A stretch of 64,000 bases of DNA from Hyphomicrobiales bacterium (GTDB taxonomy: Bacteria; Pseudomonadota; Alphaproteobacteria; Rhizobiales; Beijerinckiaceae): contig JANXWK010000031.1 in assembly GCA_025351165.1 (NCBI GenBank), forward strand, positions 3,198 through 67,197. Direction: 5' to 3'. Each line of letters starts with the position of its first letter. The stretch's first letter is position 1. The translations under genes were made by a program, and so were the position numbers. The notes below the pieces were generated by a model. The model was not told the origin of the DNA and did no database searches. It saw only the letters and a list, made by a program, of their open reading frames with translations. Shown here in pieces: positions 1-64,000 of the stretch.

Positions 1-286
1 CATTTCCACAAGAAGGATGGTTACGTAGGTCTTTTACAAGATCTACGCCATCAAAATCTCCCAATATTCTGTCAACTGTAATAATAGAAAAGGTCTGGCT
101 TGAAACAAGTGTCAGAGCTTCTAGAGGGCCGCTGGCCTCAAAAACCTTGAACCCTAAAACCGTAAGAAGCGCTTGAATAATTCTACGCCCAGTTGGGCTA
201 TCATCTACAACCAAAGCATTCAGCTCTTGTACAACATTTTCCTGAGTAAGACTGGTTGAGTCTGTAGGTTGAGAGATTTCTGGCAC
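1..286 (-). CDS. response-regulator receiver (CheY-like) domain protein, N-terminal part; the gene runs off the window start
   Basis: Not in the ORF track because it is truncated at the edge. Manual reverse translation from GTG at 286 gives VPEISQPTDSTSLTQENVVQELNALVVDDSPTGRRIIQALLTVLGFKVFEASGPLEALTLVSSQTFSIITVDRILGDFDGVDLVKDLRNHP... The DD acidic pair and a later phospho-acceptor-like D fit the REC fold. An in-frame TGA lies just upstream of the GTG. Confidence 0.55.
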   Translation of the reverse strand, partial: MPEISQPTDSTSLTQENVVQELNALVVDDSPTGRRIIQALLTVLGFKVFEASGPLEALTLVSSQTFSIITVDRILGDFDGVDLVKDLRNHPSCGN

Positions 287-508
287 TAACGAAAGTCCTT
301 GTAATGGTACATCGTAAATTCAAATATGAAAATCAAGAAAAGAATCATGCAGGTTTAATGCACACCCAGACATTGTATACGCACAATTATAATTTCAGAC
401 TTTAACATCAGGCTAAGCTAATAAGTTTCGTATATACTAGGGTAATTTATCTGTTAGGCATTTTGATAGGATTATAACAACCCTAAAATTATGACAAGGA
501 AAGAATGA

Positions 509-1159
509 ATGAGTTCAATGCAAAGAATTTTACCAAAATCTGGAACCGCAAAACAGCTTATTGTATTTCTGCATGGGTATGGTGCCGATGGACGTGATCT
601 TATTGATATAGGACACAATTGGCAGACAAGATTGCCATATGCCGCCTTCATATCGCCTGATGCGCCAGAGCAATGCGGAATGTCTCCTGTAGGCCGTCAA
701 TGGTTTGAACTTAGCATGCGTAATCCAGATGAGCGCTGGAGAGGTGTAAACCATGCAGAGGCGAAATTACATACTGTACTGGACACTGAACTGGCAAATC
801 TAGATCTAACAGATGCTGATCTTGCTCTTGTTGGCTTTAGTCAAGGGACAATGATGGCACTTCATGTTGGTTTAAGACGCAAAAAAGCGCCTGCCTGTAT
901 TGTTGGATACTCTGGGGCACTTGTTATGCCAAAAAATAGAAGTTTCGATGACTTTACTTTGGTAAACCCAGCTGTTTTGCTTATTCATGGTGATCAGGAT
1001 GAAGTTATACCCATAAGTGCACTTCAAGATTCAGAAGAAGCTTTAAAATTGCTGGATATAGATTGCCAAACTCATGTTTCTAAAGGTATTGGTCACGGAA
1101 TCGACAATGTGGGTCTAGAGCTTGGCGTTCAATTTTTAGAAAAGCATTTTAATACCTGA
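509..1159 (+). CDS. alpha/beta hydrolase, phospholipase/carboxylesterase family
   Basis: 216-aa ORF. It has the nucleophile elbow GFSQG (VGFSQGTMMAL), a LIHGDQDEVIP acid motif and a C-terminal GHGI histidine motif, typical of the carboxylesterase/lysophospholipase family. Confidence 0.75.
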   Translation: MSSMQRILPKSGTAKQLIVFLHGYGADGRDLIDIGHNWQTRLPYAAFISPDAPEQCGMSPVGRQWFELSMRNPDERWRGVNHAEAKLHTVLDTELANLDLTDADLALVGFSQGTMMALHVGLRRKKAPACIVGYSGALVMPKNRSFDDFTLVNPAVLLIHGDQDEVIPISALQDSEEALKLLDIDCQTHVSKGIGHGIDNVGLELGVQFLEKHFNT

Positions 1160-1236
1160 CCATAAAATGCTTTAATGTATTAAAACAAATTATAAGGTGG
1201 AAGCAATTTTAAGCAGAATTGGTAACTCATTAACGT

Positions 1237-1266
1237 AAAAACACCCAGCTTCCGCTAGGTGTTTTT
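1237..1266. terminator. bidirectional rho-independent terminator between convergent genes
   Basis: aaaaacacc-cagcttccgcta-ggtgttttt: a 9-bp stem flanked by an A-tract and a T-tract, so it can act on both strands. It lies between the esterase gene (+) and carD (-). Confidence 0.5.
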
Positions 1267-1284
1267 GTAGGGCTAAATAAAAGA

Positions 1285-1878
1285 CTAAGCCGCCTGTACG
1301 TTTACTTCTATGTCGTCGTCATCAGTATCTATTTCAACTTGCTCGACTGAACCCTTGAGCGCACGTGGCGTTTTGGAAAGGAAGCTTTCTATTTTCTTGA
1401 GAGCTTCCGTTTCTGTAATATCATCCACAACTGCCAGCTCGTCAATCAACCGTGCGAGAGCCTGCTCGTAGAGCTGACGCTCAGAGTAGGACTGCTCGGG
1501 TTGAATATCGGACCTGTAAAGGTCGCGAACAACTTCAGAGACAGCAAGAATGTCACCAGAATTAATTTTGGCTTCATACTCTTGAGCTCTACGGCTCCAC
1601 ATTGTACGTTTTATGCGTGCACGACCTGTAAGAATATTCATGGCACGTGAAACCATATCAGGTTCAGACAGCTTGCGCATACCAACAGATGTCACTTTAG
1701 CAACGGGTACACGAAGTGTCATTTTCTCTTTTGGAAAGTTAATTACAAATAATTCCAGTTTAAAGCCAGCGATTTCCTGTTCCTCTATCGCTGTAATTTT
1801 GCCTACGCCATGTGCTGGATAAACCACAGATTCACCAGTTTTGAAGCCATGCTTCGTCCCCGTCTTCTTCGTGCTCAT
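1285..1878 (-). CDS. carD: CarD/CdnL-family RNA-polymerase-binding transcription regulator
   Basis: The ORF-track entry 1285..2031 is over-extended. The homologous protein starts at MSTKKTGTKHGFKTGESVVYPAHGVGKITAIEE (ATG at 1878). It has the CarD_CdnL_TRCF N-terminal motif and an acidic C-terminal tail. Confidence 0.85.
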   Translation of the reverse strand: MSTKKTGTKHGFKTGESVVYPAHGVGKITAIEEQEIAGFKLELFVINFPKEKMTLRVPVAKVTSVGMRKLSEPDMVSRAMNILTGRARIKRTMWSRRAQEYEAKINSGDILAVSEVVRDLYRSDIQPEQSYSERQLYEQALARLIDELAVVDDITETEALKKIESFLSKTPRALKGSVEQVEIDTDDDDIEVNVQAA

Positions 1879-2452
1879 TATAGTCCTCACAAAGCGCGCC
1901 ATATATTGGTTACAAAACCCAAACACGACGCAAGTGCTAAAAAATCTCCGACTATACTCTCCGCCATAGTCATTGATCAAATTATATGGCCTACGGATGA
2001 CATAGTAGAAGTCATCGTAAGAATAAACCATACGCTCAATTACAATCCAAAAAAAACCGATTTTCCTACTCTTTTAAAACAAAATGCCGCTATATACACT
2101 TTAAACTCAGAATTCCGAGCTCTCGTAATTAAACAAGAGCTGAATACACTTCTAGAAATATTCTAGGAGACCGTCTGATGCGTTGAGCCAAAACCTTTGC
2201 GTACACATTGCCTGTGGCGTTAGAAAGAACCTGATCTTGTGATCATTTCTAGTTAATAACACAAAAACGCGGTAAAATCAAAACAAAGCCGCATAATTAT
2301 TTATAAAAATTAACCAACATCGTTAACGCACCTGTTAATTCAGAAAAACTGCAAATATTGAGTTGCTAGATTAGTAAAACACGAAAATATAAACATATTC
2401 AGGGCAAAATATTTAGATATTGAATAAATAGCAGCAAAAAATACTTGTTTTT

Positions 2453-2791
2453 TTAATCGCCCTGTCCAGGATTAGGTGAAAAATGAGCTTCAAACTTCCC
2501 ATTTACACCATCAAATTCTTTCGCATCCAAAGGAGCCTCCCTGGCAATCGTGATATTTGGCCAGACTTTGGCATACTCGACATTGAGTTTTAGCCACGTA
2601 TCCAAACCTGATTCAGTATCTGCCTTTATAGCGTCAGCTGGGCACTCAGGTTCGCAAACACCACAGTCAATACACTCATCTGGATGAATAACGAGCATGT
2701 TTTCGCCCTCATAAAAACAATCTACCGGGCATACTTCAACACAATCCATGTATTTACATTTGATGCAGTTATCAGTGACCACATAGGTCAT
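2453..2791 (-). CDS. fdxA: 7Fe ferredoxin ([3Fe-4S][4Fe-4S], FdxA type)
   Basis: [29 protein letters not shown]...[12 protein letters not shown] carries the classic CxxCxxxxCxxxCP / CxxCxxCxxxCP cysteine motifs. The start is taken at the internal M (2791). Confidence 0.9.
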
Positions 2792-2911
2792 AAGCGTTTT
2801 CCTTGTACAAAAGAATATAGACTTTGTTTTCAATTAGCGGCTTGGGGCAGCAGGTGCAAGTGTAGTTGTAAAATTACGGTCACTAATTTCAATAATTAAA
2901 TGCGATTGAAT

Positions 2912-3193
2912 CTAAATGGTTTCATCTTTATAAAGTTCAGCCGCTTCGCTTGCAGGCCCTCGTCTAACCCCAGCAGCTTTAATCTTTAACACCATAACTT
3001 TGCGTTCAAGCGATATGGTGAGTACATCTCCAGGTTTGACCTGCTTGGCAGGCAAATCAGTCCTCATACCATTCACCCTTACATATCCTTCTTTAATAAG
3101 ACTGGCTGCTTTCTCACGACTCTTTAATATGCGTGCATAAAACAACCATTTGTCAAGGCGCTGTCGGTCTATAGAGAGTGTATCTGCATTCAT
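2912..3193 (-). CDS. S4-domain RNA-binding protein (Hsp15/HslR-like)
   Basis: 93 aa. QRLDKWLFYARILKSREKAASLIKEGYVRVNG is a typical S4 alpha-L motif. The carD-fdxA-S4-helicase order is conserved in Alphaproteobacteria. Confidence 0.75.
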   Translation of the reverse strand: MNADTLSIDRQRLDKWLFYARILKSREKAASLIKEGYVRVNGMRTDLPAKQVKPGDVLTISLERKVMVLKIKAAGVRRGPASEAAELYKDETI

Positions 3194-3403
3194 TGAGGGT
3201 AGTGTAATGCCAGTGTAATATAATCGTCTAGAAGCAGGTCACAAAAGTCATGTGGTATATTATCACATCTTGCTGCGGCCCAGATTGGCTGCTGATAAAG
3301 CAGACATGAACATCTAAGATTAATAACCTGCGTAATGCACGTCAGCGTTAATGTGCATGAGTTTTGTTTGCAGCCCAAAAAGATAAAATACTCATCGGAT
3401 ATT

Positions 3404-3871
3404 TTATTTTATTTCCAGTTGTGCCTTGAGCGCAGCTAATTTGGCAAAAGGGGAATTTGGATCCTCTTTCTTGTTTGAGTAATTTACAGATTGTGCGCTG
3501 GCATAAAGCGTATTGGATTGCCCCTTGTTATTTGGCCTTTCCTTGTTACCTGTACGGTCTGGTCGTACACCAGAACGAGGCTGTTGATCCCTGTTTTGTA
3601 ATTTATGTTTTGCAGGATCTGCTGATTTATATGATTTTGGCCCATCCGACTTTAATTTATCACCCGTTTCAGCCCCGCGCACCCATATTGGGCGTGAAGA
3701 AGGAACTGAAGCCACCAGTTCAGTTTTATGGACTGGTTTATTTACAGAATGGTTGGGGCTGAAACCAGCCTGCCCTCTCGTCCAAAGTATCTTGCTTTGG
3801 TGCAAAGCATCTGCTTTTGCCCGAGCCTTGCCCTTATATATCCGTGGTTCGCCAGACGCTGCCCGTGACAT
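3404..3871 (-). CDS. Lys/Arg-rich 155-aa ORF in the same reading frame as the upstream helicase (probable detached C-terminal tail)
   Basis: Start 3871 and helicase stop 3992-3994 are separated by exactly 120 nt (40 sense codons), all in one frame. The product is low-complexity and basic, ending in SPFAKLAALKAQLEIK. Confidence 0.4.
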   Translation of the reverse strand: MSRAASGEPRIYKGKARAKADALHQSKILWTRGQAGFSPNHSVNKPVHKTELVASVPSSRPIWVRGAETGDKLKSDGPKSYKSADPAKHKLQNRDQQPRSGVRPDRTGNKERPNNKGQSNTLYASAQSVNYSNKKEDPNSPFAKLAALKAQLEIK

Positions 3872-3991
3872 TTTCCAGACTACAACTTCAACTGTCTCGA
3901 TTGATTTTTCTGAATCAGCTGATTCGGCCTCTGGAGATGGCTCTTCAACGTTCGGGGTTTCTGGGATAGATGGAGGTGTCTCAGCATTAGA

Positions 3992-6646
3992 CTATTCACT
4001 GGTTTCTGTTTCAGCCAAAGCTGGCTCAGTCAAAGCTGGTTCTACTATAACATTTTCTGTGTCCAGGTTAATGTCATCAGCCGCGCTCACTTTAGCCAAG
4101 ACTGTAGTTTTAGCATCAGGCCTTGCCTCTGGTAAACATTTTGTAACAATCTTTATCTCACTGCGATATCCTAAAGATTTAAGCAGCTCGGCAAAATCAG
4201 ATCCAGAGCATCCAACCAGGGATGTCATATTGACTGTAACTGTAAACCCCTCCCCTTCGGCTGCCCCTGCTGGAGGCTCACCAGCAGTTAAACCAAGTTT
4301 GAAAGAAACCGCAGGGCGAATAAGGTCAGCCAAACGCTCCAGAATGTCTACACGTACAGCGCGGGGGCCACACACACGAAAACCCGCTGCCCTGTACAAA
4401 TCGTTAGGCAAAGTCTCATCTGCTGTAAAAGAAGTGCGTCCAGAAGACGACATATGTACAATATCATCCAGCCCCTTGGCTTCAATAGTGTCTTGCCTCA
4501 GCATCCAGAGCTGCGCACACAGCGCACGCGCGGCAGGTTTAAGCAGCAAGGGAATGTAGATATGATAGCTCCCAAACCGCATGCCAAGCTTGCGCAGATC
4601 GGCTCTGGTGGTTTGATCAAGTAATTTAACATCATTGGCAACGCTTGCACGCTCCATGACACCAAGGTTTTCAGCCAATTGATAAGCTAATCCTCGGCCA
4701 AGTCCCGTTAAGCTTTCACCAGACTCAAGCTCAAACAATGACCCTAAAAGCTTTTTAATATGTACTTTTAGCCATAGGTCAAGCCGCGCTGTAACAAGGT
4801 CACGCAACGCACCAGCCAAATGCTCATCTGCAAGCAGCAAAGCTTTAGGCTCAAGAGTTTTCTCTCCTTGCTGAAGCTTTGCAACAGGTTCACCCTGCCA
4901 GCGGATTGTCCCATCAAGCGCAAGCGCAAAAGAGCTGTCCTCCGCAACAGAAAATTTTGTAGCACGGGTCTCGATTTCATTTACTAAAGACTTGGCCGCA
5001 GCTTCACGTAAGGTTTTTGCTTCGGGCGTATCAACACCCATACCCTGGGTATCTGCGGTAAAGCGGAAGCCAGAAAGCTTGCCCACCGTTTGTCCCTCAA
5101 CTACTACATCACCAGTCACAGTTACTTCAGAATCCAGCATCTTGTTTTCCCGTAAACGTCGCATCAGCACTGACGTGCGCCGATCAACAAAGCGTTGCGC
5201 TAGTTTTTCATGTAGCGCGTCTGATAAACCGTCTTCTACTCTACGCGTCACCTGCTGCCAATGCCATGGATCGCGAAGCCAGTCGATTCTGTTTGCACAG
5301 AATGTCCAGGTGCGTATCTGAGCCAGTCGTGCAGAGAGCGTATCAATTTCTCCTTCAGCTCTGTTGCACAATTCTACCTGCGCTGCAAACCAGTCGACAG
5401 GAATATACTCAACTTTCATCAAAAATTCAAAAATATTAAAGACAAGCTCTGCGTGATGATGGACGGCAACTTTTCTAAAGTCAGGTAATGCACATACATC
5501 CCACAATTTGCGCAGCGCTGCAGGGTTGGTTGCAAGCCCACTTATTTCAGGCCTTGAGGCTGCTATCTCAAGACAAAGTTCATCATCTGCCCTTGGCGCG
5601 CGGGCTACCCCCATCTCATTTGGCAATATGAGCAAACTGTCCTGTAAAGCTTTTAAAGATGAGAAATCAAGTTCCGGATTGCGCCAATACACAGTTTTAA
5701 CATCATCAAAATCATGGGATTCGAGCTGTTCAACTAAAGCCAGCTCAAAAGGTGGGCAGCGCGCAGTTGTTCCAAATGTCCCGTCCTTAAGATGCCGCCC
5801 TGCCCTGCCAGCAATCTGTGCAAGTTCAGGTGGGCGCAACATGCGGTGATTGTAGCCATCATATTTTCGATCTGCCGCAAAAGCTGCATGATCAATTTCA
5901 AGATTTAGCCCCATACCAATGGCATCTGTTGCCACAATATGATCAACATCTCCACTTTGAAACAATTCCACCTGGGCATTGCGTGTCCGAGGACTAAGTG
6001 CGCCCATAACGACAGCTGCCCCGCCGCGTTGACGGCGTATAAGTTCAGCAATTGCGTAAACTTCCTCAGCCGAAAATGCCACAATTGCAGAGCGTGGCGG
6101 CAGGCGCGTAATTTTACGCTCTCCTGCAAATGTTAATTTTGACAGTCTGGGGCGCGAAATCATGGTTGCCCCAGGCACAAGGCGTGAAATCATGGTTCTC
6201 ATTGTACCAGAACCAATCAGCAATGTTTCCTCAGTGCCACGCAGGTTCAGCAATGCGTTGGTAAACACATGACCACGTTCAGTATCACCTGCAAGTTGGA
6301 TTTCATCTACTGCCATGAAAGCCACATCCATATCGCGTGGCATTGATTCAACGGTACAGATAAAATACTTGGCATTTTTTGGCTTTATTTTTTCTTCACC
6401 TGTAAGCAATGCCACGTTATGCCTGCCAACCTTGTCAACAACTTTCGTGTAAACTTCCCGCGCAAGAAGTCTCAACGGAAGCCCAATCATTCCACTTTTA
6501 TGACCGAGCATTCGCTCTATTGCAAAATAGGTTTTACCCGTATTGGTTGGCCCAAGGATGGCTGTTACACCACGGGAGCGAAGTATAGGAAGGCGTGAAC
6601 CACTGAGCATGAAGCATTCTTTTGCACATGCCCCGTTATGAAACAA
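3992..6646 (-). CDS. superfamily-2 ATP-dependent helicase (SUV3/MgpS-like)
   Basis: 884 aa. It has Walker A GPTNTGKT, DEIQ (the DExH-type motif II) and the helicase C-terminal motif QIAGRAGR. The true start may be the internal M at 6610. Confidence 0.85.
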   Translation of the reverse strand: MFHNGACAKECFMLSGSRLPILRSRGVTAILGPTNTGKTYFAIERMLGHKSGMIGLPLRLLAREVYTKVVDKVGRHNVALLTGEEKIKPKNAKYFICTVESMPRDMDVAFMAVDEIQLAGDTERGHVFTNALLNLRGTEETLLIGSGTMRTMISRLVPGATMISRPRLSKLTFAGERKITRLPPRSAIVAFSAEEVYAIAELIRRQRGGAAVVMGALSPRTRNAQVELFQSGDVDHIVATDAIGMGLNLEIDHAAFAADRKYDGYNHRMLRPPELAQIAGRAGRHLKDGTFGTTARCPPFELALVEQLESHDFDDVKTVYWRNPELDFSSLKALQDSLLILPNEMGVARAPRADDELCLEIAASRPEISGLATNPAALRKLWDVCALPDFRKVAVHHHAELVFNIFEFLMKVEYIPVDWFAAQVELCNRAEGEIDTLSARLAQIRTWTFCANRIDWLRDPWHWQQVTRRVEDGLSDALHEKLAQRFVDRRTSVLMRRLRENKMLDSEVTVTGDVVVEGQTVGKLSGFRFTADTQGMGVDTPEAKTLREAAAKSLVNEIETRATKFSVAEDSSFALALDGTIRWQGEPVAKLQQGEKTLEPKALLLADEHLAGALRDLVTARLDLWLKVHIKKLLGSLFELESGESLTGLGRGLAYQLAENLGVMERASVANDVKLLDQTTRADLRKLGMRFGSYHIYIPLLLKPAARALCAQLWMLRQDTIEAKGLDDIVHMSSSGRTSFTADETLPNDLYRAAGFRVCGPRAVRVDILERLADLIRPAVSFKLGLTAGEPPAGAAEGEGFTVTVNMTSLVGCSGSDFAELLKSLGYRSEIKIVTKCLPEARPDAKTTVLAKVSAADDINLDTENVIVEPALTEPALAETETSE

Positions 6647-7310
6647 GATATTTGCATAAAATCAACACTATTTAAGACTTCGAACACGGCCTGAACAGGC
6701 ATAGAACGAATCAAACTTATTGATTCCAACCTTGAAAAAATAAGACGTGTCCAGCCGCCTGCTAAATATAAAATTAAAGAGCCAGCCTTGGTATTGAATT
6801 TGGAATTTATCTTGAGTTTTTAAGTTCAAGATTATTAAATAGAGTTAAAATTAAAAGGTGTATCTTAAAAAAGCTTAAAGCCTGAAGCGACCTGCCTGAT
6901 TAGTAACATTAACACTTGAACATAAACACGAACATATCATGCGCGAATCAAGATAACACTGATTCGTTGCGCTCTTTTCAAGGATAAACTCAAGTATTAA
7001 TCAAAAGCCTTGAAGCTGTTTACCTTCTGGAAAAAATGACTGTGTAAAAATATATTAGGTTTTAGTCCATTTTTGGCACATGTAGATACACCATAAGCCC
7101 TCTCTACCATTCATCCCAAGCAGCTGTCATATTAACACGCAGCATATGGCTCCGCGCAAAAAATATCTTGGAAAATTCCAGAGTTTGAACATTTTAGACA
7201 AATTTACAGGAACAATTTGCCCCAGAATTGATTTTACCAATGTGTTCTAAAATGAACCAGCAGGTTTTTTGATGGACTAACTATAATGTTTTTGCACGAT
7301 GGAGGAATAC

Positions 7311-7616
7311 ATGCGTAAATTATTTTTAGCTGCACTGATTGCAACTGCTTCAATGGGTGCTTCACATGCACAAATGAAGACTACAGTTCCCTCATCAGCT
7401 CCCTCGTCTTCAGACATGACATCTGCTGAAGGTCTTAAATCAGGGGCAAATAGTTTCACAGAAGCTCAGGCCAAAGATAGAATAGCTAAAGCTGGTTTTA
7501 CATCCGTTGATAGTCTTACAAAAAATGCTGATGGCATGTGGACTGGTAAGGCAACACGTAACGGTAAGGAAGTGGTTGTTACTCTTGATTTCAAGGGTAA
7601 TATTTCACAACAGTAA
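7311..7616 (+). CDS. small secreted PepSY-like protein
   Basis: Signal peptide MRKLFLAALIATASMGASHA. The C-terminal segment AQAKDRIAKAGFTSVDSLTKNADGMWTGKATRNGKEVVVTLDFKGNI resembles a PepSY fold. A GGAGG-like RBS (atggaggaatac) lies upstream. Confidence 0.55.
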   Translation: MRKLFLAALIATASMGASHAQMKTTVPSSAPSSSDMTSAEGLKSGANSFTEAQAKDRIAKAGFTSVDSLTKNADGMWTGKATRNGKEVVVTLDFKGNISQQ

Positions 7617-7646
7617 ATTTTAAAAGTTTAACAACAGGAGATATTT

Positions 7647-8225
7647 ATGGAAAATGTTACACGAAGCTATACTTCATATCAAACTGCACTGGATGTTGTT
7701 CGCTCTTTAAAAGATGCAGGGTTTAAGGATGAAAATATCAGCATCGTATCCCGTTCAAGTGATGGAGGCACTGCACATACTGATGGTAGCCAAAATGATA
7801 TCTCAGACGATGCTGCAACAGGTGCAACATCGGGCGGAATTTTGGGGGCAGGCCTTGGTTTGTTAACTGGTTTGGGCATGATGGCAATTCCAGGTGTTGG
7901 TCCAGTCGTCGCAGCTGGCTGGCTGGCATCCACCGCTACAGGCGCGGTAGCGGGGGCGGCAGCTGGTGGCTTAACGGGTGGCCTGGTTGGAGCACTTATG
8001 GAAAAAGGCATATCAGAGGATGAGTCTCATGTTTATGCGGAAAATGTCAAACGAGGTGGTTCGATAGTATCCGTATCAGCAGATAATACTTTAGTTGATA
8101 GGGCTGAAGAAATTATGGATGGCTTTAATCCAATTAACAGTTCAGCTTCTGGCGCCGAGTACAGGCGTGATGGATGGAGCAAGTTTGACAGCTCAACCAG
8201 CCATAACAATACAACCATTGGCTAG
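7647..8225 (+). CDS. general-stress-type membrane protein (YflT-like N-domain plus glycine-zipper segment)
   Basis: The N-terminus YTSYQTALDVVRSLKDAGFKDENISIVSR resembles the general stress protein 17M/YflT domain. The central part is a Gly/Ala-rich glycine zipper (GGILGAGLGLLTGLGMMAIPGVGPVVAAGW...). RBS aggaga lies upstream. Confidence 0.6.
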   Translation: MENVTRSYTSYQTALDVVRSLKDAGFKDENISIVSRSSDGGTAHTDGSQNDISDDAATGATSGGILGAGLGLLTGLGMMAIPGVGPVVAAGWLASTATGAVAGAAAGGLTGGLVGALMEKGISEDESHVYAENVKRGGSIVSVSADNTLVDRAEEIMDGFNPINSSASGAEYRRDGWSKFDSSTSHNNTTIG

Positions 8226-8252
8226 TGTCGTTTTTGCATATTATACTAAAAA

Positions 8253-8285
8253 AGTCTGGCAATCTTGAGTGATTGTCAGACTTTT
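8253..8285 (+). terminator. rho-independent terminator after the stress-protein gene
   Basis: agtctggcaat-cttgagtg-attgtcagact is an 11-bp stem with one G:U pair, followed by ttt. It overlaps the TTG start assumed by the ORF track for 8265..8606, which argues for the ATG at 8286 as the real start. Confidence 0.5.
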
Positions 8286-8860
8286 ATGTTGGAGCACCTG
8301 CAGATGAAAAACAACCATGATGTCTCACGACACATTATAAATGCCGCGGAAACAACTGCAGGGATGCAGTTTGACCATCTCCATAAATTAAGCCCCCTGC
8401 AGAACAAAATTGCTAGAATGACAGCTCTTTTTGGCAGACCTGTTTTTACACCCATTCTTACTGCCTTGATTGTTTTATGGATGACTTTTAATTACATTTT
8501 ACCATTTTATAATTACAGAGCACCTGACCCTCCACCTTTTCACATTTTGTCATTTTGTCATTTTGTGCGACATTATTTGCCTTGTACACGTCGCTTATTA
8601 TTTTGACTACGCAGCATAAAGATGAAGAACTTTCATGGCAAAGGGAGGAATTTTTGCTTCAGCTTGCAATTCTGAATGAACAGAAAATGTCTAAACTTAT
8701 TCAGTTGGTCGATGAGTTGAGGAAAAACCAGATGGAGGGAGACGGAACAGTTGATAGGGAAGCAGATGCCATGTCCTCATCTGAAGATCTAAAACATATA
8801 CAAGATTCAGTTATGAAGAATCGTGAGCGAATTGTTAAAGCTGAAAATACAAAAATCTAA
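8286..8860 (+). pseudogene. DUF1003-family membrane protein, reading frame broken by an 8-bp tandem duplication
   Basis: Two consecutive ORFs in different frames (8265..8606 and 8555..8860) together resemble DUF1003: two TM segments, then QHKDEELSWQREEFLLQLAILNEQKMSKLIQLVDEL. The frame switch lies exactly at (cattttgt)x3. Removing one unit gives the continuous reading ...PPFHILSFCATLFALYTSLIILTTQHKD... Confidence 0.65.
8543..8566. repeat. perfect 8-bp x3 tandem repeat (cattttgt)
   Basis: Read directly: cattttgt at 8543-8550, 8551-8558 and 8559-8566. Confidence 0.95.
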
Positions 8861-9498
8861 TTTGAAATTTCTGATATTGCCATTGATCCTTTAATGGCTT
8901 CTGCAAAACCATTTCCACTAAAATTCGTTGTAACAGGAATATGGGATTTGGAATCTGGCATTATTTTGGTGTGTTTTGAAGAATCCATGATCCAGAAATG
9001 AATATTGAAAAGCGATTTTTTATTGAGCGCGTCTATATGTGAAGGTTTTAGCCCAAAAACTGTAAGGCATCCTTGAGCATCGCAATAAGGAACAACAAGC
9101 TTTATAATCTCAGGCTTTTGGGTATTTTTTTCAGGATGCCTGATGATATGAATCTCAACATTTTTTTCAAATACCGTTCCAAAGGGAAGTCTCAGCATAG
9201 CTGCTGGCTTTCCTTCATCACTTGTAGAGACTGTCAAATGCGCTACGCGGCGCCCGGAAGCATCAGTACCAAATGTGGAAAGGCTACAAAAACGCCTTTT
9301 TTGTCTTATAATTTCGTCACAGACCATATCCCAGTTTTGAAAACTTTGATTAAACCGTTTTATTTCACCATCTCTGTATAAATTTTTATCTAATGCTTCT
9401 GTAGCAAAGGGCTGCGCAACCACTTGCGCACAGTCCAAAATACTTTGACAGCTTAAAAATGCTGCAAATATTGCAAGTTTAAATCTATGATTTTTCAT
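8857..9498 (-). CDS. invasion-associated locus B (IalB) family secreted protein
   Basis: 213 aa with a signal peptide (MKNHRFKLAIFAAFLSCQSILDCAQVVA). The W..VCD......FCSL pattern and beta-rich sequence fit the IalB family. Its start overlaps the stop of the upstream gene (9495-9498). Confidence 0.55.
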   Translation of the reverse strand: MKNHRFKLAIFAAFLSCQSILDCAQVVAQPFATEALDKNLYRDGEIKRFNQSFQNWDMVCDEIIRQKRRFCSLSTFGTDASGRRVAHLTVSTSDEGKPAAMLRLPFGTVFEKNVEIHIIRHPEKNTQKPEIIKLVVPYCDAQGCLTVFGLKPSHIDALNKKSLFNIHFWIMDSSKHTKIMPDSKSHIPVTTNFSGNGFAEAIKGSMAISEISN

Positions 9499-10274
9499 CT
9501 CCCACGTACATGCAGGCTTTCTGCAAGGTTTCCCCCATACATATGCTGCCCTAAATGTCCAAGGCGAGAGTCAAGATCAGCATAGACTTTGCCCCCCATA
9601 TCACGCCAACGACGGCAAAATGCATAGTCTTCAGACAGATAACGCCCTGAATCAGGATCAACCATACAATCAAAAAACAGCCAGTAATATCTGGCTTCAG
9701 GATTATTGGGTGGGCCGTCTGGCACATAATTAAGGTAAGGATATTTTTGCATCATACGATAAAAGACGCTGCGTTTGATGCACATGAACCCAGTGGGCGC
9801 CTCTGCAACTTCAATAAAATTATCGACTTCTGCAAACTCTGCAATGGGCCTTGATCCAAATCCAATAGGGTTGAATGGATAATTTGTATATTGGATTTCA
9901 AAAGCCTCTTTTGTCATGCCAGCTGGCAGGCCTTCGGCAGGCCAGTTCAAATTTTTGAGAGGATAAATTCCAGCGGCGATGTCGTGGTCTGAGAGTAAAA
10001 GCCTTATGGCTGCCTCTGGCGAAAAGGAAATATCTGAATCAATCCAGAATAAGTGAGTGAATTGCTCATTCATAAGAAAAAATTTTACAATTTCATTACG
10101 TGCCCGTGTAATCAGGCTTTCGCTCCGCATATGAACAGTGCTTTTGAGATTAAGCTCAATTGACCTGTGCGTGAGCTGAAAAAAACTTGTAACATAATTC
10201 ATGGAAACAGCTGAAATGTAGCAGGGTGTTGCCCATAAAACATTCATATTTTTCAAGGCGGAAACAGGAAGCAT
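9495..10274 (-). CDS. GT-A-fold glycosyltransferase-like protein
   Basis: 259 aa. It has the DxD-type motif WIDSDISF, then LLLSDHDIAAGIYP and a C-terminal SEDYAFCRRW...GHLG motif typical of small family-2-like glycosyltransferases. The start may be the internal M at 10247. Confidence 0.45.
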   Translation of the reverse strand: MLPVSALKNMNVLWATPCYISAVSMNYVTSFFQLTHRSIELNLKSTVHMRSESLITRARNEIVKFFLMNEQFTHLFWIDSDISFSPEAAIRLLLSDHDIAAGIYPLKNLNWPAEGLPAGMTKEAFEIQYTNYPFNPIGFGSRPIAEFAEVDNFIEVAEAPTGFMCIKRSVFYRMMQKYPYLNYVPDGPPNNPEARYYWLFFDCMVDPDSGRYLSEDYAFCRRWRDMGGKVYADLDSRLGHLGQHMYGGNLAESLHVRGR

Positions 10275-10294
10275 TACAGACTTTCAATTTAGAT

Positions 10295-10915
10295 TCACTG
10301 CCCATAATATGTTCCAGTAAAAACAACAATACAACCACTTGTTGCGGCTGGTGTTAGAATTGTGCGCTGTCCCTGTTGATTGGGCAGGTAGGTACGCACA
10401 TCACCCATCATTTGAGGCGCAGGTGCATTCTGCTTGGCAAGATTTGCAGCTATGGCTTCGCAGCTTAGTGCAGAAGACTGGATGCGTATATTGGAGCCAT
10501 CACAGCGCCCCTCTGAATTTGGGACTGCTGAAACCAGACCCAGCGCGTGAGGAGCTGTTTTATTGTTGTATTTCATGAAGCTTAGAGCTGAAAATGCCCG
10601 TTTATCAGGTGTATCCTTATTCCACGTGGAAATAGCTGCGCTATCACCGTCAACAGTCAGTCCGGTTAAATCCTTCAACAGGGGAATGCAAGTTTTGACA
10701 CCTGCTTTTTGTGCCTGATCTACACCTACAAGTTTCAAGTCAACTGTTTGGTTAACAGGTGCTGCAGCTTCTGTTTTTGGCGCAGCATTACCTGCTGGAG
10801 GCTGCTTGGGAGGATTTTTTTGCTGGGCAAGAAGGTGGCTCGCTGCAAAACCAAGCCCCCCTGTGCACAAAACAACAAGCGCATATTTATTAAAGCGGCT
10901 AAAAATTTTTATCAT
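10295..10915 (-). CDS. secreted hypothetical protein
   Basis: 206 aa with signal peptide MIKIFSRFNKYALVVLCTGGLGFAASHLLAQQ. I do not recognise a family. It lies immediately downstream of the adhesin gene. Confidence 0.5.
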   Translation of the reverse strand: MIKIFSRFNKYALVVLCTGGLGFAASHLLAQQKNPPKQPPAGNAAPKTEAAAPVNQTVDLKLVGVDQAQKAGVKTCIPLLKDLTGLTVDGDSAAISTWNKDTPDKRAFSALSFMKYNNKTAPHALGLVSAVPNSEGRCDGSNIRIQSSALSCEAIAANLAKQNAPAPQMMGDVRTYLPNQQGQRTILTPAATSGCIVVFTGTYYGQ

Positions 10916-10945
10916 GATGATCTGCCATTTTGAGTTCAGGTGTTA

Positions 10946-13900
10946 CTAGTTCCAAGTATATGTAGAAGACGCGCCGATTGTGACGCCAGATTTCTTTTCA
11001 GTTGGTGAAAAAGCTGCACCTGCGGAGAATTTCCATTTCTGGTTTTCAGAGGTTGCACCCACACCAAATGCCATTGCTGCTTGCCCCTTATGATAGCTGA
11101 CTGAGCCTGCAGTGGAAATTTTACCAGCCCTGTCGTCATAACGCAGCATTCCAACAGCAGCAGCGCCTGCAATCCCAGCATTGGCATATCTATCATTCAC
11201 CGCTACCTGCCTTTGCAGGACATTAACAGCCTGTGATGTGTAGGCGTTGAGATTATTAATTGACTGATTGGTTTGGTAAAGTTGCGACCCATTAATAACT
11301 TCATTAGATGTAGCGCTTACAAGGCCAGGCGCAACATTGGTCAAGGTTACAGGTACACCACCCCCTGCTGTATTGTTAAATACATATGTATTGGCAACTG
11401 GCGCTGCAAAATAACCAGATAACTGAGCAACATTGACTGCATCTGTCTGAGCTGTACCAGCCGCCACATTATGCAGGATAACAGGGCCAGATGTTGCCCC
11501 AACCAACGCAATATTATTGCTTGGTGTCATGGGTGTAGGTGTGCCGGATGCATTTGCGTATTGAACAGGTGCGCCGGTTTGCAAGGCAGTTACTGCTGCA
11601 CTTACTGAATTTTGTGGTGTTCCATGAACAGTATAGACTGGTGCTGAAATAGACCCAGTTGTTGGATTGTAGTTTGCTCCTCCACCAAGATTGGTGGCAG
11701 TTGAAGTTCCAAGGTTGGAGACTTGTGAGTTCAAAACAGTTGATGTAGTTGAAAGACCTGCAACCTGCGTACCAAGTGTATCAACTGCTGTATTTGTGGC
11801 ATAAAGCTGGGATCCATTAACTGCATCTGTTGACAGGGCATTTATCCGACCAGCTGCAAGATTGGTGATTGTACGCTCTGCACCAACTGTACCGATGCTT
11901 AAAGTGCTGACAGGTGCGTTGCCCGCAACAGCATAGCCAACTCCGTTTACAGTGTTGGTGAGTGTTGCAACTGCGGTAGATGTAGCCGACCCGGCTCCAA
12001 GCGCGATATCCCCTGCATTATTGGCAACAGCACCATTGCCCAGCGAAACAGAGTTCGTTCCTTGTGATAATGCAACAGGCCCCAAAGCGACAGAATTCAG
12101 TCCCGCAGCCGTTGAGCCGGCAAGAGAGGAATTTGTATTGAAATAGATACTCCCTGGACTTCCACCTGAGGCAAGAGCTGAAAGCGCGCTTATGGCCGAT
12201 CCAACACTCGTATAGTTTCCTCCCCCAACCACATAGGTAGGTATGGACAGATTACCTGTACCTACATTGTAAATCACCCCACCTGCCAACGCATTGGCAG
12301 TGGAGGTGCCAAGATTAAAACTCTGTGAACTTAATGTTGCTGTTGCTGTATTCAAGGATGCTATCTGGGTAGTTTGAGTGCCAACAAGAGTGTTGGTTGC
12401 AAAAAGCTGGGCGCCATTTACGGCATCATTTGACACACTGCTGAGCGCAGCAGGAGCCAGATTTGAAAGTGTGACTGCTGTGCCAGGGGCTGCACCCACA
12501 AGTGTTAGATTCTGTGTTGGCGTACCACCATTTGGCGTTGTCGGCGATCCAGCATTTGCATATTGCACAGTTCCTGCACCTCCTGCATCAATGGCGGCCA
12601 ATGCAGACCCTACATCATTATAAATTGTGCCACGCAGGACATAGGCTGGCATGGCGATTGTGCCAGCCGCTGCATTGTAGCTTGCACCTCCGCCAAGTGC
12701 GGCGGCTGTTGAACTTCCCGTACTATTGCCCTTGATATTTAATGCAGCTACTGAATTATTTGTTGCAAAAAGCTGTGAGCCATTGACGGCATCGCTTGAA
12801 CCAGCATTGAGCGCAGCAGGAGCAACCCCTGTTACCCCACGATCTCCACTTGAACCTGCCACATTTACCGATGTGCCACCAGAACTTGCGCCTACAGTTA
12901 TTGTAGATACAGGAGTAGCCTGTTGCACAATCCCCGATGTACCAGCAGTTAAGCCTGAAATACTGGTATTCAGGCTCGTTATGTTGCTATCAACCGCGCT
13001 GAAAGCCGTTCCTGCATTACTGTAGCTTGAGCCCTGAATTGTATAGCTTGGCGCAGAGATCACTCCCGTGCCTGCATTATAGGCCGCTCCACCGCCAAGA
13101 TTTGAGGCTGCTGATGTGCCAAGGTTTGAAACCTGTGTATTGAGCGTTGTCACATTTGTGCCAAGTCCCGTGACTGTTGCCCCTAGCGTTCCCAAAGCAG
13201 TATTGGTTGCAAACAGCTGTGAGCCATTGATGGCATCGGTACTGGTGCCACTCAACCGTCCTGCGGCCACATTGGTCAGCGTGCGCTCACTGCCGACTGC
13301 GCCAATGCTCACGGTGCTTGTGGGAGCAGCACCAGCAAAATTATACGTTGTGCCATTAATGACAGTGCTGGGCGTTGCAGCAGTCGCAGCTGTTGTTGAA
13401 TTATAGCCAAGCGCTACATCACCAATATTGGTTGCAGTGGCGCTGTAGCCTAAGGCTGTCGTTTGATCGGCAAGGGCATTGCTGTAAGAGCCATAGGCTG
13501 TTGCTGTTGTGCCAACAGCATTTGAATAAACGCCTGTGGCTGTTGCATAAAGCCCATTTGCAAGAGCGTTGCTACCAGTTGCAGTTGCAAAAGTACCATT
13601 GGCATTGGCGTTAGCGCCAGTTGATGTGGCAAGCACACCAATTGCAACCGATCCAGAACCCAAGGATGTTGCTGTTGTGCCAACAGCACTTGAGTTGACT
13701 CCCAAAGCTGTGGCAGCACCGCCATTTGCCGTTGCACTGGTACCTATGGCAGTAGCATTGGCGCCGCTGGCCATGGAAGTGGCACCAAAAGCAGAGGCGC
13801 CAACTCCATTGGCATTTGATCCATAGCCTTCTGCAGTGGCAAACGTGCCATTCCCAATAGCAAAATATCCTGTTGCCGTTGCTGAAATGCCATTAGCTAT

Positions 13901-16900
13901 GGAGTTTGCACCAGTTGCAGTTGCATAGTCACCATCTGCCTTGGCACCGTATCCTAAAACAGTTGCATTGGCACCGTTCGCCAAAGAATTTGTACCAGTA
14001 GCTGTGGCACTAGCCCCAAGAGCCTGCGCAAAATTCCCTGTTGCCGTTGCTGAGATGCCATTTGCCTGAGCCGCCTCACCAATGGCAGTTGCATAATCTC
14101 CGTTGGCAACAGAGGCCACACCAAGGGTAGTGGCATTAATCCCGGTTGCATTGGCTGCGTTACCTACAGCAGTTGTATTTATACCAACAGCTTTTGCATT
14201 ATAACTAATGGCCGTTGCAGAAGCACCATTGGCAAATGCATTTACGCCAAGGGCTGTAGCAAGTGGACCATTCGTCACAGCATTATAACCATAAGCTGTT
14301 GTTGCGTTTCCATTGGCTACTGCTAAAACCCCTGTGGCAGTTGCAAATGTTCCATTGGCAATAGAACTAGTACCTAGAGCTGTTGCGGCAGACCCATTAA
14401 CATTTGCTCCCACACCAATAGCTGTTGCATTCGCGCCATTGGCAATAGAATTTGAGCCAAGCGCTGTTGTATTTGTGCCTGTAGCATTGGCATTGAGGCC
14501 AAATGCCGTTGCAACACTACCATTGGCGATAGTGTTCGCACCGATTGCGACTGTCCTTCCTGAAAAGGCAGACGCATTATGCCCAATAGCAACACTATCA
14601 GTTGTTGCTGCAACAGCCTGTGGTCCAATGGCCACGCTGTCCGCTCCGCTCGCGCTGGAATCAGCCAGGACGGAATTCACATGAAAATATTTGGATGAAG
14701 CCGCACCTGTTGAAAGAGCTGTAATAGCTGAGCCTACATCTGTGTAAGACGTGCTGCCAACTGTATAACTTGGAGCCGATACAGCCCCTGTACCTGCATT
14801 GTAGCTGGCACCTCCACCCAAAGCACTGGCGGTGGATGTGCCCAGATTACCAGCCTGCGTTCCCAATATTCCCACAGCCGTATTCGTTGCAAACAGTTGT
14901 GAGCCATTGATGGCATCTGTACTGGTGCCACTCAACCGTCCTGCGGCCACATTGGTCAGCGTGCGCTCACTGCCGATTGTGCCAATGCTCACGGTGCTTG
15001 TGGGAGCAGCACCAGCAAAATTATACGTTGTGCCATTGATGACTGTGCTGGCTGTGGCAACACTTGCTGCAACGCTTGTATTATCGCCAATGCCAACCGA
15101 GCCATCAAGCCCTGCCCCAATGGTAATGTTGTTTCCCAAAGCAAATGCATTATTGGCATTAACTGTATTGTTGTTACCAAAAGCATAGCTGTTGGCACCG
15201 GTTACAATATTTGGATCACCAAATGCCCCGGAATTATTGCCAGAAACATTGTTTTGGTAACCAACAGCAATGGATTGGTTACCAGAAGCAGTGGATTGGG
15301 GTCCAATTGCCACGCTGTTTAAACCACTGGCGCTTGAATCAGCCACAACAGAATTAACATTTAAATATTTGGAGGAGGCTGCACCAGTGGCAAGAGCGGA
15401 TAAAGCTGTATCTACACTGTTGTAAGTGCTTCCCTTGAGCACGTAACTTGGTGCAGAGATGGCCCCTGTTGTAGAATTATAGGTGGAGCCTGCTCCAAAC
15501 AGCGCTGCTGCAGCAGTGCCAGAAGTGATAGTTTTAGTGTCAACTGTGCCAATAGATGTGTTTGTGGCAAAAAGCTGTGAGCCATTGACTGCATCTGTGC
15601 TCGTACCGCTGAGTTGCCCTGCTGCAAGATTGGTAAGGGTGCGCTCATTGCCAGTAGAGCCTATGCTCACGGTGCTTGTGGGAGCAGCACCAGCGAAATT
15701 ATACGTTGTGCCATTAATGACAGTGCTGGACGTTGCAGTAGTCGCAGCTGTTGTTGAGTTATAGCCAAGCGCTACATCACCAATATTGGTTGCAGTGGCG
15801 CCGTAGCCTAGAGCTGTCGTTTGATCAGCGTAGGCATTGCTATACGAGCCATATGAAGAGGCAGTGGTACCTATGGCATTGGCACGATATCCCATACCTA
15901 CAGCTAAACTACCATTTACGGTGGAATTGACACCTACTGCTATCGCATTGTTGCCATTAGCAACCACGTTATATCCCATTGCAATGGCAGCAAACCCATT
16001 GGCAACAGCTATCGTCCCGATTGCAGTTGCATAATCGCCGTTAGCAACAGAGTAGCTTCCCGTTGCTGTAGCATTGGCACCATTTCCATTTGCCCCATAA
16101 CCAATTGCTGTAGAATTTAGACCATTTGCAGTAGAATCACTTCCTAATGTAGTTGCGAAAATGCCATTAGCATTCGAACGTCCGCCTAAAGCTGTTGCAT
16201 AATCTCCATTCGCATTGGCACGCGAACCAGAGGCTGTCGCGTAAAAACCTGTAGCGTTAGAAAAAGCACCCGTCGCAGTTGCTACATCACCATTGGCATT
16301 TGCATGAGCCCCAGTTGCTGTTGCATGAAATCCATTAGAATGCGTATCATAACCTAAGGAAGTTGAGTGTACTCCAGTTGCAATAGAGTTGGCTCCTACT
16401 GCTATTGCACCATCACCGTTTGCCTGCGCCCCAAAGCCCTCAGCCGTTGCACTAATGCCCATAGCATTAGCCCCGCCACCTATAGCTGTAGCATAGTCGC
16501 CAATAGCATTTGCACTAACGCCTAATGAGGTTGCATAAAGCCCATTAGATTTTGCAAATGCGCCTATTGCAGTTGTATTTACACCACTAGCTTGTGTACT
16601 AAACCCTACAGCTGTGGAATTTGTGCCAGTGGCATTTGCTCCACCGCCTGTTGCTGTTGAATAGTCACCAATAGCATTTGCACTAACACCTAACGAAGTC
16701 GCATATAACCCTTCAGATTTACTGGCCACACCTGTTGCTGTTGCATTTGTACCGTTAGCAAATGATGAACTACCCATTGCAGTAGCATTGCCTCCATCGG
16801 CACTGGAATTATAACCCATGGCAGTGGCTGCAGCACCATTTGCAGTTGCATATTCTCCTACGCCTAATGCTTGTGCGCCTATAGCTATTGAAGCATGACC

Positions 16901-17377
16901 AAACGCCTGCGCTGTTAAGCCTGTTGCAGATGAATATCTACCGATGGCTGAAGCATAATCACCATTTGCATAAGCATAAGCGCCAAGTGCTGTCGCAGAA
17001 AATCCATTTGCAACGGCATTATATCCGCCAGCCGTTGCAGCGTCATTAAGGTTTTGATGAGTTGTTGCAAATTCTCCATTGGGGCCAGCAGATACAGCCT
17101 GCGCCAAAACTTCGCTTGGCACCAAAATACCCATGGCCGCCAGCAATGCGCCAATCGCTGCACCATCTAACCGACCAAGCCTGCTGGGGCGTCCCATAAA
17201 TATTACAAGGCAGGCAAGTCGCAAAATCGCCATGGCACGCCGCTGTGCATTCCAGCTTTTTACAGGATGCCAACTTTCTAGAGAGCGCAAGTTTTGTGTG
17301 CGACGATTCGTCTCCCTAAAACAGGTTGAATCATCGTGCTGACAATCAGCAGATATGGCTGTTAAACGATTTTTCAA
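10946..17377 (-). CDS. trimeric autotransporter adhesin (YadA/BadA/Vomp-like), 2143 aa
   Basis: It has long arrays of Hep_Hag-type head repeats (xATAxGxxAxAxGxxSxAxG) and repeated neck/stalk modules (TVSIGxxGxERTLTNVAAGRLSGTSTDAINGSQLFATNT). The C-terminal YadA-type beta-barrel anchor reads ...NDRYANAGIAGAAAVGMLRYDD...GASSTYTWN. The N-terminal signal region is extended, and the TTG start at 17377 is uncertain. Confidence 0.9.
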   Translation of the reverse strand: MKNRLTAISADCQHDDSTCFRETNRRTQNLRSLESWHPVKSWNAQRRAMAILRLACLVIFMGRPSRLGRLDGAAIGALLAAMGILVPSEVLAQAVSAGPNGEFATTHQNLNDAATAGGYNAVANGFSATALGAYAYANGDYASAIGRYSSATGLTAQAFGHASIAIGAQALGVGEYATANGAAATAMGYNSSADGGNATAMGSSSFANGTNATATGVASKSEGLYATSLGVSANAIGDYSTATGGGANATGTNSTAVGFSTQASGVNTTAIGAFAKSNGLYATSLGVSANAIGDYATAIGGGANAMGISATAEGFGAQANGDGAIAVGANSIATGVHSTSLGYDTHSNGFHATATGAHANANGDVATATGAFSNATGFYATASGSRANANGDYATALGGRSNANGIFATTLGSDSTANGLNSTAIGYGANGNGANATATGSYSVANGDYATAIGTIAVANGFAAIAMGYNVVANGNNAIAVGVNSTVNGSLAVGMGYRANAIGTTASSYGSYSNAYADQTTALGYGATATNIGDVALGYNSTTAATTATSSTVINGTTYNFAGAAPTSTVSIGSTGNERTLTNLAAGQLSGTSTDAVNGSQLFATNTSIGTVDTKTITSGTAAAALFGAGSTYNSTTGAISAPSYVLKGSTYNSVDTALSALATGAASSKYLNVNSVVADSSASGLNSVAIGPQSTASGNQSIAVGYQNNVSGNNSGAFGDPNIVTGANSYAFGNNNTVNANNAFALGNNITIGAGLDGSVGIGDNTSVAASVATASTVINGTTYNFAGAAPTSTVSIGTIGSERTLTNVAAGRLSGTSTDAINGSQLFATNTAVGILGTQAGNLGTSTASALGGGASYNAGTGAVSAPSYTVGSTSYTDVGSAITALSTGAASSKYFHVNSVLADSSASGADSVAIGPQAVAATTDSVAIGHNASAFSGRTVAIGANTIANGSVATAFGLNANATGTNTTALGSNSIANGANATAIGVGANVNGSAATALGTSSIANGTFATATGVLAVANGNATTAYGYNAVTNGPLATALGVNAFANGASATAISYNAKAVGINTTAVGNAANATGINATTLGVASVANGDYATAIGEAAQANGISATATGNFAQALGASATATGTNSLANGANATVLGYGAKADGDYATATGANSIANGISATATGYFAIGNGTFATAEGYGSNANGVGASAFGATSMASGANATAIGTSATANGGAATALGVNSSAVGTTATSLGSGSVAIGVLATSTGANANANGTFATATGSNALANGLYATATGVYSNAVGTTATAYGSYSNALADQTTALGYSATATNIGDVALGYNSTTAATAATPSTVINGTTYNFAGAAPTSTVSIGAVGSERTLTNVAAGRLSGTSTDAINGSQLFATNTALGTLGATVTGLGTNVTTLNTQVSNLGTSAASNLGGGAAYNAGTGVISAPSYTIQGSSYSNAGTAFSAVDSNITSLNTSISGLTAGTSGIVQQATPVSTITVGASSGGTSVNVAGSSGDRGVTGVAPAALNAGSSDAVNGSQLFATNNSVAALNIKGNSTGSSTAAALGGGASYNAAAGTIAMPAYVLRGTIYNDVGSALAAIDAGGAGTVQYANAGSPTTPNGGTPTQNLTLVGAAPGTAVTLSNLAPAALSSVSNDAVNGAQLFATNTLVGTQTTQIASLNTATATLSSQSFNLGTSTANALAGGVIYNVGTGNLSIPTYVVGGGNYTSVGSAISALSALASGGSPGSIYFNTNSSLAGSTAAGLNSVALGPVALSQGTNSVSLGNGAVANNAGDIALGAGSATSTAVATLTNTVNGVGYAVAGNAPVSTLSIGTVGAERTITNLAAGRINALSTDAVNGSQLYATNTAVDTLGTQVAGLSTTSTVLNSQVSNLGTSTATNLGGGANYNPTTGSISAPVYTVHGTPQNSVSAAVTALQTGAPVQYANASGTPTPMTPSNNIALVGATSGPVILHNVAAGTAQTDAVNVAQLSGYFAAPVANTYVFNNTAGGGVPVTLTNVAPGLVSATSNEVINGSQLYQTNQSINNLNAYTSQAVNVLQRQVAVNDRYANAGIAGAAAVGMLRYDDRAGKISTAGSVSYHKGQAAMAFGVGATSENQKWKFSAGAAFSPTEKKSGVTIGASSTYTWN
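13201..13495. repeat. intragenic long direct repeat, copy 1 (inside the adhesin gene)
   Basis: 13201-13365 is near-identical to 14881-15045 (offset 1680 bp). 13305-13495 is near-identical to 15663-15853 (offset 2358 bp). Aligned by eye, with only scattered substitutions. Confidence 0.85.
14881..15050. repeat. intragenic long direct repeat, copy 2
   Basis: It shares ...ctcaaccgtcctgcggccacattggtcagcgtgcgctcactgccga..gccaatgctcacggtgcttgtgggagcagcaccagcaaaattatacgttgtgccatt... with copy 1. Confidence 0.85.
15663..15853. repeat. intragenic long direct repeat, copy 3
   Basis: It shares atgctcacggtgcttgtgggagcagcaccagc.aaattatacgttgtgccattaatgacagtgctgg.cgttgcag.agtcgcagctgttgttga.ttatagccaagcgctacatcaccaatattggttgcagtggcgc with copy 1. 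Confidence 0.85.
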
Positions 17378-17535
17378 CCCAAATACCTCGAATACGCCTG
17401 TTTTGATGCCTCATAATCAAAAACAATAGACAAATCATGGTAACTAAAGTGTTAATATTTTTTGGGCCAGTTTACAAAATTGACCATAAAATAACAGATA
17501 GTTATTTATTTTCAATAAGCTAAAGGTATAGGAGT

Positions 17536-18255
17536 TTATTTTGGCTGGACCTTCAAAAACTGTGTCGCGCCCAAAACCTTACCTGGCTTACCTAACGAAC
17601 CTGATTGCAGCATAATTATGAACCTGTCTGCACCAGAACCATCATCCTGAACTGTTGGCAGGTCAATATATGTCTCATCTCCGGCCCAGTCGCCAAATTT
17701 TATCATGCTGAGGGCAATATTCGTGTAAGTTATACTGCGCCCGTGGTTTTCGCCTTTGCTGATGGCAACCGTTTTTGAACTGATGACCGGTACCAGAATC
17801 AGTTCTCCAGCCTCTCCAGCAAGGGCTGGAACCTTTACCTTGTGACCATTTCGGGCCTGAACAATCTCAAGAGCAACCAGAGAGCTGCCTTTTACAATTT
17901 TACTTTCAATGGCTTTGCGCTCAGATCCGACAGCATGGGACATACCATTTATAACGACCTGCGGCGTGTAAACCTGATTATCACCTCTTTTTGCGCCATA
18001 TGCACGCTGGCGTTCGGTAAATTCATGCCGCGCCAATGTATCTTTCCAGCCAAGATAATCCCAGTAATCAACTGCATAAGACAGAACGACAAGCTTTGGA
18101 TCAGTTGCAAATTCTGCCGCAAGTTTGTCAGCTGGTGGGCAGGAGGAACAGCCTTGGCTCGTAAACAGCTCAATAACAGCTTTTGGAGGGTCAGCTGCAT
18201 GGGCAAATGCGCTGTACACATTTAAAGATAAAATTAAAGAACAGATGAATTTCAT
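17536..18255 (-). CDS. DUF1223-family secreted thioredoxin-fold protein
   Basis: 239 aa with a signal peptide. The motif VIELFTSQGCSSCPPAD followed by AVDYWDYLGWKD is diagnostic of DUF1223. Confidence 0.8.
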   Translation of the reverse strand: MKFICSLILSLNVYSAFAHAADPPKAVIELFTSQGCSSCPPADKLAAEFATDPKLVVLSYAVDYWDYLGWKDTLARHEFTERQRAYGAKRGDNQVYTPQVVINGMSHAVGSERKAIESKIVKGSSLVALEIVQARNGHKVKVPALAGEAGELILVPVISSKTVAISKGENHGRSITYTNIALSMIKFGDWAGDETYIDLPTVQDDGSGADRFIIMLQSGSLGKPGKVLGATQFLKVQPK

Positions 18256-18346
18256 GAAATTATATCACTGTAGCTATGTTCAAAGTCTGGTTTTCCTATG
18301 CAAACTAGACTTGAATGAAACCTGGCACTACTCACAATGCTGTGAA

Positions 18347-19147
18347 TTACACATCATATGTAACAGTTAAAGGCACATGGTCAGACGGACGCTCCCAGCT
18401 TCGCGCCTCTTTTAGAATGTGATAGCTTTTGAGCGCAGGCGATAAATCTGCTGAATGCCAAATATGATCCAGCCGTCGTCCCTTGTTGGACGCTGCCCAG
18501 TCAGCAGCGCGGTAACTCCACCATGTATAGACCTTTGTAGGTTCTGGTTCCAGCATTCGCACGCCATCATGCCAGTTGCCACTCTCGCGGATTGCATTGA
18601 GTATGCCAGTTTCAATTGGCGTATGGCTAACCACATCAAGTAGCTGTTTGTGGCTCCAGACATCATGCTCAAAAGGCGCGATATTTAGATCTCCCACCAT
18701 GATTTCTGCGCGGCGCATGGCTTGGCCTTCAACCGAATTTTGTTGCATCTGGGCTAAAAATGCCAGTTTATGGGCAAATTTTACATTAAGCTCAGGATCA
18801 GCAATTTCACCTCCAGCTGGCACATAATAATTATGGATTGTAATGCCATAGGCGCTCAACCGAACCGAGATATGTCGGCAGTCTGGCTTGGCACAATAAT
18901 CAATTGCATGGCTGTTTTCAAAAGGTTTGCGCGAAATAATGGCTACGCCATTGTAGCCTTTTTGCCCTTTTATGGCAATATGGGGATACCCAATCTTGCG
19001 AAACTCACCAAGAGGAAACTGCGCATCTGGACATTTTGTTTCCTGTAGACAAAGCACATCAGGCGCATAATCTTTTAAAAACTGTGTAACCAAACCAATA
19101 CGAAGACGAACAGAGTTGATGTTCCAGGTTGTGACAGACAGGGTCAA
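18347..19147 (-). CDS. xthA: exodeoxyribonuclease III
   Basis: 266 aa. TWNINSVR...LCLQETK...GDLNIAP...DH is the EEP-family AP endonuclease signature. Confidence 0.9.
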   Translation of the reverse strand: MTLSVTTWNINSVRLRIGLVTQFLKDYAPDVLCLQETKCPDAQFPLGEFRKIGYPHIAIKGQKGYNGVAIISRKPFENSHAIDYCAKPDCRHISVRLSAYGITIHNYYVPAGGEIADPELNVKFAHKLAFLAQMQQNSVEGQAMRRAEIMVGDLNIAPFEHDVWSHKQLLDVVSHTPIETGILNAIRESGNWHDGVRMLEPEPTKVYTWWSYRAADWAASNKGRRLDHIWHSADLSPALKSYHILKEARSWERPSDHVPLTVTYDV

Positions 19148-19866
19148 TTTCCACCTTTTACATCTATTTCGCGTGCAGTATCAATTTTGAACAGTTTGGA
19201 TTCGGGCCGTTTTGATGTATCTATATTGTTGATCTGTACAACAGTTTCATTGCCATTTGGGTCTGTAATCACCCATTGGCGCAGGGCAATAATGTCCGCT
19301 GCAAACTGCAGCCGAATGGTGGATGTACCAGCAACCGTACTTTTATCCTCAATTGTCAAAGATATCTGATCACAATCACGGTTACCACGGATGACTTTGC
19401 TGTCTGTGTTTAGATCAAGCTTGTCTTTCAGCAGAAATTTCAGTGGTGTCTGTCCAATGGAATAAACAGATTGTGTGTTTAATCGCTTATTCCGTACAAC
19501 CACTGTTGTACCATCTGACACAACTTCCTGTGGACTTGGGGGGTCATAGTCAAAGCGTAGACGCCCAGGACGCACAACATAGAGCTTGCCTTTAAACCTG
19601 CGCCCATCCATACCAATCTGCGAAAAATCAGCAATTAATGTGGTTATACTATTTAAATATGCGTTAGCTTTACTTACAACTTCACCTGTTGAAAGCTGGG
19701 TGAAACTACAAGCAGCACCAGCAGGAGCTTTTGCACGAGGCGCTGTCGCTTTATCTTGTTGGGCAGGATCAAGCGAGAGAGGAGCGCTCTGGGCAAAAGA
19801 CACTCCCGCGCTCAAAAAAAATCCAACACCTGCAAAACAGATATTTTTAAAAAAAGCTTTTATCAT
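19144..19866 (-). CDS. LolA-family outer-membrane lipoprotein carrier-like protein
   Basis: The start is taken at MIKAFFKNICFAGVGFFLSAGVSFAQS (19866). FSQ...GKLYVVRPGRLRFDY is the LolA-like core. It overlaps the xthA start by 4 nt. Confidence 0.65.
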   Translation of the reverse strand: MIKAFFKNICFAGVGFFLSAGVSFAQSAPLSLDPAQQDKATAPRAKAPAGAACSFTQLSTGEVVSKANAYLNSITTLIADFSQIGMDGRRFKGKLYVVRPGRLRFDYDPPSPQEVVSDGTTVVVRNKRLNTQSVYSIGQTPLKFLLKDKLDLNTDSKVIRGNRDCDQISLTIEDKSTVAGTSTIRLQFAADIIALRQWVITDPNGNETVVQINNIDTSKRPESKLFKIDTAREIDVKGGN

Positions 19867-20185
19867 GGTATTGGCTCTAGCAGAAAGGGATTTGAACGCA
19901 AACAGTTTACGAAACACAGAGTTGTAGAAAGTTTAATCATTCTTAAATCAACGGAAATTTATGCTAGCTTGGCTTTAAATACGTTTAATTTCAAAACTTG
20001 CCTTTAAAGTCATATACTGTCATGTGAAGCCCAATGGAAATAACGCTGTGGCACATTGCATAAGTGGATGCAGGGTACAGGGGTTCGCAATACTTCATCA
20101 TGCTGGCTACAGTCTATCTTTTTAACTTGATTTACCTAGTTGGGTTTGCATTTACTAACTCTGATATAAGCTTGATAGCTACTTT

Positions 20186-20211
20186 TAAGATGTAAGAGTA
20201 AGATGTAAGAG
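20186..20211. repeat. perfect 13-bp x2 tandem duplication (taagatgtaagag), intergenic
   Basis: Read directly, in the 0.8-kb gap between the lolA-like gene and hemY. Confidence 0.9.
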
Positions 20212-20456
20212 ATTGACACTCCAAAAGATCAAAGCAATATGCCGGAGTTTAGCAAAAACAGACAGTAAACGCATGATTTAAATTGAACATAATTACAAAA
20301 ATACTCTGTAAGATCTCAAAACATGTATATTGACACAACATTCAACAGATAAAGGGTAATTTGACGCACACGGTTTATTAAACCACATGTAAAGGAACAG
20401 TATCAGGTGTTGCAGGTTGAATATTAACCAATTACGCGAACCCTGGAGTATTTTAG

Positions 20457-20624
20457 ATGAGTGCTTATCAGCCCCTGCACGATAAATCACCCAAAATCAA
20501 GCAGTCTGTGGACGACGCAAGACAGGGTGAAACACCTCATAGAGTACGTTACGTATTAATGTGGAGCATCTTTTTAGTCGTAGTGGCATTTTTTGTTGTT
20601 TATTATTTACAGCCTGGCTCGTAA
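20457..20624 (+). CDS. 55-aa single-pass membrane protein (unlisted small ORF)
   Basis: Manual translation: MSAYQPLHDKSPKIKQSVDDARQGETPHRVRYVLMWSIFLVVVAFFVVYYLQPGS*. It has a polar N-terminus, an ARQG..H.VRYVL motif and one TM helix. It falls below the 60-aa cutoff of the ORF track. Confidence 0.45.
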   Translation: MSAYQPLHDKSPKIKQSVDDARQGETPHRVRYVLMWSIFLVVVAFFVVYYLQPGS

Positions 20625-20723
20625 ATAAAAGCATATTACTATTTTGATTTATATATTTTGCAAAACGATACCATTTAAGAAATGAATACTGTTTTGTTGA
20701 CTAAACACCAAAAAAGAATGTTT

Positions 20724-22253
20724 TCACCCTTTCTTATTTATGCCTGGGTCATCTGGAGCCTTGGTAATTGGGAAAATAATAGGTTGAGGTTTATGAACTA
20801 TACGATTTGGCTCCAAAACTCTCTCATCTGTTTTCGTTTCAGGTAAAACTGTTTCTTCATTTGTAACTAAAGCTGCAACAGGGCTGACCGCTTCATCCTT
20901 ACTAAGCAGTGGAGGCTGTTGACGAATATTCATCTGATCAGCATTTATGTAGGCTCGTGCATAGACTTCAACCGACTGGGGTGGCTCTTGCCATTTAAAA
21001 ACATCAAGACGACCAGTAATTGGTGAAACAGGCGCCCAGTTTTCTGACACATACCCATCCGCAACCCATGCAGGGTCTCGCGGTGCCCGCGCTGCGCGTG
21101 CAAGCCATTCACGGGAGGAGCCTGTATTATTGGATTCGTTTTCTTCCAGTTCAGACATCATCAAGCAGGCACGTGCTGTAGGGTTTTCCAAAACAAGAAG
21201 GTCAAGGTTCTCACGTGCAACGTCAAACTCCTTAGCCTGAAGCGCAGCTTCTGCAACTGTAAACTTGCTCTCACGATTATCTGGTAAAATTCTGGCAAGC
21301 ACACGGGCACGTTTTAGTCTATCAAGAGCTGAGTCACCGCGCCGTACATCAATGTAACTCTCTGCAAGAGCAGGATGTGGCCCTTGTTTCCATGCATTTT
21401 CGAGAATTTTGCTTGCTCGGCTATATTTACCTTTGAAGGTTAGATGTTGGGCCGCAAGAACCGCAGCTGGCACAAGACCAGGCTCAAGTTTAAGGGCGTC
21501 AAGCGCAGATTTAAGAGCTTTTTCAGGAGCTTTTTCAGAAAATTCAAGTGCCTTGGCGCATAGCAGCACAGCACGATTGCGGTGCGTTTCAGCTTTGCCA
21601 ACAATATGGCGACTTGCATTCTGATCAATAATCTTAAGTGCCTTATCCCAGTCCCCATCATGGGTTGCATATTCAAGTGTAGACTTGCTGGCCCATGCAA
21701 TATGGGGCGAGATGCCATGGGCTTCTTCTGCGTAGCGCCGGGCGAGCACTAGATCACCTTTGCGTCGTGCTTCAAAAAACAGACCTCTCAAGCCAAGAAC
21801 CCTTGTTTCTTGTGTATCCAGCAGTTTTCTGAATGCGGTTTCTGCCTCCTCACGTTTGTCAGAAAGTTGTGCAGATTGCGCTTTGAGAAGCAGTGCCAGG
21901 GGTTCAGAACCAAGCAACCGCATCGCCTGTGCGGCATGCTGCTGTGCAGTTCTGGCATCACCTGAGCCAACTGCGATCATCCCTTTTGAAACTGCACTCA
22001 TCCCTTTTGAACGACGGCGCATGCGGTTGGACAAGGATACAAGGCCTGGTAGACGAAAAATAAATCGTAGGATGCTCAACGTAAGCATAAGAATTAGACT
22101 AAAAACTATAAGTGCCAATCCTCCTACCAGCAGTGATACTTCGTAAACCTTGGAATTAAAAATGATTGAGAAAGAACCTTGCTGATCCGCAAGCCACGAA
22201 AGACCAAAAGCTGCAACAAGCAGAATTAAAAAAAATGAAAAAATGCGCACCAT
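20724..22253 (-). CDS. hemY: HemY-like TPR membrane protein
   Basis: 509 aa. It has two N-terminal TM helices (HemY_N-like) followed by TPR-like helices, and it sits after hemC-hemD. Confidence 0.75.
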   Translation of the reverse strand: MVRIFSFFLILLVAAFGLSWLADQQGSFSIIFNSKVYEVSLLVGGLALIVFSLILMLTLSILRFIFRLPGLVSLSNRMRRRSKGMSAVSKGMIAVGSGDARTAQQHAAQAMRLLGSEPLALLLKAQSAQLSDKREEAETAFRKLLDTQETRVLGLRGLFFEARRKGDLVLARRYAEEAHGISPHIAWASKSTLEYATHDGDWDKALKIIDQNASRHIVGKAETHRNRAVLLCAKALEFSEKAPEKALKSALDALKLEPGLVPAAVLAAQHLTFKGKYSRASKILENAWKQGPHPALAESYIDVRRGDSALDRLKRARVLARILPDNRESKFTVAEAALQAKEFDVARENLDLLVLENPTARACLMMSELEENESNNTGSSREWLARAARAPRDPAWVADGYVSENWAPVSPITGRLDVFKWQEPPQSVEVYARAYINADQMNIRQQPPLLSKDEAVSPVAALVTNEETVLPETKTDERVLEPNRIVHKPQPIIFPITKAPDDPGINKKG

Positions 22254-22296
22254 TCAGAGGCCTTGAATACTAATGGATGAAAAATATTTATGAAGT

Positions 22297-23388
22297 TTAG
22301 TTTTTCTTTAAATCAAGGCTTTGTAAAGCGCTTTGCTCAAGTGCTCTGATAGCTGCTTCAACATCCAGTCGGGCTTTTAAATCTTTGATAACAGGCCCAG
22401 CTTTTGAAAGGGCAGGTTCACCAAGTTTAGCAAGATCATCAAGTGCAGGGCCAATTTCATTGCGCGCCAGTGAAGCCTGCACACGAGACACGACAGATGA
22501 GGCATCAATTGCATATGGTTCAGTTGATGGACGCACTTTTACCAGACCAGAGGCTGCCTGCCCGACACGGCCCAGCAATCCATCGGCAGGAGGTGAAGAA
22601 TCTTTGATGATGTCAGGTCCAATCTCAGCAAAGCGCTGCGAAATACGTTGCACTGTTGGAAGTCCAGCATCTGCATGCTGTTTGAGTGCATTCAGATTAA
22701 AATTGGGATCCACCCATGACTCAATTGCCCTAAGCTCTGGCAAAAACCCGCTACCCCGTGCAAATTTACGTTTAAGAGCGTCTGTTGCAGCTATTAAAGC
22801 TGTACCACTATAGCCAGATTGCTGTTTTAGATAGGTGTTAAAGGATGTTTCCAACCTGCTTAGACGAGTAGCTGAGTCGGAGTTGAAGGTTGGGCTTTCA
22901 CTTAAGGTTTTTTCCAACGCCTCTGTGCGGGATAAAAGCGATGAAACCGTCATGTCGGTTTTTGAAACATCAGCTCCAGACGCATTTATAGCTGCAAGTT
23001 TTGCCTCCAGCGATGCCATGCGTTCAGCTGTTGTTTTTTCAGATAATATACTGCTCTGTCTGCTTGGTGCATTTAAACCAAGCAGATAGGAGTTGAGATA
23101 GGGAGTGGTGAGCACAGCAAGAGCTGCAAGGACCCCACCCAAAACTCCAGAAGCAAGTCCGACCATAACGGGTAGTTTAGAAAGTTTGGGTGAGGATGAA
23201 AACTTGGGTAAAGACTTGGATAAAGATGAAGTGACAGGTGGCAAAGCAGAAGAACCAGGATGAGTCGTGTTTTCCTCAGACACAGGAGGCTGAATGGTTT
23301 GCTCTAACTGCTGCTGTTCTGACGCACCTAAACCAGGAACAGAATTTGCTTTGCGCTTCCGATTCAAACTTTCAGACATTAAAGCCAC
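22297..23388 (-). CDS. COG4223 / mitofilin (Mic60)-like membrane protein
   Basis: 363 aa with a polar N-terminus, one TM (PVMVGLASGVLGGVLAALAVL), a coiled-coil middle and a conserved C-terminal domain. It sits between hemD and hemY, the position reported for alphaproteobacterial Mic60 homologues. Confidence 0.6.
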   Translation of the reverse strand: MALMSESLNRKRKANSVPGLGASEQQQLEQTIQPPVSEENTTHPGSSALPPVTSSLSKSLPKFSSSPKLSKLPVMVGLASGVLGGVLAALAVLTTPYLNSYLLGLNAPSRQSSILSEKTTAERMASLEAKLAAINASGADVSKTDMTVSSLLSRTEALEKTLSESPTFNSDSATRLSRLETSFNTYLKQQSGYSGTALIAATDALKRKFARGSGFLPELRAIESWVDPNFNLNALKQHADAGLPTVQRISQRFAEIGPDIIKDSSPPADGLLGRVGQAASGLVKVRPSTEPYAIDASSVVSRVQASLARNEIGPALDDLAKLGEPALSKAGPVIKDLKARLDVEAAIRALEQSALQSLDLKKN

Positions 23389-23509
23389 CTTTGCTGGACA
23401 ATTTAAATCAACGTCCTATTTAGCGTATGATTGAGCTCCATGTCCAGAACTATGGATAACAACAATATATTATGAATGGTTTCAGGCAGAAAGCATGACA
23501 TTGTATTTT

Positions 23510-24208
23510 TTAGCTGTCGATTAAATTCAGCATTGCCGTCTGCTTTGGCTTTGGAGCCACGTATACATGTTGGCAGTTACGGAGTGCCCCAGCAATATTT
23601 TCTGACAAACAAATATGTTTTACGGTCTGTATTTTGTGCATTAGGTTAGCCTCTTCAAAAAGCACCATTGCTATTTGGGCAGACCGCCTGGAAAAATGAA
23701 GAATAACATCCACGCCCTGTTCAACCGCTTTTATCGCTGTTTCAGGTAAATGCTTCACAGTTACAGCTTCATAGTTCTCGCAAGAAATAACATTATAATT
23801 CAGCAGTTTAAGATTTTTTTCAAGATCAGGCTTTCTGGGCTGCCCTGTAAGATACAGCAGGTTTGATGGAGAAACTATGTCGCTGGCAATCATTTTCACC
23901 AAGGATTTAGCGTCTCCCAGTGCAGCTGTTACATTTGAAAAACCTGCTTTTTTTGCCGCCTCAGATGTGTTTGTCCCAACCGTTATACAGGGTAAGGTTT
24001 TAAGAACATCTGGGAAATTGTTCGGCAGATATCTAAAGGCATTTGCGCTTGTTGCAAAAGTTGCAGCCGTTTCTGAACGGTAGTTCATACAAAAATTTAA
24101 AGGTTCAATATTAATTAAAGGGGCAATAATTGCACCATGCCCACGCATTTCAAGTAGTTTTGCAGTTTGCTCTGAATCAAGTTTTGGGCGTAAGATTAAC
24201 ACACGCAT
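23510..24208 (-). CDS. hemD: uroporphyrinogen-III synthase
   Basis: 232 aa. MRVLILRP... has the HEM4-like two-domain pattern. Its start shares 1 nt (24208) with the hemC stop. Confidence 0.75.
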   Translation of the reverse strand: MRVLILRPKLDSEQTAKLLEMRGHGAIIAPLINIEPLNFCMNYRSETAATFATSANAFRYLPNNFPDVLKTLPCITVGTNTSEAAKKAGFSNVTAALGDAKSLVKMIASDIVSPSNLLYLTGQPRKPDLEKNLKLLNYNVISCENYEAVTVKHLPETAIKAVEQGVDVILHFSRRSAQIAMVLFEEANLMHKIQTVKHICLSENIAGALRNCQHVYVAPKPKQTAMLNLIDS

Positions 24209-25149
24209 TAAAGTACTGCATCAAAAAAACCTGACGGCAAATGCTTGCGAACAGACTTGCCAAGCTGACTGCAGGCCAAAATACTTCCATCTACCGGGCC
24301 AGACCATTCATCATGAATGGCACGCATTCCATTATTGCTCATAACACAGATTTTTAAGGTCAGCGTATTCCCTTCAAGCGTTGCATGGCCTGCAATTGGT
24401 GTACGGCACGACCCATCAAGTTCATGCAGAAATGCTCTTTCGGCATTAACAGCCTTCTGTGTCGTTTCATGATTGATGTGCAGCACAAGCTTACGGGTTT
24501 TAATGTCATCTATACGGGTTACAAGGGCTATGGCACCTTGTGCAACCGCTGGCAAAAAATGGGCAATACTTAAAATTTCTGATGCTTCCTGGGCAAGGTT
24601 CAGGCGCTGTAGGCCAGCCAAAGCCAGCAATGTTCCTGCATATTCGCCTGCTCGCACCTTGTTGATGCGTGTCTGCACATTGCCCCTTATAAGCTCCACC
24701 TTTAAATCAGGCCGCAATTGCAGAAGCTGAGCCTTGCGCCGTAATGAGGCTGTCCCAACACGGGCACCAATTGGCATTTCACGCAGCAATGCTCCATGGG
24801 TTGAAATAAATGCATCGCGAACATCGGCTCGTGGCAGATATCCAGCCACCATCAGGCCGTCCGGCAGACAGGTTGGTAAATCCTTTCCCGAATGAACCGC
24901 AATGGCAATCTCGCCGCGAAGTTGTGCTTCATCAATCTCTTTTGTAAAGAGCCCTTTGCCACCAGCCTCTGATAGAGCCCTGTCCTGAATCATATCCCCG
25001 CTGGTTTGAATAATCCTTTGAGGAAAATATGAGTCTGACAAAGCTGTAAGGGTCATCAAGGCCTGTGATGTGAGCTTTGCCTGTGCTAATGCTAAAGGAG
25101 AGCCGCGTGTGCCTATAGGGGAAACTGTCATAAGGTTAGGTATATGCAT
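24208..25149 (-). CDS. hemC: hydroxymethylbilane synthase (porphobilinogen deaminase)
   Basis: IGTRGSPLALAQA...TSGD...GGKGLFTKEID...AVHSGKDLP...RGNVQTRL-type motifs, plus the cofactor cysteine context GSCRTPIA. Confidence 0.92.
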   Translation of the reverse strand: MHIPNLMTVSPIGTRGSPLALAQAKLTSQALMTLTALSDSYFPQRIIQTSGDMIQDRALSEAGGKGLFTKEIDEAQLRGEIAIAVHSGKDLPTCLPDGLMVAGYLPRADVRDAFISTHGALLREMPIGARVGTASLRRKAQLLQLRPDLKVELIRGNVQTRINKVRAGEYAGTLLALAGLQRLNLAQEASEILSIAHFLPAVAQGAIALVTRIDDIKTRKLVLHINHETTQKAVNAERAFLHELDGSCRTPIAGHATLEGNTLTLKICVMSNNGMRAIHDEWSGPVDGSILACSQLGKSVRKHLPSGFFDAVL

Positions 25150-25269
25150 TAATTTCCTAAAAATATAAATTCAATTTTGATAAATTATAATGCTAGTAAA
25201 CAGGTTCATATATTGGATTTCCATAATTTTGAATTTCTATGATATTCTGTTTATAACCTAGGATCAATC

Positions 25270-26343
25270 ATGCTAGCCTTGGGGATAGAAACAACCTGTG
25301 ATGAGACTGCAGCTGCTATCATACGCTGCGGAGCAGATGGCAAGGGCGAGATTCTAGCCAATGAAATTGCTAGTCAGATAGCAGATCATGCAGCCTATGG
25401 CGGTGTTGTGCCCGAGATTGCGGCGCGGGCACATGTTGAGGTACTTGACGCGTTGATTAAACATGCCATGACCAAGGCTGGCGTGTCATTTAATGAACTC
25501 TCCTGTATTGCCGCAGCGGCTGGCCCTGGCCTTATGGGCTGCGTTCTGGTAGGGCTGACAACAGCTAAAACGCTTGCACTTGTTGCCAATAAACCGCTTG
25601 TTGCAGTCAACCATCTGGAGGCTCATGCGCTTACACCGCGTCTCACAGATCAGGTTCCGTTTCCCTATTTACTATTGCTTGTCTCTGGTGGGCATACCCA
25701 GCTTTTGGCTGTGCAGGGTGTAGGGCAGTATAAACGCCTTGGTACCACAATAGACGATGCAATTGGCGAAGCCTTCGACAAGGTTGCAAAAATGCTTGGA
25801 CTTCCCTACCCGGGCGGCCCAGAAGTTGAAAAACAGGCCATGAATGGCAATCCTGAGCGGTTCGATCTGCCACGCCCACTTCTTGGACGCAGAGAGCCAG
25901 ATTTTTCACTCTCAGGTTTAAAAACGGCAGTTCGCATAGCGGCGGAAATGCAAGCCCCTTTAAGTGCTACTGACATTGCAGATCTATGTGCGTCTTTTCA
26001 GGCTGCGGTCGTGGATGTGATTGTTGATAGGGTACGTGCAGCCTTACGCTCATTTAGAGAGCAGTTTGGAACACCAAACGCACTTGTGGTTGCAGGCGGT
26101 GTTGGCTCAAACCAATCCATCCGCTGTTCATTGCAGCGTTTTTCTGCCAGCGCAGGCATAAGATTTATTGTGCCACCCGCTGATTTATGTACCGATAATG
26201 GCGCAATGATTGCTTGGGCGGGAATTGAACGTTTTGCTCTTGGTATGGTAGATGATATCTACATTACAGGTCGCCCGCGCTGGCCTTTGGATGAAACGGC
26301 TCCCCCTGCTCTGGGAAGCGGTCGATACGGTGCAAGAGTTTAA
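25270..26343 (+). CDS. tsaD: tRNA N6-adenosine threonylcarbamoyltransferase
   Basis: [13 protein letters not shown]...[14 protein letters not shown]...VNHLEAH...[10 protein letters not shown] are the Kae1/TsaD signature motifs. Confidence 0.93.
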
Positions 26344-26370
26344 AGACAAGTTTAAAGACAAGTTTAAAGG
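26338..26370. repeat. 12-bp tandem repeat (gtttaaagacaa x2 plus a partial unit) spanning the tsaD stop codon
   Basis: gtttaaagacaa at 26338-26349 and 26350-26361, then gtttaaagg. Confidence 0.9.
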
Positions 26371-26381
26371 TAAAAATTTGA

Positions 26382-27359
26382 ATGAGTTTGTTTGACCCAA
26401 TCGGCATAATGGGAGCAGGAGCATTTGGTACAGCGTTAGCCGTTTCAGTCAGCAGGGCTGGACATAAAGTGTTGCTTTATGGGCGTGATGCGAGCCAAAT
26501 AACAACTATAACTGCTACACGTATAAACTCTGCGTATTTACCTGATATTGAGTTGCCATCCAGCATCACGCCAACCAATGATTTAAACAGTTTTCATGCT
26601 GCAAGGTTAATAATTCTGGCAACACCAGCTCAAACCACACGGGTTGCTGTTGAAGCGCTTGCAACGATCATAGAATCTGATGTGCCTCTTATCATAACAG
26701 CTAAAGGTATTGAGCGCGAAACAGGTTTGTATCCAAGCAAGATTGTTGCCCAGATTTTACCACACCAACCAATTGCTTTGCTTTCAGGCCCAAGTTTTGC
26801 AGCAGATGTTGCGCGTGGGTTACCAACAGCCGTAGCCCTTGCCTGCACGGACATAAAACTTGCAGAAAGTCTTGCAAAAACTTTGAACAGTAACACATTT
26901 CGCATCTATCATACGTCAGACAGACGCGGCGTTGAAATTGGTGGGGCGGCTAAAAATGTGCTGGCAATAGCTGCGGGCATTGTTGAAGGACATGGTCTGG
27001 GCGAAAGTGCCAAGGCTACACTTATTGCAAGAGGCTTTGCAGAAATGGGACGTTTTGCCCAAAGCTCTGGTGCAAAAATGGAAACACTAATGGGCTTGTC
27101 AGGTCTGGGTGATTTGGTGCTGACCTGCGGCTCCGATCGCTCACGCAATTTTAGCTTTGGTAAAGCTGTAGGGAGCTGCAATGCTCTGCCCACAAGCCTT
27201 GTTGAGGGTGCATATACTGCTCAAATTCTTATTGAGCTCGCGCATAAACGCGGTGTAGAAATGCCAATCTGTGCAGCAGTGGCTGCTATTGTTGCAGGTA
27301 AAATAACAGTGCAGCAGGCTATTTTACAGCTAACAGCAAGACCTCAAAAACAGGAATAA
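26382..27359 (+). CDS. gpsA: NAD(P)H-dependent glycerol-3-phosphate dehydrogenase
   Basis: GAGAFGTALA Rossmann motif, SGPSFAADVARGLPTA and GAAKNVLAIAAG motifs. Confidence 0.92.
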   Translation: MSLFDPIGIMGAGAFGTALAVSVSRAGHKVLLYGRDASQITTITATRINSAYLPDIELPSSITPTNDLNSFHAARLIILATPAQTTRVAVEALATIIESDVPLIITAKGIERETGLYPSKIVAQILPHQPIALLSGPSFAADVARGLPTAVALACTDIKLAESLAKTLNSNTFRIYHTSDRRGVEIGGAAKNVLAIAAGIVEGHGLGESAKATLIARGFAEMGRFAQSSGAKMETLMGLSGLGDLVLTCGSDRSRNFSFGKAVGSCNALPTSLVEGAYTAQILIELAHKRGVEMPICAAVAAIVAGKITVQQAILQLTARPQKQE

Positions 27360-27364
27360 AAACA

Positions 27365-28231
27365 TCATTTGCGTGATGCTGTGAAGGCTCCGCTTGCAAT
27401 CAACACGCACGCACCTAGCAGATAAACTGTAGGATAGACTTTACCCGCACATATCAACCAAAATGTGGATAAAATTGGCGTTGCATAGGATGCGATACTT
27501 AAAAGCGCAATATTGCCCTGCTTCATACCAATATCCCAAAGATAAAAGGCTGCACCAACAGGCCCAAGACCAGCTGATATAACTGAAATTAATGCAGCTT
27601 CATTCAAAGGCCAGACGCTTGTTTCAAACATAAAATGGCAAATAGCTGACAAAAACGCAGTGACAAGGCAAAAACCTGTAACCGCATCTGTCGGAGTAGA
27701 TTTAAGCCTGCGTGTAAGTACAGAGTAAAGTGCCCACACAATACTACTTGCTCCAGCAAGAAAAAAACCTAGCCACGCTTGATAGGTAAAATTTGTGAAG
27801 CCTTTGCCAAATACAAGGCATCCAATACCTGCAAAACCCAATACAGCTCCTAAAATATGGCGTGGTCTTATAATTTCATCTGGCAAGAGCCAAGCTGCAA
27901 ACAAAACAATCAACAAAGGCCAAAAATAATTTATGAGATTAGCCTCTGCAGGGGGCGCAAGCTGAAGAGCCGCAAAGTAAAGCGCATGATAGCCAAATAA
28001 ACCAAAAATTCCAAGCAACCATACAGGTGCTGGCTGGTGCAAAGTGCTAAGCCTGCCGCGCCAAGTTGTGATGATAAGTCCCAAACAGCCACCAATAGTG
28101 AAGGACATCGCCGCCATTTGAAAGGGTGGAATGCTACTTGCCGCTGTCGTTAAAAGCGCAAGCGAACTCCAGAGCAGAATGGCCAGAATGCCGCAGAATG
28201 TAGCTTTTGAGGTCAGATGAATTGTTGCCAA
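27365..28231 (-). CDS. EamA/DMT-family transporter
   Basis: 288 aa with about 10 predicted TM helices in two EamA-like halves. The annotated start overlaps the parE 3' end by 19 nt, so the start is uncertain. Confidence 0.8.
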   Translation of the reverse strand: MATIHLTSKATFCGILAILLWSSLALLTTAASSIPPFQMAAMSFTIGGCLGLIITTWRGRLSTLHQPAPVWLLGIFGLFGYHALYFAALQLAPPAEANLINYFWPLLIVLFAAWLLPDEIIRPRHILGAVLGFAGIGCLVFGKGFTNFTYQAWLGFFLAGASSIVWALYSVLTRRLKSTPTDAVTGFCLVTAFLSAICHFMFETSVWPLNEAALISVISAGLGPVGAAFYLWDIGMKQGNIALLSIASYATPILSTFWLICAGKVYPTVYLLGACVLIASGAFTASRK

Positions 28232-28500
28232 TATTGTCGTCCATTCAAAATACGCACGATAAAAACGTAATCATTTTGAATATTGTAAATAATAATGTGA
28301 GAACCAAAAGTATGAATAAGAACAGGAGGAGTGAATTCTGTTCTCTCACGAACCGCATAAAAGTTATCTGCTACAAAATCAAAACTTTTGATAAAGCCAT
28401 CATTATATTTTTCTGCCTGGAACTCCCCAAACATCTGCTTTCCATAGAGATAGACATTTACCAAATCTTTTTTTGCTTTCAAGGAAAGTCGGTAAATCAT
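28213..28500 (-). CDS. parE: type II toxin, ParE/RelE family
   Basis: 95 aa. MIYRLSLKAKKDLVNVYLYGKQMFGEFQAEKY...HIIIYNIQNDYVFIVRILNGRQ is the ParE pattern. It lies 3 nt after the antitoxin gene. Confidence 0.8.
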   Translation of the reverse strand: MIYRLSLKAKKDLVNVYLYGKQMFGEFQAEKYNDGFIKSFDFVADNFYAVRERTEFTPPVLIHTFGSHIIIYNIQNDYVFIVRILNGRQYWQQFI

Positions 28501-28503
28501 AGC

Positions 28504-28767
28504 CTATTTTGATGCACTAAAATTGGTTGCATCCAGTTTTGCTTGACGTGCTTCAGACATTATCTCGTCTATTGAAAGATGACAAATTCCACTCTCCATC
28601 CCCTCAGTAATCAGTTTCTGCAACTCTTTGTGTTTAACAGAATACTCCTGATCTTTACGTATTAAATTTCGAACATAATCGCTTACATTACTAAACTTGC
28701 CAGTCTCCGCCTGCTGTTCAACCCAATTCTTCATTGGTTCAGGAAGGGATACATTCATCGTTACCAT
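28504..28767 (-). CDS. parD: type II antitoxin, ParD (RHH) family
   Basis: MNVSLPEPMKNWVEQQAETGKFSNVSDYVRNLIRKDQE is the ParD/COG3609 ribbon-helix-helix pattern. The start is either 28767 or the internal M at 28758. Confidence 0.75.
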   Translation of the reverse strand: MVTMNVSLPEPMKNWVEQQAETGKFSNVSDYVRNLIRKDQEYSVKHKELQKLITEGMESGICHLSIDEIMSEARQAKLDATNFSASK

Positions 28768-28839
28768 CAGCTATGTCCTTGTGAATATAAAAACATAGCA
28801 TTTTGGCAAAGATTGTCAAATATTTGGAGCGTGAATCAC

Positions 28840-29568
28840 TCACCCATTTGCAAAATATTGTCCGCCATTAATGGTCAAAACACTGCCCGTCATGAAGCCA
28901 GATTTATCAGACGCTAGATAACATACTAATTCTGCAATCTCGTCTGGGTGGCCAAGGCGTCCAACTGGAATCTGCGCTACAATTTTTTTCAACACGTCTT
29001 CAGGCATTGCAGCAACCATGTCTGTGTTGATGTACCCTGGGCAGATACAATTGACCGTTACACCTTTAAAGGCATTTTCCTGCGCCAATGCTTTTGTAAA
29101 TCCAATAACGCCAGCTTTTGCCGCCGAGTAGTTGGTTTGCCCCATTTGGCCTTTTTGAGCATTAATGGATGAAATATTGATAATACGCCCAAAATTTGCT
29201 GCCCGCATTGGCTCAAGCACTGGTTTTGTCATGGTGAACATAGAATCAAGATTGGTGCGCATCACGGCAGACCAGTTCTCAAAGCTCATTTTGTGCATCA
29301 TGCCATCACGGGTAATACCAGCATTGTTCACCAATATTTCTATCGGGCCAATCTCTGCAACAACCTGTTTAATACCAGCTTCACAGGCTGATAGATCAGA
29401 CACATCCCATTTGTAAACAGGTATACCTGTCTCGTTTTTAAAAGCCTGCGCGGCTGTATCATTGCCTGCATAATTTGCCACAACCGTGTAACCAGCAGCC
29501 TTAAGCCCAATACAGATTGCATGTCCTATGCCGCGCGTGCCTCCTGTAACTAGTGCAATACGTCCCAT
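28840..29568 (-). CDS. phaB: acetoacetyl-CoA reductase (SDR)
   Basis: ALVTGGTRGIG...NNAG...YSAAKAG are SDR motifs. It is adjacent to phaA and to phaR, which is divergent. Confidence 0.88.
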   Translation of the reverse strand: MGRIALVTGGTRGIGHAICIGLKAAGYTVVANYAGNDTAAQAFKNETGIPVYKWDVSDLSACEAGIKQVVAEIGPIEILVNNAGITRDGMMHKMSFENWSAVMRTNLDSMFTMTKPVLEPMRAANFGRIINISSINAQKGQMGQTNYSAAKAGVIGFTKALAQENAFKGVTVNCICPGYINTDMVAAMPEDVLKKIVAQIPVGRLGHPDEIAELVCYLASDKSGFMTGSVLTINGGQYFANG

Positions 29569-29653
29569 TTAATCCTCCCAGATATGTTTTTTTGTACAAA
29601 GGGTCAGCAGCAAAAATATACTGATGCCTGCTTTCCATGAATGACGTGAGTAA

Positions 29654-30832
29654 TTATCGCTCGACTGTCATGGCAATACCCATGCCACCACCAATACAAA
29701 GTGTTGCCAGGCCTTTACGAACATCACGGCGCTGCATTTCATGCAGCAGTGTAACCAGTACACGACAGCCAGATGCGCCAATTGGATGTCCTATTGCAAT
29801 CGCACCACCGTTTACATTCACCTTGTTTAAATCCCAGCCCATATCCTTGTTCACAGCACAGGCCTGGGCGGCAAAAGCTTCATTGGCTTCAATCAAATCA
29901 AGATCAGCGGCTTTCCAACCTGCTTTTTCTAGTGCTTTGCGTGAAGCAGGTATGGGACCAGACCCCATAATTTCAGGTGCAACGCCAGCAGTTGCCCATG
30001 ATGCAATACGGGCAAGGGGAGTTAGGCCTCGGCGAGACGCTTCTTTTGCGCTCATCAACAGAACCGCTGCCGCGCCATCATTAAGGCCAGATGCATTACC
30101 AGCTGTTACTGTTCCTTCTTTTTTAAAAGCCGACTTGAGCTTGGCCATAGCTTCATAGGTCGAACCATGCCGGATGTATTCATCCTGATCGACCACAACA
30201 TCACCTTTACGCGTGGCAAGCGTTACAGGCACAATTTCATCTTTGAAATATCCTGCCTTTTGAGCAGCTTCTGCTTTATTCTGTGATTGATAGGCAAAAC
30301 GATCCTGCTCTTCACGGGTAATCTGCCATTTATCAGCAACATTTTCTGCCGTCGTCCCCATATGGTAGCCATTAAAAGCATCCCATAAACCATCCTTAAT
30401 CATTGTATCAATGAAATTCATATCTCCAAATTTCACCCCTGAGCGTAAATGGGCGCAATGGGGTGCAAGGGACATGGATTCTTGACCACCCGCTATGATA
30501 AGGTCTGCATCGCCGTTTACGATCTGCTGCATTCCAAGGGCAACGGCCCTCAACCCTGATCCGCAAACCTGATTAAGGCTCCATGCTGTGCTAGCCTGGC
30601 TCAGGCCAGCCATAATGGCAGCCTGACGTGCAGGGTTTTGACCCTGGGCGGCTTGCAGCACCTGTCCTAAAATAACTTCGTTGATTTCACTGGCTTCTGT
30701 TTTGGCCCGTGCCAGCACAGCTTTAATGACTTCACTTCCAAGTTTATGGGCTGGGACATCGCTGAACCCTCCCATAAAACTGGTAACTGCTGTACGCGCT
30801 GCAGATACAATAACTACATCACTTGTGCTCAT
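29654..30832 (-). CDS. phaA: acetyl-CoA acetyltransferase (thiolase II)
   Basis: The start is taken at [14 protein letters not shown] (ATG at 30832). It has the active-site context [10 protein letters not shown] and the C-terminal motifs [17 protein letters not shown] and CIGGGMG. Confidence 0.92.
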
Positions 30833-31059
30833 GAGGAAGGCTCCTACCAAATCAATAAATTAACCGTTTTTATAAATTAACCACTCGGTTGATTATGTGG
30901 ATACGTCAAGGGTTTGATGAAATAAATTATGCTTGATTGAAAAAGAACTCTCTTCAAATGATTAATTTTTTACTGCAGGTATCTTTCCACCAGCATTTGA
31001 ACAGCGTAGACTCAAAATGTGATATTGTGTAAGGCGTAGAAATCAGGGAAGGCCACACC

Positions 31060-31758
31060 ATGGCAACAGATACAAAAACCATTTTGATCAAAAAATACGC
31101 AAATAGACGCCTGTATCACACTGGAACCAGCTCTTATGTAACGCTTGATGACTTGTCAGAGATGGTTCACAAAGGTGAGGATTTTGTTGTAAGCGATGCC
31201 AAAACAAGCGAAGACATAACACGTTCAGTTCTGACACAGATCATTTTTGATCAGGAAAACAAGGTTGGGCAGGGCGGCAACTTACTGCCAACTACATTTT
31301 TGCGTCAGCTCATTCGCTTTTATGGGGATAGTATGCAAGCCTTGGTACCTAAATATCTCGAATTCTCAATTGACCGTCTTACCAGCGATCAGCAGAAATT
31401 TAGGGATCATCTCAAAAGTGCTTTTGGACTTCCAGTTCTCACGAATTCCAATTCTGCAGATCCCGACTCTGTTAATTCAGCTTCAACAGGTTTAAATCCC
31501 GCGTCTCCCCTTCCATCCTTTCCCAAAACTGTGTTTGCAGCACCTGCAACATTTAAAATGATAGAGGAGCAGGCGCGAGCAAATATGGCAATTTTTAGTG
31601 AGGCTCTCACCCTGTTTTCACCATTTAAGGCAAAAAAGCCTGTAAATATTGAACCAGAACAATCAAAAAGTGATCCAGAGGTTAATGATCTGGAAATCGT
31701 TAAGCAGCAGCTTGCCCATCTACAGCTAAGGCTGGATCAGATGGATAAAAAAAGCTGA
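31060..31758 (+). CDS. phaR: polyhydroxyalkanoate synthesis repressor
   Basis: IKKYANRRLYHTGTSSYVTLDDLSEMV is the PHB_acc_N motif, and the central part is a PHB/PHA accumulation regulator domain. Confidence 0.85.
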   Translation: MATDTKTILIKKYANRRLYHTGTSSYVTLDDLSEMVHKGEDFVVSDAKTSEDITRSVLTQIIFDQENKVGQGGNLLPTTFLRQLIRFYGDSMQALVPKYLEFSIDRLTSDQQKFRDHLKSAFGLPVLTNSNSADPDSVNSASTGLNPASPLPSFPKTVFAAPATFKMIEEQARANMAIFSEALTLFSPFKAKKPVNIEPEQSKSDPEVNDLEIVKQQLAHLQLRLDQMDKKS

Positions 31759-31792
31759 ATTATTTTTATACTTAGTAAGTTGAAGTTTACCT

Positions 31793-32392
31793 ATGAAAAA
31801 GCCACAGGTTTCAAAACTGAGGCGGGCAGATCTGATGGACGCGTCAGTTCTGGCTCACCTAATAAACATGATCAGTGAAGGCGCATTTGCAACTAGACTT
31901 GGCATTGACGCTGACATCAATGAAACCTGGCTTGATGTTGCCCGTAAAACCATAAGCCAACCAGATAGCGAGATATCCTATTCCAATTGCATTGTTTATG
32001 AAATCAATGGTGATATTGCAGGTATGGTTATGCTGAACTGGCTTTCATCTGACATGCCCGTTTTGAATTTGGCTCAGATCACTGAGGAAGAGCGCCCTGC
32101 CAATGAATTAATTGTACAGGCGCCAGGCAGTCTTTTGATACGAGAACTGGGTGTTTTTGAAAAATACAGGAAGCAGGGAGTAGCAAAAGCTTTTCTTCAG
32201 CTTGCTGAAGGATACGCGCGGTCAAAATCCATTCCTGTGCTTAGCCTTACAGTGCATGAGACAAGTGGCGCAGCTTTGGCTCTATACGAAAAATCAGGAT
32301 TTAAACTGATCGACTCACGGCAAATATCAAGACACTCAACATGGGCCACAGGCTCAAGGCTTTATCTCATGTGCAAACAGCTGCCTCAATAA
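31793..32392 (+). CDS. GNAT-family N-acetyltransferase
   Basis: 199 aa. IRELGVFEKYRKQGVAKAFL (the Q/RxxGxG/A-like acetyl-CoA motif) and LYEKSGFK. Confidence 0.7.
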   Translation: MKKPQVSKLRRADLMDASVLAHLINMISEGAFATRLGIDADINETWLDVARKTISQPDSEISYSNCIVYEINGDIAGMVMLNWLSSDMPVLNLAQITEEERPANELIVQAPGSLLIRELGVFEKYRKQGVAKAFLQLAEGYARSKSIPVLSLTVHETSGAALALYEKSGFKLIDSRQISRHSTWATGSRLYLMCKQLPQ

Positions 32393-32745
32393 TTCAACAG
32401 GCTGGGTCTGCACAAAACGGATTGAATATTTCAAAGCTGACAGTTTTGAAGGTACGATAATACCCATACAAGTATAAAGGACAAACAACCAGATTTCAAA
32501 CTCAATACCCTGCAAAATATTCATGCAAATATTGCATGATGTTGTTCAATTATAGTTTTATAGAAAAAATAGCCAAAAATAGCTTTATTCTTGCAGAATA
32601 GTTGCATAAAAGACAAAAAATCAACAGATTTCAACTAAATTACATGATTGGACATAAAACCCTGAGCATGGCATGACTTTTTTACAGGAGCGCGTTACGC
32701 TTCCAGCTTTGTTTAGATTTAATATCTGATTCCAGGAGATTTTAA

Positions 32746-35700
32746 GTGGCTGAGAAAATTGAGCAGATCGTAAATTTTAATAAAAACAAGTCTTTTGATC
32801 TTCCTGTTTCACTTCAAGACATATCACTTATGATTTTCGGAAAAGTTGCAGCTGAGGATATCCAGCGCGTATCTTTTTTGGAGCGAGAACAGCTTGCGCG
32901 CAATGCTGTAGAGCATCTTGAATCCTATAATTCAAATTATGAGACCGCAAAAGAGGCGAGCATAAGGCTCATTGACGGCATTTTGGACAATACATCCATT
33001 TTGGAAATCATCAATGATGACATGCCCTTTTTGCTGGATTCAACTTTGGCAGAGTTGAGTGAGCAGGGAATTGAACCAAGGCTGGTTGCTCACCCTGTAT
33101 TGAGCATTGAACAAAGTTTAACTGGGAAAATAATTTCAATCAGTGCAAACTTGAGTGAAAAATCATCTGTAGGCTCTGCGGTACGTCAAAGCCTGATACA
33201 TATTCATTTACCTGTTATCGAATCTGAACTTCACAAACAGGCATTACTTGAGGCTTTGACTTTAACCTATAAAGACATCAGACGTTCAGTCGTTGATTGG
33301 ACGCCAATGAAAGATCGTCTGGGAGAGGCCATAAATGCTTACAAGAATAACCCTCCGCCACTGGATCCAACAGAAGTGGCAGAGGCAATCCAGTTTCTGG
33401 AATGGCTCAAGGCAGATCATTTTATTTTGCTTGGAACGCGTGAATATAGTTTTCCTGATGGTATTGGGGCCGCTGATCCACAGGACGGGTCAGGCCTTGG
33501 GATTTTGCGTGATCCTTCAGTAAGAATCTTGCGTCGTGGCGATGAGCTTGTAATCCTTACACCAGAGGTTCGCGCGTTTTTAAGTGAACCTGCTGCACTT
33601 ATAATTACAAAATCAAACGTAAAATCCCGCGTTCATCGCCGTGCACACATGGACTATATTGGCGTCAAACTTTTTGATGCCAAAGGTGGCCTTTCTGGTG
33701 AGCTGCGCATTTCTGGGTTATTTACATCTACAGCCTATAATACATCAGCCAGAACAATACCTTACCTGAGACGTAAGGTTGATAATGTATTCAAGCGGGC
33801 AGGCTATCTGCCAGACAGTTATTCAGGGCGCGGCCTTGACAATGTGATTGAAAGCTATCCACGCGATGAGCTGTTTCAGATAGATGAAGATACACTTCTG
33901 AATTTTTCTCTTGATATTCTCAACCTGTCTGAACGTCCACGCATTCGTGTATTGCCACGCCTTGATCAGTTTGACCGCTTTGTATCCGTTATGGTTTACA
34001 TTCCCAAGGATCGGTACGACACGGCAATCCGCCGCAAAGTGGGGATGGTCTTGGCCAGCTTGTATCAGGGGCGGTTATCAGCAGCCTATCCAGCCTATCC
34101 GGAAGGGCCCTTGTCACGCACGCATTATATTATAGGGCGCGATGAGGGCAAAACTCCGGTCATAGCACGCGAGACACTGGAGCAGGCAATTGCGCAGATT
34201 ATACGTACTTGGGCGGATGGTCTGCGCGAGGCTATGCAGAGCCTGGATAAACCTTACACGGATTTAAGTCTTTTCTCCCGCTATAGCGATGCATTTAGCG
34301 CCGCTTACCGAGAGGCTTTTGCCCCAGCCGAAAGCCTGGCTGATATCCTCACTATAGAAAACCTGACATCTGCAAAACCTAGAACAATCATGTTTCACAG
34401 ACGCGAAGGTGAAGCTGAGACCAGAGCAAGTCTCAAGGTTTTTGCACTGGGTGAACCAATGGCACTATCCCAGCGTGTTCCCCTGCTGGAGGATATGGGC
34501 TTTACTGTCATTAATGAGCGCACTTACCGCGTTGCCCCAAAAGATGCGGATGAAACCTCGCGTGTCTGGCTGCATGACATGACGCTGGAAAACAAATCAG
34601 GAAAAATTATTGATGTTGGCGGTCTGAAACCCCGCCTGGAATCTTTGATGACCGCGTTGTTCAGTTCGCGAACTGAAAGCGACGGGTACAATGCTCTGGT
34701 AAAGGATGCAGGCCTGAACTGGCGAGAGATTGCAGTTTTAAGGTGCTACTCACGCTATCTGCGTCAGATTAAATTTGGGCTTGGGCAAGAGTACCTTTGG
34801 TCTGCTCTCAACCGCTATCCTTTGACTGCCAAACGTCTTGCCAGTCTGTTTACAACGCGTTTTAACCCTGATCTTGATTATGACCTTGACAGGCGCCATG
34901 CTGCTGAAGCTGAAATAAGTGCTGAAATTGATAATGATCTTGCATCTGTTGGCAGCCTGGATGATGACCGTATCTTACGGCGCTTTCGCAATCTGATACA
35001 ATCAACACTCCGTACAAATTTTTATCAGACAGACAGCAATGGTCATCATCATGATATAATTACTTTCAAGTTTCAGTCGCATTTGGTTGAAGGCCTTCCA
35101 CTGCCTCGTCCAGAGTATGAGATTTACATGGATAGCCCCCGTGTTGAAGGGCTGCATTTGCGCTTTGGCAAAGTTGCACGAGGGGGGCTGCGTTGGTCAG
35201 ACAGGCCGCAGGATTTTAGAACGGAAATACTGGGGCTGGTAAAAGCGCAGCAGGTAAAAAATGCTGTCATTGTGCCAGTGGGTGCCAAGGGTGGGTTTGT
35301 ACCAAAAAAATTGCCCTCTTCAGGCAATCGGGACCTTTGGCTAAAAGAGGGAACAGAGGCTTATAAAATATTTATCAGCTCTCTTCTGGAACTCACCGAT
35401 AATCTTGTCGATAACAGGTTAACGCCTCCTTTAAACACTGTTCGTCACGATGGAGACGATCCCTATCTGGTTGTTGCTGCTGATAAGGGCACAGCTACGT
35501 TTTCTGACACGGCCAATGCAATTTCCCTTGAAAAACATCATTGGCTGGGAGACGCTTTTGCCTCTGGCGGCTCAATTGGCTATGATCACAAGAAAATGGG
35601 AATTACCGCACGAGGTGCGTGGGAGGCTGTTAAGCGCCATTTTCGTGAAATGGACATGGACATCCAGACAACTCCTTTCACAGTTGTTGGCGTTGGGGAC

Positions 35701-37548
35701 ATGTCAGGAGATGTATTTGGCAATGGAATGCTGCTCTCTCCAGTCATTAAACTGATTGCAGCATTCGATCATCGTGATATTTTTCTTGATCCAAACCCTG
35801 ATGTGGAAAGAACTTTTGCTGAACGCCAGCGCATGTTTGATTTGCCACGCTCCAGCTGGCAGGATTTTGATAAATCCCTTCTTTCAAAGGGTGGAGGGAT
35901 TTTTGCCCGCTCGCTCAAGGAAATGCCTTTGTCAATTGAAGTGCAGGCCATGCTCAACCTGTTTCAGGATAAGGCTACTCCCCAGGACGTTATGAGCGCC
36001 ATTCTCAAAGCACAGGCTGATCTTCTGTGGTTTGGCGGTATCGGCACATATATCTGCGCCTCCACTGAAACAAATGAACAGGTTGGTGACCGCGCTAATG
36101 AGGCCATTCGCATTACTGGGCCGCAGGTCAGGGTTAAAGTCATAGGGGAAGGCGCAAATCTGGGGGCAACGCAGCTTGGGCGCATAGAGGCAGCTCAGGC
36201 TAGCGTTCGGTTAAACACGGATGCAATTGATAATTCTGCTGGCGTAAACACGTCTGACGTTGAGGTGAATATCAAAATTGCGCTTGCAAAACTGGAGGGT
36301 GAACTGGGGCCCGATGCCCGTGTTCAGCTTCTTGCAAGCATGACAGATGAAGTTGGCGCCCTGGTTTTACGCAATAACTATCTTCAGAGCCTTAGCATTT
36401 CTCTTACAGAAAACCGTGCTCAGAATGATTTACCCTATCAGCGTAAACTTATGCTGCATCTGGAAAAAGATGGCCGACTTGACCGTAAAATTGAATTTTT
36501 GCCTGACGAAAATACATTAAATGCACGTGAAAAGCTAGGGTTGGGGCTAACACGTCCAGAGCTGAGTATTCTGCTGGCTTATGCTAAACTGTATCTCCAC
36601 GACATGATTTTAGCATCAGATGCGCCAGATGATACCTATTTTGAACATGACTTGTTAAATTATTTCCCGGTGGCCCTGCGCAAGGCCTACCCAGAAACCA
36701 TTACCACGCATCGTTTACGCCGTGAAATTATTGCAACCCAGCTTGCCAACAGTATCGTAAATCGCGGTTCGTTGAGTATAATGACCCGTGTGTCAAATGG
36801 AACAAAATTGAGTGCCTCAACCCTTGATGCCTCAACCCTTGCGCGAAGCTATGTTGTGGCACGCAACGCATTCGGTCTAAATGATATAAATGCCGAGATT
36901 GATGCGCTTGATACAAAAATATTGGGTAGTTTGCAGATGGAACTCTACACCAGGGTGCAGAATACAACAATTGCACTGGTGGGATGGTTCTTGCACAATG
37001 GTGATTTCTCCAAAGGTATTGAGGCGGTTATCGCGCGTTTTGCCAAAGGTCTTGATGTTATACGCATGTCCCTGCCAGAAGATGCTAAAGCTTACATTCA
37101 GATTGAGATGGAGGCTTTGTATGGCAAGGGAGTACCAAGCCCTCTGGCATCAAATATTGCTGAACTTTCCTATCTGGAGAAAATGCCTGATATTATCAGC
37201 ATCTCGGACTTGACTGATACAAGCGAAGATAAAGTAAGCGCCCTGTTTTTGGCAAGTGATGAAGCTCTTCAGTTCTCGACTCTCAAAACATTGGGTAGCG
37301 GCATAAAGTCAGCTGACATATTTGACGGACAGGCACGTGATATGGCTTTGGAGCGCATAACCCGCGCGCATCGCACTTTATCAATCAACATACTTAAAGC
37401 AGGTCATTCCTATCATGATTGGGCAGCCCATTTTACCGATAGGCTTGAGCCTGTGAAGTTGACTGTTTCACAGATTATCAGTTCTGGCATAAGTGTTTCC
37501 AAACTGACGATAGCGGCTGGATTATTGGGGGATTTGGCAGTGAATTGA
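32746..37548 (+). CDS. gdhB: NAD-specific glutamate dehydrogenase, large (about 180 kDa) class
   Basis: 1600 aa with a GTG start. The catalytic core is GLHLRFGKVARGGLRWSDR...KAQQVKNAVIVPVGAKGGFV...VVAADKGTATFSD...GDMSGDVFGNGML, typical of the Bac_GDH family. Confidence 0.92.
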   Translation: MAEKIEQIVNFNKNKSFDLPVSLQDISLMIFGKVAAEDIQRVSFLEREQLARNAVEHLESYNSNYETAKEASIRLIDGILDNTSILEIINDDMPFLLDSTLAELSEQGIEPRLVAHPVLSIEQSLTGKIISISANLSEKSSVGSAVRQSLIHIHLPVIESELHKQALLEALTLTYKDIRRSVVDWTPMKDRLGEAINAYKNNPPPLDPTEVAEAIQFLEWLKADHFILLGTREYSFPDGIGAADPQDGSGLGILRDPSVRILRRGDELVILTPEVRAFLSEPAALIITKSNVKSRVHRRAHMDYIGVKLFDAKGGLSGELRISGLFTSTAYNTSARTIPYLRRKVDNVFKRAGYLPDSYSGRGLDNVIESYPRDELFQIDEDTLLNFSLDILNLSERPRIRVLPRLDQFDRFVSVMVYIPKDRYDTAIRRKVGMVLASLYQGRLSAAYPAYPEGPLSRTHYIIGRDEGKTPVIARETLEQAIAQIIRTWADGLREAMQSLDKPYTDLSLFSRYSDAFSAAYREAFAPAESLADILTIENLTSAKPRTIMFHRREGEAETRASLKVFALGEPMALSQRVPLLEDMGFTVINERTYRVAPKDADETSRVWLHDMTLENKSGKIIDVGGLKPRLESLMTALFSSRTESDGYNALVKDAGLNWREIAVLRCYSRYLRQIKFGLGQEYLWSALNRYPLTAKRLASLFTTRFNPDLDYDLDRRHAAEAEISAEIDNDLASVGSLDDDRILRRFRNLIQSTLRTNFYQTDSNGHHHDIITFKFQSHLVEGLPLPRPEYEIYMDSPRVEGLHLRFGKVARGGLRWSDRPQDFRTEILGLVKAQQVKNAVIVPVGAKGGFVPKKLPSSGNRDLWLKEGTEAYKIFISSLLELTDNLVDNRLTPPLNTVRHDGDDPYLVVAADKGTATFSDTANAISLEKHHWLGDAFASGGSIGYDHKKMGITARGAWEAVKRHFREMDMDIQTTPFTVVGVGDMSGDVFGNGMLLSPVIKLIAAFDHRDIFLDPNPDVERTFAERQRMFDLPRSSWQDFDKSLLSKGGGIFARSLKEMPLSIEVQAMLNLFQDKATPQDVMSAILKAQADLLWFGGIGTYICASTETNEQVGDRANEAIRITGPQVRVKVIGEGANLGATQLGRIEAAQASVRLNTDAIDNSAGVNTSDVEVNIKIALAKLEGELGPDARVQLLASMTDEVGALVLRNNYLQSLSISLTENRAQNDLPYQRKLMLHLEKDGRLDRKIEFLPDENTLNAREKLGLGLTRPELSILLAYAKLYLHDMILASDAPDDTYFEHDLLNYFPVALRKAYPETITTHRLRREIIATQLANSIVNRGSLSIMTRVSNGTKLSASTLDASTLARSYVVARNAFGLNDINAEIDALDTKILGSLQMELYTRVQNTTIALVGWFLHNGDFSKGIEAVIARFAKGLDVIRMSLPEDAKAYIQIEMEALYGKGVPSPLASNIAELSYLEKMPDIISISDLTDTSEDKVSALFLASDEALQFSTLKTLGSGIKSADIFDGQARDMALERITRAHRTLSINILKAGHSYHDWAAHFTDRLEPVKLTVSQIISSGISVSKLTIAAGLLGDLAVN
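36814..36843. repeat. 15-bp x2 in-frame tandem duplication inside gdhB
   Basis: gcctcaacccttgat / gcctcaacccttgcg, encoding ASTLD-ASTLA. Confidence 0.85.
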
Positions 37549-37671
37549 TGAATATTTTTTGAATAAAATCGCTGACAGAACCAGAGATCGTGATATAGGC
37601 GGTGCGTAAACATATACAGCACCGCTCTCACCAAGGATACCTGCCACGTGCGACCCTCTCCTTTCCATAAG

Positions 37672-38079
37672 ATGGTTTTCCTGACTCTTTTGTGTTTGCC
37701 TTTTTCAGCCTGTATGCAATCTCCTCCATTTGCAGTTTTCGAAGGTATCAAAACATCAAAAACGACAATAGAAAAGCGGGGAAAAGGGCAGATGGCAATG
37801 GTTTCTGCTCAGGTGTCCAATACAATACAAGTCTGCTGGATTGAACGTGATGAATTGTTTGAGGGTTTTAAAGTTTATGAACAGGGTAATAGAATTACAT
37901 TGAGCGGGCCAATAATTGGCAACCCACCACAGCTTTTTTTAATTAGCTTCACTGAACTTCCTGCATCAGGATATACAATTGAAATGGAGTATCCCAATGG
38001 AAGTAATCATCAATTTATCCGCTCCCGCCTTGTGAGGGACTTAAGAAAACTGGAAGCTGGCATAAAGCCATGTACCTGA
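37672..38079 (+). CDS. putative lipoprotein, unknown function
   Basis: MVFLTLLCLPFSAC has a lipobox-like L-P-F-S-A-C. I do not recognise a family. Confidence 0.45.
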   Translation: MVFLTLLCLPFSACMQSPPFAVFEGIKTSKTTIEKRGKGQMAMVSAQVSNTIQVCWIERDELFEGFKVYEQGNRITLSGPIIGNPPQLFLISFTELPASGYTIEMEYPNGSNHQFIRSRLVRDLRKLEAGIKPCT

Positions 38080-38102
38080 TATCAATATAGAAACCAAATA
38101 TT

Positions 38103-40310
38103 ATGACCTTAAAAACAGAGCCTGCCATTACGCCCGCACTTGTTAGAGACCATGGCCTTAAGCCAGATGAATATGAGCGCTTTAAAAAATTGCTGGGTCG
38201 TGAGCCAAGCTTTACAGAGCTTGGGATTTGCTCTGCCATGTGGAACGAGCATTGTTCTTATAAATCATCAAAAATTCATCTTAAAACCCTGCCAACGTCG
38301 GGTGCCCGCGTTATTCACGGCCCAGGTGAAAATGCCGGTGTTGTGGATATTGGTGATGGGCAGGTCATTGCTTTCAAAATGGAAAGCCATAATCATCCCT
38401 CCTACATTGAGCCATATCAAGGGGCAGCAACAGGTGTGGGCGGTATTTTGCGCGATGTGTTTACAATGGGCGCAAGGCCTATTGCCTGCCTCAACGCTTT
38501 GAGCTTTGGCTCACCATCACATCCGCGCACCAAGCATCTTGTGTCTGGCGTTGTTGCTGGTGTTGGCGGCTATGGCAATTCCTTTGGTGTGCCAACTCTT
38601 GGTGGCTCGGTTTATTTCCACCCACGTTATAATGGCAATTGCCTTGTCAATGCGATGGCTGTCGGTCTTGCAAAAAGCGACGGGATATTTACATCTGCTG
38701 CAACAAGCGTTGGCAAGCCGATTGTTTATCTTGGTTCAAAAACGGGGCGCGATGGGATCCACGGCGCAACAATGGCAAGTCAGGAATTTGGTGAGGGAGC
38801 GGAAGAAAAACGCCCAACTGTGCAGGTTGGTGATCCATTTGCTGAAAAGCTGCTGCTGGAGGCAACGCTGGAGCTCATGGCCTCTGGCGCGGTTATCGCC
38901 ATTCAGGACATGGGCGCCGCTGGGCTTACATCATCGTCAGTAGAAATGGGCGCAAAAGGCAATTTAGGCGTTGAACTTAACCTTGAAAACGTGCCATGCC
39001 GTGAAACTGGCATGAGCGCCTATGAAATGATGCTCTCAGAAAGCCAGGAGCGGATGCTCATGGTTTTAAAGCCTGAGCTGGAAGATGTGGCCAAAGCCAT
39101 ATTCATCAAATGGGGTCTGGATTTTGCCGTTATTGGCCATACAACCGATACTAAACGATATGTTGTTAAACTGAACGGCGAAATCAAAGCCGATATGCCC
39201 ATTAAAGAAATGGGCGATGAAGCTCCTGAATATGATCGCCCGCACGTTGAAACAGCAAAACGTGCTGTTATAAAGGCAACCGACATTGAGCCGCCTGTGT
39301 CTAATGCAGATGCGTTGATGCAATTGGTTGGTTCGCCCAATGGCTGTTCACGTCGCTGGGTTTGGGAGCAGTATGACCATATAATCCTGGGCAATAGCGT
39401 GCAGATACCAGGTGGCGACGCGGCTATTGTGCGCCTTGAAGATGGCCCTAAAGGTTTAGCGATCACCTGCGACGTGACACCCCGCTATTGTGAGGCTGAT
39501 CCGTTTGAAGGTGGTAAGCAGGCGGTGGCAGAGTGCTGGCGTAATCTGACAGCCGTTGGCGGTGAGCCGATTGCACTCACAGATAACCTGAATTTTGGCA
39601 ACCCCGAACGCCCAGAGATTATGGGGCAGTTTGTGGGCTGCATTAAAGGCATTGGAGAAGCAGCACGTGTGCTGGAGTTCCCCGTGGTATCAGGCAATGT
39701 GTCGCTCTATAATGAAACCAACGGACAGGCTATTTTGCCAACCCCGACTATTGGCGGCATTGCCCTTTTAGATGATGTTACACTCAATGCTACTATTGCC
39801 TTTAAAGCTGCAGGTGAAGTCATTTTAGTGATTGGTGAAACAACAGGCTGGCTTGGCTGCTCAATGTATTTGGCCGATATATGCGGGCAAGAGGCTGGAG
39901 CGCCGCCGCCTGTGGATTTATTGGCTGAAAAACGTCATGGTGATTTTGTGCGTGCGCTTATTCGATCCAAACACGTAACCGCCGTGCATGATTGCTCAGA
40001 TGGTGGTTTGGCAGTGGCGATCGCAGAAATGGCTCTGGCAGGCAATATGGGCGCAAGCATTAAAGCTGGTGCATATATTCCACACCACGCTTTTTATTTT
40101 GGCGAGGATCAGGCGCGGTATGTGATAACGGCCACGCAGGCCGAAGCTGCAAAAATAAATACGGATGCCAAATTTGCTGGCATACCCATCATGAGCTTAG
40201 GGGAAACAGGTGGTGAAGCATTGACGCTTGAGGGTGAAGCGCCCATATCTCTCATCACATTACGCAATGCCCATGAACACTGGTTGCCAGAGTACATGAG
40301 CCGTAAATAA
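38103..40310 (+). CDS. purL: phosphoribosylformylglycinamidine synthase subunit PurL
   Basis: 735 aa. [23 protein letters not shown]...[23 protein letters not shown] are the small-PurL signature motifs. Confidence 0.95.
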
Positions 40311-40322
40311 GGAATTGCAAAC

Positions 40323-40553
40323 ATGCCAATGGCAGCAAACGACATAGAAACAATGATTAAAGATGCACTGCCAGATGCCCAGATTGAGATTAAGGATCTG
40401 GCGGGCGATGGCGATCATTATTCAGCCACCATTGTGAGTTCAGCTTTTGCAGGAAAATCAAAAGTGCAGCAGCATCAAATGGTCTATGCAGCTTTAAAAG
40501 GCAATATGGGCGGTGCACTACACGCTTTGGCATTAACAACGCGCAGTGAATAG
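40323..40553 (+). CDS. BolA-family protein
   Basis: 76 aa. GDGDHYSATIVSSAFAGKSKVQQHQMVYAAL is the BolA motif. It lies directly upstream of grxD, the conserved BolA-Grx pair. Confidence 0.85.
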   Translation: MPMAANDIETMIKDALPDAQIEIKDLAGDGDHYSATIVSSAFAGKSKVQQHQMVYAALKGNMGGALHALALTTRSE

Positions 40554-40562
40554 GAGCAAAAA

Positions 40563-40898
40563 ATGACTGATATACATGCTTTAATAGACAGTGAAATTAA
40601 ATCCAACGACGTTATTCTTTTTATGAAAGGCACACCTCAATTCCCGCAATGCGGGTTTTCAGGCCAGGTTGTGCAGATACTGGATCATCTGGGCGTTACC
40701 TATAAAGGTATAAACGTTCTTGAAAGCGCAGAAATGCGTCAGGGCATTAAGGATTATTCCAACTGGCCGACAACTCCGCAGCTTTATATTAAAGGTGAGT
40801 TTATTGGCGGTTGTGATATTGTGCGCGAAATGTTTCAGGCAGGTGAACTCCAGACACAGTTGGAAACAAGCGGCGTGGCAGTGAAATCGGCATCTTAA
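40563..40898 (+). CDS. grxD: monothiol glutaredoxin (Grx4 family)
   Basis: [24 protein letters not shown] has the CGFS active site, with [19 protein letters not shown] downstream. Confidence 0.92.
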
Positions 40899-40922
40899 TT
40901 TATTCATAAAAGAGATATTTTA

Positions 40923-41459
40923 ATGAACTACGACAAAATCAAAATTGGTAAAAACCCGCCTCATGAAGTCAACGTGATTATTGAGGTGCAGATTGGTGGT
41001 GAGCCAATCAAATATGAAATGGACAAGGATTCGGGTCTTCTGGTTGTGGATCGCTTTCTTTACACACCAATGCGCTACCCTGGCAATTATGGCTTTATCC
41101 CCAATACGCTCTCGTTGGACGGCGATCCTTGCGATGTGCTGGTTGCCAATACACGCCCGCTCATTCCTGGTTCCATGATTGCTGTACGCCCTGTTGGTGT
41201 GCTGAAAATGGAAGATGAGGGCGGCGGGGATGAAAAAATCATTGCTGTGCCAGTGTCAAAACTTACAAAACGCTATGACCATATTAAAAACTATACAGAT
41301 TTTCCAGAAATCACATGGAAACAGATTGAGCATTTCTTTGTTCATTATAAGGATCTTGAGCCAAATAAATGGGTCAAATTATCTGGTTGGGGCGATGAAG
41401 CTGAAGCAAGAAAGATGATCCTAGAAGCTATTGAGCGCGCTCAGCAGGCCAAAAAATAA
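40923..41459 (+). CDS. ppa: inorganic pyrophosphatase (family I)
   Basis: [19 protein letters not shown]...[23 protein letters not shown]...[12 protein letters not shown] are family I PPase motifs. Confidence 0.95.
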
Positions 41460-41462
41460 TTT

Positions 41463-41945
41463 CTATATTCTATGATACGGGTGGTTGCTTAAAATGGTTG
41501 CTGCCCGATAAAGCTGCTCCATCAGCAATACACGCACAAGCTGGTGCGGAATGGTCATGGCCCCAAAGGATAACACCAGATCAGCACGCGACCTGATACT
41601 GGGGTCAAAACCATCTGGGCCACCAATTAAAAATGAAATATCTGCACGACCTGCATCACGTTGTTTGGCTAGAATATGTGCAAATTTTGGGCTTACAAGG
41701 TGTTTACCACGCTCATCAAAAGCAATTACAAATGTTTTGTCGTCAAAACTTGAAGTGAAAAATTTAAGTTCTTCAGCTTGCCGCTCTTCGCACCGCCGTA
41801 ATTGACTTTCAGTATTTTCTAGCATCCGCGGTGTTTCAAAGTTTAGCCCGCGCGCCAGCTGTGAAAAACGGTTCAGATATCTCTCAACCAGCTCTCGTTC
41901 AGGGCCGGATTTAAGTTTTCCAACACTTGCAATGCTGAACCTCAC
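41463..41945 (-). CDS. rlmH: 23S rRNA (pseudouridine1915-N3)-methyltransferase
   Basis: 160 aa of the SPOUT family. LIGGPDGF...LSFGAMTIPHQLVRVLLMEQLYRA. Confidence 0.9.
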   Translation of the reverse strand: MRFSIASVGKLKSGPERELVERYLNRFSQLARGLNFETPRMLENTESQLRRCEERQAEELKFFTSSFDDKTFVIAFDERGKHLVSPKFAHILAKQRDAGRADISFLIGGPDGFDPSIRSRADLVLSFGAMTIPHQLVRVLLMEQLYRAATILSNHPYHRI

Positions 41946-41950
41946 TCAAA

Positions 41951-42385
41951 TTAGTCTTCAGTAATTTCATGTGGGCGATCAGTTCCCCACATTTTTTCCA
42001 GGTTATAGAATTCACGCACTTCTGGACGAAATACATGGATAATCACATCCCCTGCATCAATGAGAACCCAGTCACATTGTGGAACGCCCTCAACGCGGGG
42101 GACATCCTGCCCTTTTTCTTTAAGTGTTTGCACAAGATGATCTGCAATCGCACCTACATGACGGTCAGACCGACCAGAAGCAATAAACATTACATCCGCT
42201 ATGGAGGTTTTACCAAGCAGGTTGATTTCTAAAATGTTTTCTGCTTTTGAATCATCAAGCGTTTTCGTAATTAAATCAACAAGTGCTTGATTAATTTCAA
42301 TTTTTTCAACGCGAACCTCGTTTTTAGCCTTGGCTTTAACACTACGTTTTTTTAGCTCATTTGATGCGAGGGAGGAATTTGTCAG
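41951..42385 (-). CDS. rsfS: ribosome silencing factor RsfS (5' end uncertain, no canonical start codon)
   Basis: The ORF track starts at ATG 42190, but the conserved RsfS core (...ALVDLITKTLDDSKAENILEINLLGKTSIADVMFIASGRSDRHVGAIADHL...) continues in frame upstream to a TGA at 42401-42403. That stretch has no ATG, GTG or TTG. CTG at 42385 is the first near-cognate candidate. Confidence 0.7.
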   Translation of the reverse strand: MTNSSLASNELKKRSVKAKAKNEVRVEKIEINQALVDLITKTLDDSKAENILEINLLGKTSIADVMFIASGRSDRHVGAIADHLVQTLKEKGQDVPRVEGVPQCDWVLIDAGDVIIHVFRPEVREFYNLEKMWGTDRPHEITED

Positions 42386-42499
42386 TGTCTTGTACCTTTT
42401 TCAGTGTCTTATGCCTTGATTTAAAAAATTATGCTGCTGTTACAATATCAAAAACAATAGCAAATAGCTACTAAAGAGTATGTAAATATGCTTCCCATT

Positions 42500-43111
42500 T
42501 CAGGGACTCAAAAAGCTTCGCAATTTTGTGGATGACAGGTTTGACCGTTGAGCATGTATCAATACCCAGGCTGGTGCTCTAGAGTAAGCCAACACAGAGA
42601 CATCGCGTTCCTTGATTTTATGTTTTTTTAAACTCAGCGCCGCTTTTGAAGAGCATGCTTTTAAAGTGGAGCCTGGTCTATCAATCACTGCAAATGGTAT
42701 AATCTTTGCAATATTTTGCCAGTTTTGCCAATTATGAAATGATTTTAGATTATCAGCACCCATGAGCCATATGAATTTTACATGTGAGCAGCATTTTTTA
42801 AGATACAAGATTGTATCGTATGTGTAACGCGTGTTTATCTGGCTTTCAAATCCCGTTATTTTTATACGCGGATGATTGGCAATTTTTTGCGCTGTACTCA
42901 TGCGGATGCTTTGTGATGGCAAAGCTTTGTTATCTTTTAATGGATTGCCAGGTGTTACAAGCCACCATACGTAATCAAGTTTTAGACGCTTAAGTGCAAT
43001 GGTGGAAATAAGTCTGTGGCCTGCGTGAGCCGGATTGAATGAGCCACCAAGCAAACCAATGGTTATGTTTTTTGCATGGGGGGGCAGTTTTGGGGGCAGC
43101 TTTGCAATCAA
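42500..43111 (-). CDS. nadD: nicotinate-nucleotide adenylyltransferase
   Basis: [15 protein letters not shown] (the (H/T)xGH motif) and SSTKLR at the C-terminus. It overlaps the proA stop by 4 nt. Confidence 0.88.
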
Positions 43112-44393
43112 GGACGAATTGTCCCTTCCCCTCGCACTTTATATTTAAATGAGGTAAGCTGCTCCAATCCAACAGGCCCTCTTGCGTGCATACGTCCAGT
43201 TGCTATGCCAATTTCAGCGCCAAAGCCAAATTCCCCACCATCTGCAAATTGTGTAGAGGCATTATGTAAAACAATCGCTGAGTCTACTTCGTTGAGAAAG
43301 CGTGTGGTTATGACTTCATTTTCAGACATGATTGCATCTGTGTGATGAGAGCCAAAAGTTTCAATATGCTCCAGAGCTTCATCCAGACCCAAAACAAGTT
43401 TTATGGAAATAATCGCATCCCCATATTCAGTTGACCAATCTATATGGGTTGCTGGTTTTACACGTGCGTCAAGCTTTTGTATTTCGCTACACCCCCGTAT
43501 TTCACAGCCAGCCTTAAACAAGGCATTTATAATGGGCAAGCCATGAGAGGATGCAACACTGTGATCAACCAGCAGGGTTTCCACAGCACCGCATACACCT
43601 GTACGTCGCAGTTTTGCATTTATAATTACTTTAAGCGATTTTTCTAAATCGGCACTTTTATCAACATAAATATGGTTTATGCCATCAAGATGAGCAAAAA
43701 CTGGCACACGCGCCTCAGATTGCACACGGGCAACCAAACCTTTGCCGCCACGTGGCACAATAACATCTATTGCTCCATCAAGCCCTGCCAGCATGTGGCC
43801 AACGGCTGCGCGATCAATTGTGGGCACAATCTGCACAGCATGTTCTGGCAGGCCAGCACTCTTTAAACCCTGTACTAACGCGGCATGAATGACCATGGCA
43901 CTTTTAAGCGAATCTGAACCTGCCCGCAGAATAACAGCATTGCCAGATTTCAGGCATAGCCCACCAGCATCGGCTGTTACATTAGGACGGCTTTCAAAAA
44001 TAATTCCAATCACGCCAATGGGAGTAGCAACGCGCTCAAACTTTAGGCCATTTGGCTGTTGCCACTTGGCAAGTTCACGCCCAACAGGATCAGGCAATCT
44101 GGCAATATCTTCAAGGCTTGAAGCTATTGCTTCAATGCGTTTCTCATCCAGCATCAAACGATCAATATAGGCTGCATTTGCACCATTAGCTTTAGCCTGG
44201 TTGATATCTTGAAGATTAGCAGTAATCAATTCAGCATTGTTTTGGCGCAAAGCAGATGCCGCAGCATTAAGGGCGCTATTTTTTACATTTGCTGAAGCAA
44301 GCGCCAGGTAACGGGCGGCGGAGCGCGCGCACTTTCCCATTTCCAGCATTTGCTGTTCTAGACTGTTGAAGGATTGCAAAACGACACTCATGT

Positions 44394-44397
<4 letters not shown>
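43108..44397 (-). CDS. proA: glutamate-5-semialdehyde dehydrogenase
   Basis: 429 aa. [15 protein letters not shown]...LRAGSDSL...[14 protein letters not shown]. Confidence 0.95.
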
Positions 44398-46573
<2,176 letters not shown>

Positions 46574-46640
46574 TCATAATCAGTGCGTATGACAATTACT
46601 TTTTATAATTTTGTCTTATGGTGCAATTGAAAATACTGCA

Positions 46641-46672
46641 AGAAAGTTAGTTAAAAAGAAAGTTAGTTAAAC
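46641..46672. repeat. 16-bp x2 tandem duplication (agaaagttagttaaaa/c), intergenic
   Basis: Read directly. It lies between obg and the GNAT gene, next to the putative terminator. Confidence 0.9.
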
Positions 46673-46700
46673 AAAAAAGCCGGCCTATTACGAGCCAGCT
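46673..46700 (-). terminator. putative rho-independent terminator after the GNAT gene
   Basis: The minus strand reads agctggc-tcgtaatag-gccggct followed by tttttt. This is a 7-bp stem with one G:U pair. Confidence 0.4.
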
Positions 46701-46738
46701 TTAAAATGGTTTAAGTGTATTTAATTGTTTAAGTGTAT

Positions 46739-47416
46739 CTATAAGTGCATATTATTGGTTGTAAGCCGTTGCTCCGCCAAAACCCCAGCGTCAAGTGCAT
46801 TAATTCCAATGTCTATTACAAGGGCTTCAACCACAGGTTCTTTCCATCCCTTAAGTGTATTCCATCGACTACGTGTCAACACATATTTGTCACTCAACGT
46901 TTTTCCCCCGCGTGCAGGCATGTCCTGAATACCAGAACCTTCTTGAGTAAAACCAGATTTAACTAATACACGACATGAAGATTCGTTGAAAATTCTTACA
47001 TGTGCAGTAGTTTGGCTTGCATCACTTAACGTAAATACCGCATCCATTAACGCTTGAACAGACTCAGTAGCATAGCCTTGACCATGGTAATCTGCATCAA
47101 GTGCATAACCTATATTGAAGGTTTGCGCTAAATTGAAACTGCCACCTACCAAGCCTATGACTTCATCGGGCTCCCCCTTGAGCGTCATAACAAGCTGAAG
47201 TCCATTGCCAAGTGAATTAAACTTGCGCATTTCAAAAATACGGCGCTCGACTTCCCCATCTAAGAGTGGGTAAGGCCAAGTGGCGGTCATTTCTGCTACA
47301 TGTTTCACACTCATCATGCGCTGAATCGCCTCTGCATCGTTAATGCATGCCCAGCGCAACCAAAGACGATTGGTTTCAATGCGAAAAACATCATCGCGAG
47401 TGAGTTCAGGAAACAT
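46739..47416 (-). CDS. GNAT-family N-acetyltransferase (RimJ/RimL-like)
   Basis: 225 aa. TNRLWLRWACINDAEA..., IGYALDADYHGQGYATES and RVLVKSGF are typical of the Acetyltransf_3 type. Confidence 0.75.
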   Translation of the reverse strand: MFPELTRDDVFRIETNRLWLRWACINDAEAIQRMMSVKHVAEMTATWPYPLLDGEVERRIFEMRKFNSLGNGLQLVMTLKGEPDEVIGLVGGSFNLAQTFNIGYALDADYHGQGYATESVQALMDAVFTLSDASQTTAHVRIFNESSCRVLVKSGFTQEGSGIQDMPARGGKTLSDKYVLTRSRWNTLKGWKEPVVEALVIDIGINALDAGVLAEQRLTTNNMHL

Positions 47417-47483
47417 AATCTTTCTCCGTTCAACTTAGTCTTATACTGGAAGCTGCCAGTCAATTAGCAGCTCCTCGTGACCC

Positions 47484-47519
47484 AAAAATGACGAAAGGGA
47501 AGTTGGTGACCAACCTCCC
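47484..47519 (-). terminator. rho-independent terminator downstream of rpmA
   Basis: gggaagttgg-tga-ccaacctccc (47497-47519) is a 10-bp stem with one mismatch. On the minus strand it is followed by tttcgtcattttt. Confidence 0.5.
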
Positions 47520-47646
47520 GTAAAGATTTTTCTGTTCCAATTTAAAATGAGTGCCATTTAAAATTTAATGGCATTTTCAAAAAGAGACTTAAATAATCCG
47601 CCAGAAGGTTTTTCAACCAGCGGAGCCTTATCGTCTCTCCGCTATT

Positions 47647-47931
47647 TTATTCCGCTGCTATTTGCATTGGAGCTGTTTGAGTTGGTAGAACTGCCACAAA
47701 TGTTCGGCCATTTGCTTTTTTCTGAAATTCGACTTTACCTTCCACCAGCGCGAAAAGAGTATGGTCTTTACCCATCCCGACATTAACGCCAGGATGCCAA
47801 GTAGTTCCACGTTGACGAATAATAATATTTCCTGGAATGACGGATTCAGAGCCGAATTTTTTTACGCCAAGACGTCGGCCAGCGGAGTCGCGGCCGTTTC
47901 TGGAGGATCCGCCTGCTTTTTTGGTTGCCAT
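47647..47931 (-). CDS. rpmA: 50S ribosomal protein L27
   Basis: [27 protein letters not shown]...[10 protein letters not shown]. Confidence 0.95.
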
Positions 47932-48043
47932 GAGCCTATGCTCCTTAAAATTTTTCTATAATAGAGATGCGCTCTATTACCTGATGTCTAGCAGCCAAAC
48001 TATTTTGGCTACAGGGTTAATTGGTACATACCTGCTGTTAAGC

Positions 48044-48355
48044 TTAGGCAGCGTTTATCCCAGTAATGCGTACAATGGTCAGATGCTGACGGTGACCCTT
48101 TTTGCGCTTCGAATTCTGACGACGGCGCTTTTTGAATGAAATTGTTTTTGGCCCTCTAGTCTGTTCAACAATTTCTGCTGAAACAGAAGCACCAGCAACA
48201 AGCGGCGCGCCCACAACAATCTGATCTCCACCAAGCATTAGCACAGTATCGAGCGTTATGACCTGGCCGGCAACACCGTCCAACATCTCTATTTTAATGA
48301 CGTCATTCGCAGCAACTTTGTACTGCTTACCGCCAGTCTTAATGACTGCAAACAT
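48044..48355 (-). CDS. rplU: 50S ribosomal protein L21
   Basis: [23 protein letters not shown]...[16 protein letters not shown]. Confidence 0.95.
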
Positions 48356-48608
48356 TTATAAATCTCTCTTATAGCGAGGTTATTGGTCAATCTCTGAGTG
48401 TATGTACTCTGGATTGTCTTCTTGTCAGCATGAAATGCATCAAGGCCAGCTGTTATATGCCCAAACACAAATGCGCGGCTGATATGCCACGCAATATGCC
48501 CATAAAAGATATTGGGCGCCCTTTGTCAAGCTCTGTATAAAATTTTTTGATATATCTTGTGGCCCTGCATCTCGACTTTGAGCCATTATGCTTTAAACAC
48601 AGTCTAAC

Positions 48609-48698
48609 GGAGAGGTGGCAGAGTGGCTGAATGCACCGCACTCGAAATGCGGCATGGGCGCAAGTTCATCGGGGGTTCAAATCCCTCCCTCTCCGCCA
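48609..48698 (+). tRNA. tRNA-Ser (anticodon CGA), CCA encoded
   Basis: The acceptor stem ggagagg pairs with cctctcc, followed by discriminator g and cca. The anticodon arm is ccgca-CTCGAAA-tgcgg, giving anticodon CGA. It has a long variable arm (catgggcgcaagttcatcg) and a T-arm gggggttcaaatccctcc. Confidence 0.9.
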
Positions 48699-49092
48699 GA
48701 TTTCAAAGCATATGATATGCTTCGCAGCCTATAAGATTGCATCAGTTAAATCTTAGACGTTTTACACGCCCTAAAATATACATGCCTAAAATGTATACAC
48801 CTGAATGTGCCAAAGGATAAAATTTACTCATATCGTTTTTCAGCCCAGCTCCATGCAACAAAATTATTGATGCGCCAATTTGTCAATAACGCCTAAGTAA
48901 AAATTCTATATAAGGTCTATGTAGTTCTACTGCTTTTAAGATTTGTGAAAACAAGTTAAATTTAAAAGTACGGCGATTATTTATATAATCTGCTTTATCT
49001 AGTTTGAACTGAAATTAACATGGTTCTGTATTGCATTTATCATAATTTTTTTGTCTGCTATGTCTTTGTTTTTGAAAACTGCGTGAGAAAAT

Positions 49093-49893
49093 TTGGAAAC
49101 CTGCTGGATGTATAACTGCTGGATGTATAACGTGGCTGCACAAAAAGGGTCAGTTATACCGTTGCGCAGCGATTCAGGATTTGCAGCACTTTTACATTGG
49201 CAGGATGGCGTCGCCACACTTCGAGTCTCTGAAACTGTGGTAAACTCACACGCAGTAATTGATGAGCTGGAAGTGCTTGCCCGTCAACATACTGCACATC
49301 GGATTGAAACGCAGGGGAAATTTGCATCAAAAGGTGTGCCAGCGCAACTTTTAAAAGAACGTGGCTTTTACAGTAACGGGCCATCATCAATTCATTTTAA
49401 AGTTGAAGTTGCAAAGGCCAGAAGCCGCTTGAAACATCTTAAACAACGTCTTGGTGACCGCCAGATGACAATTATGAGCGTCAATGCTGATCATGTAGCG
49501 CTAATATCTCATATTGTTCATGACGAATTGATACTTGACAGTTTTGAACTGCAGGCTCGGCTTACGCATCAAGGCTATGGATCTATTCATAAAGATGAAT
49601 GCCCTGTGTTGGTTGATGGCAGTGATTTGGTAGGCTTTATTTTAACCAGTCGGTTTACTGATCCAGCTGAACGCGAGTTGATAGTCAGATGGGTTGCGCC
49701 GCACCATCGACGGGCGTCTCTTGTAAATCTTGCCCTGATGCTGGAGTGTCTTGACCGCGCTGCCGCCGCAGGTGTTGAGACAGCATATTTTTCTGCAAAC
49801 CCGCAGCGCCATAATGACACAATGCGTTTGGCTTACACGCTACAAGCGGAACAGTGCGGCGAAAGCCTGGCACTCATGCGCGATCTTGACTAA
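49093..49893 (+). CDS. hypothetical protein (possibly an acyl-CoA N-acyltransferase-like fold)
   Basis: 266-aa ORF with an uncertain start (TTG 49093; ATG 49108 or 49123; GTG 49132). The N-terminal region contains a perfect 15-bp x2 duplication. It is followed 44 nt later by an acyltransferase gene. I do not recognise clear motifs. Confidence 0.4.
   Translation: METCWMYNCWMYNVAAQKGSVIPLRSDSGFAALLHWQDGVATLRVSETVVNSHAVIDELEVLARQHTAHRIETQGKFASKGVPAQLLKERGFYSNGPSSIHFKVEVAKARSRLKHLKQRLGDRQMTIMSVNADHVALISHIVHDELILDSFELQARLTHQGYGSIHKDECPVLVDGSDLVGFILTSRFTDPAERELIVRWVAPHHRRASLVNLALMLECLDRAAAAGVETAYFSANPQRHNDTMRLAYTLQAEQCGESLALMRDLD
49101..49130. repeat. perfect 15-bp x2 tandem duplication (ctgctggatgtataa)
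   Basis: Read directly. It duplicates an in-frame ATG in the 5' region of ORF 49093..49893. Confidence 0.95.
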
Positions 49894-49936
49894 CTCAGTA
49901 AACCGAGCCCAGGTATGGCAATGCATTAAAGCGGTT

Positions 49937-50647
49937 ATGGCACACCATCCAATGGCTGCATTATTTGGTGTCGAAAGGCTAGCAAAATGGAGCGGTTTGA
50001 AAGACCTATGGCAAATTTATCGCGACATTCCCACTGCCTCACAAGATTTTGCACGTTATATGCTGTCTGGGCTGGGTATTAACTGGACAATAACCTACGG
50101 AAACATCGCATCTATTCCAGAGAGTGGATCATTACTTGTCGTAGCCAATCATCCAACAGGTGGTGTTGAAGGTTTAATTGCTGAGACCATGTTGAATGAA
50201 CGAAGAAGTGACTTACTTGTCTTTGGCAATCACATGACAAACCATATTCCAGAACTATCCCAACGCCTGATCAGCGTCGGCAGTGCAGGAGATGCACGCC
50301 GCGCCATGGTAACTGCCATAAGGCATTTGCAGGCTGGGGGTGCTATTTTGATGTTTCCTGCAGGAACAGTAGCCCATTGGCAAAGGAAACGTGGTTTTTC
50401 TGAAGCGCCATGGCATTCTTCGGCAGAACGCCTTGCACTATTAACACATACCCGTGTGCAGCCTTTGCAGTTTAAGGCTAAAACCACTTGGCGATGGCAG
50501 GTATTGTCTGCAATCAGCCGTAGCGCCAGAACCGCTTTACTGCCACATGAGTTGCTGGCGCAGCGCGGACAGACAGTGCAGGTTCATATTGGCCCAACAT
50601 TGACTGATCCAGTTGAAATCAAGGCTTATTTTCATAATTATTATTAG
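49937..50647 (+). CDS. lysophospholipid (PlsC-like) acyltransferase family protein
   Basis: The start is taken at ATG 49937, because the upstream part of the track ORF overlaps the previous gene. The NHPTGGVEG motif (H(x)4-acidic acyltransferase box) and FPAGTV motif are as in PlsC/OlsA-like enzymes. Confidence 0.6.
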   Translation: MAHHPMAALFGVERLAKWSGLKDLWQIYRDIPTASQDFARYMLSGLGINWTITYGNIASIPESGSLLVVANHPTGGVEGLIAETMLNERRSDLLVFGNHMTNHIPELSQRLISVGSAGDARRAMVTAIRHLQAGGAILMFPAGTVAHWQRKRGFSEAPWHSSAERLALLTHTRVQPLQFKAKTTWRWQVLSAISRSARTALLPHELLAQRGQTVQVHIGPTLTDPVEIKAYFHNYY

Positions 50648-50793
50648 TTTGTTTCATACATCTTATGCTTGTTGAACACACTGTGACATTGCCGATCATT
50701 TCGTTGAATGTAATAAATCTATACTGTAATTCAAGTCAAGCATCGTCGCTTGCACATGTAACAAGCCAAGCAATTTACAGCAAAGATGCAGGT

Positions 50794-51003
50794 ATGCCCA
50801 AAAGAACCTCACCTTCAGATGCAAATGCCGTTATTGATGCGGCGGATCTTGAAGATTTGGTGCATGACAAAAGAGAGGATTGGCGTGCCTCAAATTCAAA
50901 AGCTCGCAGACGAGATCGCCGATATAAAAATTTACTGACACGCCAACTTCAGAAGCTTGACCCAGGTAATTTAGCAACTGATGAAACTGATGAATTTGCT
51001 TAA
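50794..51003 (+). CDS. small basic hypothetical protein (69 aa)
   Basis: MPKRTSPSDANAVIDAADLEDLVHDKREDWRASNSKARRRDRRYKNLLTRQLQKLDPGNLATDETDEFA. The internal ATG is chosen because the upstream part of the track ORF looks non-coding. I do not recognise a family. Confidence 0.3.
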   Translation: MPKRTSPSDANAVIDAADLEDLVHDKREDWRASNSKARRRDRRYKNLLTRQLQKLDPGNLATDETDEFA

Positions 51004-51077
51004 ATCTATTTTCGGTGTTTAAAATCAAGGTGTATTGCCGTTTAGCGTGAATAATGGCATATTTTAAAATAATTAAA

Positions 51078-51782
51078 CTAAAATTGCCAGAATATTTCTG
51101 AGGTCTTTTCTGCTATTCGATTTGCCATAGCGCCACGTGAACCAAACTGGTATGAAAGCTGACTGGCATATGCACTGGCTGCAGCTATCTTGGCGTCAAT
51201 ATCAACCGCACTGAGTAACCTTGTTTCAGATGGGTTATTGGATTGGGTGGAGGTTTTATCTGCATAAGGCCAATCGCTCCACAGTTTGACACATGCCCTG
51301 TCCAGAAATCCATCTGTGATCATTGCAGCAATTACATCACGAACAACCCAGTGATCTACATGATTCCCGATTGCCGCTGGCGCAAACACAGCGGCAGGAC
51401 AAAGGCTTCTAACAAGATCAATAAGCTCAGGACGCAGGCTTATGCTTACAGTATCCTGTGTAAGACGAGGACAAAAAAGGGCAGCAGCAGTGTCATACCC
51501 ACGATGAGGAGCTTCCAGCAGCGGCAGATGGAGTGCATTTACGCCCAGAATACGGCATGCTTCCAGGTCCTCCTTGCGGCGAAGCGCCATATAGTCCACA
51601 TTTGCCGCAATCCCTTTATCAAGCTGGCACGAAAGGGCAAAGCCCAGGGGCTGAGCGACATTGCCTGTAAAACAGGTTGCAATGACCACTTTCCAGCCTT
51701 CTTTTGCATATTGATGCAACGTGCCGCCCGCAGAAAAAACTGCATCATCAAGATGGGGTGAAAGGGCAAGCAGTGTAGGCAT
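51078..51782 (-). CDS. PIG-L/LmbE-family N-acetylglucosaminyl deacetylase
   Basis: LLALSPHLDDAVFSAGG (PHxDD zinc motif) and GNHVDHWVV (HxDH). 234 aa. Its start overlaps the GT4 stop in TGATG. Confidence 0.8.
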   Translation of the reverse strand: MPTLLALSPHLDDAVFSAGGTLHQYAKEGWKVVIATCFTGNVAQPLGFALSCQLDKGIAANVDYMALRRKEDLEACRILGVNALHLPLLEAPHRGYDTAAALFCPRLTQDTVSISLRPELIDLVRSLCPAAVFAPAAIGNHVDHWVVRDVIAAMITDGFLDRACVKLWSDWPYADKTSTQSNNPSETRLLSAVDIDAKIAAASAYASQLSYQFGSRGAMANRIAEKTSEIFWQF

Positions 51783-53002
51783 CAGAGCAAATGAGGTTCA
51801 GCGCGAAAACGACAGGGATCTTGAGGCAATACAGTATCAAAGCTCAAATCAGGGGATGTTCCAGCAAGAGCTGTATAGACATTCATGATCTTATGACCCA
51901 CGATCTCCCAGCTATAGGTCGCTCGACATTCTTCAAGAGCGGCATGACCAAGATTTGTACGTAATTTATCGTCCACAATCAGACTACGCAGAGCAGAAGC
52001 TTGAGCAGGAATATCGCCAGCATCAACCAGAAGACTGTTCACCTCATGTCGTAGGCAATCTATAACCCCAACCGAACGACATGAGACGATTGCATGACCG
52101 TTTGCCATGGCTTCAAGAATTGTGTTTGAAAAGCCCTCCGCATAGGTTGGCGATGCAAAAATTTGGTGTGCTTGATAGATTGATGGCACATTGTTATAAT
52201 CTGCATAGCCAGAAAATGTAATACGGTTCTCAAGTCCTTTTTCAGCAGCAAGTGCGATGGCTGCATCCAGATCAGGGCCAATTCCAGATATGGTTGCCAT
52301 CCAGGATATATCTAGCAAAAGTGCAAGAGCTTCGATGAAATCCAGCACACCCTTACGGCGATCCACTCGTCCATGATAGAGGATACCAACAGGTTTTGTA
52401 TTTTTTTGTGGACATGGCCCCGCGGGTTTGAAATGCCGTGTATCGACCGCACCTGGAATAAGTGTGAAACGGCTCATTGGTGTGCCGAGCCGTTCATGTA
52501 CTTCTTTTGCAAAGCTGTTGCCTCCAATTAAGACTGCACCAGCATGATCAAGCACACGCTCCATCGCAAGGCGATGACATTTGCAACATGAGCCAACCCA
52601 GTGACCATCACCTCCTTGTATGGAAACTATATTGGGCACGCCTGTAATCTGTGATGCCAATATTGTTGCCCAACCAGTTGGATAGCCATACTGTGCATGG
52701 AGAATATCAAAAGGCTTATAGCTGTGTTCAGCGATAATTGTTTCAACTATTGTATTAATATCGGATTCAAAATCGCCATTTTCTTGCTCACCAATTTGTT
52801 CCAGCCCAATGACACGCACTCCATCCACGAGTGGTGGCGGGCCACCTCCATAAACTGATCGACCAAATTCATCGCCGCGATACTGGCTTATCATGGTCAC
52901 ATCATGACCAGCAGCCACAAGTTGCTTAAGTAAGTTAACTGCATAGATCGACATGCCAGAAATTGCAGGGAAATATCGCCGACTGATAAAACATATCCTC
53001 AT
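51782..53002 (-). CDS. GT4-family (GT-B) glycosyltransferase, MshA/BshA-like
   Basis: MRICFISRRYFPAISGMSIYAVNLLKQLVAAGHDV is a Glyco_trans_4-type N-terminus. The C-terminal EGFSNTILEAMANGHAIV is the E-x7-E motif. Confidence 0.85.
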   Translation of the reverse strand: MRICFISRRYFPAISGMSIYAVNLLKQLVAAGHDVTMISQYRGDEFGRSVYGGGPPPLVDGVRVIGLEQIGEQENGDFESDINTIVETIIAEHSYKPFDILHAQYGYPTGWATILASQITGVPNIVSIQGGDGHWVGSCCKCHRLAMERVLDHAGAVLIGGNSFAKEVHERLGTPMSRFTLIPGAVDTRHFKPAGPCPQKNTKPVGILYHGRVDRRKGVLDFIEALALLLDISWMATISGIGPDLDAAIALAAEKGLENRITFSGYADYNNVPSIYQAHQIFASPTYAEGFSNTILEAMANGHAIVSCRSVGVIDCLRHEVNSLLVDAGDIPAQASALRSLIVDDKLRTNLGHAALEECRATYSWEIVGHKIMNVYTALAGTSPDLSFDTVLPQDPCRFRAEPHLL

Positions 53003-53889
53003 GTTGAGGTCGCCATATTTTTTTCAGTCGCCATGTTTTTTTCAGTCGCCATATTTTTTTCAGTCGCTTGGAGAAAACAAATGGCCTCGGGAATTGCTTG
53101 ATGTGCACGTGGGCTTTCACGGGAAAGCTCTACACAGATCAACTTTTGAAATTCTATGGTGTTTAAAGCAGCAAGCACACCTGGCACGTCCATATCGCCT
53201 TCGCCAAACGGAAGATGCACATGAATGCCGCGCTTCATGTCTTCAATTGAAATGGTTCCAATTTGATCGGCATAATGAATAATGGCCTCTGCAGGTTCCA
53301 TATCCTGCGTTACAAGACAATGACCGAGGTCAAGTGCTAATTGAAGCGATGGATTAAGGCTCTTCAATCGTGCATACTCGCTCAATTTTTCGACAAGCAT
53401 TCCTGGTTCAGGCTCAAGGCTGATGGAAACACCACGTGTTTTACCATAAACACAAACCTTTGCTATGCCCTCTTCCAGCCAGCGCCATGCCTCATGCTGG
53501 TCAACATTGGCTTGGGGAATTCCTGCCCAGAATGATACTGTTTCCGAGTGAAGAATTGCTGCTATATCAATGGCACGTTCTAAAAATTCGATTCGGCGCG
53601 CGCGCCCATCAGGGTCTGGGTTAAGCAAAGTTGGTTCATGCTTATGCCGAAAATCAAGCAGGTAGCGGGCTCCAGTCTCAATAACGTTGCCAAGGCCCAG
53701 ATTTTTTAACCTGACTGCTAACTGGTTAGCCTGTGTCTCCCAATTAGGCGCAAATGGATCAAGGTGATGATGATCAAGCGTTAGGGCAATACCATCATAC
53801 CCTGCCTCAGCAATCAGATTAACTGCATCTTCAAGACGATGGTTTGATGCGCCATTGGTGTTATAGGCAAAACGTAGCTTAGTTCCCAT
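52999..53889 (-). CDS. xylose-isomerase-like TIM-barrel protein (sugar phosphate isomerase/epimerase, inosose dehydratase-like family)
   Basis: KLRFAYNTNGASNHRLEDAVNLIAEAGYDGIALTLDHHHLDPF...SLEPEPGM...LDLGH...HLPFGEGD is the AP_endonuc_2-type metal-binding pattern. The start is ambiguous among ATGs at 53889, 53898, 53904 and 53922. The C-terminus carries (TEKNMA)x3. Confidence 0.72.
   Translation of the reverse strand: MGTKLRFAYNTNGASNHRLEDAVNLIAEAGYDGIALTLDHHHLDPFAPNWETQANQLAVRLKNLGLGNVIETGARYLLDFRHKHEPTLLNPDPDGRARRIEFLERAIDIAAILHSETVSFWAGIPQANVDQHEAWRWLEEGIAKVCVYGKTRGVSISLEPEPGMLVEKLSEYARLKSLNPSLQLALDLGHCLVTQDMEPAEAIIHYADQIGTISIEDMKRGIHVHLPFGEGDMDVPGVLAALNTIEFQKLICVELSRESPRAHQAIPEAICFLQATEKNMATEKNMATEKNMATST
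53011..53064. repeat. 18-bp x3 tandem repeat at the TIM-barrel 3' end, just upstream of the GT4 start codon
   Basis: cgccatatttttttcagt / cgccatgtttttttcagt / cgccatatttttttcagt at 53011-53028, 53029-53046 and 53047-53064. It encodes TEKNMA x3 on the minus strand. Confidence 0.95.
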
Positions 53890-55444
53890 GACTGGCATTC
53901 CCATGACTGGCCAATCTGTCATCTGACATGGATGCTCCCGACTGCGCCTGCGCAACATGATGGGCTTCAGGCTCCCGATAAAGTGGGTAGAGAGGGCCAA
54001 CGATTTTGTCAGCCATGGCAACATCAAAAAAAGGCTGTCCGCCAAGTCTTTCTATGGCATCGTTGGTTAATCGGACAGGTTGCATGGTAGAACCAGATTC
54101 AACTTGAAAGCGAATAAGATCTGAGCCTGATTCCATCAACTTACGGGTGTTACGCTCCCCAATGCAATAATAGCTCATTGTTTCAACCTCAAGCTTTGGA
54201 ACAATTGTCTTTGCCACAGCAATTGACCGATCTGTTGGTGAAAGATCAACATACAGTAAATCAAATCCTTGCTCTTCTACCTGGTCCCGTGTGATCTGAC
54301 CACGCTGGCGGGCATCTTCCACTTTAGTATTTGGCATGGACGACATCTGTCTTGATCCTTTTGCACTGAGTACAGTTTCTGACAGCCAATTCTCGAGTGT
54401 TGCGGCATCACGCGTCGTCCAGTCGCTCATGGCATTGAAAGCACGTATGTCTGCTGACTTTGAAGCATTGCCAGCCTGTGCCATGAACCTTTGAATATAG
54501 CCTTTGGGCGCAACACGTTCTACAAGCTCATTTGGCCCATGGGCGAATGCTTTACGAACACGTGATGCAGCAAATTCACACATTGCTTTTTCAAGTGCGC
54601 TGTTGCGATCTGGGTGGCAGCCCTCCCCACAGGCAGTAACCATGATGGGTGTTGCAGGGGAAAAACCGTCAATCATGCGCCCGACGCAGTAGACATTGGG
54701 AATACCAAACTGGTCACTGGCAAATTTTGGCAGTATTTCAATGCCAGCCTGTTCAAACCGTTTTTTTAGCCCAAAAAGCACGGGTGCATCAGTATCCATA
54801 TCTATCAAAGTCCCTTTATCAAGGGCTCTGAATGTTAGACCATTGCCATCCCGCTGAAGAAGTTCACATAGTCCATGGCCAACGGCCCATTCAATATCAG
54901 GACCAGCCCCCATTCCGTTGGTGATAACTGGTGTAAAAGGCTTGTAATAAGGAGAAAAAGCCATTGAATTATCGGTGGCAACCTCAATTGGCACCAATAC
55001 AGTTGCACCGTCGCGCTGACGTTTGGCTTCTACCCAATCCATTAGGGTGGTGTCATTGACAGGTGCCCCTGCTGGCAAACAGAGTGTCAATGGGTTGACC
55101 GCAGAACCAACCCCATGCGCTTGAACAAGATCAGAATAACTGGCATTGATTTTGCGAATATTACGTAACGACAGTGTCGGCCACAGCATTTCAGCTGCTT
55201 CGCCAATACTGCCCAGAATAGCCGCTTCATCGGTTAATCCATAGCCTACACCATAAGGCATAAGTCCATGCAAGGATGGATCATGGGGGAAAAAGGCAAC
55301 AGTCCAAACAGGAATGCCAATGGTATCAAGCTCTGTTAAAGGAAATGCAACAATATCGCCAGGCGGCATTGCGTCAATATACTGACATACGGCAGGGCCT
55401 ATTTCACGAAGGGCTTTAGCATCAAGGGCGGTTGGATTGTTCAT
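53879..55444 (-). CDS. YcaO-domain protein (ATP-dependent amide-activating enzyme family), stand-alone
   Basis: 521 aa. GVGYGLTDEAAILGSIGEAAEM and TNGMGAGPDIEWAVGHGLCELLQRDGN match the two conserved YcaO core blocks (G.G.....A..SA.GE..ER and SNG.A.G...EA...ALLE..ERD). The C-terminal part is proline-containing (GPLYPLYREPE). Confidence 0.72.
   Translation of the reverse strand: MNNPTALDAKALREIGPAVCQYIDAMPPGDIVAFPLTELDTIGIPVWTVAFFPHDPSLHGLMPYGVGYGLTDEAAILGSIGEAAEMLWPTLSLRNIRKINASYSDLVQAHGVGSAVNPLTLCLPAGAPVNDTTLMDWVEAKRQRDGATVLVPIEVATDNSMAFSPYYKPFTPVITNGMGAGPDIEWAVGHGLCELLQRDGNGLTFRALDKGTLIDMDTDAPVLFGLKKRFEQAGIEILPKFASDQFGIPNVYCVGRMIDGFSPATPIMVTACGEGCHPDRNSALEKAMCEFAASRVRKAFAHGPNELVERVAPKGYIQRFMAQAGNASKSADIRAFNAMSDWTTRDAATLENWLSETVLSAKGSRQMSSMPNTKVEDARQRGQITRDQVEEQGFDLLYVDLSPTDRSIAVAKTIVPKLEVETMSYYCIGERNTRKLMESGSDLIRFQVESGSTMQPVRLTNDAIERLGGQPFFDVAMADKIVGPLYPLYREPEAHHVAQAQSGASMSDDRLASHGNASHGN
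53883..53912. repeat. 15-bp x2 tandem duplication in the YcaO 3' end / TIM-barrel 5' end overlap
   Basis: ttcccatgactggca / ttcccatgactggcc. It gives SHGNASHGN at the YcaO C-terminus and duplicates PVMG, with its ATG, at the TIM-barrel N-terminus. Confidence 0.9.
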
Positions 55445-56259
55445 AATGGGATCCGCTTTACGGCAGGGGGGCGTGCAAGGGCTTCGTCAAGAACACTAAG
55501 CGCTACATCGCGGTTGACTTCGGGCGCATATTCAAATGGGGTACATAAACTGTTAAACGGAAGCTCGGCGATAACAGCACGATACTTGCGTAGCTCGCCA
55601 TGTGTGAGTGGAATATTTTTATGAAACGCCTTATGCGTTGAAATTGCATGCGAGACCTCTCGCTCATCTTGGTCAACCTTGAACATGTCACCGCAGAACA
55701 GTCTATGTGCATGTGCATCATGCAATGCCGCCTGGCCAGCGTAATGTCCCCCAACATGGTGCAGGGTATAGCCAGGTGCAAGTTCCAGTACATCATCAAA
55801 CGGAGTGGTGACATTCATGGCCTTTGTCATGACCAGATCATCCTTGTGAATGGCCAGAAGCTCAGGCTTGCAATCACGCTGGAGCTGGAACAGCGCACCA
55901 TAACCATGCGCATGACTCGCGGCAAGAAAACGAATACCACCCAGGACATGAATTTGCTCAAGCATTTGCGGAGTATAATAAGGTGCAGCCTCAAAGGCGA
56001 TGTTGCCACCCTCACGTATAATGAGCCAGCCTATCCCCGCAAGTCCTAGATTTGGATGGGTTTTAAATCCCCATAAATCAGGTGCATATTGTTTCCAGCT
56101 TCCCGTATGCGTTGCCGCAATCTCTGTTTCTGGTTGAAAATCCCAGCCATTTTCAGGCAGGTCGTTGCGTGCATCAGCACACACGGGACAGAGCGGAGGA
56201 GCTGCAAAATAAACCTGCCAGAAACCGCAATTGGTACACGCCCAAGGGCTTAAAGACAT
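55441..56259 (-). CDS. MBL-fold protein with an N-terminal Cys4 zinc ribbon
   Basis: CTNCGFWQVYFAAPPLCPVC is a CxxC...CxxC ribbon. The MBL-like blocks are LAASHAHGYG (HxH present, Asp-His absent), HHVGGH and FCGD. 272 aa. It has an ATGA overlap with YcaO. Confidence 0.55.
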   Translation of the reverse strand: MSLSPWACTNCGFWQVYFAAPPLCPVCADARNDLPENGWDFQPETEIAATHTGSWKQYAPDLWGFKTHPNLGLAGIGWLIIREGGNIAFEAAPYYTPQMLEQIHVLGGIRFLAASHAHGYGALFQLQRDCKPELLAIHKDDLVMTKAMNVTTPFDDVLELAPGYTLHHVGGHYAGQAALHDAHAHRLFCGDMFKVDQDEREVSHAISTHKAFHKNIPLTHGELRKYRAVIAELPFNSLCTPFEYAPEVNRDVALSVLDEALARPPAVKRIPL

Positions 56260-57260
56260 AACCGTGCCTCCTGATATGCGGCATCAAACATGCGCGCTAA
56301 AATAATGTCACGGCTCGCGCAAAACTCATGGGGCGCACCTCTGACTGCCTCGCTAAACGCCTGCGCCTGCGCTGTGAATGGTGAAATTGTTGTATTAAAC
56401 GGAATGACTGATATTTTTCCTGTCTTCCCGCATTGCTGATTCAAAATACCGCCTGGCGTTTGACCCATTGTGTCTAATGCTGTGAGCATCCCTGTTTCGC
56501 CTACAACCTCAAGTCGACGGCGGGGCAGGGATTCAGCATAATTATACGCTACATGCTGTGAAACCAGTATACCATTGACACTACGCCCAATCAGCATACC
56601 ACCATCATCCACTGGATAGTTATGTATACGTCGCTGAAGTTTGATTGAAAGCTGTGCAAGTGGCTCATCAAGGAGCATTTGTGCTAGATCCAGGCCATGC
56701 AAGGCTAAATCAATAACCGCTCCTCCGCCAGCCTTTGCAGGATCTGCACGCCAGTTAGTTGTTTGAGATTCGTCTGCTGACCATGCAGGATCAACCCAGC
56801 ACGCATAAACAATACGTATGGCTGTAGGGGTACCGATACTGCCCTGCTGAATCAGTTCCCGCATTTTTTTATGGGCTGGATGATGACGCTGGTCAAATGC
56901 AGTGCCATAAATTACTGATTTGGCGAGAACAGCTGCGTACATTGCTTCGGCGTCTTTAAGGGTCGCTGCCATAGGCTTCTCACATAATATTGGAATGCCC
57001 TTCCCTGCAGCCAGGATGACTGCCTCTGCATGACAGTTATTTGGTGTGGCCACATAAACGGCATCAAGATGAGCATTGCAAAGCAGCTCTTTGGCAGTAT
57101 CATAACAGGTAAAACCATTGGTGTGTGCTATTTTACAAACCTCTGGAGAAGGGTCAGCTACAGCAACCACGCGTCCACCAGCAGCTATGATTGCAGGTAT
57201 CATAAAATCTCGCGCCACCCAGCCATAACCGATAATTCCCCAACCAAGACCCATTACCAA
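56250..57260 (-). CDS. Gfo/Idh/MocA-family NAD(P)-dependent oxidoreductase (inositol/sugar dehydrogenase-like)
   Basis: GWGIIGYGWVARDFMIPAI...VVAVADP is a Rossmann fold. It also has the ILCEKPMA (EKP) motif and a C-terminal alpha/beta domain. Confidence 0.85.
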   Translation of the reverse strand: MVMGLGWGIIGYGWVARDFMIPAIIAAGGRVVAVADPSPEVCKIAHTNGFTCYDTAKELLCNAHLDAVYVATPNNCHAEAVILAAGKGIPILCEKPMAATLKDAEAMYAAVLAKSVIYGTAFDQRHHPAHKKMRELIQQGSIGTPTAIRIVYACWVDPAWSADESQTTNWRADPAKAGGGAVIDLALHGLDLAQMLLDEPLAQLSIKLQRRIHNYPVDDGGMLIGRSVNGILVSQHVAYNYAESLPRRRLEVVGETGMLTALDTMGQTPGGILNQQCGKTGKISVIPFNTTISPFTAQAQAFSEAVRGAPHEFCASRDIILARMFDAAYQEARLCL

Positions 57261-58441
57261 CGCTCCGGAAGGTCAACCAGTTCACGGCAGGCGGTAGCAG
57301 CTTCATATTGGGACGCCATCAAAACCTTGTCAGGCACGCCTTTTGCGCATTGCCATGACACGCAAGGCCCATACTCTTGTGCATACCGTGGGCTAGGCCA
57401 GGAAATACTGTCATTATTGCATAGAGGATTACGATGAAGCATTGTTCCATATGTTGGCCGAGACAATGGACCATAGGCACAACCAGGCATTAATGCCGTT
57501 TGATCTGGCAAATTACTGTATAAAAGCGACAGTGCCGCAACAGTCTCCAGTTCTCTGCCAGCTACAGGTACGCGTCTTTGCGATCCGGCAAGAGTTAATT
57601 CGGCATCATCATAGACAGCTGCGCCTGGAAACAGAGGCAGTAAATCTTTCAGCCCAATTGAGGCTGCACCTGAAAGATTGTCGGCAGCGGCGTTGTGCAC
57701 ATGCGCAACTGCAACAATACCTTTAGCAGCAGCTATACGAAGAGCCGCTGCGACTGCTGCTTTATCATGAAAGAAATAAAAAGAATCATGACACACCGCA
57801 AGATCAACACATAATTCTATTGGCCAAGGCTGCTCCGCATCAAAGCAAACTAGCATTGGACGGGACCCAACAACCCAATTTCGTGCAATCCATAATTTAG
57901 AAAATACTAAATCCGCGCCGATAGTCTTAACTCCAACACGGTCAAGTTCGCGTAGATAGTGCCCAATACCACAGGCAAGTTCAAATGCGGTATCTGGTTC
58001 ATGCCAATGTGCATCCATTAGTGCAAGGCCTGCAACAAAGGTAGGATCGCTCCAGCGATGTGCAAAATATGTGCCCACTCGTCCATAGCCGAGCAGGTTC
58101 ATCGCCTCACGCAGATTAAGCTGATGTCTGTTGTTCAGCAAGGAATGAAGGTCAGAGTCAGGGGGTGCAGGCTCATCCCACCAATCATCGTTTTCGGATA
58201 ATAAAAGGCGCAAAGCTGCGGGTTCATCGCCTAAATCAATTGCCTTGAGTGCCTCAGTGGCCCGCTCACGTGATTTGGCACGAAGATAAGGGATGTTCTC
58301 TATGACAGGCCACCGTTCGCCAGCTCCGTCTGTCAAGCAGGATGCGCTTTCAAATGTCAAAGCTCGTCCACTGCACGGAGACCGCCAGCCAGCAATTAAA
58401 GGATATTCCTTAACCTGCGGGCTTGGACGGATCTGGCTCAT
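57254..58441 (-). CDS. class I SAM-dependent methyltransferase with a Trm112-like N-terminal segment
   Basis: Motif I is AFELACGIGHYLRELD and the post-I acidic residue is in IGADL. The N-terminal C..RALTFESASCLTDGAGERWPVIENIPYL resembles a Trm112/zinc-ribbon-like module. 395 aa. Confidence 0.65.
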   Translation of the reverse strand: MSQIRPSPQVKEYPLIAGWRSPCSGRALTFESASCLTDGAGERWPVIENIPYLRAKSRERATEALKAIDLGDEPAALRLLLSENDDWWDEPAPPDSDLHSLLNNRHQLNLREAMNLLGYGRVGTYFAHRWSDPTFVAGLALMDAHWHEPDTAFELACGIGHYLRELDRVGVKTIGADLVFSKLWIARNWVVGSRPMLVCFDAEQPWPIELCVDLAVCHDSFYFFHDKAAVAAALRIAAAKGIVAVAHVHNAAADNLSGAASIGLKDLLPLFPGAAVYDDAELTLAGSQRRVPVAGRELETVAALSLLYSNLPDQTALMPGCAYGPLSRPTYGTMLHRNPLCNNDSISWPSPRYAQEYGPCVSWQCAKGVPDKVLMASQYEAATACRELVDLPERW

Positions 58442-59412
58442 GCTAAACCTGCCTGAAACAACACTGTATCATGGAAAGCTTTTACAGGGCCAGCATGAAC
58501 AAGCTCGTATTCATTGAGAACTGCATTCATGGTCAAACCTGCACCCTTCAGATGATGCTTTATTTCAATGACACGGTCGAGCACATCGGCTGCATGAAAC
58601 GCACGTGCTAAGGGGGTATGATCAGATGTTATTTCAGCCAGTAATGGCCTGATCTGATTGGTAAGGGCATGAGGCAATGTGGACATTGCAGCTTCCCTTG
58701 CAGCATTGATGACAGTGTCAAGCACATCACCCAGCAGCATTTCGCCTGTAAATCCACTATCTGGCATAGTCGCGCTGTGAAAATGATGACACATGCCCGC
58801 AAGAAAGACGTTTGCTGGTTCTGCACCGTAAAGCGGGGCAATCAACGCACTTGCAACAGCAACCACAAGGCAATGCTCGGCATGGTTTTCTTCTGGCTGA
58901 AGCATGATACGCGCACGATCAGGACAGGTAATACCTGCACGGGGTTGACGTGCAAGCTGTTTACAAAAATTTGGTGCAACACTATCAATCTGAGTATCAG
59001 CATCAAGCGTGCAGCGAAGCTTTACAGCCAACGCAGAATCTACCGGTGCTGATACAGCGTCAAATGACCTTTTTAAGATTTCACAAGCTTTTGCCTCATC
59101 CAAACCTAGACTGGTGAGCACTGCACGATCAAGATCGCCAAGTCGGCAAGCTGCGAGCGCGCGGGCACAGATTATTTGCATTACCATTTCTATGGACACG
59201 CCTGCAACAAGGTGCTTCCAGCCATCAAAAAACAACCTGGTCGCAATCGATCCAGTGCGATCTGCAGATACAATTCGCTTGAGATCGGATAATTCTCCTA
59301 TCAATGGAACGAAAGAAGCCAACGGAGCAAAAGACATGGCTTCGTCATTTTTTGCTAATGTCGGCATCGCAATGTCTGCAATCGCATGCATGTTTTCAAG
59401 GCTAGTTTGCAT
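58438..59412 (-). CDS. HD-superfamily-like protein (YfbR-like C-terminal half, HD dyad replaced by HH)
   Basis: EENHAEHCLVVAVA...GMCHHFHSATMPDSG...FHAADVLDRVIE aligns by eye to the YfbR-type blocks ENVSEHSLQVA...YHDASEVLTGD...KQADALCAYL. The N-terminal 160 aa or so are unassigned. Confidence 0.45.
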   Translation of the reverse strand: MQTSLENMHAIADIAMPTLAKNDEAMSFAPLASFVPLIGELSDLKRIVSADRTGSIATRLFFDGWKHLVAGVSIEMVMQIICARALAACRLGDLDRAVLTSLGLDEAKACEILKRSFDAVSAPVDSALAVKLRCTLDADTQIDSVAPNFCKQLARQPRAGITCPDRARIMLQPEENHAEHCLVVAVASALIAPLYGAEPANVFLAGMCHHFHSATMPDSGFTGEMLLGDVLDTVINAAREAAMSTLPHALTNQIRPLLAEITSDHTPLARAFHAADVLDRVIEIKHHLKGAGLTMNAVLNEYELVHAGPVKAFHDTVLFQAGLA

Positions 59413-60586
59413 TACGCAGCCATGTGTCCAAAATCATCTGCTGTTCACCAAAAGCATGCACAGGTTTGCGATTAGACCCTGTTTGAGGTGCCTTGAAATA
59501 AACACCAAGTTGATCCTGAATGCCGCCTTCGCCGCGCTGAAGGGCAAGATCCAGAACACGGGCTATCTCAATCACAAGTGGGGCAGCAAGAATGGAATCC
59601 TTGCACAGAAAATTAAGTTTAAGTTGCATACGCTGCCCAAGAAAGCCTGATATATCAATATTGTCCCACGCTTCCTTGTCGTCTCCACGTGGACGGTAGT
59701 AATGAATATGTACAATATGGTCTTCAACAGGGTAGCCAAGCATTTCATCAAGCACTTTTGTTTTTGTGCCAATTTTTGAAGCTAGCGATTTTGGATCATG
59801 CAAGGCTTTGCCATCGCTGTTTCCAAGAATATTTGTTGAAAACCACCCGTCCACATGAAGCGCGCGCGCTTTAAGTGCGGGCGCAATAACTGTTTTTAAC
59901 AATGTCTGTCCGGTCTTGCCATCCTTGCCTGCTATGGGAACATTGCGCTCCTGTGCCATTGTCGCAAGTGGCAGGATATCAGCAGCAACACTTGGTGTAA
60001 AATTGGCATAAGGCACGCCGCTCAAAATAGCAGCATAGGCATAAAGCATTGCAGGGCTGATTTCAGGATCATCTGCATCCAGTCCACGTTCGAACTGGGG
60101 TAATGACGCAAAACTGGAGCTGGCAAGATCAGGCAAACGCTCAGTTGATGCAAGGTTGATCATTACAAGGCGGTTGACACTTTGAGTTTTACGAATACCT
60201 GCAAGGTCTGAACAAATTGTCTCAATGGCATTACGATGCGATAAAGCCGCTACCTTGTGCGCGCCATCAATATTGGCACAAAAATCAACGCTGCCCACAG
60301 CAGGCCTTGGACGCATGGTGCGAAGCGCTGACGCACCGTTTGAAAGTTCAGCCTCGCCAATAACCCCGTGGCGCAATGCTGCAGAACCCAGATCATCCCC
60401 GCAAAGATCCCAGCCTGAAAATACCATATCACGGTAATCGACAATTCCATCTGCTTTGCATTCTGCAAGCGGAAGACCATCAAGCCCATTTGAGCCTGAC
60501 TTAAGCATCTCAATACCTGCAATTGCAGTTGTCGCTACAGCGCCACCCATACCAATAAAGGCAACACCCAGTTTTTCAGTTAACAT
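59402..60586 (-). CDS. ino1: myo-inositol-1-phosphate (inositol-3-phosphate) synthase
   Basis: GVAFIGMGGAVATT is the NAD-binding N-terminus, and NILGNSDGKAL is the MIPS GN(N/S)DG block. The size fits bacterial/archaeal MIPS. ATG at 60586 has an aaaggaaa RBS 7-8 nt upstream. The track start, TTG at 60619, is less likely. Confidence 0.82.
   Translation of the reverse strand: MLTEKLGVAFIGMGGAVATTAIAGIEMLKSGSNGLDGLPLAECKADGIVDYRDMVFSGWDLCGDDLGSAALRHGVIGEAELSNGASALRTMRPRPAVGSVDFCANIDGAHKVAALSHRNAIETICSDLAGIRKTQSVNRLVMINLASTERLPDLASSSFASLPQFERGLDADDPEISPAMLYAYAAILSGVPYANFTPSVAADILPLATMAQERNVPIAGKDGKTGQTLLKTVIAPALKARALHVDGWFSTNILGNSDGKALHDPKSLASKIGTKTKVLDEMLGYPVEDHIVHIHYYRPRGDDKEAWDNIDISGFLGQRMQLKLNFLCKDSILAAPLVIEIARVLDLALQRGEGGIQDQLGVYFKAPQTGSNRKPVHAFGEQQMILDTWLRNAN

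Positions 60587-64000: not shown

What the first reader, a model, noticed from the sequence alone, without database searches (positions are those of the whole stretch)
53879..55444. Orphan YcaO with no cyclodehydratase partner, no TfuA and no obvious precursor peptide, embedded in sugar metabolism
The protein carries the two YcaO core blocks (GYGLTDEAAILGSIGEAAEM and TNGMGAGPDIEWAVGHGLCELLQRDG). Established knowledge: YcaO enzymes use ATP to activate amide carbonyls in peptides (azolines, thioamides with TfuA, macroamidines), and most characterised members act on ribosomal peptides. Here, none of the neighbours looks like an E1/Ocin-ThiF partner, a TfuA, a flavin dehydrogenase or a Cys/Ser/Thr-rich precursor. 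The flanking genes are an MBL-fold protein and a sugar TIM barrel, both overlapping it. Inference: the substrate may be a small-molecule amide. One example would be the N-acetyl amide of a GlcNAc-inositol intermediate, converted to an amidine or thioamide. Alternatively the enzyme may act as a ligase surrogate for the missing MshC-like step. The first block ends in E..EM rather than the usual E..ER, which may matter for nucleotide binding.
Basis: partly seen in the sequence, partly recalled or inferred. Interest (0 to 1): 0.75.

Follow-up and report, generated by a model that had tools for sequence, protein, structure and literature searches.

The report
YcaO enzyme in an inositol–aminosugar operon
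This is a genuine YcaO-type ATP-dependent enzyme that, unlike every characterised relative (all of which modify peptides or proteins), is a fixed part of a widely conserved nine-gene operon for an inositol–aminosugar compound, so it may be the first YcaO that works on a small sugar molecule.

Summary
ORF 53879-55444 (-) is a YcaO-domain protein (Pfam E 2e-49). It has no E1/Ocin-ThiF or TfuA neighbour and no conserved short ORF nearby.

It is not an isolated orphan. It is gene 6 of a tightly packed nine-gene operon: inositol-phosphate synthase, HD-like protein, methyltransferase, Gfo/Idh/MocA oxidoreductase, MBL-fold protein, YcaO, TIM barrel, GT4 glycosyltransferase, PIG-L deacetylase. The same order recurs in about 70 genome loci from Sphingomonas, Acetobacteraceae, Beijerinckiaceae, Caulobacteraceae and Erythrobacteraceae. 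Cassette genes also flank 65 of 86 loci whose YcaO is only 31-50% identical.

In distant relatives the upstream MBL-fold protein is fused to the YcaO (5 loci), and in one lineage the PIG-L deacetylase is fused to it. Cassette-free clade members sit beside a non-homologous NodB-type sugar deacetylase.

The clade has an invariant ExxQRD block (Gln where other YcaOs have Glu) and a conserved C-terminal YREP..H motif.

Best reading: a new YcaO subfamily with an MBL-fold partner that acts on the C2 acetamide or amine of a GlcNAc/GlcN-cyclitol. The exact reaction is unknown. No literature on this cassette was found.

The parts
59402..60586 (-). Gene 1: myo-inositol-phosphate synthase (394 aa from the ATG at 60586; the longest ORF starts at a TTG at 60619)
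   Evidence: Pfam PF07994 (E 8e-53) and PF01658 (E 1e-33). Gene call of 394 aa in L003. First gene of the cassette in 67 of 83 related loci; the others are cut by contig ends.
58438..59412 (-). Gene 2: HD-domain-like protein (324 aa), YfbR-like. The canonical HD dyad is replaced by HH (H209-H210). Putative phosphatase of the sugar-inositol-phosphate; the role is inferred.
   Evidence: The window protein matches HD_3 only weakly, but 19 of 22 family members match it (best E 2e-9) and 8 match YfbR-like. Alignment to PDB 2cqz places H180, H209-H210 and D276 at the metal-ligand positions. Invariant residues are listed.
57254..58441 (-). Gene 3: class I SAM-dependent methyltransferase-like protein (395 aa) with N- and C-terminal extensions
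   Evidence: Pfam Methyltransf_11 E 7e-6. The family profile hits PDB 3e8s, a SAM methyltransferase, at E 1.8e-5. Conserved in the cassette.
56250..57254 (-). Gene 4: Gfo/Idh/MocA NAD(P)-dependent sugar/inositol oxidoreductase (334 aa)
   Evidence: Pfam PF01408, PF22725 and PF02894. Partial NCBIfam match to IolG, 103 bits, below cut-off. Best PDB match is 1,5-anhydro-D-fructose reductase 2glx, 139 bits.
55441..56259 (-). Gene 5: MBL-fold protein with an N-terminal four-Cys zinc ribbon (272 aa). Proposed dedicated partner of the YcaO.
   Evidence: 19 of 20 family members match Lactamase_B and 20 of 20 match a rubredoxin-like ribbon. AlphaFold pLDDT 94.2. Foldseek finds MBL-fold proteins, best 2p97 with TM 0.77. 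C8, C11, C24, C27, H116, H118, H172, D191 and H209 are invariant, and the motif is SHAHGYG instead of HxHxDH. Fused in frame to YcaO in L085, L087, L089, L095 and L097. Its stop overlaps the YcaO start by 4 nt.
53879..55444 (-). Gene 6: the YcaO-domain protein (521 aa), the finding itself
   Evidence: PF02624, 169 bits, E 2e-49. Model pLDDT 83.6, with solved YcaO structures as the only significant fold matches. E82, E85, E194, Q197, R198, D199 and the C-terminal Y489-R490-E491-P492...H495 are conserved across 59 clade members.
52999..53889 (-). Gene 7: xylose-isomerase-like TIM-barrel protein (296 aa), a sugar/inosose isomerase, epimerase or dehydratase type
   Evidence: PF01261 E 1e-34. Weak NCBIfam matches to IolO, UlaE and IolE, all below cut-off. 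Start at 53889 from the L003 gene call and from homologues. Present in 82 of 83 loci.
51782..53002 (-). Gene 8: GT4 retaining glycosyltransferase (406 aa), distantly similar to BshA/MshA
   Evidence: PF00534 and PF13439. BshA 74 bits and MshA 72 bits, both far below cut-off. PDB BshA/MshA about 58 bits.
51078..51782 (-). Gene 9: PIG-L/LmbE-family N-deacetylase (234 aa)
   Evidence: PF02585 E 9e-19. Weak matches to BshB1, Mca and MshB. Fused to the YcaO in L086.
60974..61002 (-). Promoter-like site upstream of gene 1. This is a weak consensus match only.
   Evidence: TTAACA-17-TAAAAT with an upstream TG, 10 of 12 matches. The number of such sites in the region is not above the shuffled expectation.

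Best explanation
The ORF encodes a catalytically competent YcaO-superfamily enzyme, that is, an ATP-dependent activator of a carbonyl through O-phosphorylation of a tetrahedral adduct. It belongs to a distinct, deep subfamily defined by an invariant ExxQRD block and a C-terminal YREP..H motif.

It is one step of a nine-gene, translationally coupled pathway, not a free-standing orphan. Inferred from domain families, the pathway would:
1. Make inositol phosphate (INO1).
2. Glycosylate it with an N-acetyl-hexosamine (GT4).
3. Dephosphorylate it (HD-like protein).
4. De-N-acetylate it (PIG-L).
5. Tailor it by oxidation/isomerisation (Gfo/Idh/MocA plus TIM barrel) and methylation.

The YcaO works together with the MBL-fold/zinc-ribbon protein encoded immediately upstream, which takes the place that E1-like or TfuA proteins hold in other YcaO systems. 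I infer that the pair acts on the C2 nitrogen substituent of the aminosugar. One option is that it activates the acetamide carbonyl, giving an amidine, thioamide or oxazoline-type product. The other is that it uses the amine freed by the deacetylase as the nucleophile on an activated carbonyl.

Shown: domain identity, fold, conserved acidic residues, synteny and gene fusions. Inferred: the small-molecule substrate, the order of steps and the reaction outcome.
For: YcaO identity and fold:
-.
- Acidic and nucleotide-site residues E82, E85, E194, R198, D199, E290 and R295 are kept in at least 57 of 59 clade members.

Operon:
- Start/stop overlaps between genes.
- Gaps too small for extra genes.

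Synteny:
- Same nine genes in the same order in Sphingomonas echinoides and a MAG.
- Same order in 67-82 of 83 loci, depending on contig ends.
- Same in Methylobacterium, minus the MBL gene.
- Cassette genes adjacent in 65 of 86 loci whose YcaO is only 31-50% identical.

Fusions:
- MBL::YcaO in 5 loci and PIG-L::YcaO in 1 locus.

Non-orthologous replacement:
- Cassette-free clade members lie next to a Polysacc_deac_1 (NodB) deacetylase, GT2 transferases and a sugar ABC transporter.
- A 32%-identical member lies next to two GT4 genes.

No peptide logic:
- No conserved short ORF.
- No RRE/E1/TfuA family hit in any cassette protein.

Independence from known subfamilies:
- Not a member of any curated YcaO subfamily: SagD 94 of 219 bits, methan_mark_1 93 of 365, TIGR00702 54 of 76.
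Against: - Every YcaO characterised so far acts on a peptide or protein backbone (PMC13063428). No small-molecule substrate has a precedent.
- The closest solved structures are protein-thioamidating archaeal YcaOs.
- After deacetylation the predicted intermediate has no amide, and no cassette enzyme obviously makes one, so the electrophile is undefined.
- The MBL gene is missing from the Beijerinckiaceae and Methylobacterium cassettes, so the partner is not universally required.
- Only one lineage shows the PIG-L fusion.
- The Glu-to-Gln change at a position recalled to be a Mg2+ ligand (Dunbar et al. 2014, from memory) might alter or weaken ATP chemistry.
- Nothing here was tested biochemically.
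Confidence: 0.55

Rival explanations
1. The YcaO modifies a full-length protein or peptide encoded elsewhere in the genome, for example by backbone thioamidation. This is what E. coli YcaO does to ribosomal protein uL16 and archaeal YcaO does to McrA. On this reading its place in the sugar operon reflects co-regulation, not shared chemistry.
For: - All characterised YcaOs act on peptides or proteins, and EcYcaO has no nearby substrate gene (PMC13063428).
- The nearest sequence and structure matches are the TfuA-independent McrA-thioamidating YcaOs MJ1094 (6pe3/6peu) and M. kandleri (6ci7).
Against: - The gene sits inside the same operon, with start/stop overlaps, across alphaproteobacterial families and in relatives of 31-50% identity.
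- It is fused to a sugar deacetylase and to the MBL neighbour.
- Similarity to MJ1094 is only 21% identity and 64-76 bits, far below the methan_mark_1 cut-off.
- The family pI of 5.1 is unremarkable, against 4.4 for the uL16-specific group (PMC13063428). This is a weak argument.
Confidence: 0.2
2. The YcaO post-translationally matures one of the cassette's own enzymes, for example by installing a thioamide or azoline in the MBL-fold protein or another pathway enzyme. The fusion would then be an enzyme-substrate fusion rather than an enzyme-partner fusion.
For: - Precedent exists for YcaO modification of an enzyme near its active site (McrA; PMC13063428).
- The MBL-like protein is the most conserved cassette protein, with 79% mean column identity.
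- It is fused or adjacent to the YcaO.
Against: - Cassettes without the MBL gene keep the YcaO.
- Cassette-free clade members keep a sugar deacetylase or glycosyltransferase neighbour but not the other cassette enzymes.
- No Cys/Ser/Thr-rich or otherwise peptide-like conserved tail was noticed in the alignments.
Confidence: 0.1
3. The cassette makes a mycothiol/bacillithiol-like thiol, and the YcaO replaces the ATP-dependent MshC/BshC ligase step.
For: INO1 plus GT4 plus PIG-L parallels Ino1/MshA/MshB. The GT4 and PIG-L proteins show weak similarity to BshA/MshA and BshB/MshB.
Against: - All mycothiol and bacillithiol equivalog scores are far below cut-off: Ino1 40 of 638, MshA 72 of 462, MshB 26 of 224.
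- The cassette has no MshD-type acetyltransferase and no cysteine-related gene.
- The extra oxidoreductase, TIM-barrel and methyltransferase genes have no role in that pathway.
- Known YcaO chemistry activates amide carbonyls, not carboxylates (established knowledge; PMC13063428).
Confidence: 0.07
4. The protein is a catalytically impaired YcaO that serves a structural or regulatory role, for example as a scaffold for the pathway enzymes, because a canonical Glu is replaced by Gln.
For: Gln197 replaces the Glu found in MJ1094, LynD and TruD in all 59 clade members.
Against: The other acidic and basic residues of both blocks, and the C-terminal motif, are almost invariant over very deep divergence. 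That pattern is typical of a working active site. Gln can still ligate Mg2+ (inference).
Confidence: 0.04

Closest known systems
Archaeal McrA-thioamidating YcaO (M. jannaschii MJ1094, PDB 6pe3/6peu; M. kandleri, PDB 6ci7)
   Same: Best sequence hit (E 2.5e-20 with the family profile) and best fold hit (TM 0.77). Both are single-domain YcaOs with no E1-like partner. The TNG..G...E..(E/Q)RD block and the E..SR block are shared.
   Different: Only 21% identity. It scores 93 bits against a 365-bit cut-off for TIGR03266. It has about 130 extra residues, Gln replaces the second Glu of the block, and it carries a different conserved C-terminus. The genomic context is a cyclitol/aminosugar operon, not methanogenesis.
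E. coli YcaO (uL16 Met82 thioamidation; PDB 4q84-4q86)
   Same: A YcaO with no adjacent precursor, E1 or TfuA gene. It shows that "orphan" YcaOs can have non-RiPP substrates (PMC13063428).
   Different: Weak fold match (TM about 0.4). TIGR00702 scores 54 bits, below the 76-bit cut-off. The family is not strongly acidic, with pI 5.1 against 4.4. It is locked into a metabolic operon, whereas E. coli ycaO is not.
Fused E1-like::YcaO azoline cyclodehydratases (LynD, TruD, PatD) and split C/D systems (McbB/McbD, BalhC/BalhD)
   Same: The architecture logic matches: an accessory domain is encoded just upstream of the YcaO in some lineages and fused to its N-terminus in others. The YcaO fold is shared.
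   Different: The accessory domain here is MBL-fold with a four-Cys ribbon, not E1/RRE-like. There is no precursor peptide and no dehydrogenase. SagD-family score is 94 of 219 bits. No C-terminal PxPxP motif is present (that motif is recalled from the literature; the sequence shows YPLYREPEAHH).
Mycothiol / bacillithiol early pathway (Ino1, MshA/BshA, MshB/BshB)
   Same: Inositol-phosphate synthase plus a GT4 GlcNAc-transferase-like enzyme plus a PIG-L deacetylase occur in one locus.
   Different: No ligase (MshC/BshC) or acetyltransferase (MshD) is present. All equivalog scores are far below cut-off. There are additional oxidoreductase, TIM-barrel, methyltransferase, HD, MBL and YcaO genes. 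The hosts are Alphaproteobacteria.
MusD, an ATP-dependent peptidase YcaO (PDB 7u58)
   Same: YcaO fold (rank 7). It shows that the superfamily can use water as the nucleophile to cleave an amide, which is conceptually close to a deacetylase-linked role.
   Different: 15% identity. MusD is a RiPP enzyme with a fused N-terminal domain of another kind and a peptide substrate.

Membership tests
YcaO superfamily (Pfam PF02624 / IPR003776) | Significant match to the YcaO domain model over its full length | tested here: met
   169 bits against a 25.7-bit cut-off, profile positions 2-325 of 325.
YcaO superfamily (Pfam PF02624 / IPR003776) | YcaO fold | tested here: met
   Model pLDDT 83.6. All 41 Foldseek matches with E <= 0.001 are solved YcaO proteins, with TM up to 0.77.
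YcaO superfamily (Pfam PF02624 / IPR003776) | Two acidic ATP/Mg2+ blocks (ExxE(R) and ExxER(D)) | tested here: inconclusive
   E82, E85 and E194 are conserved. The fourth acidic position is Gln197 in 59 of 59 clade members, where MJ1094, LynD and TruD have Glu. ATP binding was not tested.
Azoline-forming TOMM cyclodehydratase (SagD family, TIGR03604) | Score at or above the family cut-off | tested here: not met
   94.2 bits against a 219.25-bit cut-off.
Azoline-forming TOMM cyclodehydratase (SagD family, TIGR03604) | E1-like/Ocin-ThiF (RRE) partner, Cys/Ser/Thr-rich precursor and FMN dehydrogenase in the locus | tested here: not met
   No such family appears among the nine cassette proteins or the immediate neighbours. 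No conserved short ORF was found.
Thioamide-forming YcaO (TIGR03266 methan_mark_1; YcaO-TfuA pairs) | Score at or above the cut-off; TfuA neighbour (optional in some archaea) | tested here: not met
   93.3 bits against a 365-bit cut-off. There is no TfuA in the cassette. Absence elsewhere in the genome is not testable.
E. coli-type YcaO (TIGR00702; uL16 thioamidation) | Score at or above the cut-off; strongly acidic protein (pI about 4.4) | tested here: not met
   54.3 bits against a 75.65-bit cut-off. The window and family-median pI is 5.10, range 4.62-6.30. The pI criterion comes from PMC13063428.
Mycothiol biosynthesis (Ino1, MshA, MshB, MshC, MshD) | Equivalog-level matches to Ino1/MshA/MshB and presence of MshC and MshD | tested here: not met
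   TIGR03450 39.6 of 638, TIGR03449 71.7 of 462.5, TIGR03445 26.3 of 224. No ligase or GNAT is in the cassette. The GNAT at 46739-47416 lies between the obg and rpmA-like ORFs, outside the cassette.
Metallo-beta-lactamase fold superfamily (for the partner protein) | MBL fold and the HxHxDH...H...D...H metal motif | tested here: inconclusive
   The fold is met: pLDDT 94.2, Foldseek 2p97 TM 0.77, and B1 lactamases at about 0.6. The motif is only partly kept: SHAHGYG lacks the Asp-His, while H172, D191 and H209 are retained.

The most novel reading that the evidence does not exclude
This clade is the first YcaO lineage whose native substrate is a small molecule rather than a peptide or protein. 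Working with a new MBL-fold partner, it would carry out ATP-dependent amide or hemiaminal activation on the C2 nitrogen of a GlcNAc/GlcN-cyclitol pseudodisaccharide. The product would be an undescribed amidine-, thioamide- or oxazoline-bearing metabolite made by many leaf-, lichen- and ice-associated Alphaproteobacteria.
Probability: 0.45. Interest if true: 0.88.

Novelty: new variant of a known kind. Interest (0 to 1): 0.78.

Why it matters
YcaO enzymes are the textbook example of ATP-driven peptide-backbone activation (azolines, thioamides, amidines). All characterised members act on ribosomal peptides or proteins, and the function of most standalone YcaOs is unknown (PMC8442711; PMC13063428).

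A large, deeply conserved YcaO clade hard-wired into a cyclitol-aminosugar pathway would extend this chemistry to carbohydrates. It would also add a new class of accessory protein (MBL-fold) to the E1-like and TfuA partners.

It points as well to an unknown metabolite that is widespread in Sphingomonas, Methylobacterium and lichen- or phyllosphere-associated Alphaproteobacteria. That metabolite could be relevant to life on exposed surfaces or to host association.

The hypothesis is directly testable. Cultured, genetically tractable strains carry the cassette, for example Sphingomonas sp. Leaf230/Leaf208/Leaf20, S. echinoides and Methylobacterium oryzisoli.

Tried and rejected
- **Literature.** Nine full-text searches paired YcaO with inositol, Sphingomonas, PIG-L, small molecule/non-RiPP, non-peptidic/cyclitol, LmbE/MBL/glycosyltransferase, aminoglycoside and Methylobacterium, plus inositol-phosphate synthase with Sphingomonas. 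None found a paper on this cassette. The multi-term search was uninformative.
- **Key reviews.** Dunbar et al. 2014 and the 2017 Chem. Rev. review are not held. The identity of the canonical Mg2+ ligands and of the PxPxP motif therefore rests on my memory.
- **Precursor search.** No room inside the operon. No small ORF in the flanks is conserved with the window; the clusters found were confined to closely related Sphingomonas loci and overlapped neighbouring genes.
- **Organism identification.** Exact look-ups of YcaO, Obg, L27, L21, ProB and PurL returned no named members. The window is a 45% GC MAG contig. Its gene order (L21-L27-GNAT-obg-proB-proA, short PurL) looks alphaproteobacterial, but that is inference only.
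- **HD-like protein.** The profile search against PDB gave only marginal HD-domain hits. I considered a MIOX/PhnZ-type diiron oxygenase role because of the many invariant His residues.
- **MBL-like protein.** Sequence searches gave only marginal PqsE hits. The fold search confirmed the fold but gave no specific function. A sulfur-donor role (persulfide-dioxygenase-like) was considered and has no specific support.
- **pI test.** The pI comparison with the uL16-type YcaOs was not discriminating.
- **Fusion count.** Many loci reported by tblastn as matching fused-query residues 1-782 turned out to have two adjacent genes. Only 5 loci have a true in-frame MBL::YcaO fusion. P0343 (apparent Gfo::YcaO) and P0351 look frameshifted or low-complexity and were not used.

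Full report
**1. Observation**

It matches Pfam PF02624 (YcaO) over the whole model at 169 bits, E 2.2e-49. An AlphaFold model built on 22 homologues is confident (pLDDT 83.6, pTM 0.85). Its only significant PDB fold matches are YcaO enzymes. The best is M. jannaschii YcaO 6peu (TM 0.77, 21% identity), followed by LynD, MusD, M. kandleri YcaO, TruD, E. coli YcaO and McbD.

**2. Local anatomy**

The gene is the sixth of nine minus-strand genes running from 60586 to 51078. They overlap or abut one another.

| Gene | Coordinates | Product |
|---|---|---|
| 1 | 59402-60586 | inositol-phosphate synthase |
| 2 | 58438-59412 | HD-like protein |
| 3 | 57254-58441 | class I methyltransferase-like protein |
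| 4 | 56250-57254 | Gfo/Idh/MocA oxidoreductase |
| 5 | 55441-56259 | MBL-fold protein with an N-terminal four-Cys ribbon |
| 6 | 53879-55444 | YcaO |
| 7 | 52999-53889 | xylose-isomerase-like TIM barrel |
| 8 | 51782-53002 | GT4 glycosyltransferase |
| 9 | 51078-51782 | PIG-L deacetylase |

The apparent 167-nt overlap of the TIM-barrel ORF with the YcaO is a longest-ORF artefact. Homologues and an independent gene call start at 53889, which leaves an 11-nt overlap.

None of the nine proteins or their immediate neighbours matches E1/ThiF, TfuA, an RRE or a flavin dehydrogenase. The rest of the window is ordinary chromosome: obg-proB-proA, purL, NAD-GDH, hemY, a YadA-type adhesin and one tRNA-Ser. 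The source is an unnamed MAG contig of about 45% GC.

**3. Comparative genomics**

The YcaO has more than 1,500 relatives in the protein collection. The top 120 are 55-76% identical, and those with names are mostly from Sphingomonas. A genome scan returned 80 loci from Sphingomonas (many leaf and lichen isolates or MAGs), Acetobacteraceae, Beijerinckiaceae, Caulobacteraceae and Erythrobacteraceae.

In these loci, plus three fetched earlier, the same nine genes occur in the same order wherever the contig is long enough. Counts out of 83 loci are TIM 82, GT4 78, Gfo 78, PIG-L 77, MBL 72, and INO1, HD and methyltransferase 67 each. The MBL gene is absent from the Beijerinckiaceae-type cassettes and from Methylobacterium oryzisoli.

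Gaps between cassette genes are tiny. No short ORF in the flanks is shared between the window and other loci. I therefore see no precursor peptide.

**4. Deep relatives and fusions**

An exhaustive HMMER search of 1.84 billion cluster representatives found 109 representatives at E <= 1e-30. Full-length relatives go down to 31% identity.

Several relatives are natural fusions:
- P0284, P0285, P0288 and P0296 carry the complete MBL-fold/zinc-ribbon domain at the N-terminus of the YcaO. That domain is 37-43% identical to the window's gene 5 over its full length.
- P0268 carries a PIG-L domain at the N-terminus of the YcaO.

In-frame fusions were verified in the DNA of L085, L087, L089, L095 and L097 (MBL::YcaO) and of L086 (PIG-L::YcaO).

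A metagenome scan with the clade-specific pattern H[GA][LIV][LG]E[LV]xQRD added 80 more loci. Of the 86 deep loci, 65 have cassette genes next to the YcaO: GT4 56, Gfo 53, TIM 44, PIG-L 42, HD 38, MBL 33, methyltransferase 33 and INO1 23. Many of these contigs are short.

Variants exist. Some lack TIM, some lack the methyltransferase, and some have a second YcaO paralogue after PIG-L.

The 21 loci without cassette genes are mostly short contigs. Where flanks exist they show an ABC sugar transporter and GT2 transferases. In five loci a NodB-type polysaccharide deacetylase lies directly downstream of the YcaO. A 32%-identical member lies beside two GT4 genes.

Across the whole clade the constant companions are therefore a glycosyltransferase and a sugar N-deacetylase. 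The deacetylase comes from two unrelated folds.

**5. Sequence signature**

In 59 clade members spanning 31-57% identity, the following are conserved:
- Q197 and R198 are invariant.
- E194 is kept in 58 of 59.
- E82, E85, E274, E290 and R295 are kept in 57 of 59.
- Within the C-terminal motif Y489-R490-E491-P492...H495, each residue is kept in 52-56 of 59.

At the position of Q197, MJ1094 (LEIIERD), LynD and TruD (MELVERD) have Glu. From memory, this is one of the Mg2+-ligating glutamates of E. coli YcaO (Dunbar et al. 2014; the paper is not held).

It is not a hallmark.

The protein falls below the cut-off of every curated YcaO subfamily: SagD 94 of 219 bits, methan_mark_1 93 of 365, TIGR00702 54 of 76.

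**6. The partner**

Gene 5 models with pLDDT 94.2 and has the MBL fold. The best Foldseek match is 2p97 (TM 0.77), followed by B1 beta-lactamases at about 0.6.

Its metal motif is atypical. It reads SHAHGYG instead of HxHxDH, while H172, D191 and H209 are retained. The four ribbon cysteines are invariant, including in the fused proteins.

This pattern of fusion in some lineages and adjacent, overlapping genes in others mirrors the E1-like::YcaO situation in azoline synthetases. It argues for a physical partnership. Its absence from one group of cassettes shows that it is not indispensable.

**7. Mechanism**

Shown: a YcaO fold with a near-complete nucleotide/Mg site; operon coupling; synteny over deep divergence; fusions to the MBL and PIG-L domains.

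Inferred from the domain families:
- INO1 makes inositol phosphate.
- The GT4 enzyme adds an N-acetylhexosamine. It resembles MshA/BshA only distantly.
- The HD-like protein may remove the phosphate.
- PIG-L removes the acetyl group.
- Gfo/Idh/MocA and the TIM barrel oxidise and isomerise a ring. The best PDB match of the oxidoreductase is 1,5-anhydrofructose reductase, and the TIM barrel gives weak IolO/UlaE/IolE-type matches.
- The methyltransferase adds a methyl group.

The only amide in these predicted intermediates is the C2 acetamide, and the only strong nucleophile created is the C2 amine. Together with the deacetylase linkage, this makes the C2 nitrogen substituent the most probable site of YcaO action. 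The acetamide could be activated and converted to an amidine, thioamide or oxazoline. Alternatively, the freed amine could attack a carbonyl whose tetrahedral adduct is phosphorylated. I cannot decide between these options. I put 0.55 on the general statement (pathway enzyme acting on the glycoside with the MBL partner) and much less on any single reaction.

**8. Rivals**

- A protein or peptide substrate encoded elsewhere is a serious rival. E. coli YcaO thioamidates uL16 with no local substrate gene (PMC13063428), and the closest structures are protein-thioamidating enzymes. It does not explain the fusions or the deep synteny (confidence 0.2).
- Self-maturation of a cassette enzyme is possible (0.1).
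- An MshC-like ligase role is unlikely (0.07).
- A dead-enzyme scaffold is very unlikely (0.04).

**9. Comparison and novelty**

The protein is a member of the YcaO superfamily, but of none of its characterised subfamilies. It works like a YcaO in the sense that the ATP-site residues are conserved. Its context, partner and probable substrate class all differ from every known member.

I found no publication on the cassette. The literature states that most standalone YcaOs are of unknown function (PMC8442711).

I classify the finding as a new variant of a known kind. If the small-molecule substrate is confirmed, it would be a new branch of YcaO chemistry.

**Verdict:** real, not ordinary, and testable in cultured strains. 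Interest 0.78.

Noticed in passing
window 53009-53067 and 53883-53911: There are in-frame tandem repeats at two gene 3' ends. An 18-nt unit repeated 3.3 times gives EKNMAT x3 at the C-terminus of the TIM-barrel protein. A 15-nt unit repeated 1.9 times gives ASHGN x2 at the C-terminus of the YcaO, in the region of the YcaO/TIM overlap. Homologues lack both tails, so these are lineage-specific expansions.
   Followed up: partly
window 58438-59412 (-): The HD-like cassette protein has HH (H209-H210) where HD-domain hydrolases have the His-Asp dyad. It also has several further invariant His residues (H177, H180, H273, H306). It may not be a plain phosphatase; a dinuclear or oxygenase-type site was considered but not tested.
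   Followed up: partly
L085 7150-8676; also L091, L092, L094, L098: Some distant cassettes carry a second YcaO paralogue directly after the PIG-L gene, and they lack the TIM barrel and the methyltransferase. This suggests a two-YcaO variant of the pathway.
   Followed up: partly
L108, L115, L125, L127, L166 (next to the YcaO); L104, L107, L111, L145: Members of the same ExxQRD YcaO clade that lack the cassette lie next to a NodB-type polysaccharide deacetylase, GT2 glycosyltransferases and an ABC sugar transporter.
   Followed up: partly
L062 about 9300-12500: One Sphingomonas MAG locus appears to hold a shortened remnant of the cassette. There are fragmentary Gfo and MBL matches, and no INO1, HD, methyltransferase or PIG-L despite 10 kb of flank.
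   Followed up: no
window 52999-54045 and 59402-60619: The longest-ORF starts (TTG at 54045 for the TIM barrel, TTG at 60619 for INO1, TTG at 57260 for Gfo) are probably not the real starts. Homologues and an independent gene call support 53889, 60586 and 57254.
   Followed up: yes
window 10946-17377 (-) and 32746-37548 (+): A 2143-aa YadA-type trimeric autotransporter adhesin and a 1600-aa NAD-specific glutamate dehydrogenase lie elsewhere in the window. They are unrelated to the finding.
   Followed up: no
window 61164-62438 (+): An MFS transporter is divergently transcribed from the cassette, across a 577-nt intergenic region (60587-61163). It is not conserved next to the cassette in other lineages, so a role as exporter of the product is only a possibility.
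   Followed up: partly
L051 and L078 (genome contigs): Short contigs binned as Vulcanimicrobiota and Nakamurella carry alphaproteobacterial-type cassettes with YcaO 53-57% identical to the window's. This is more likely mis-binning than a genuine occurrence in those phyla.
   Followed up: no
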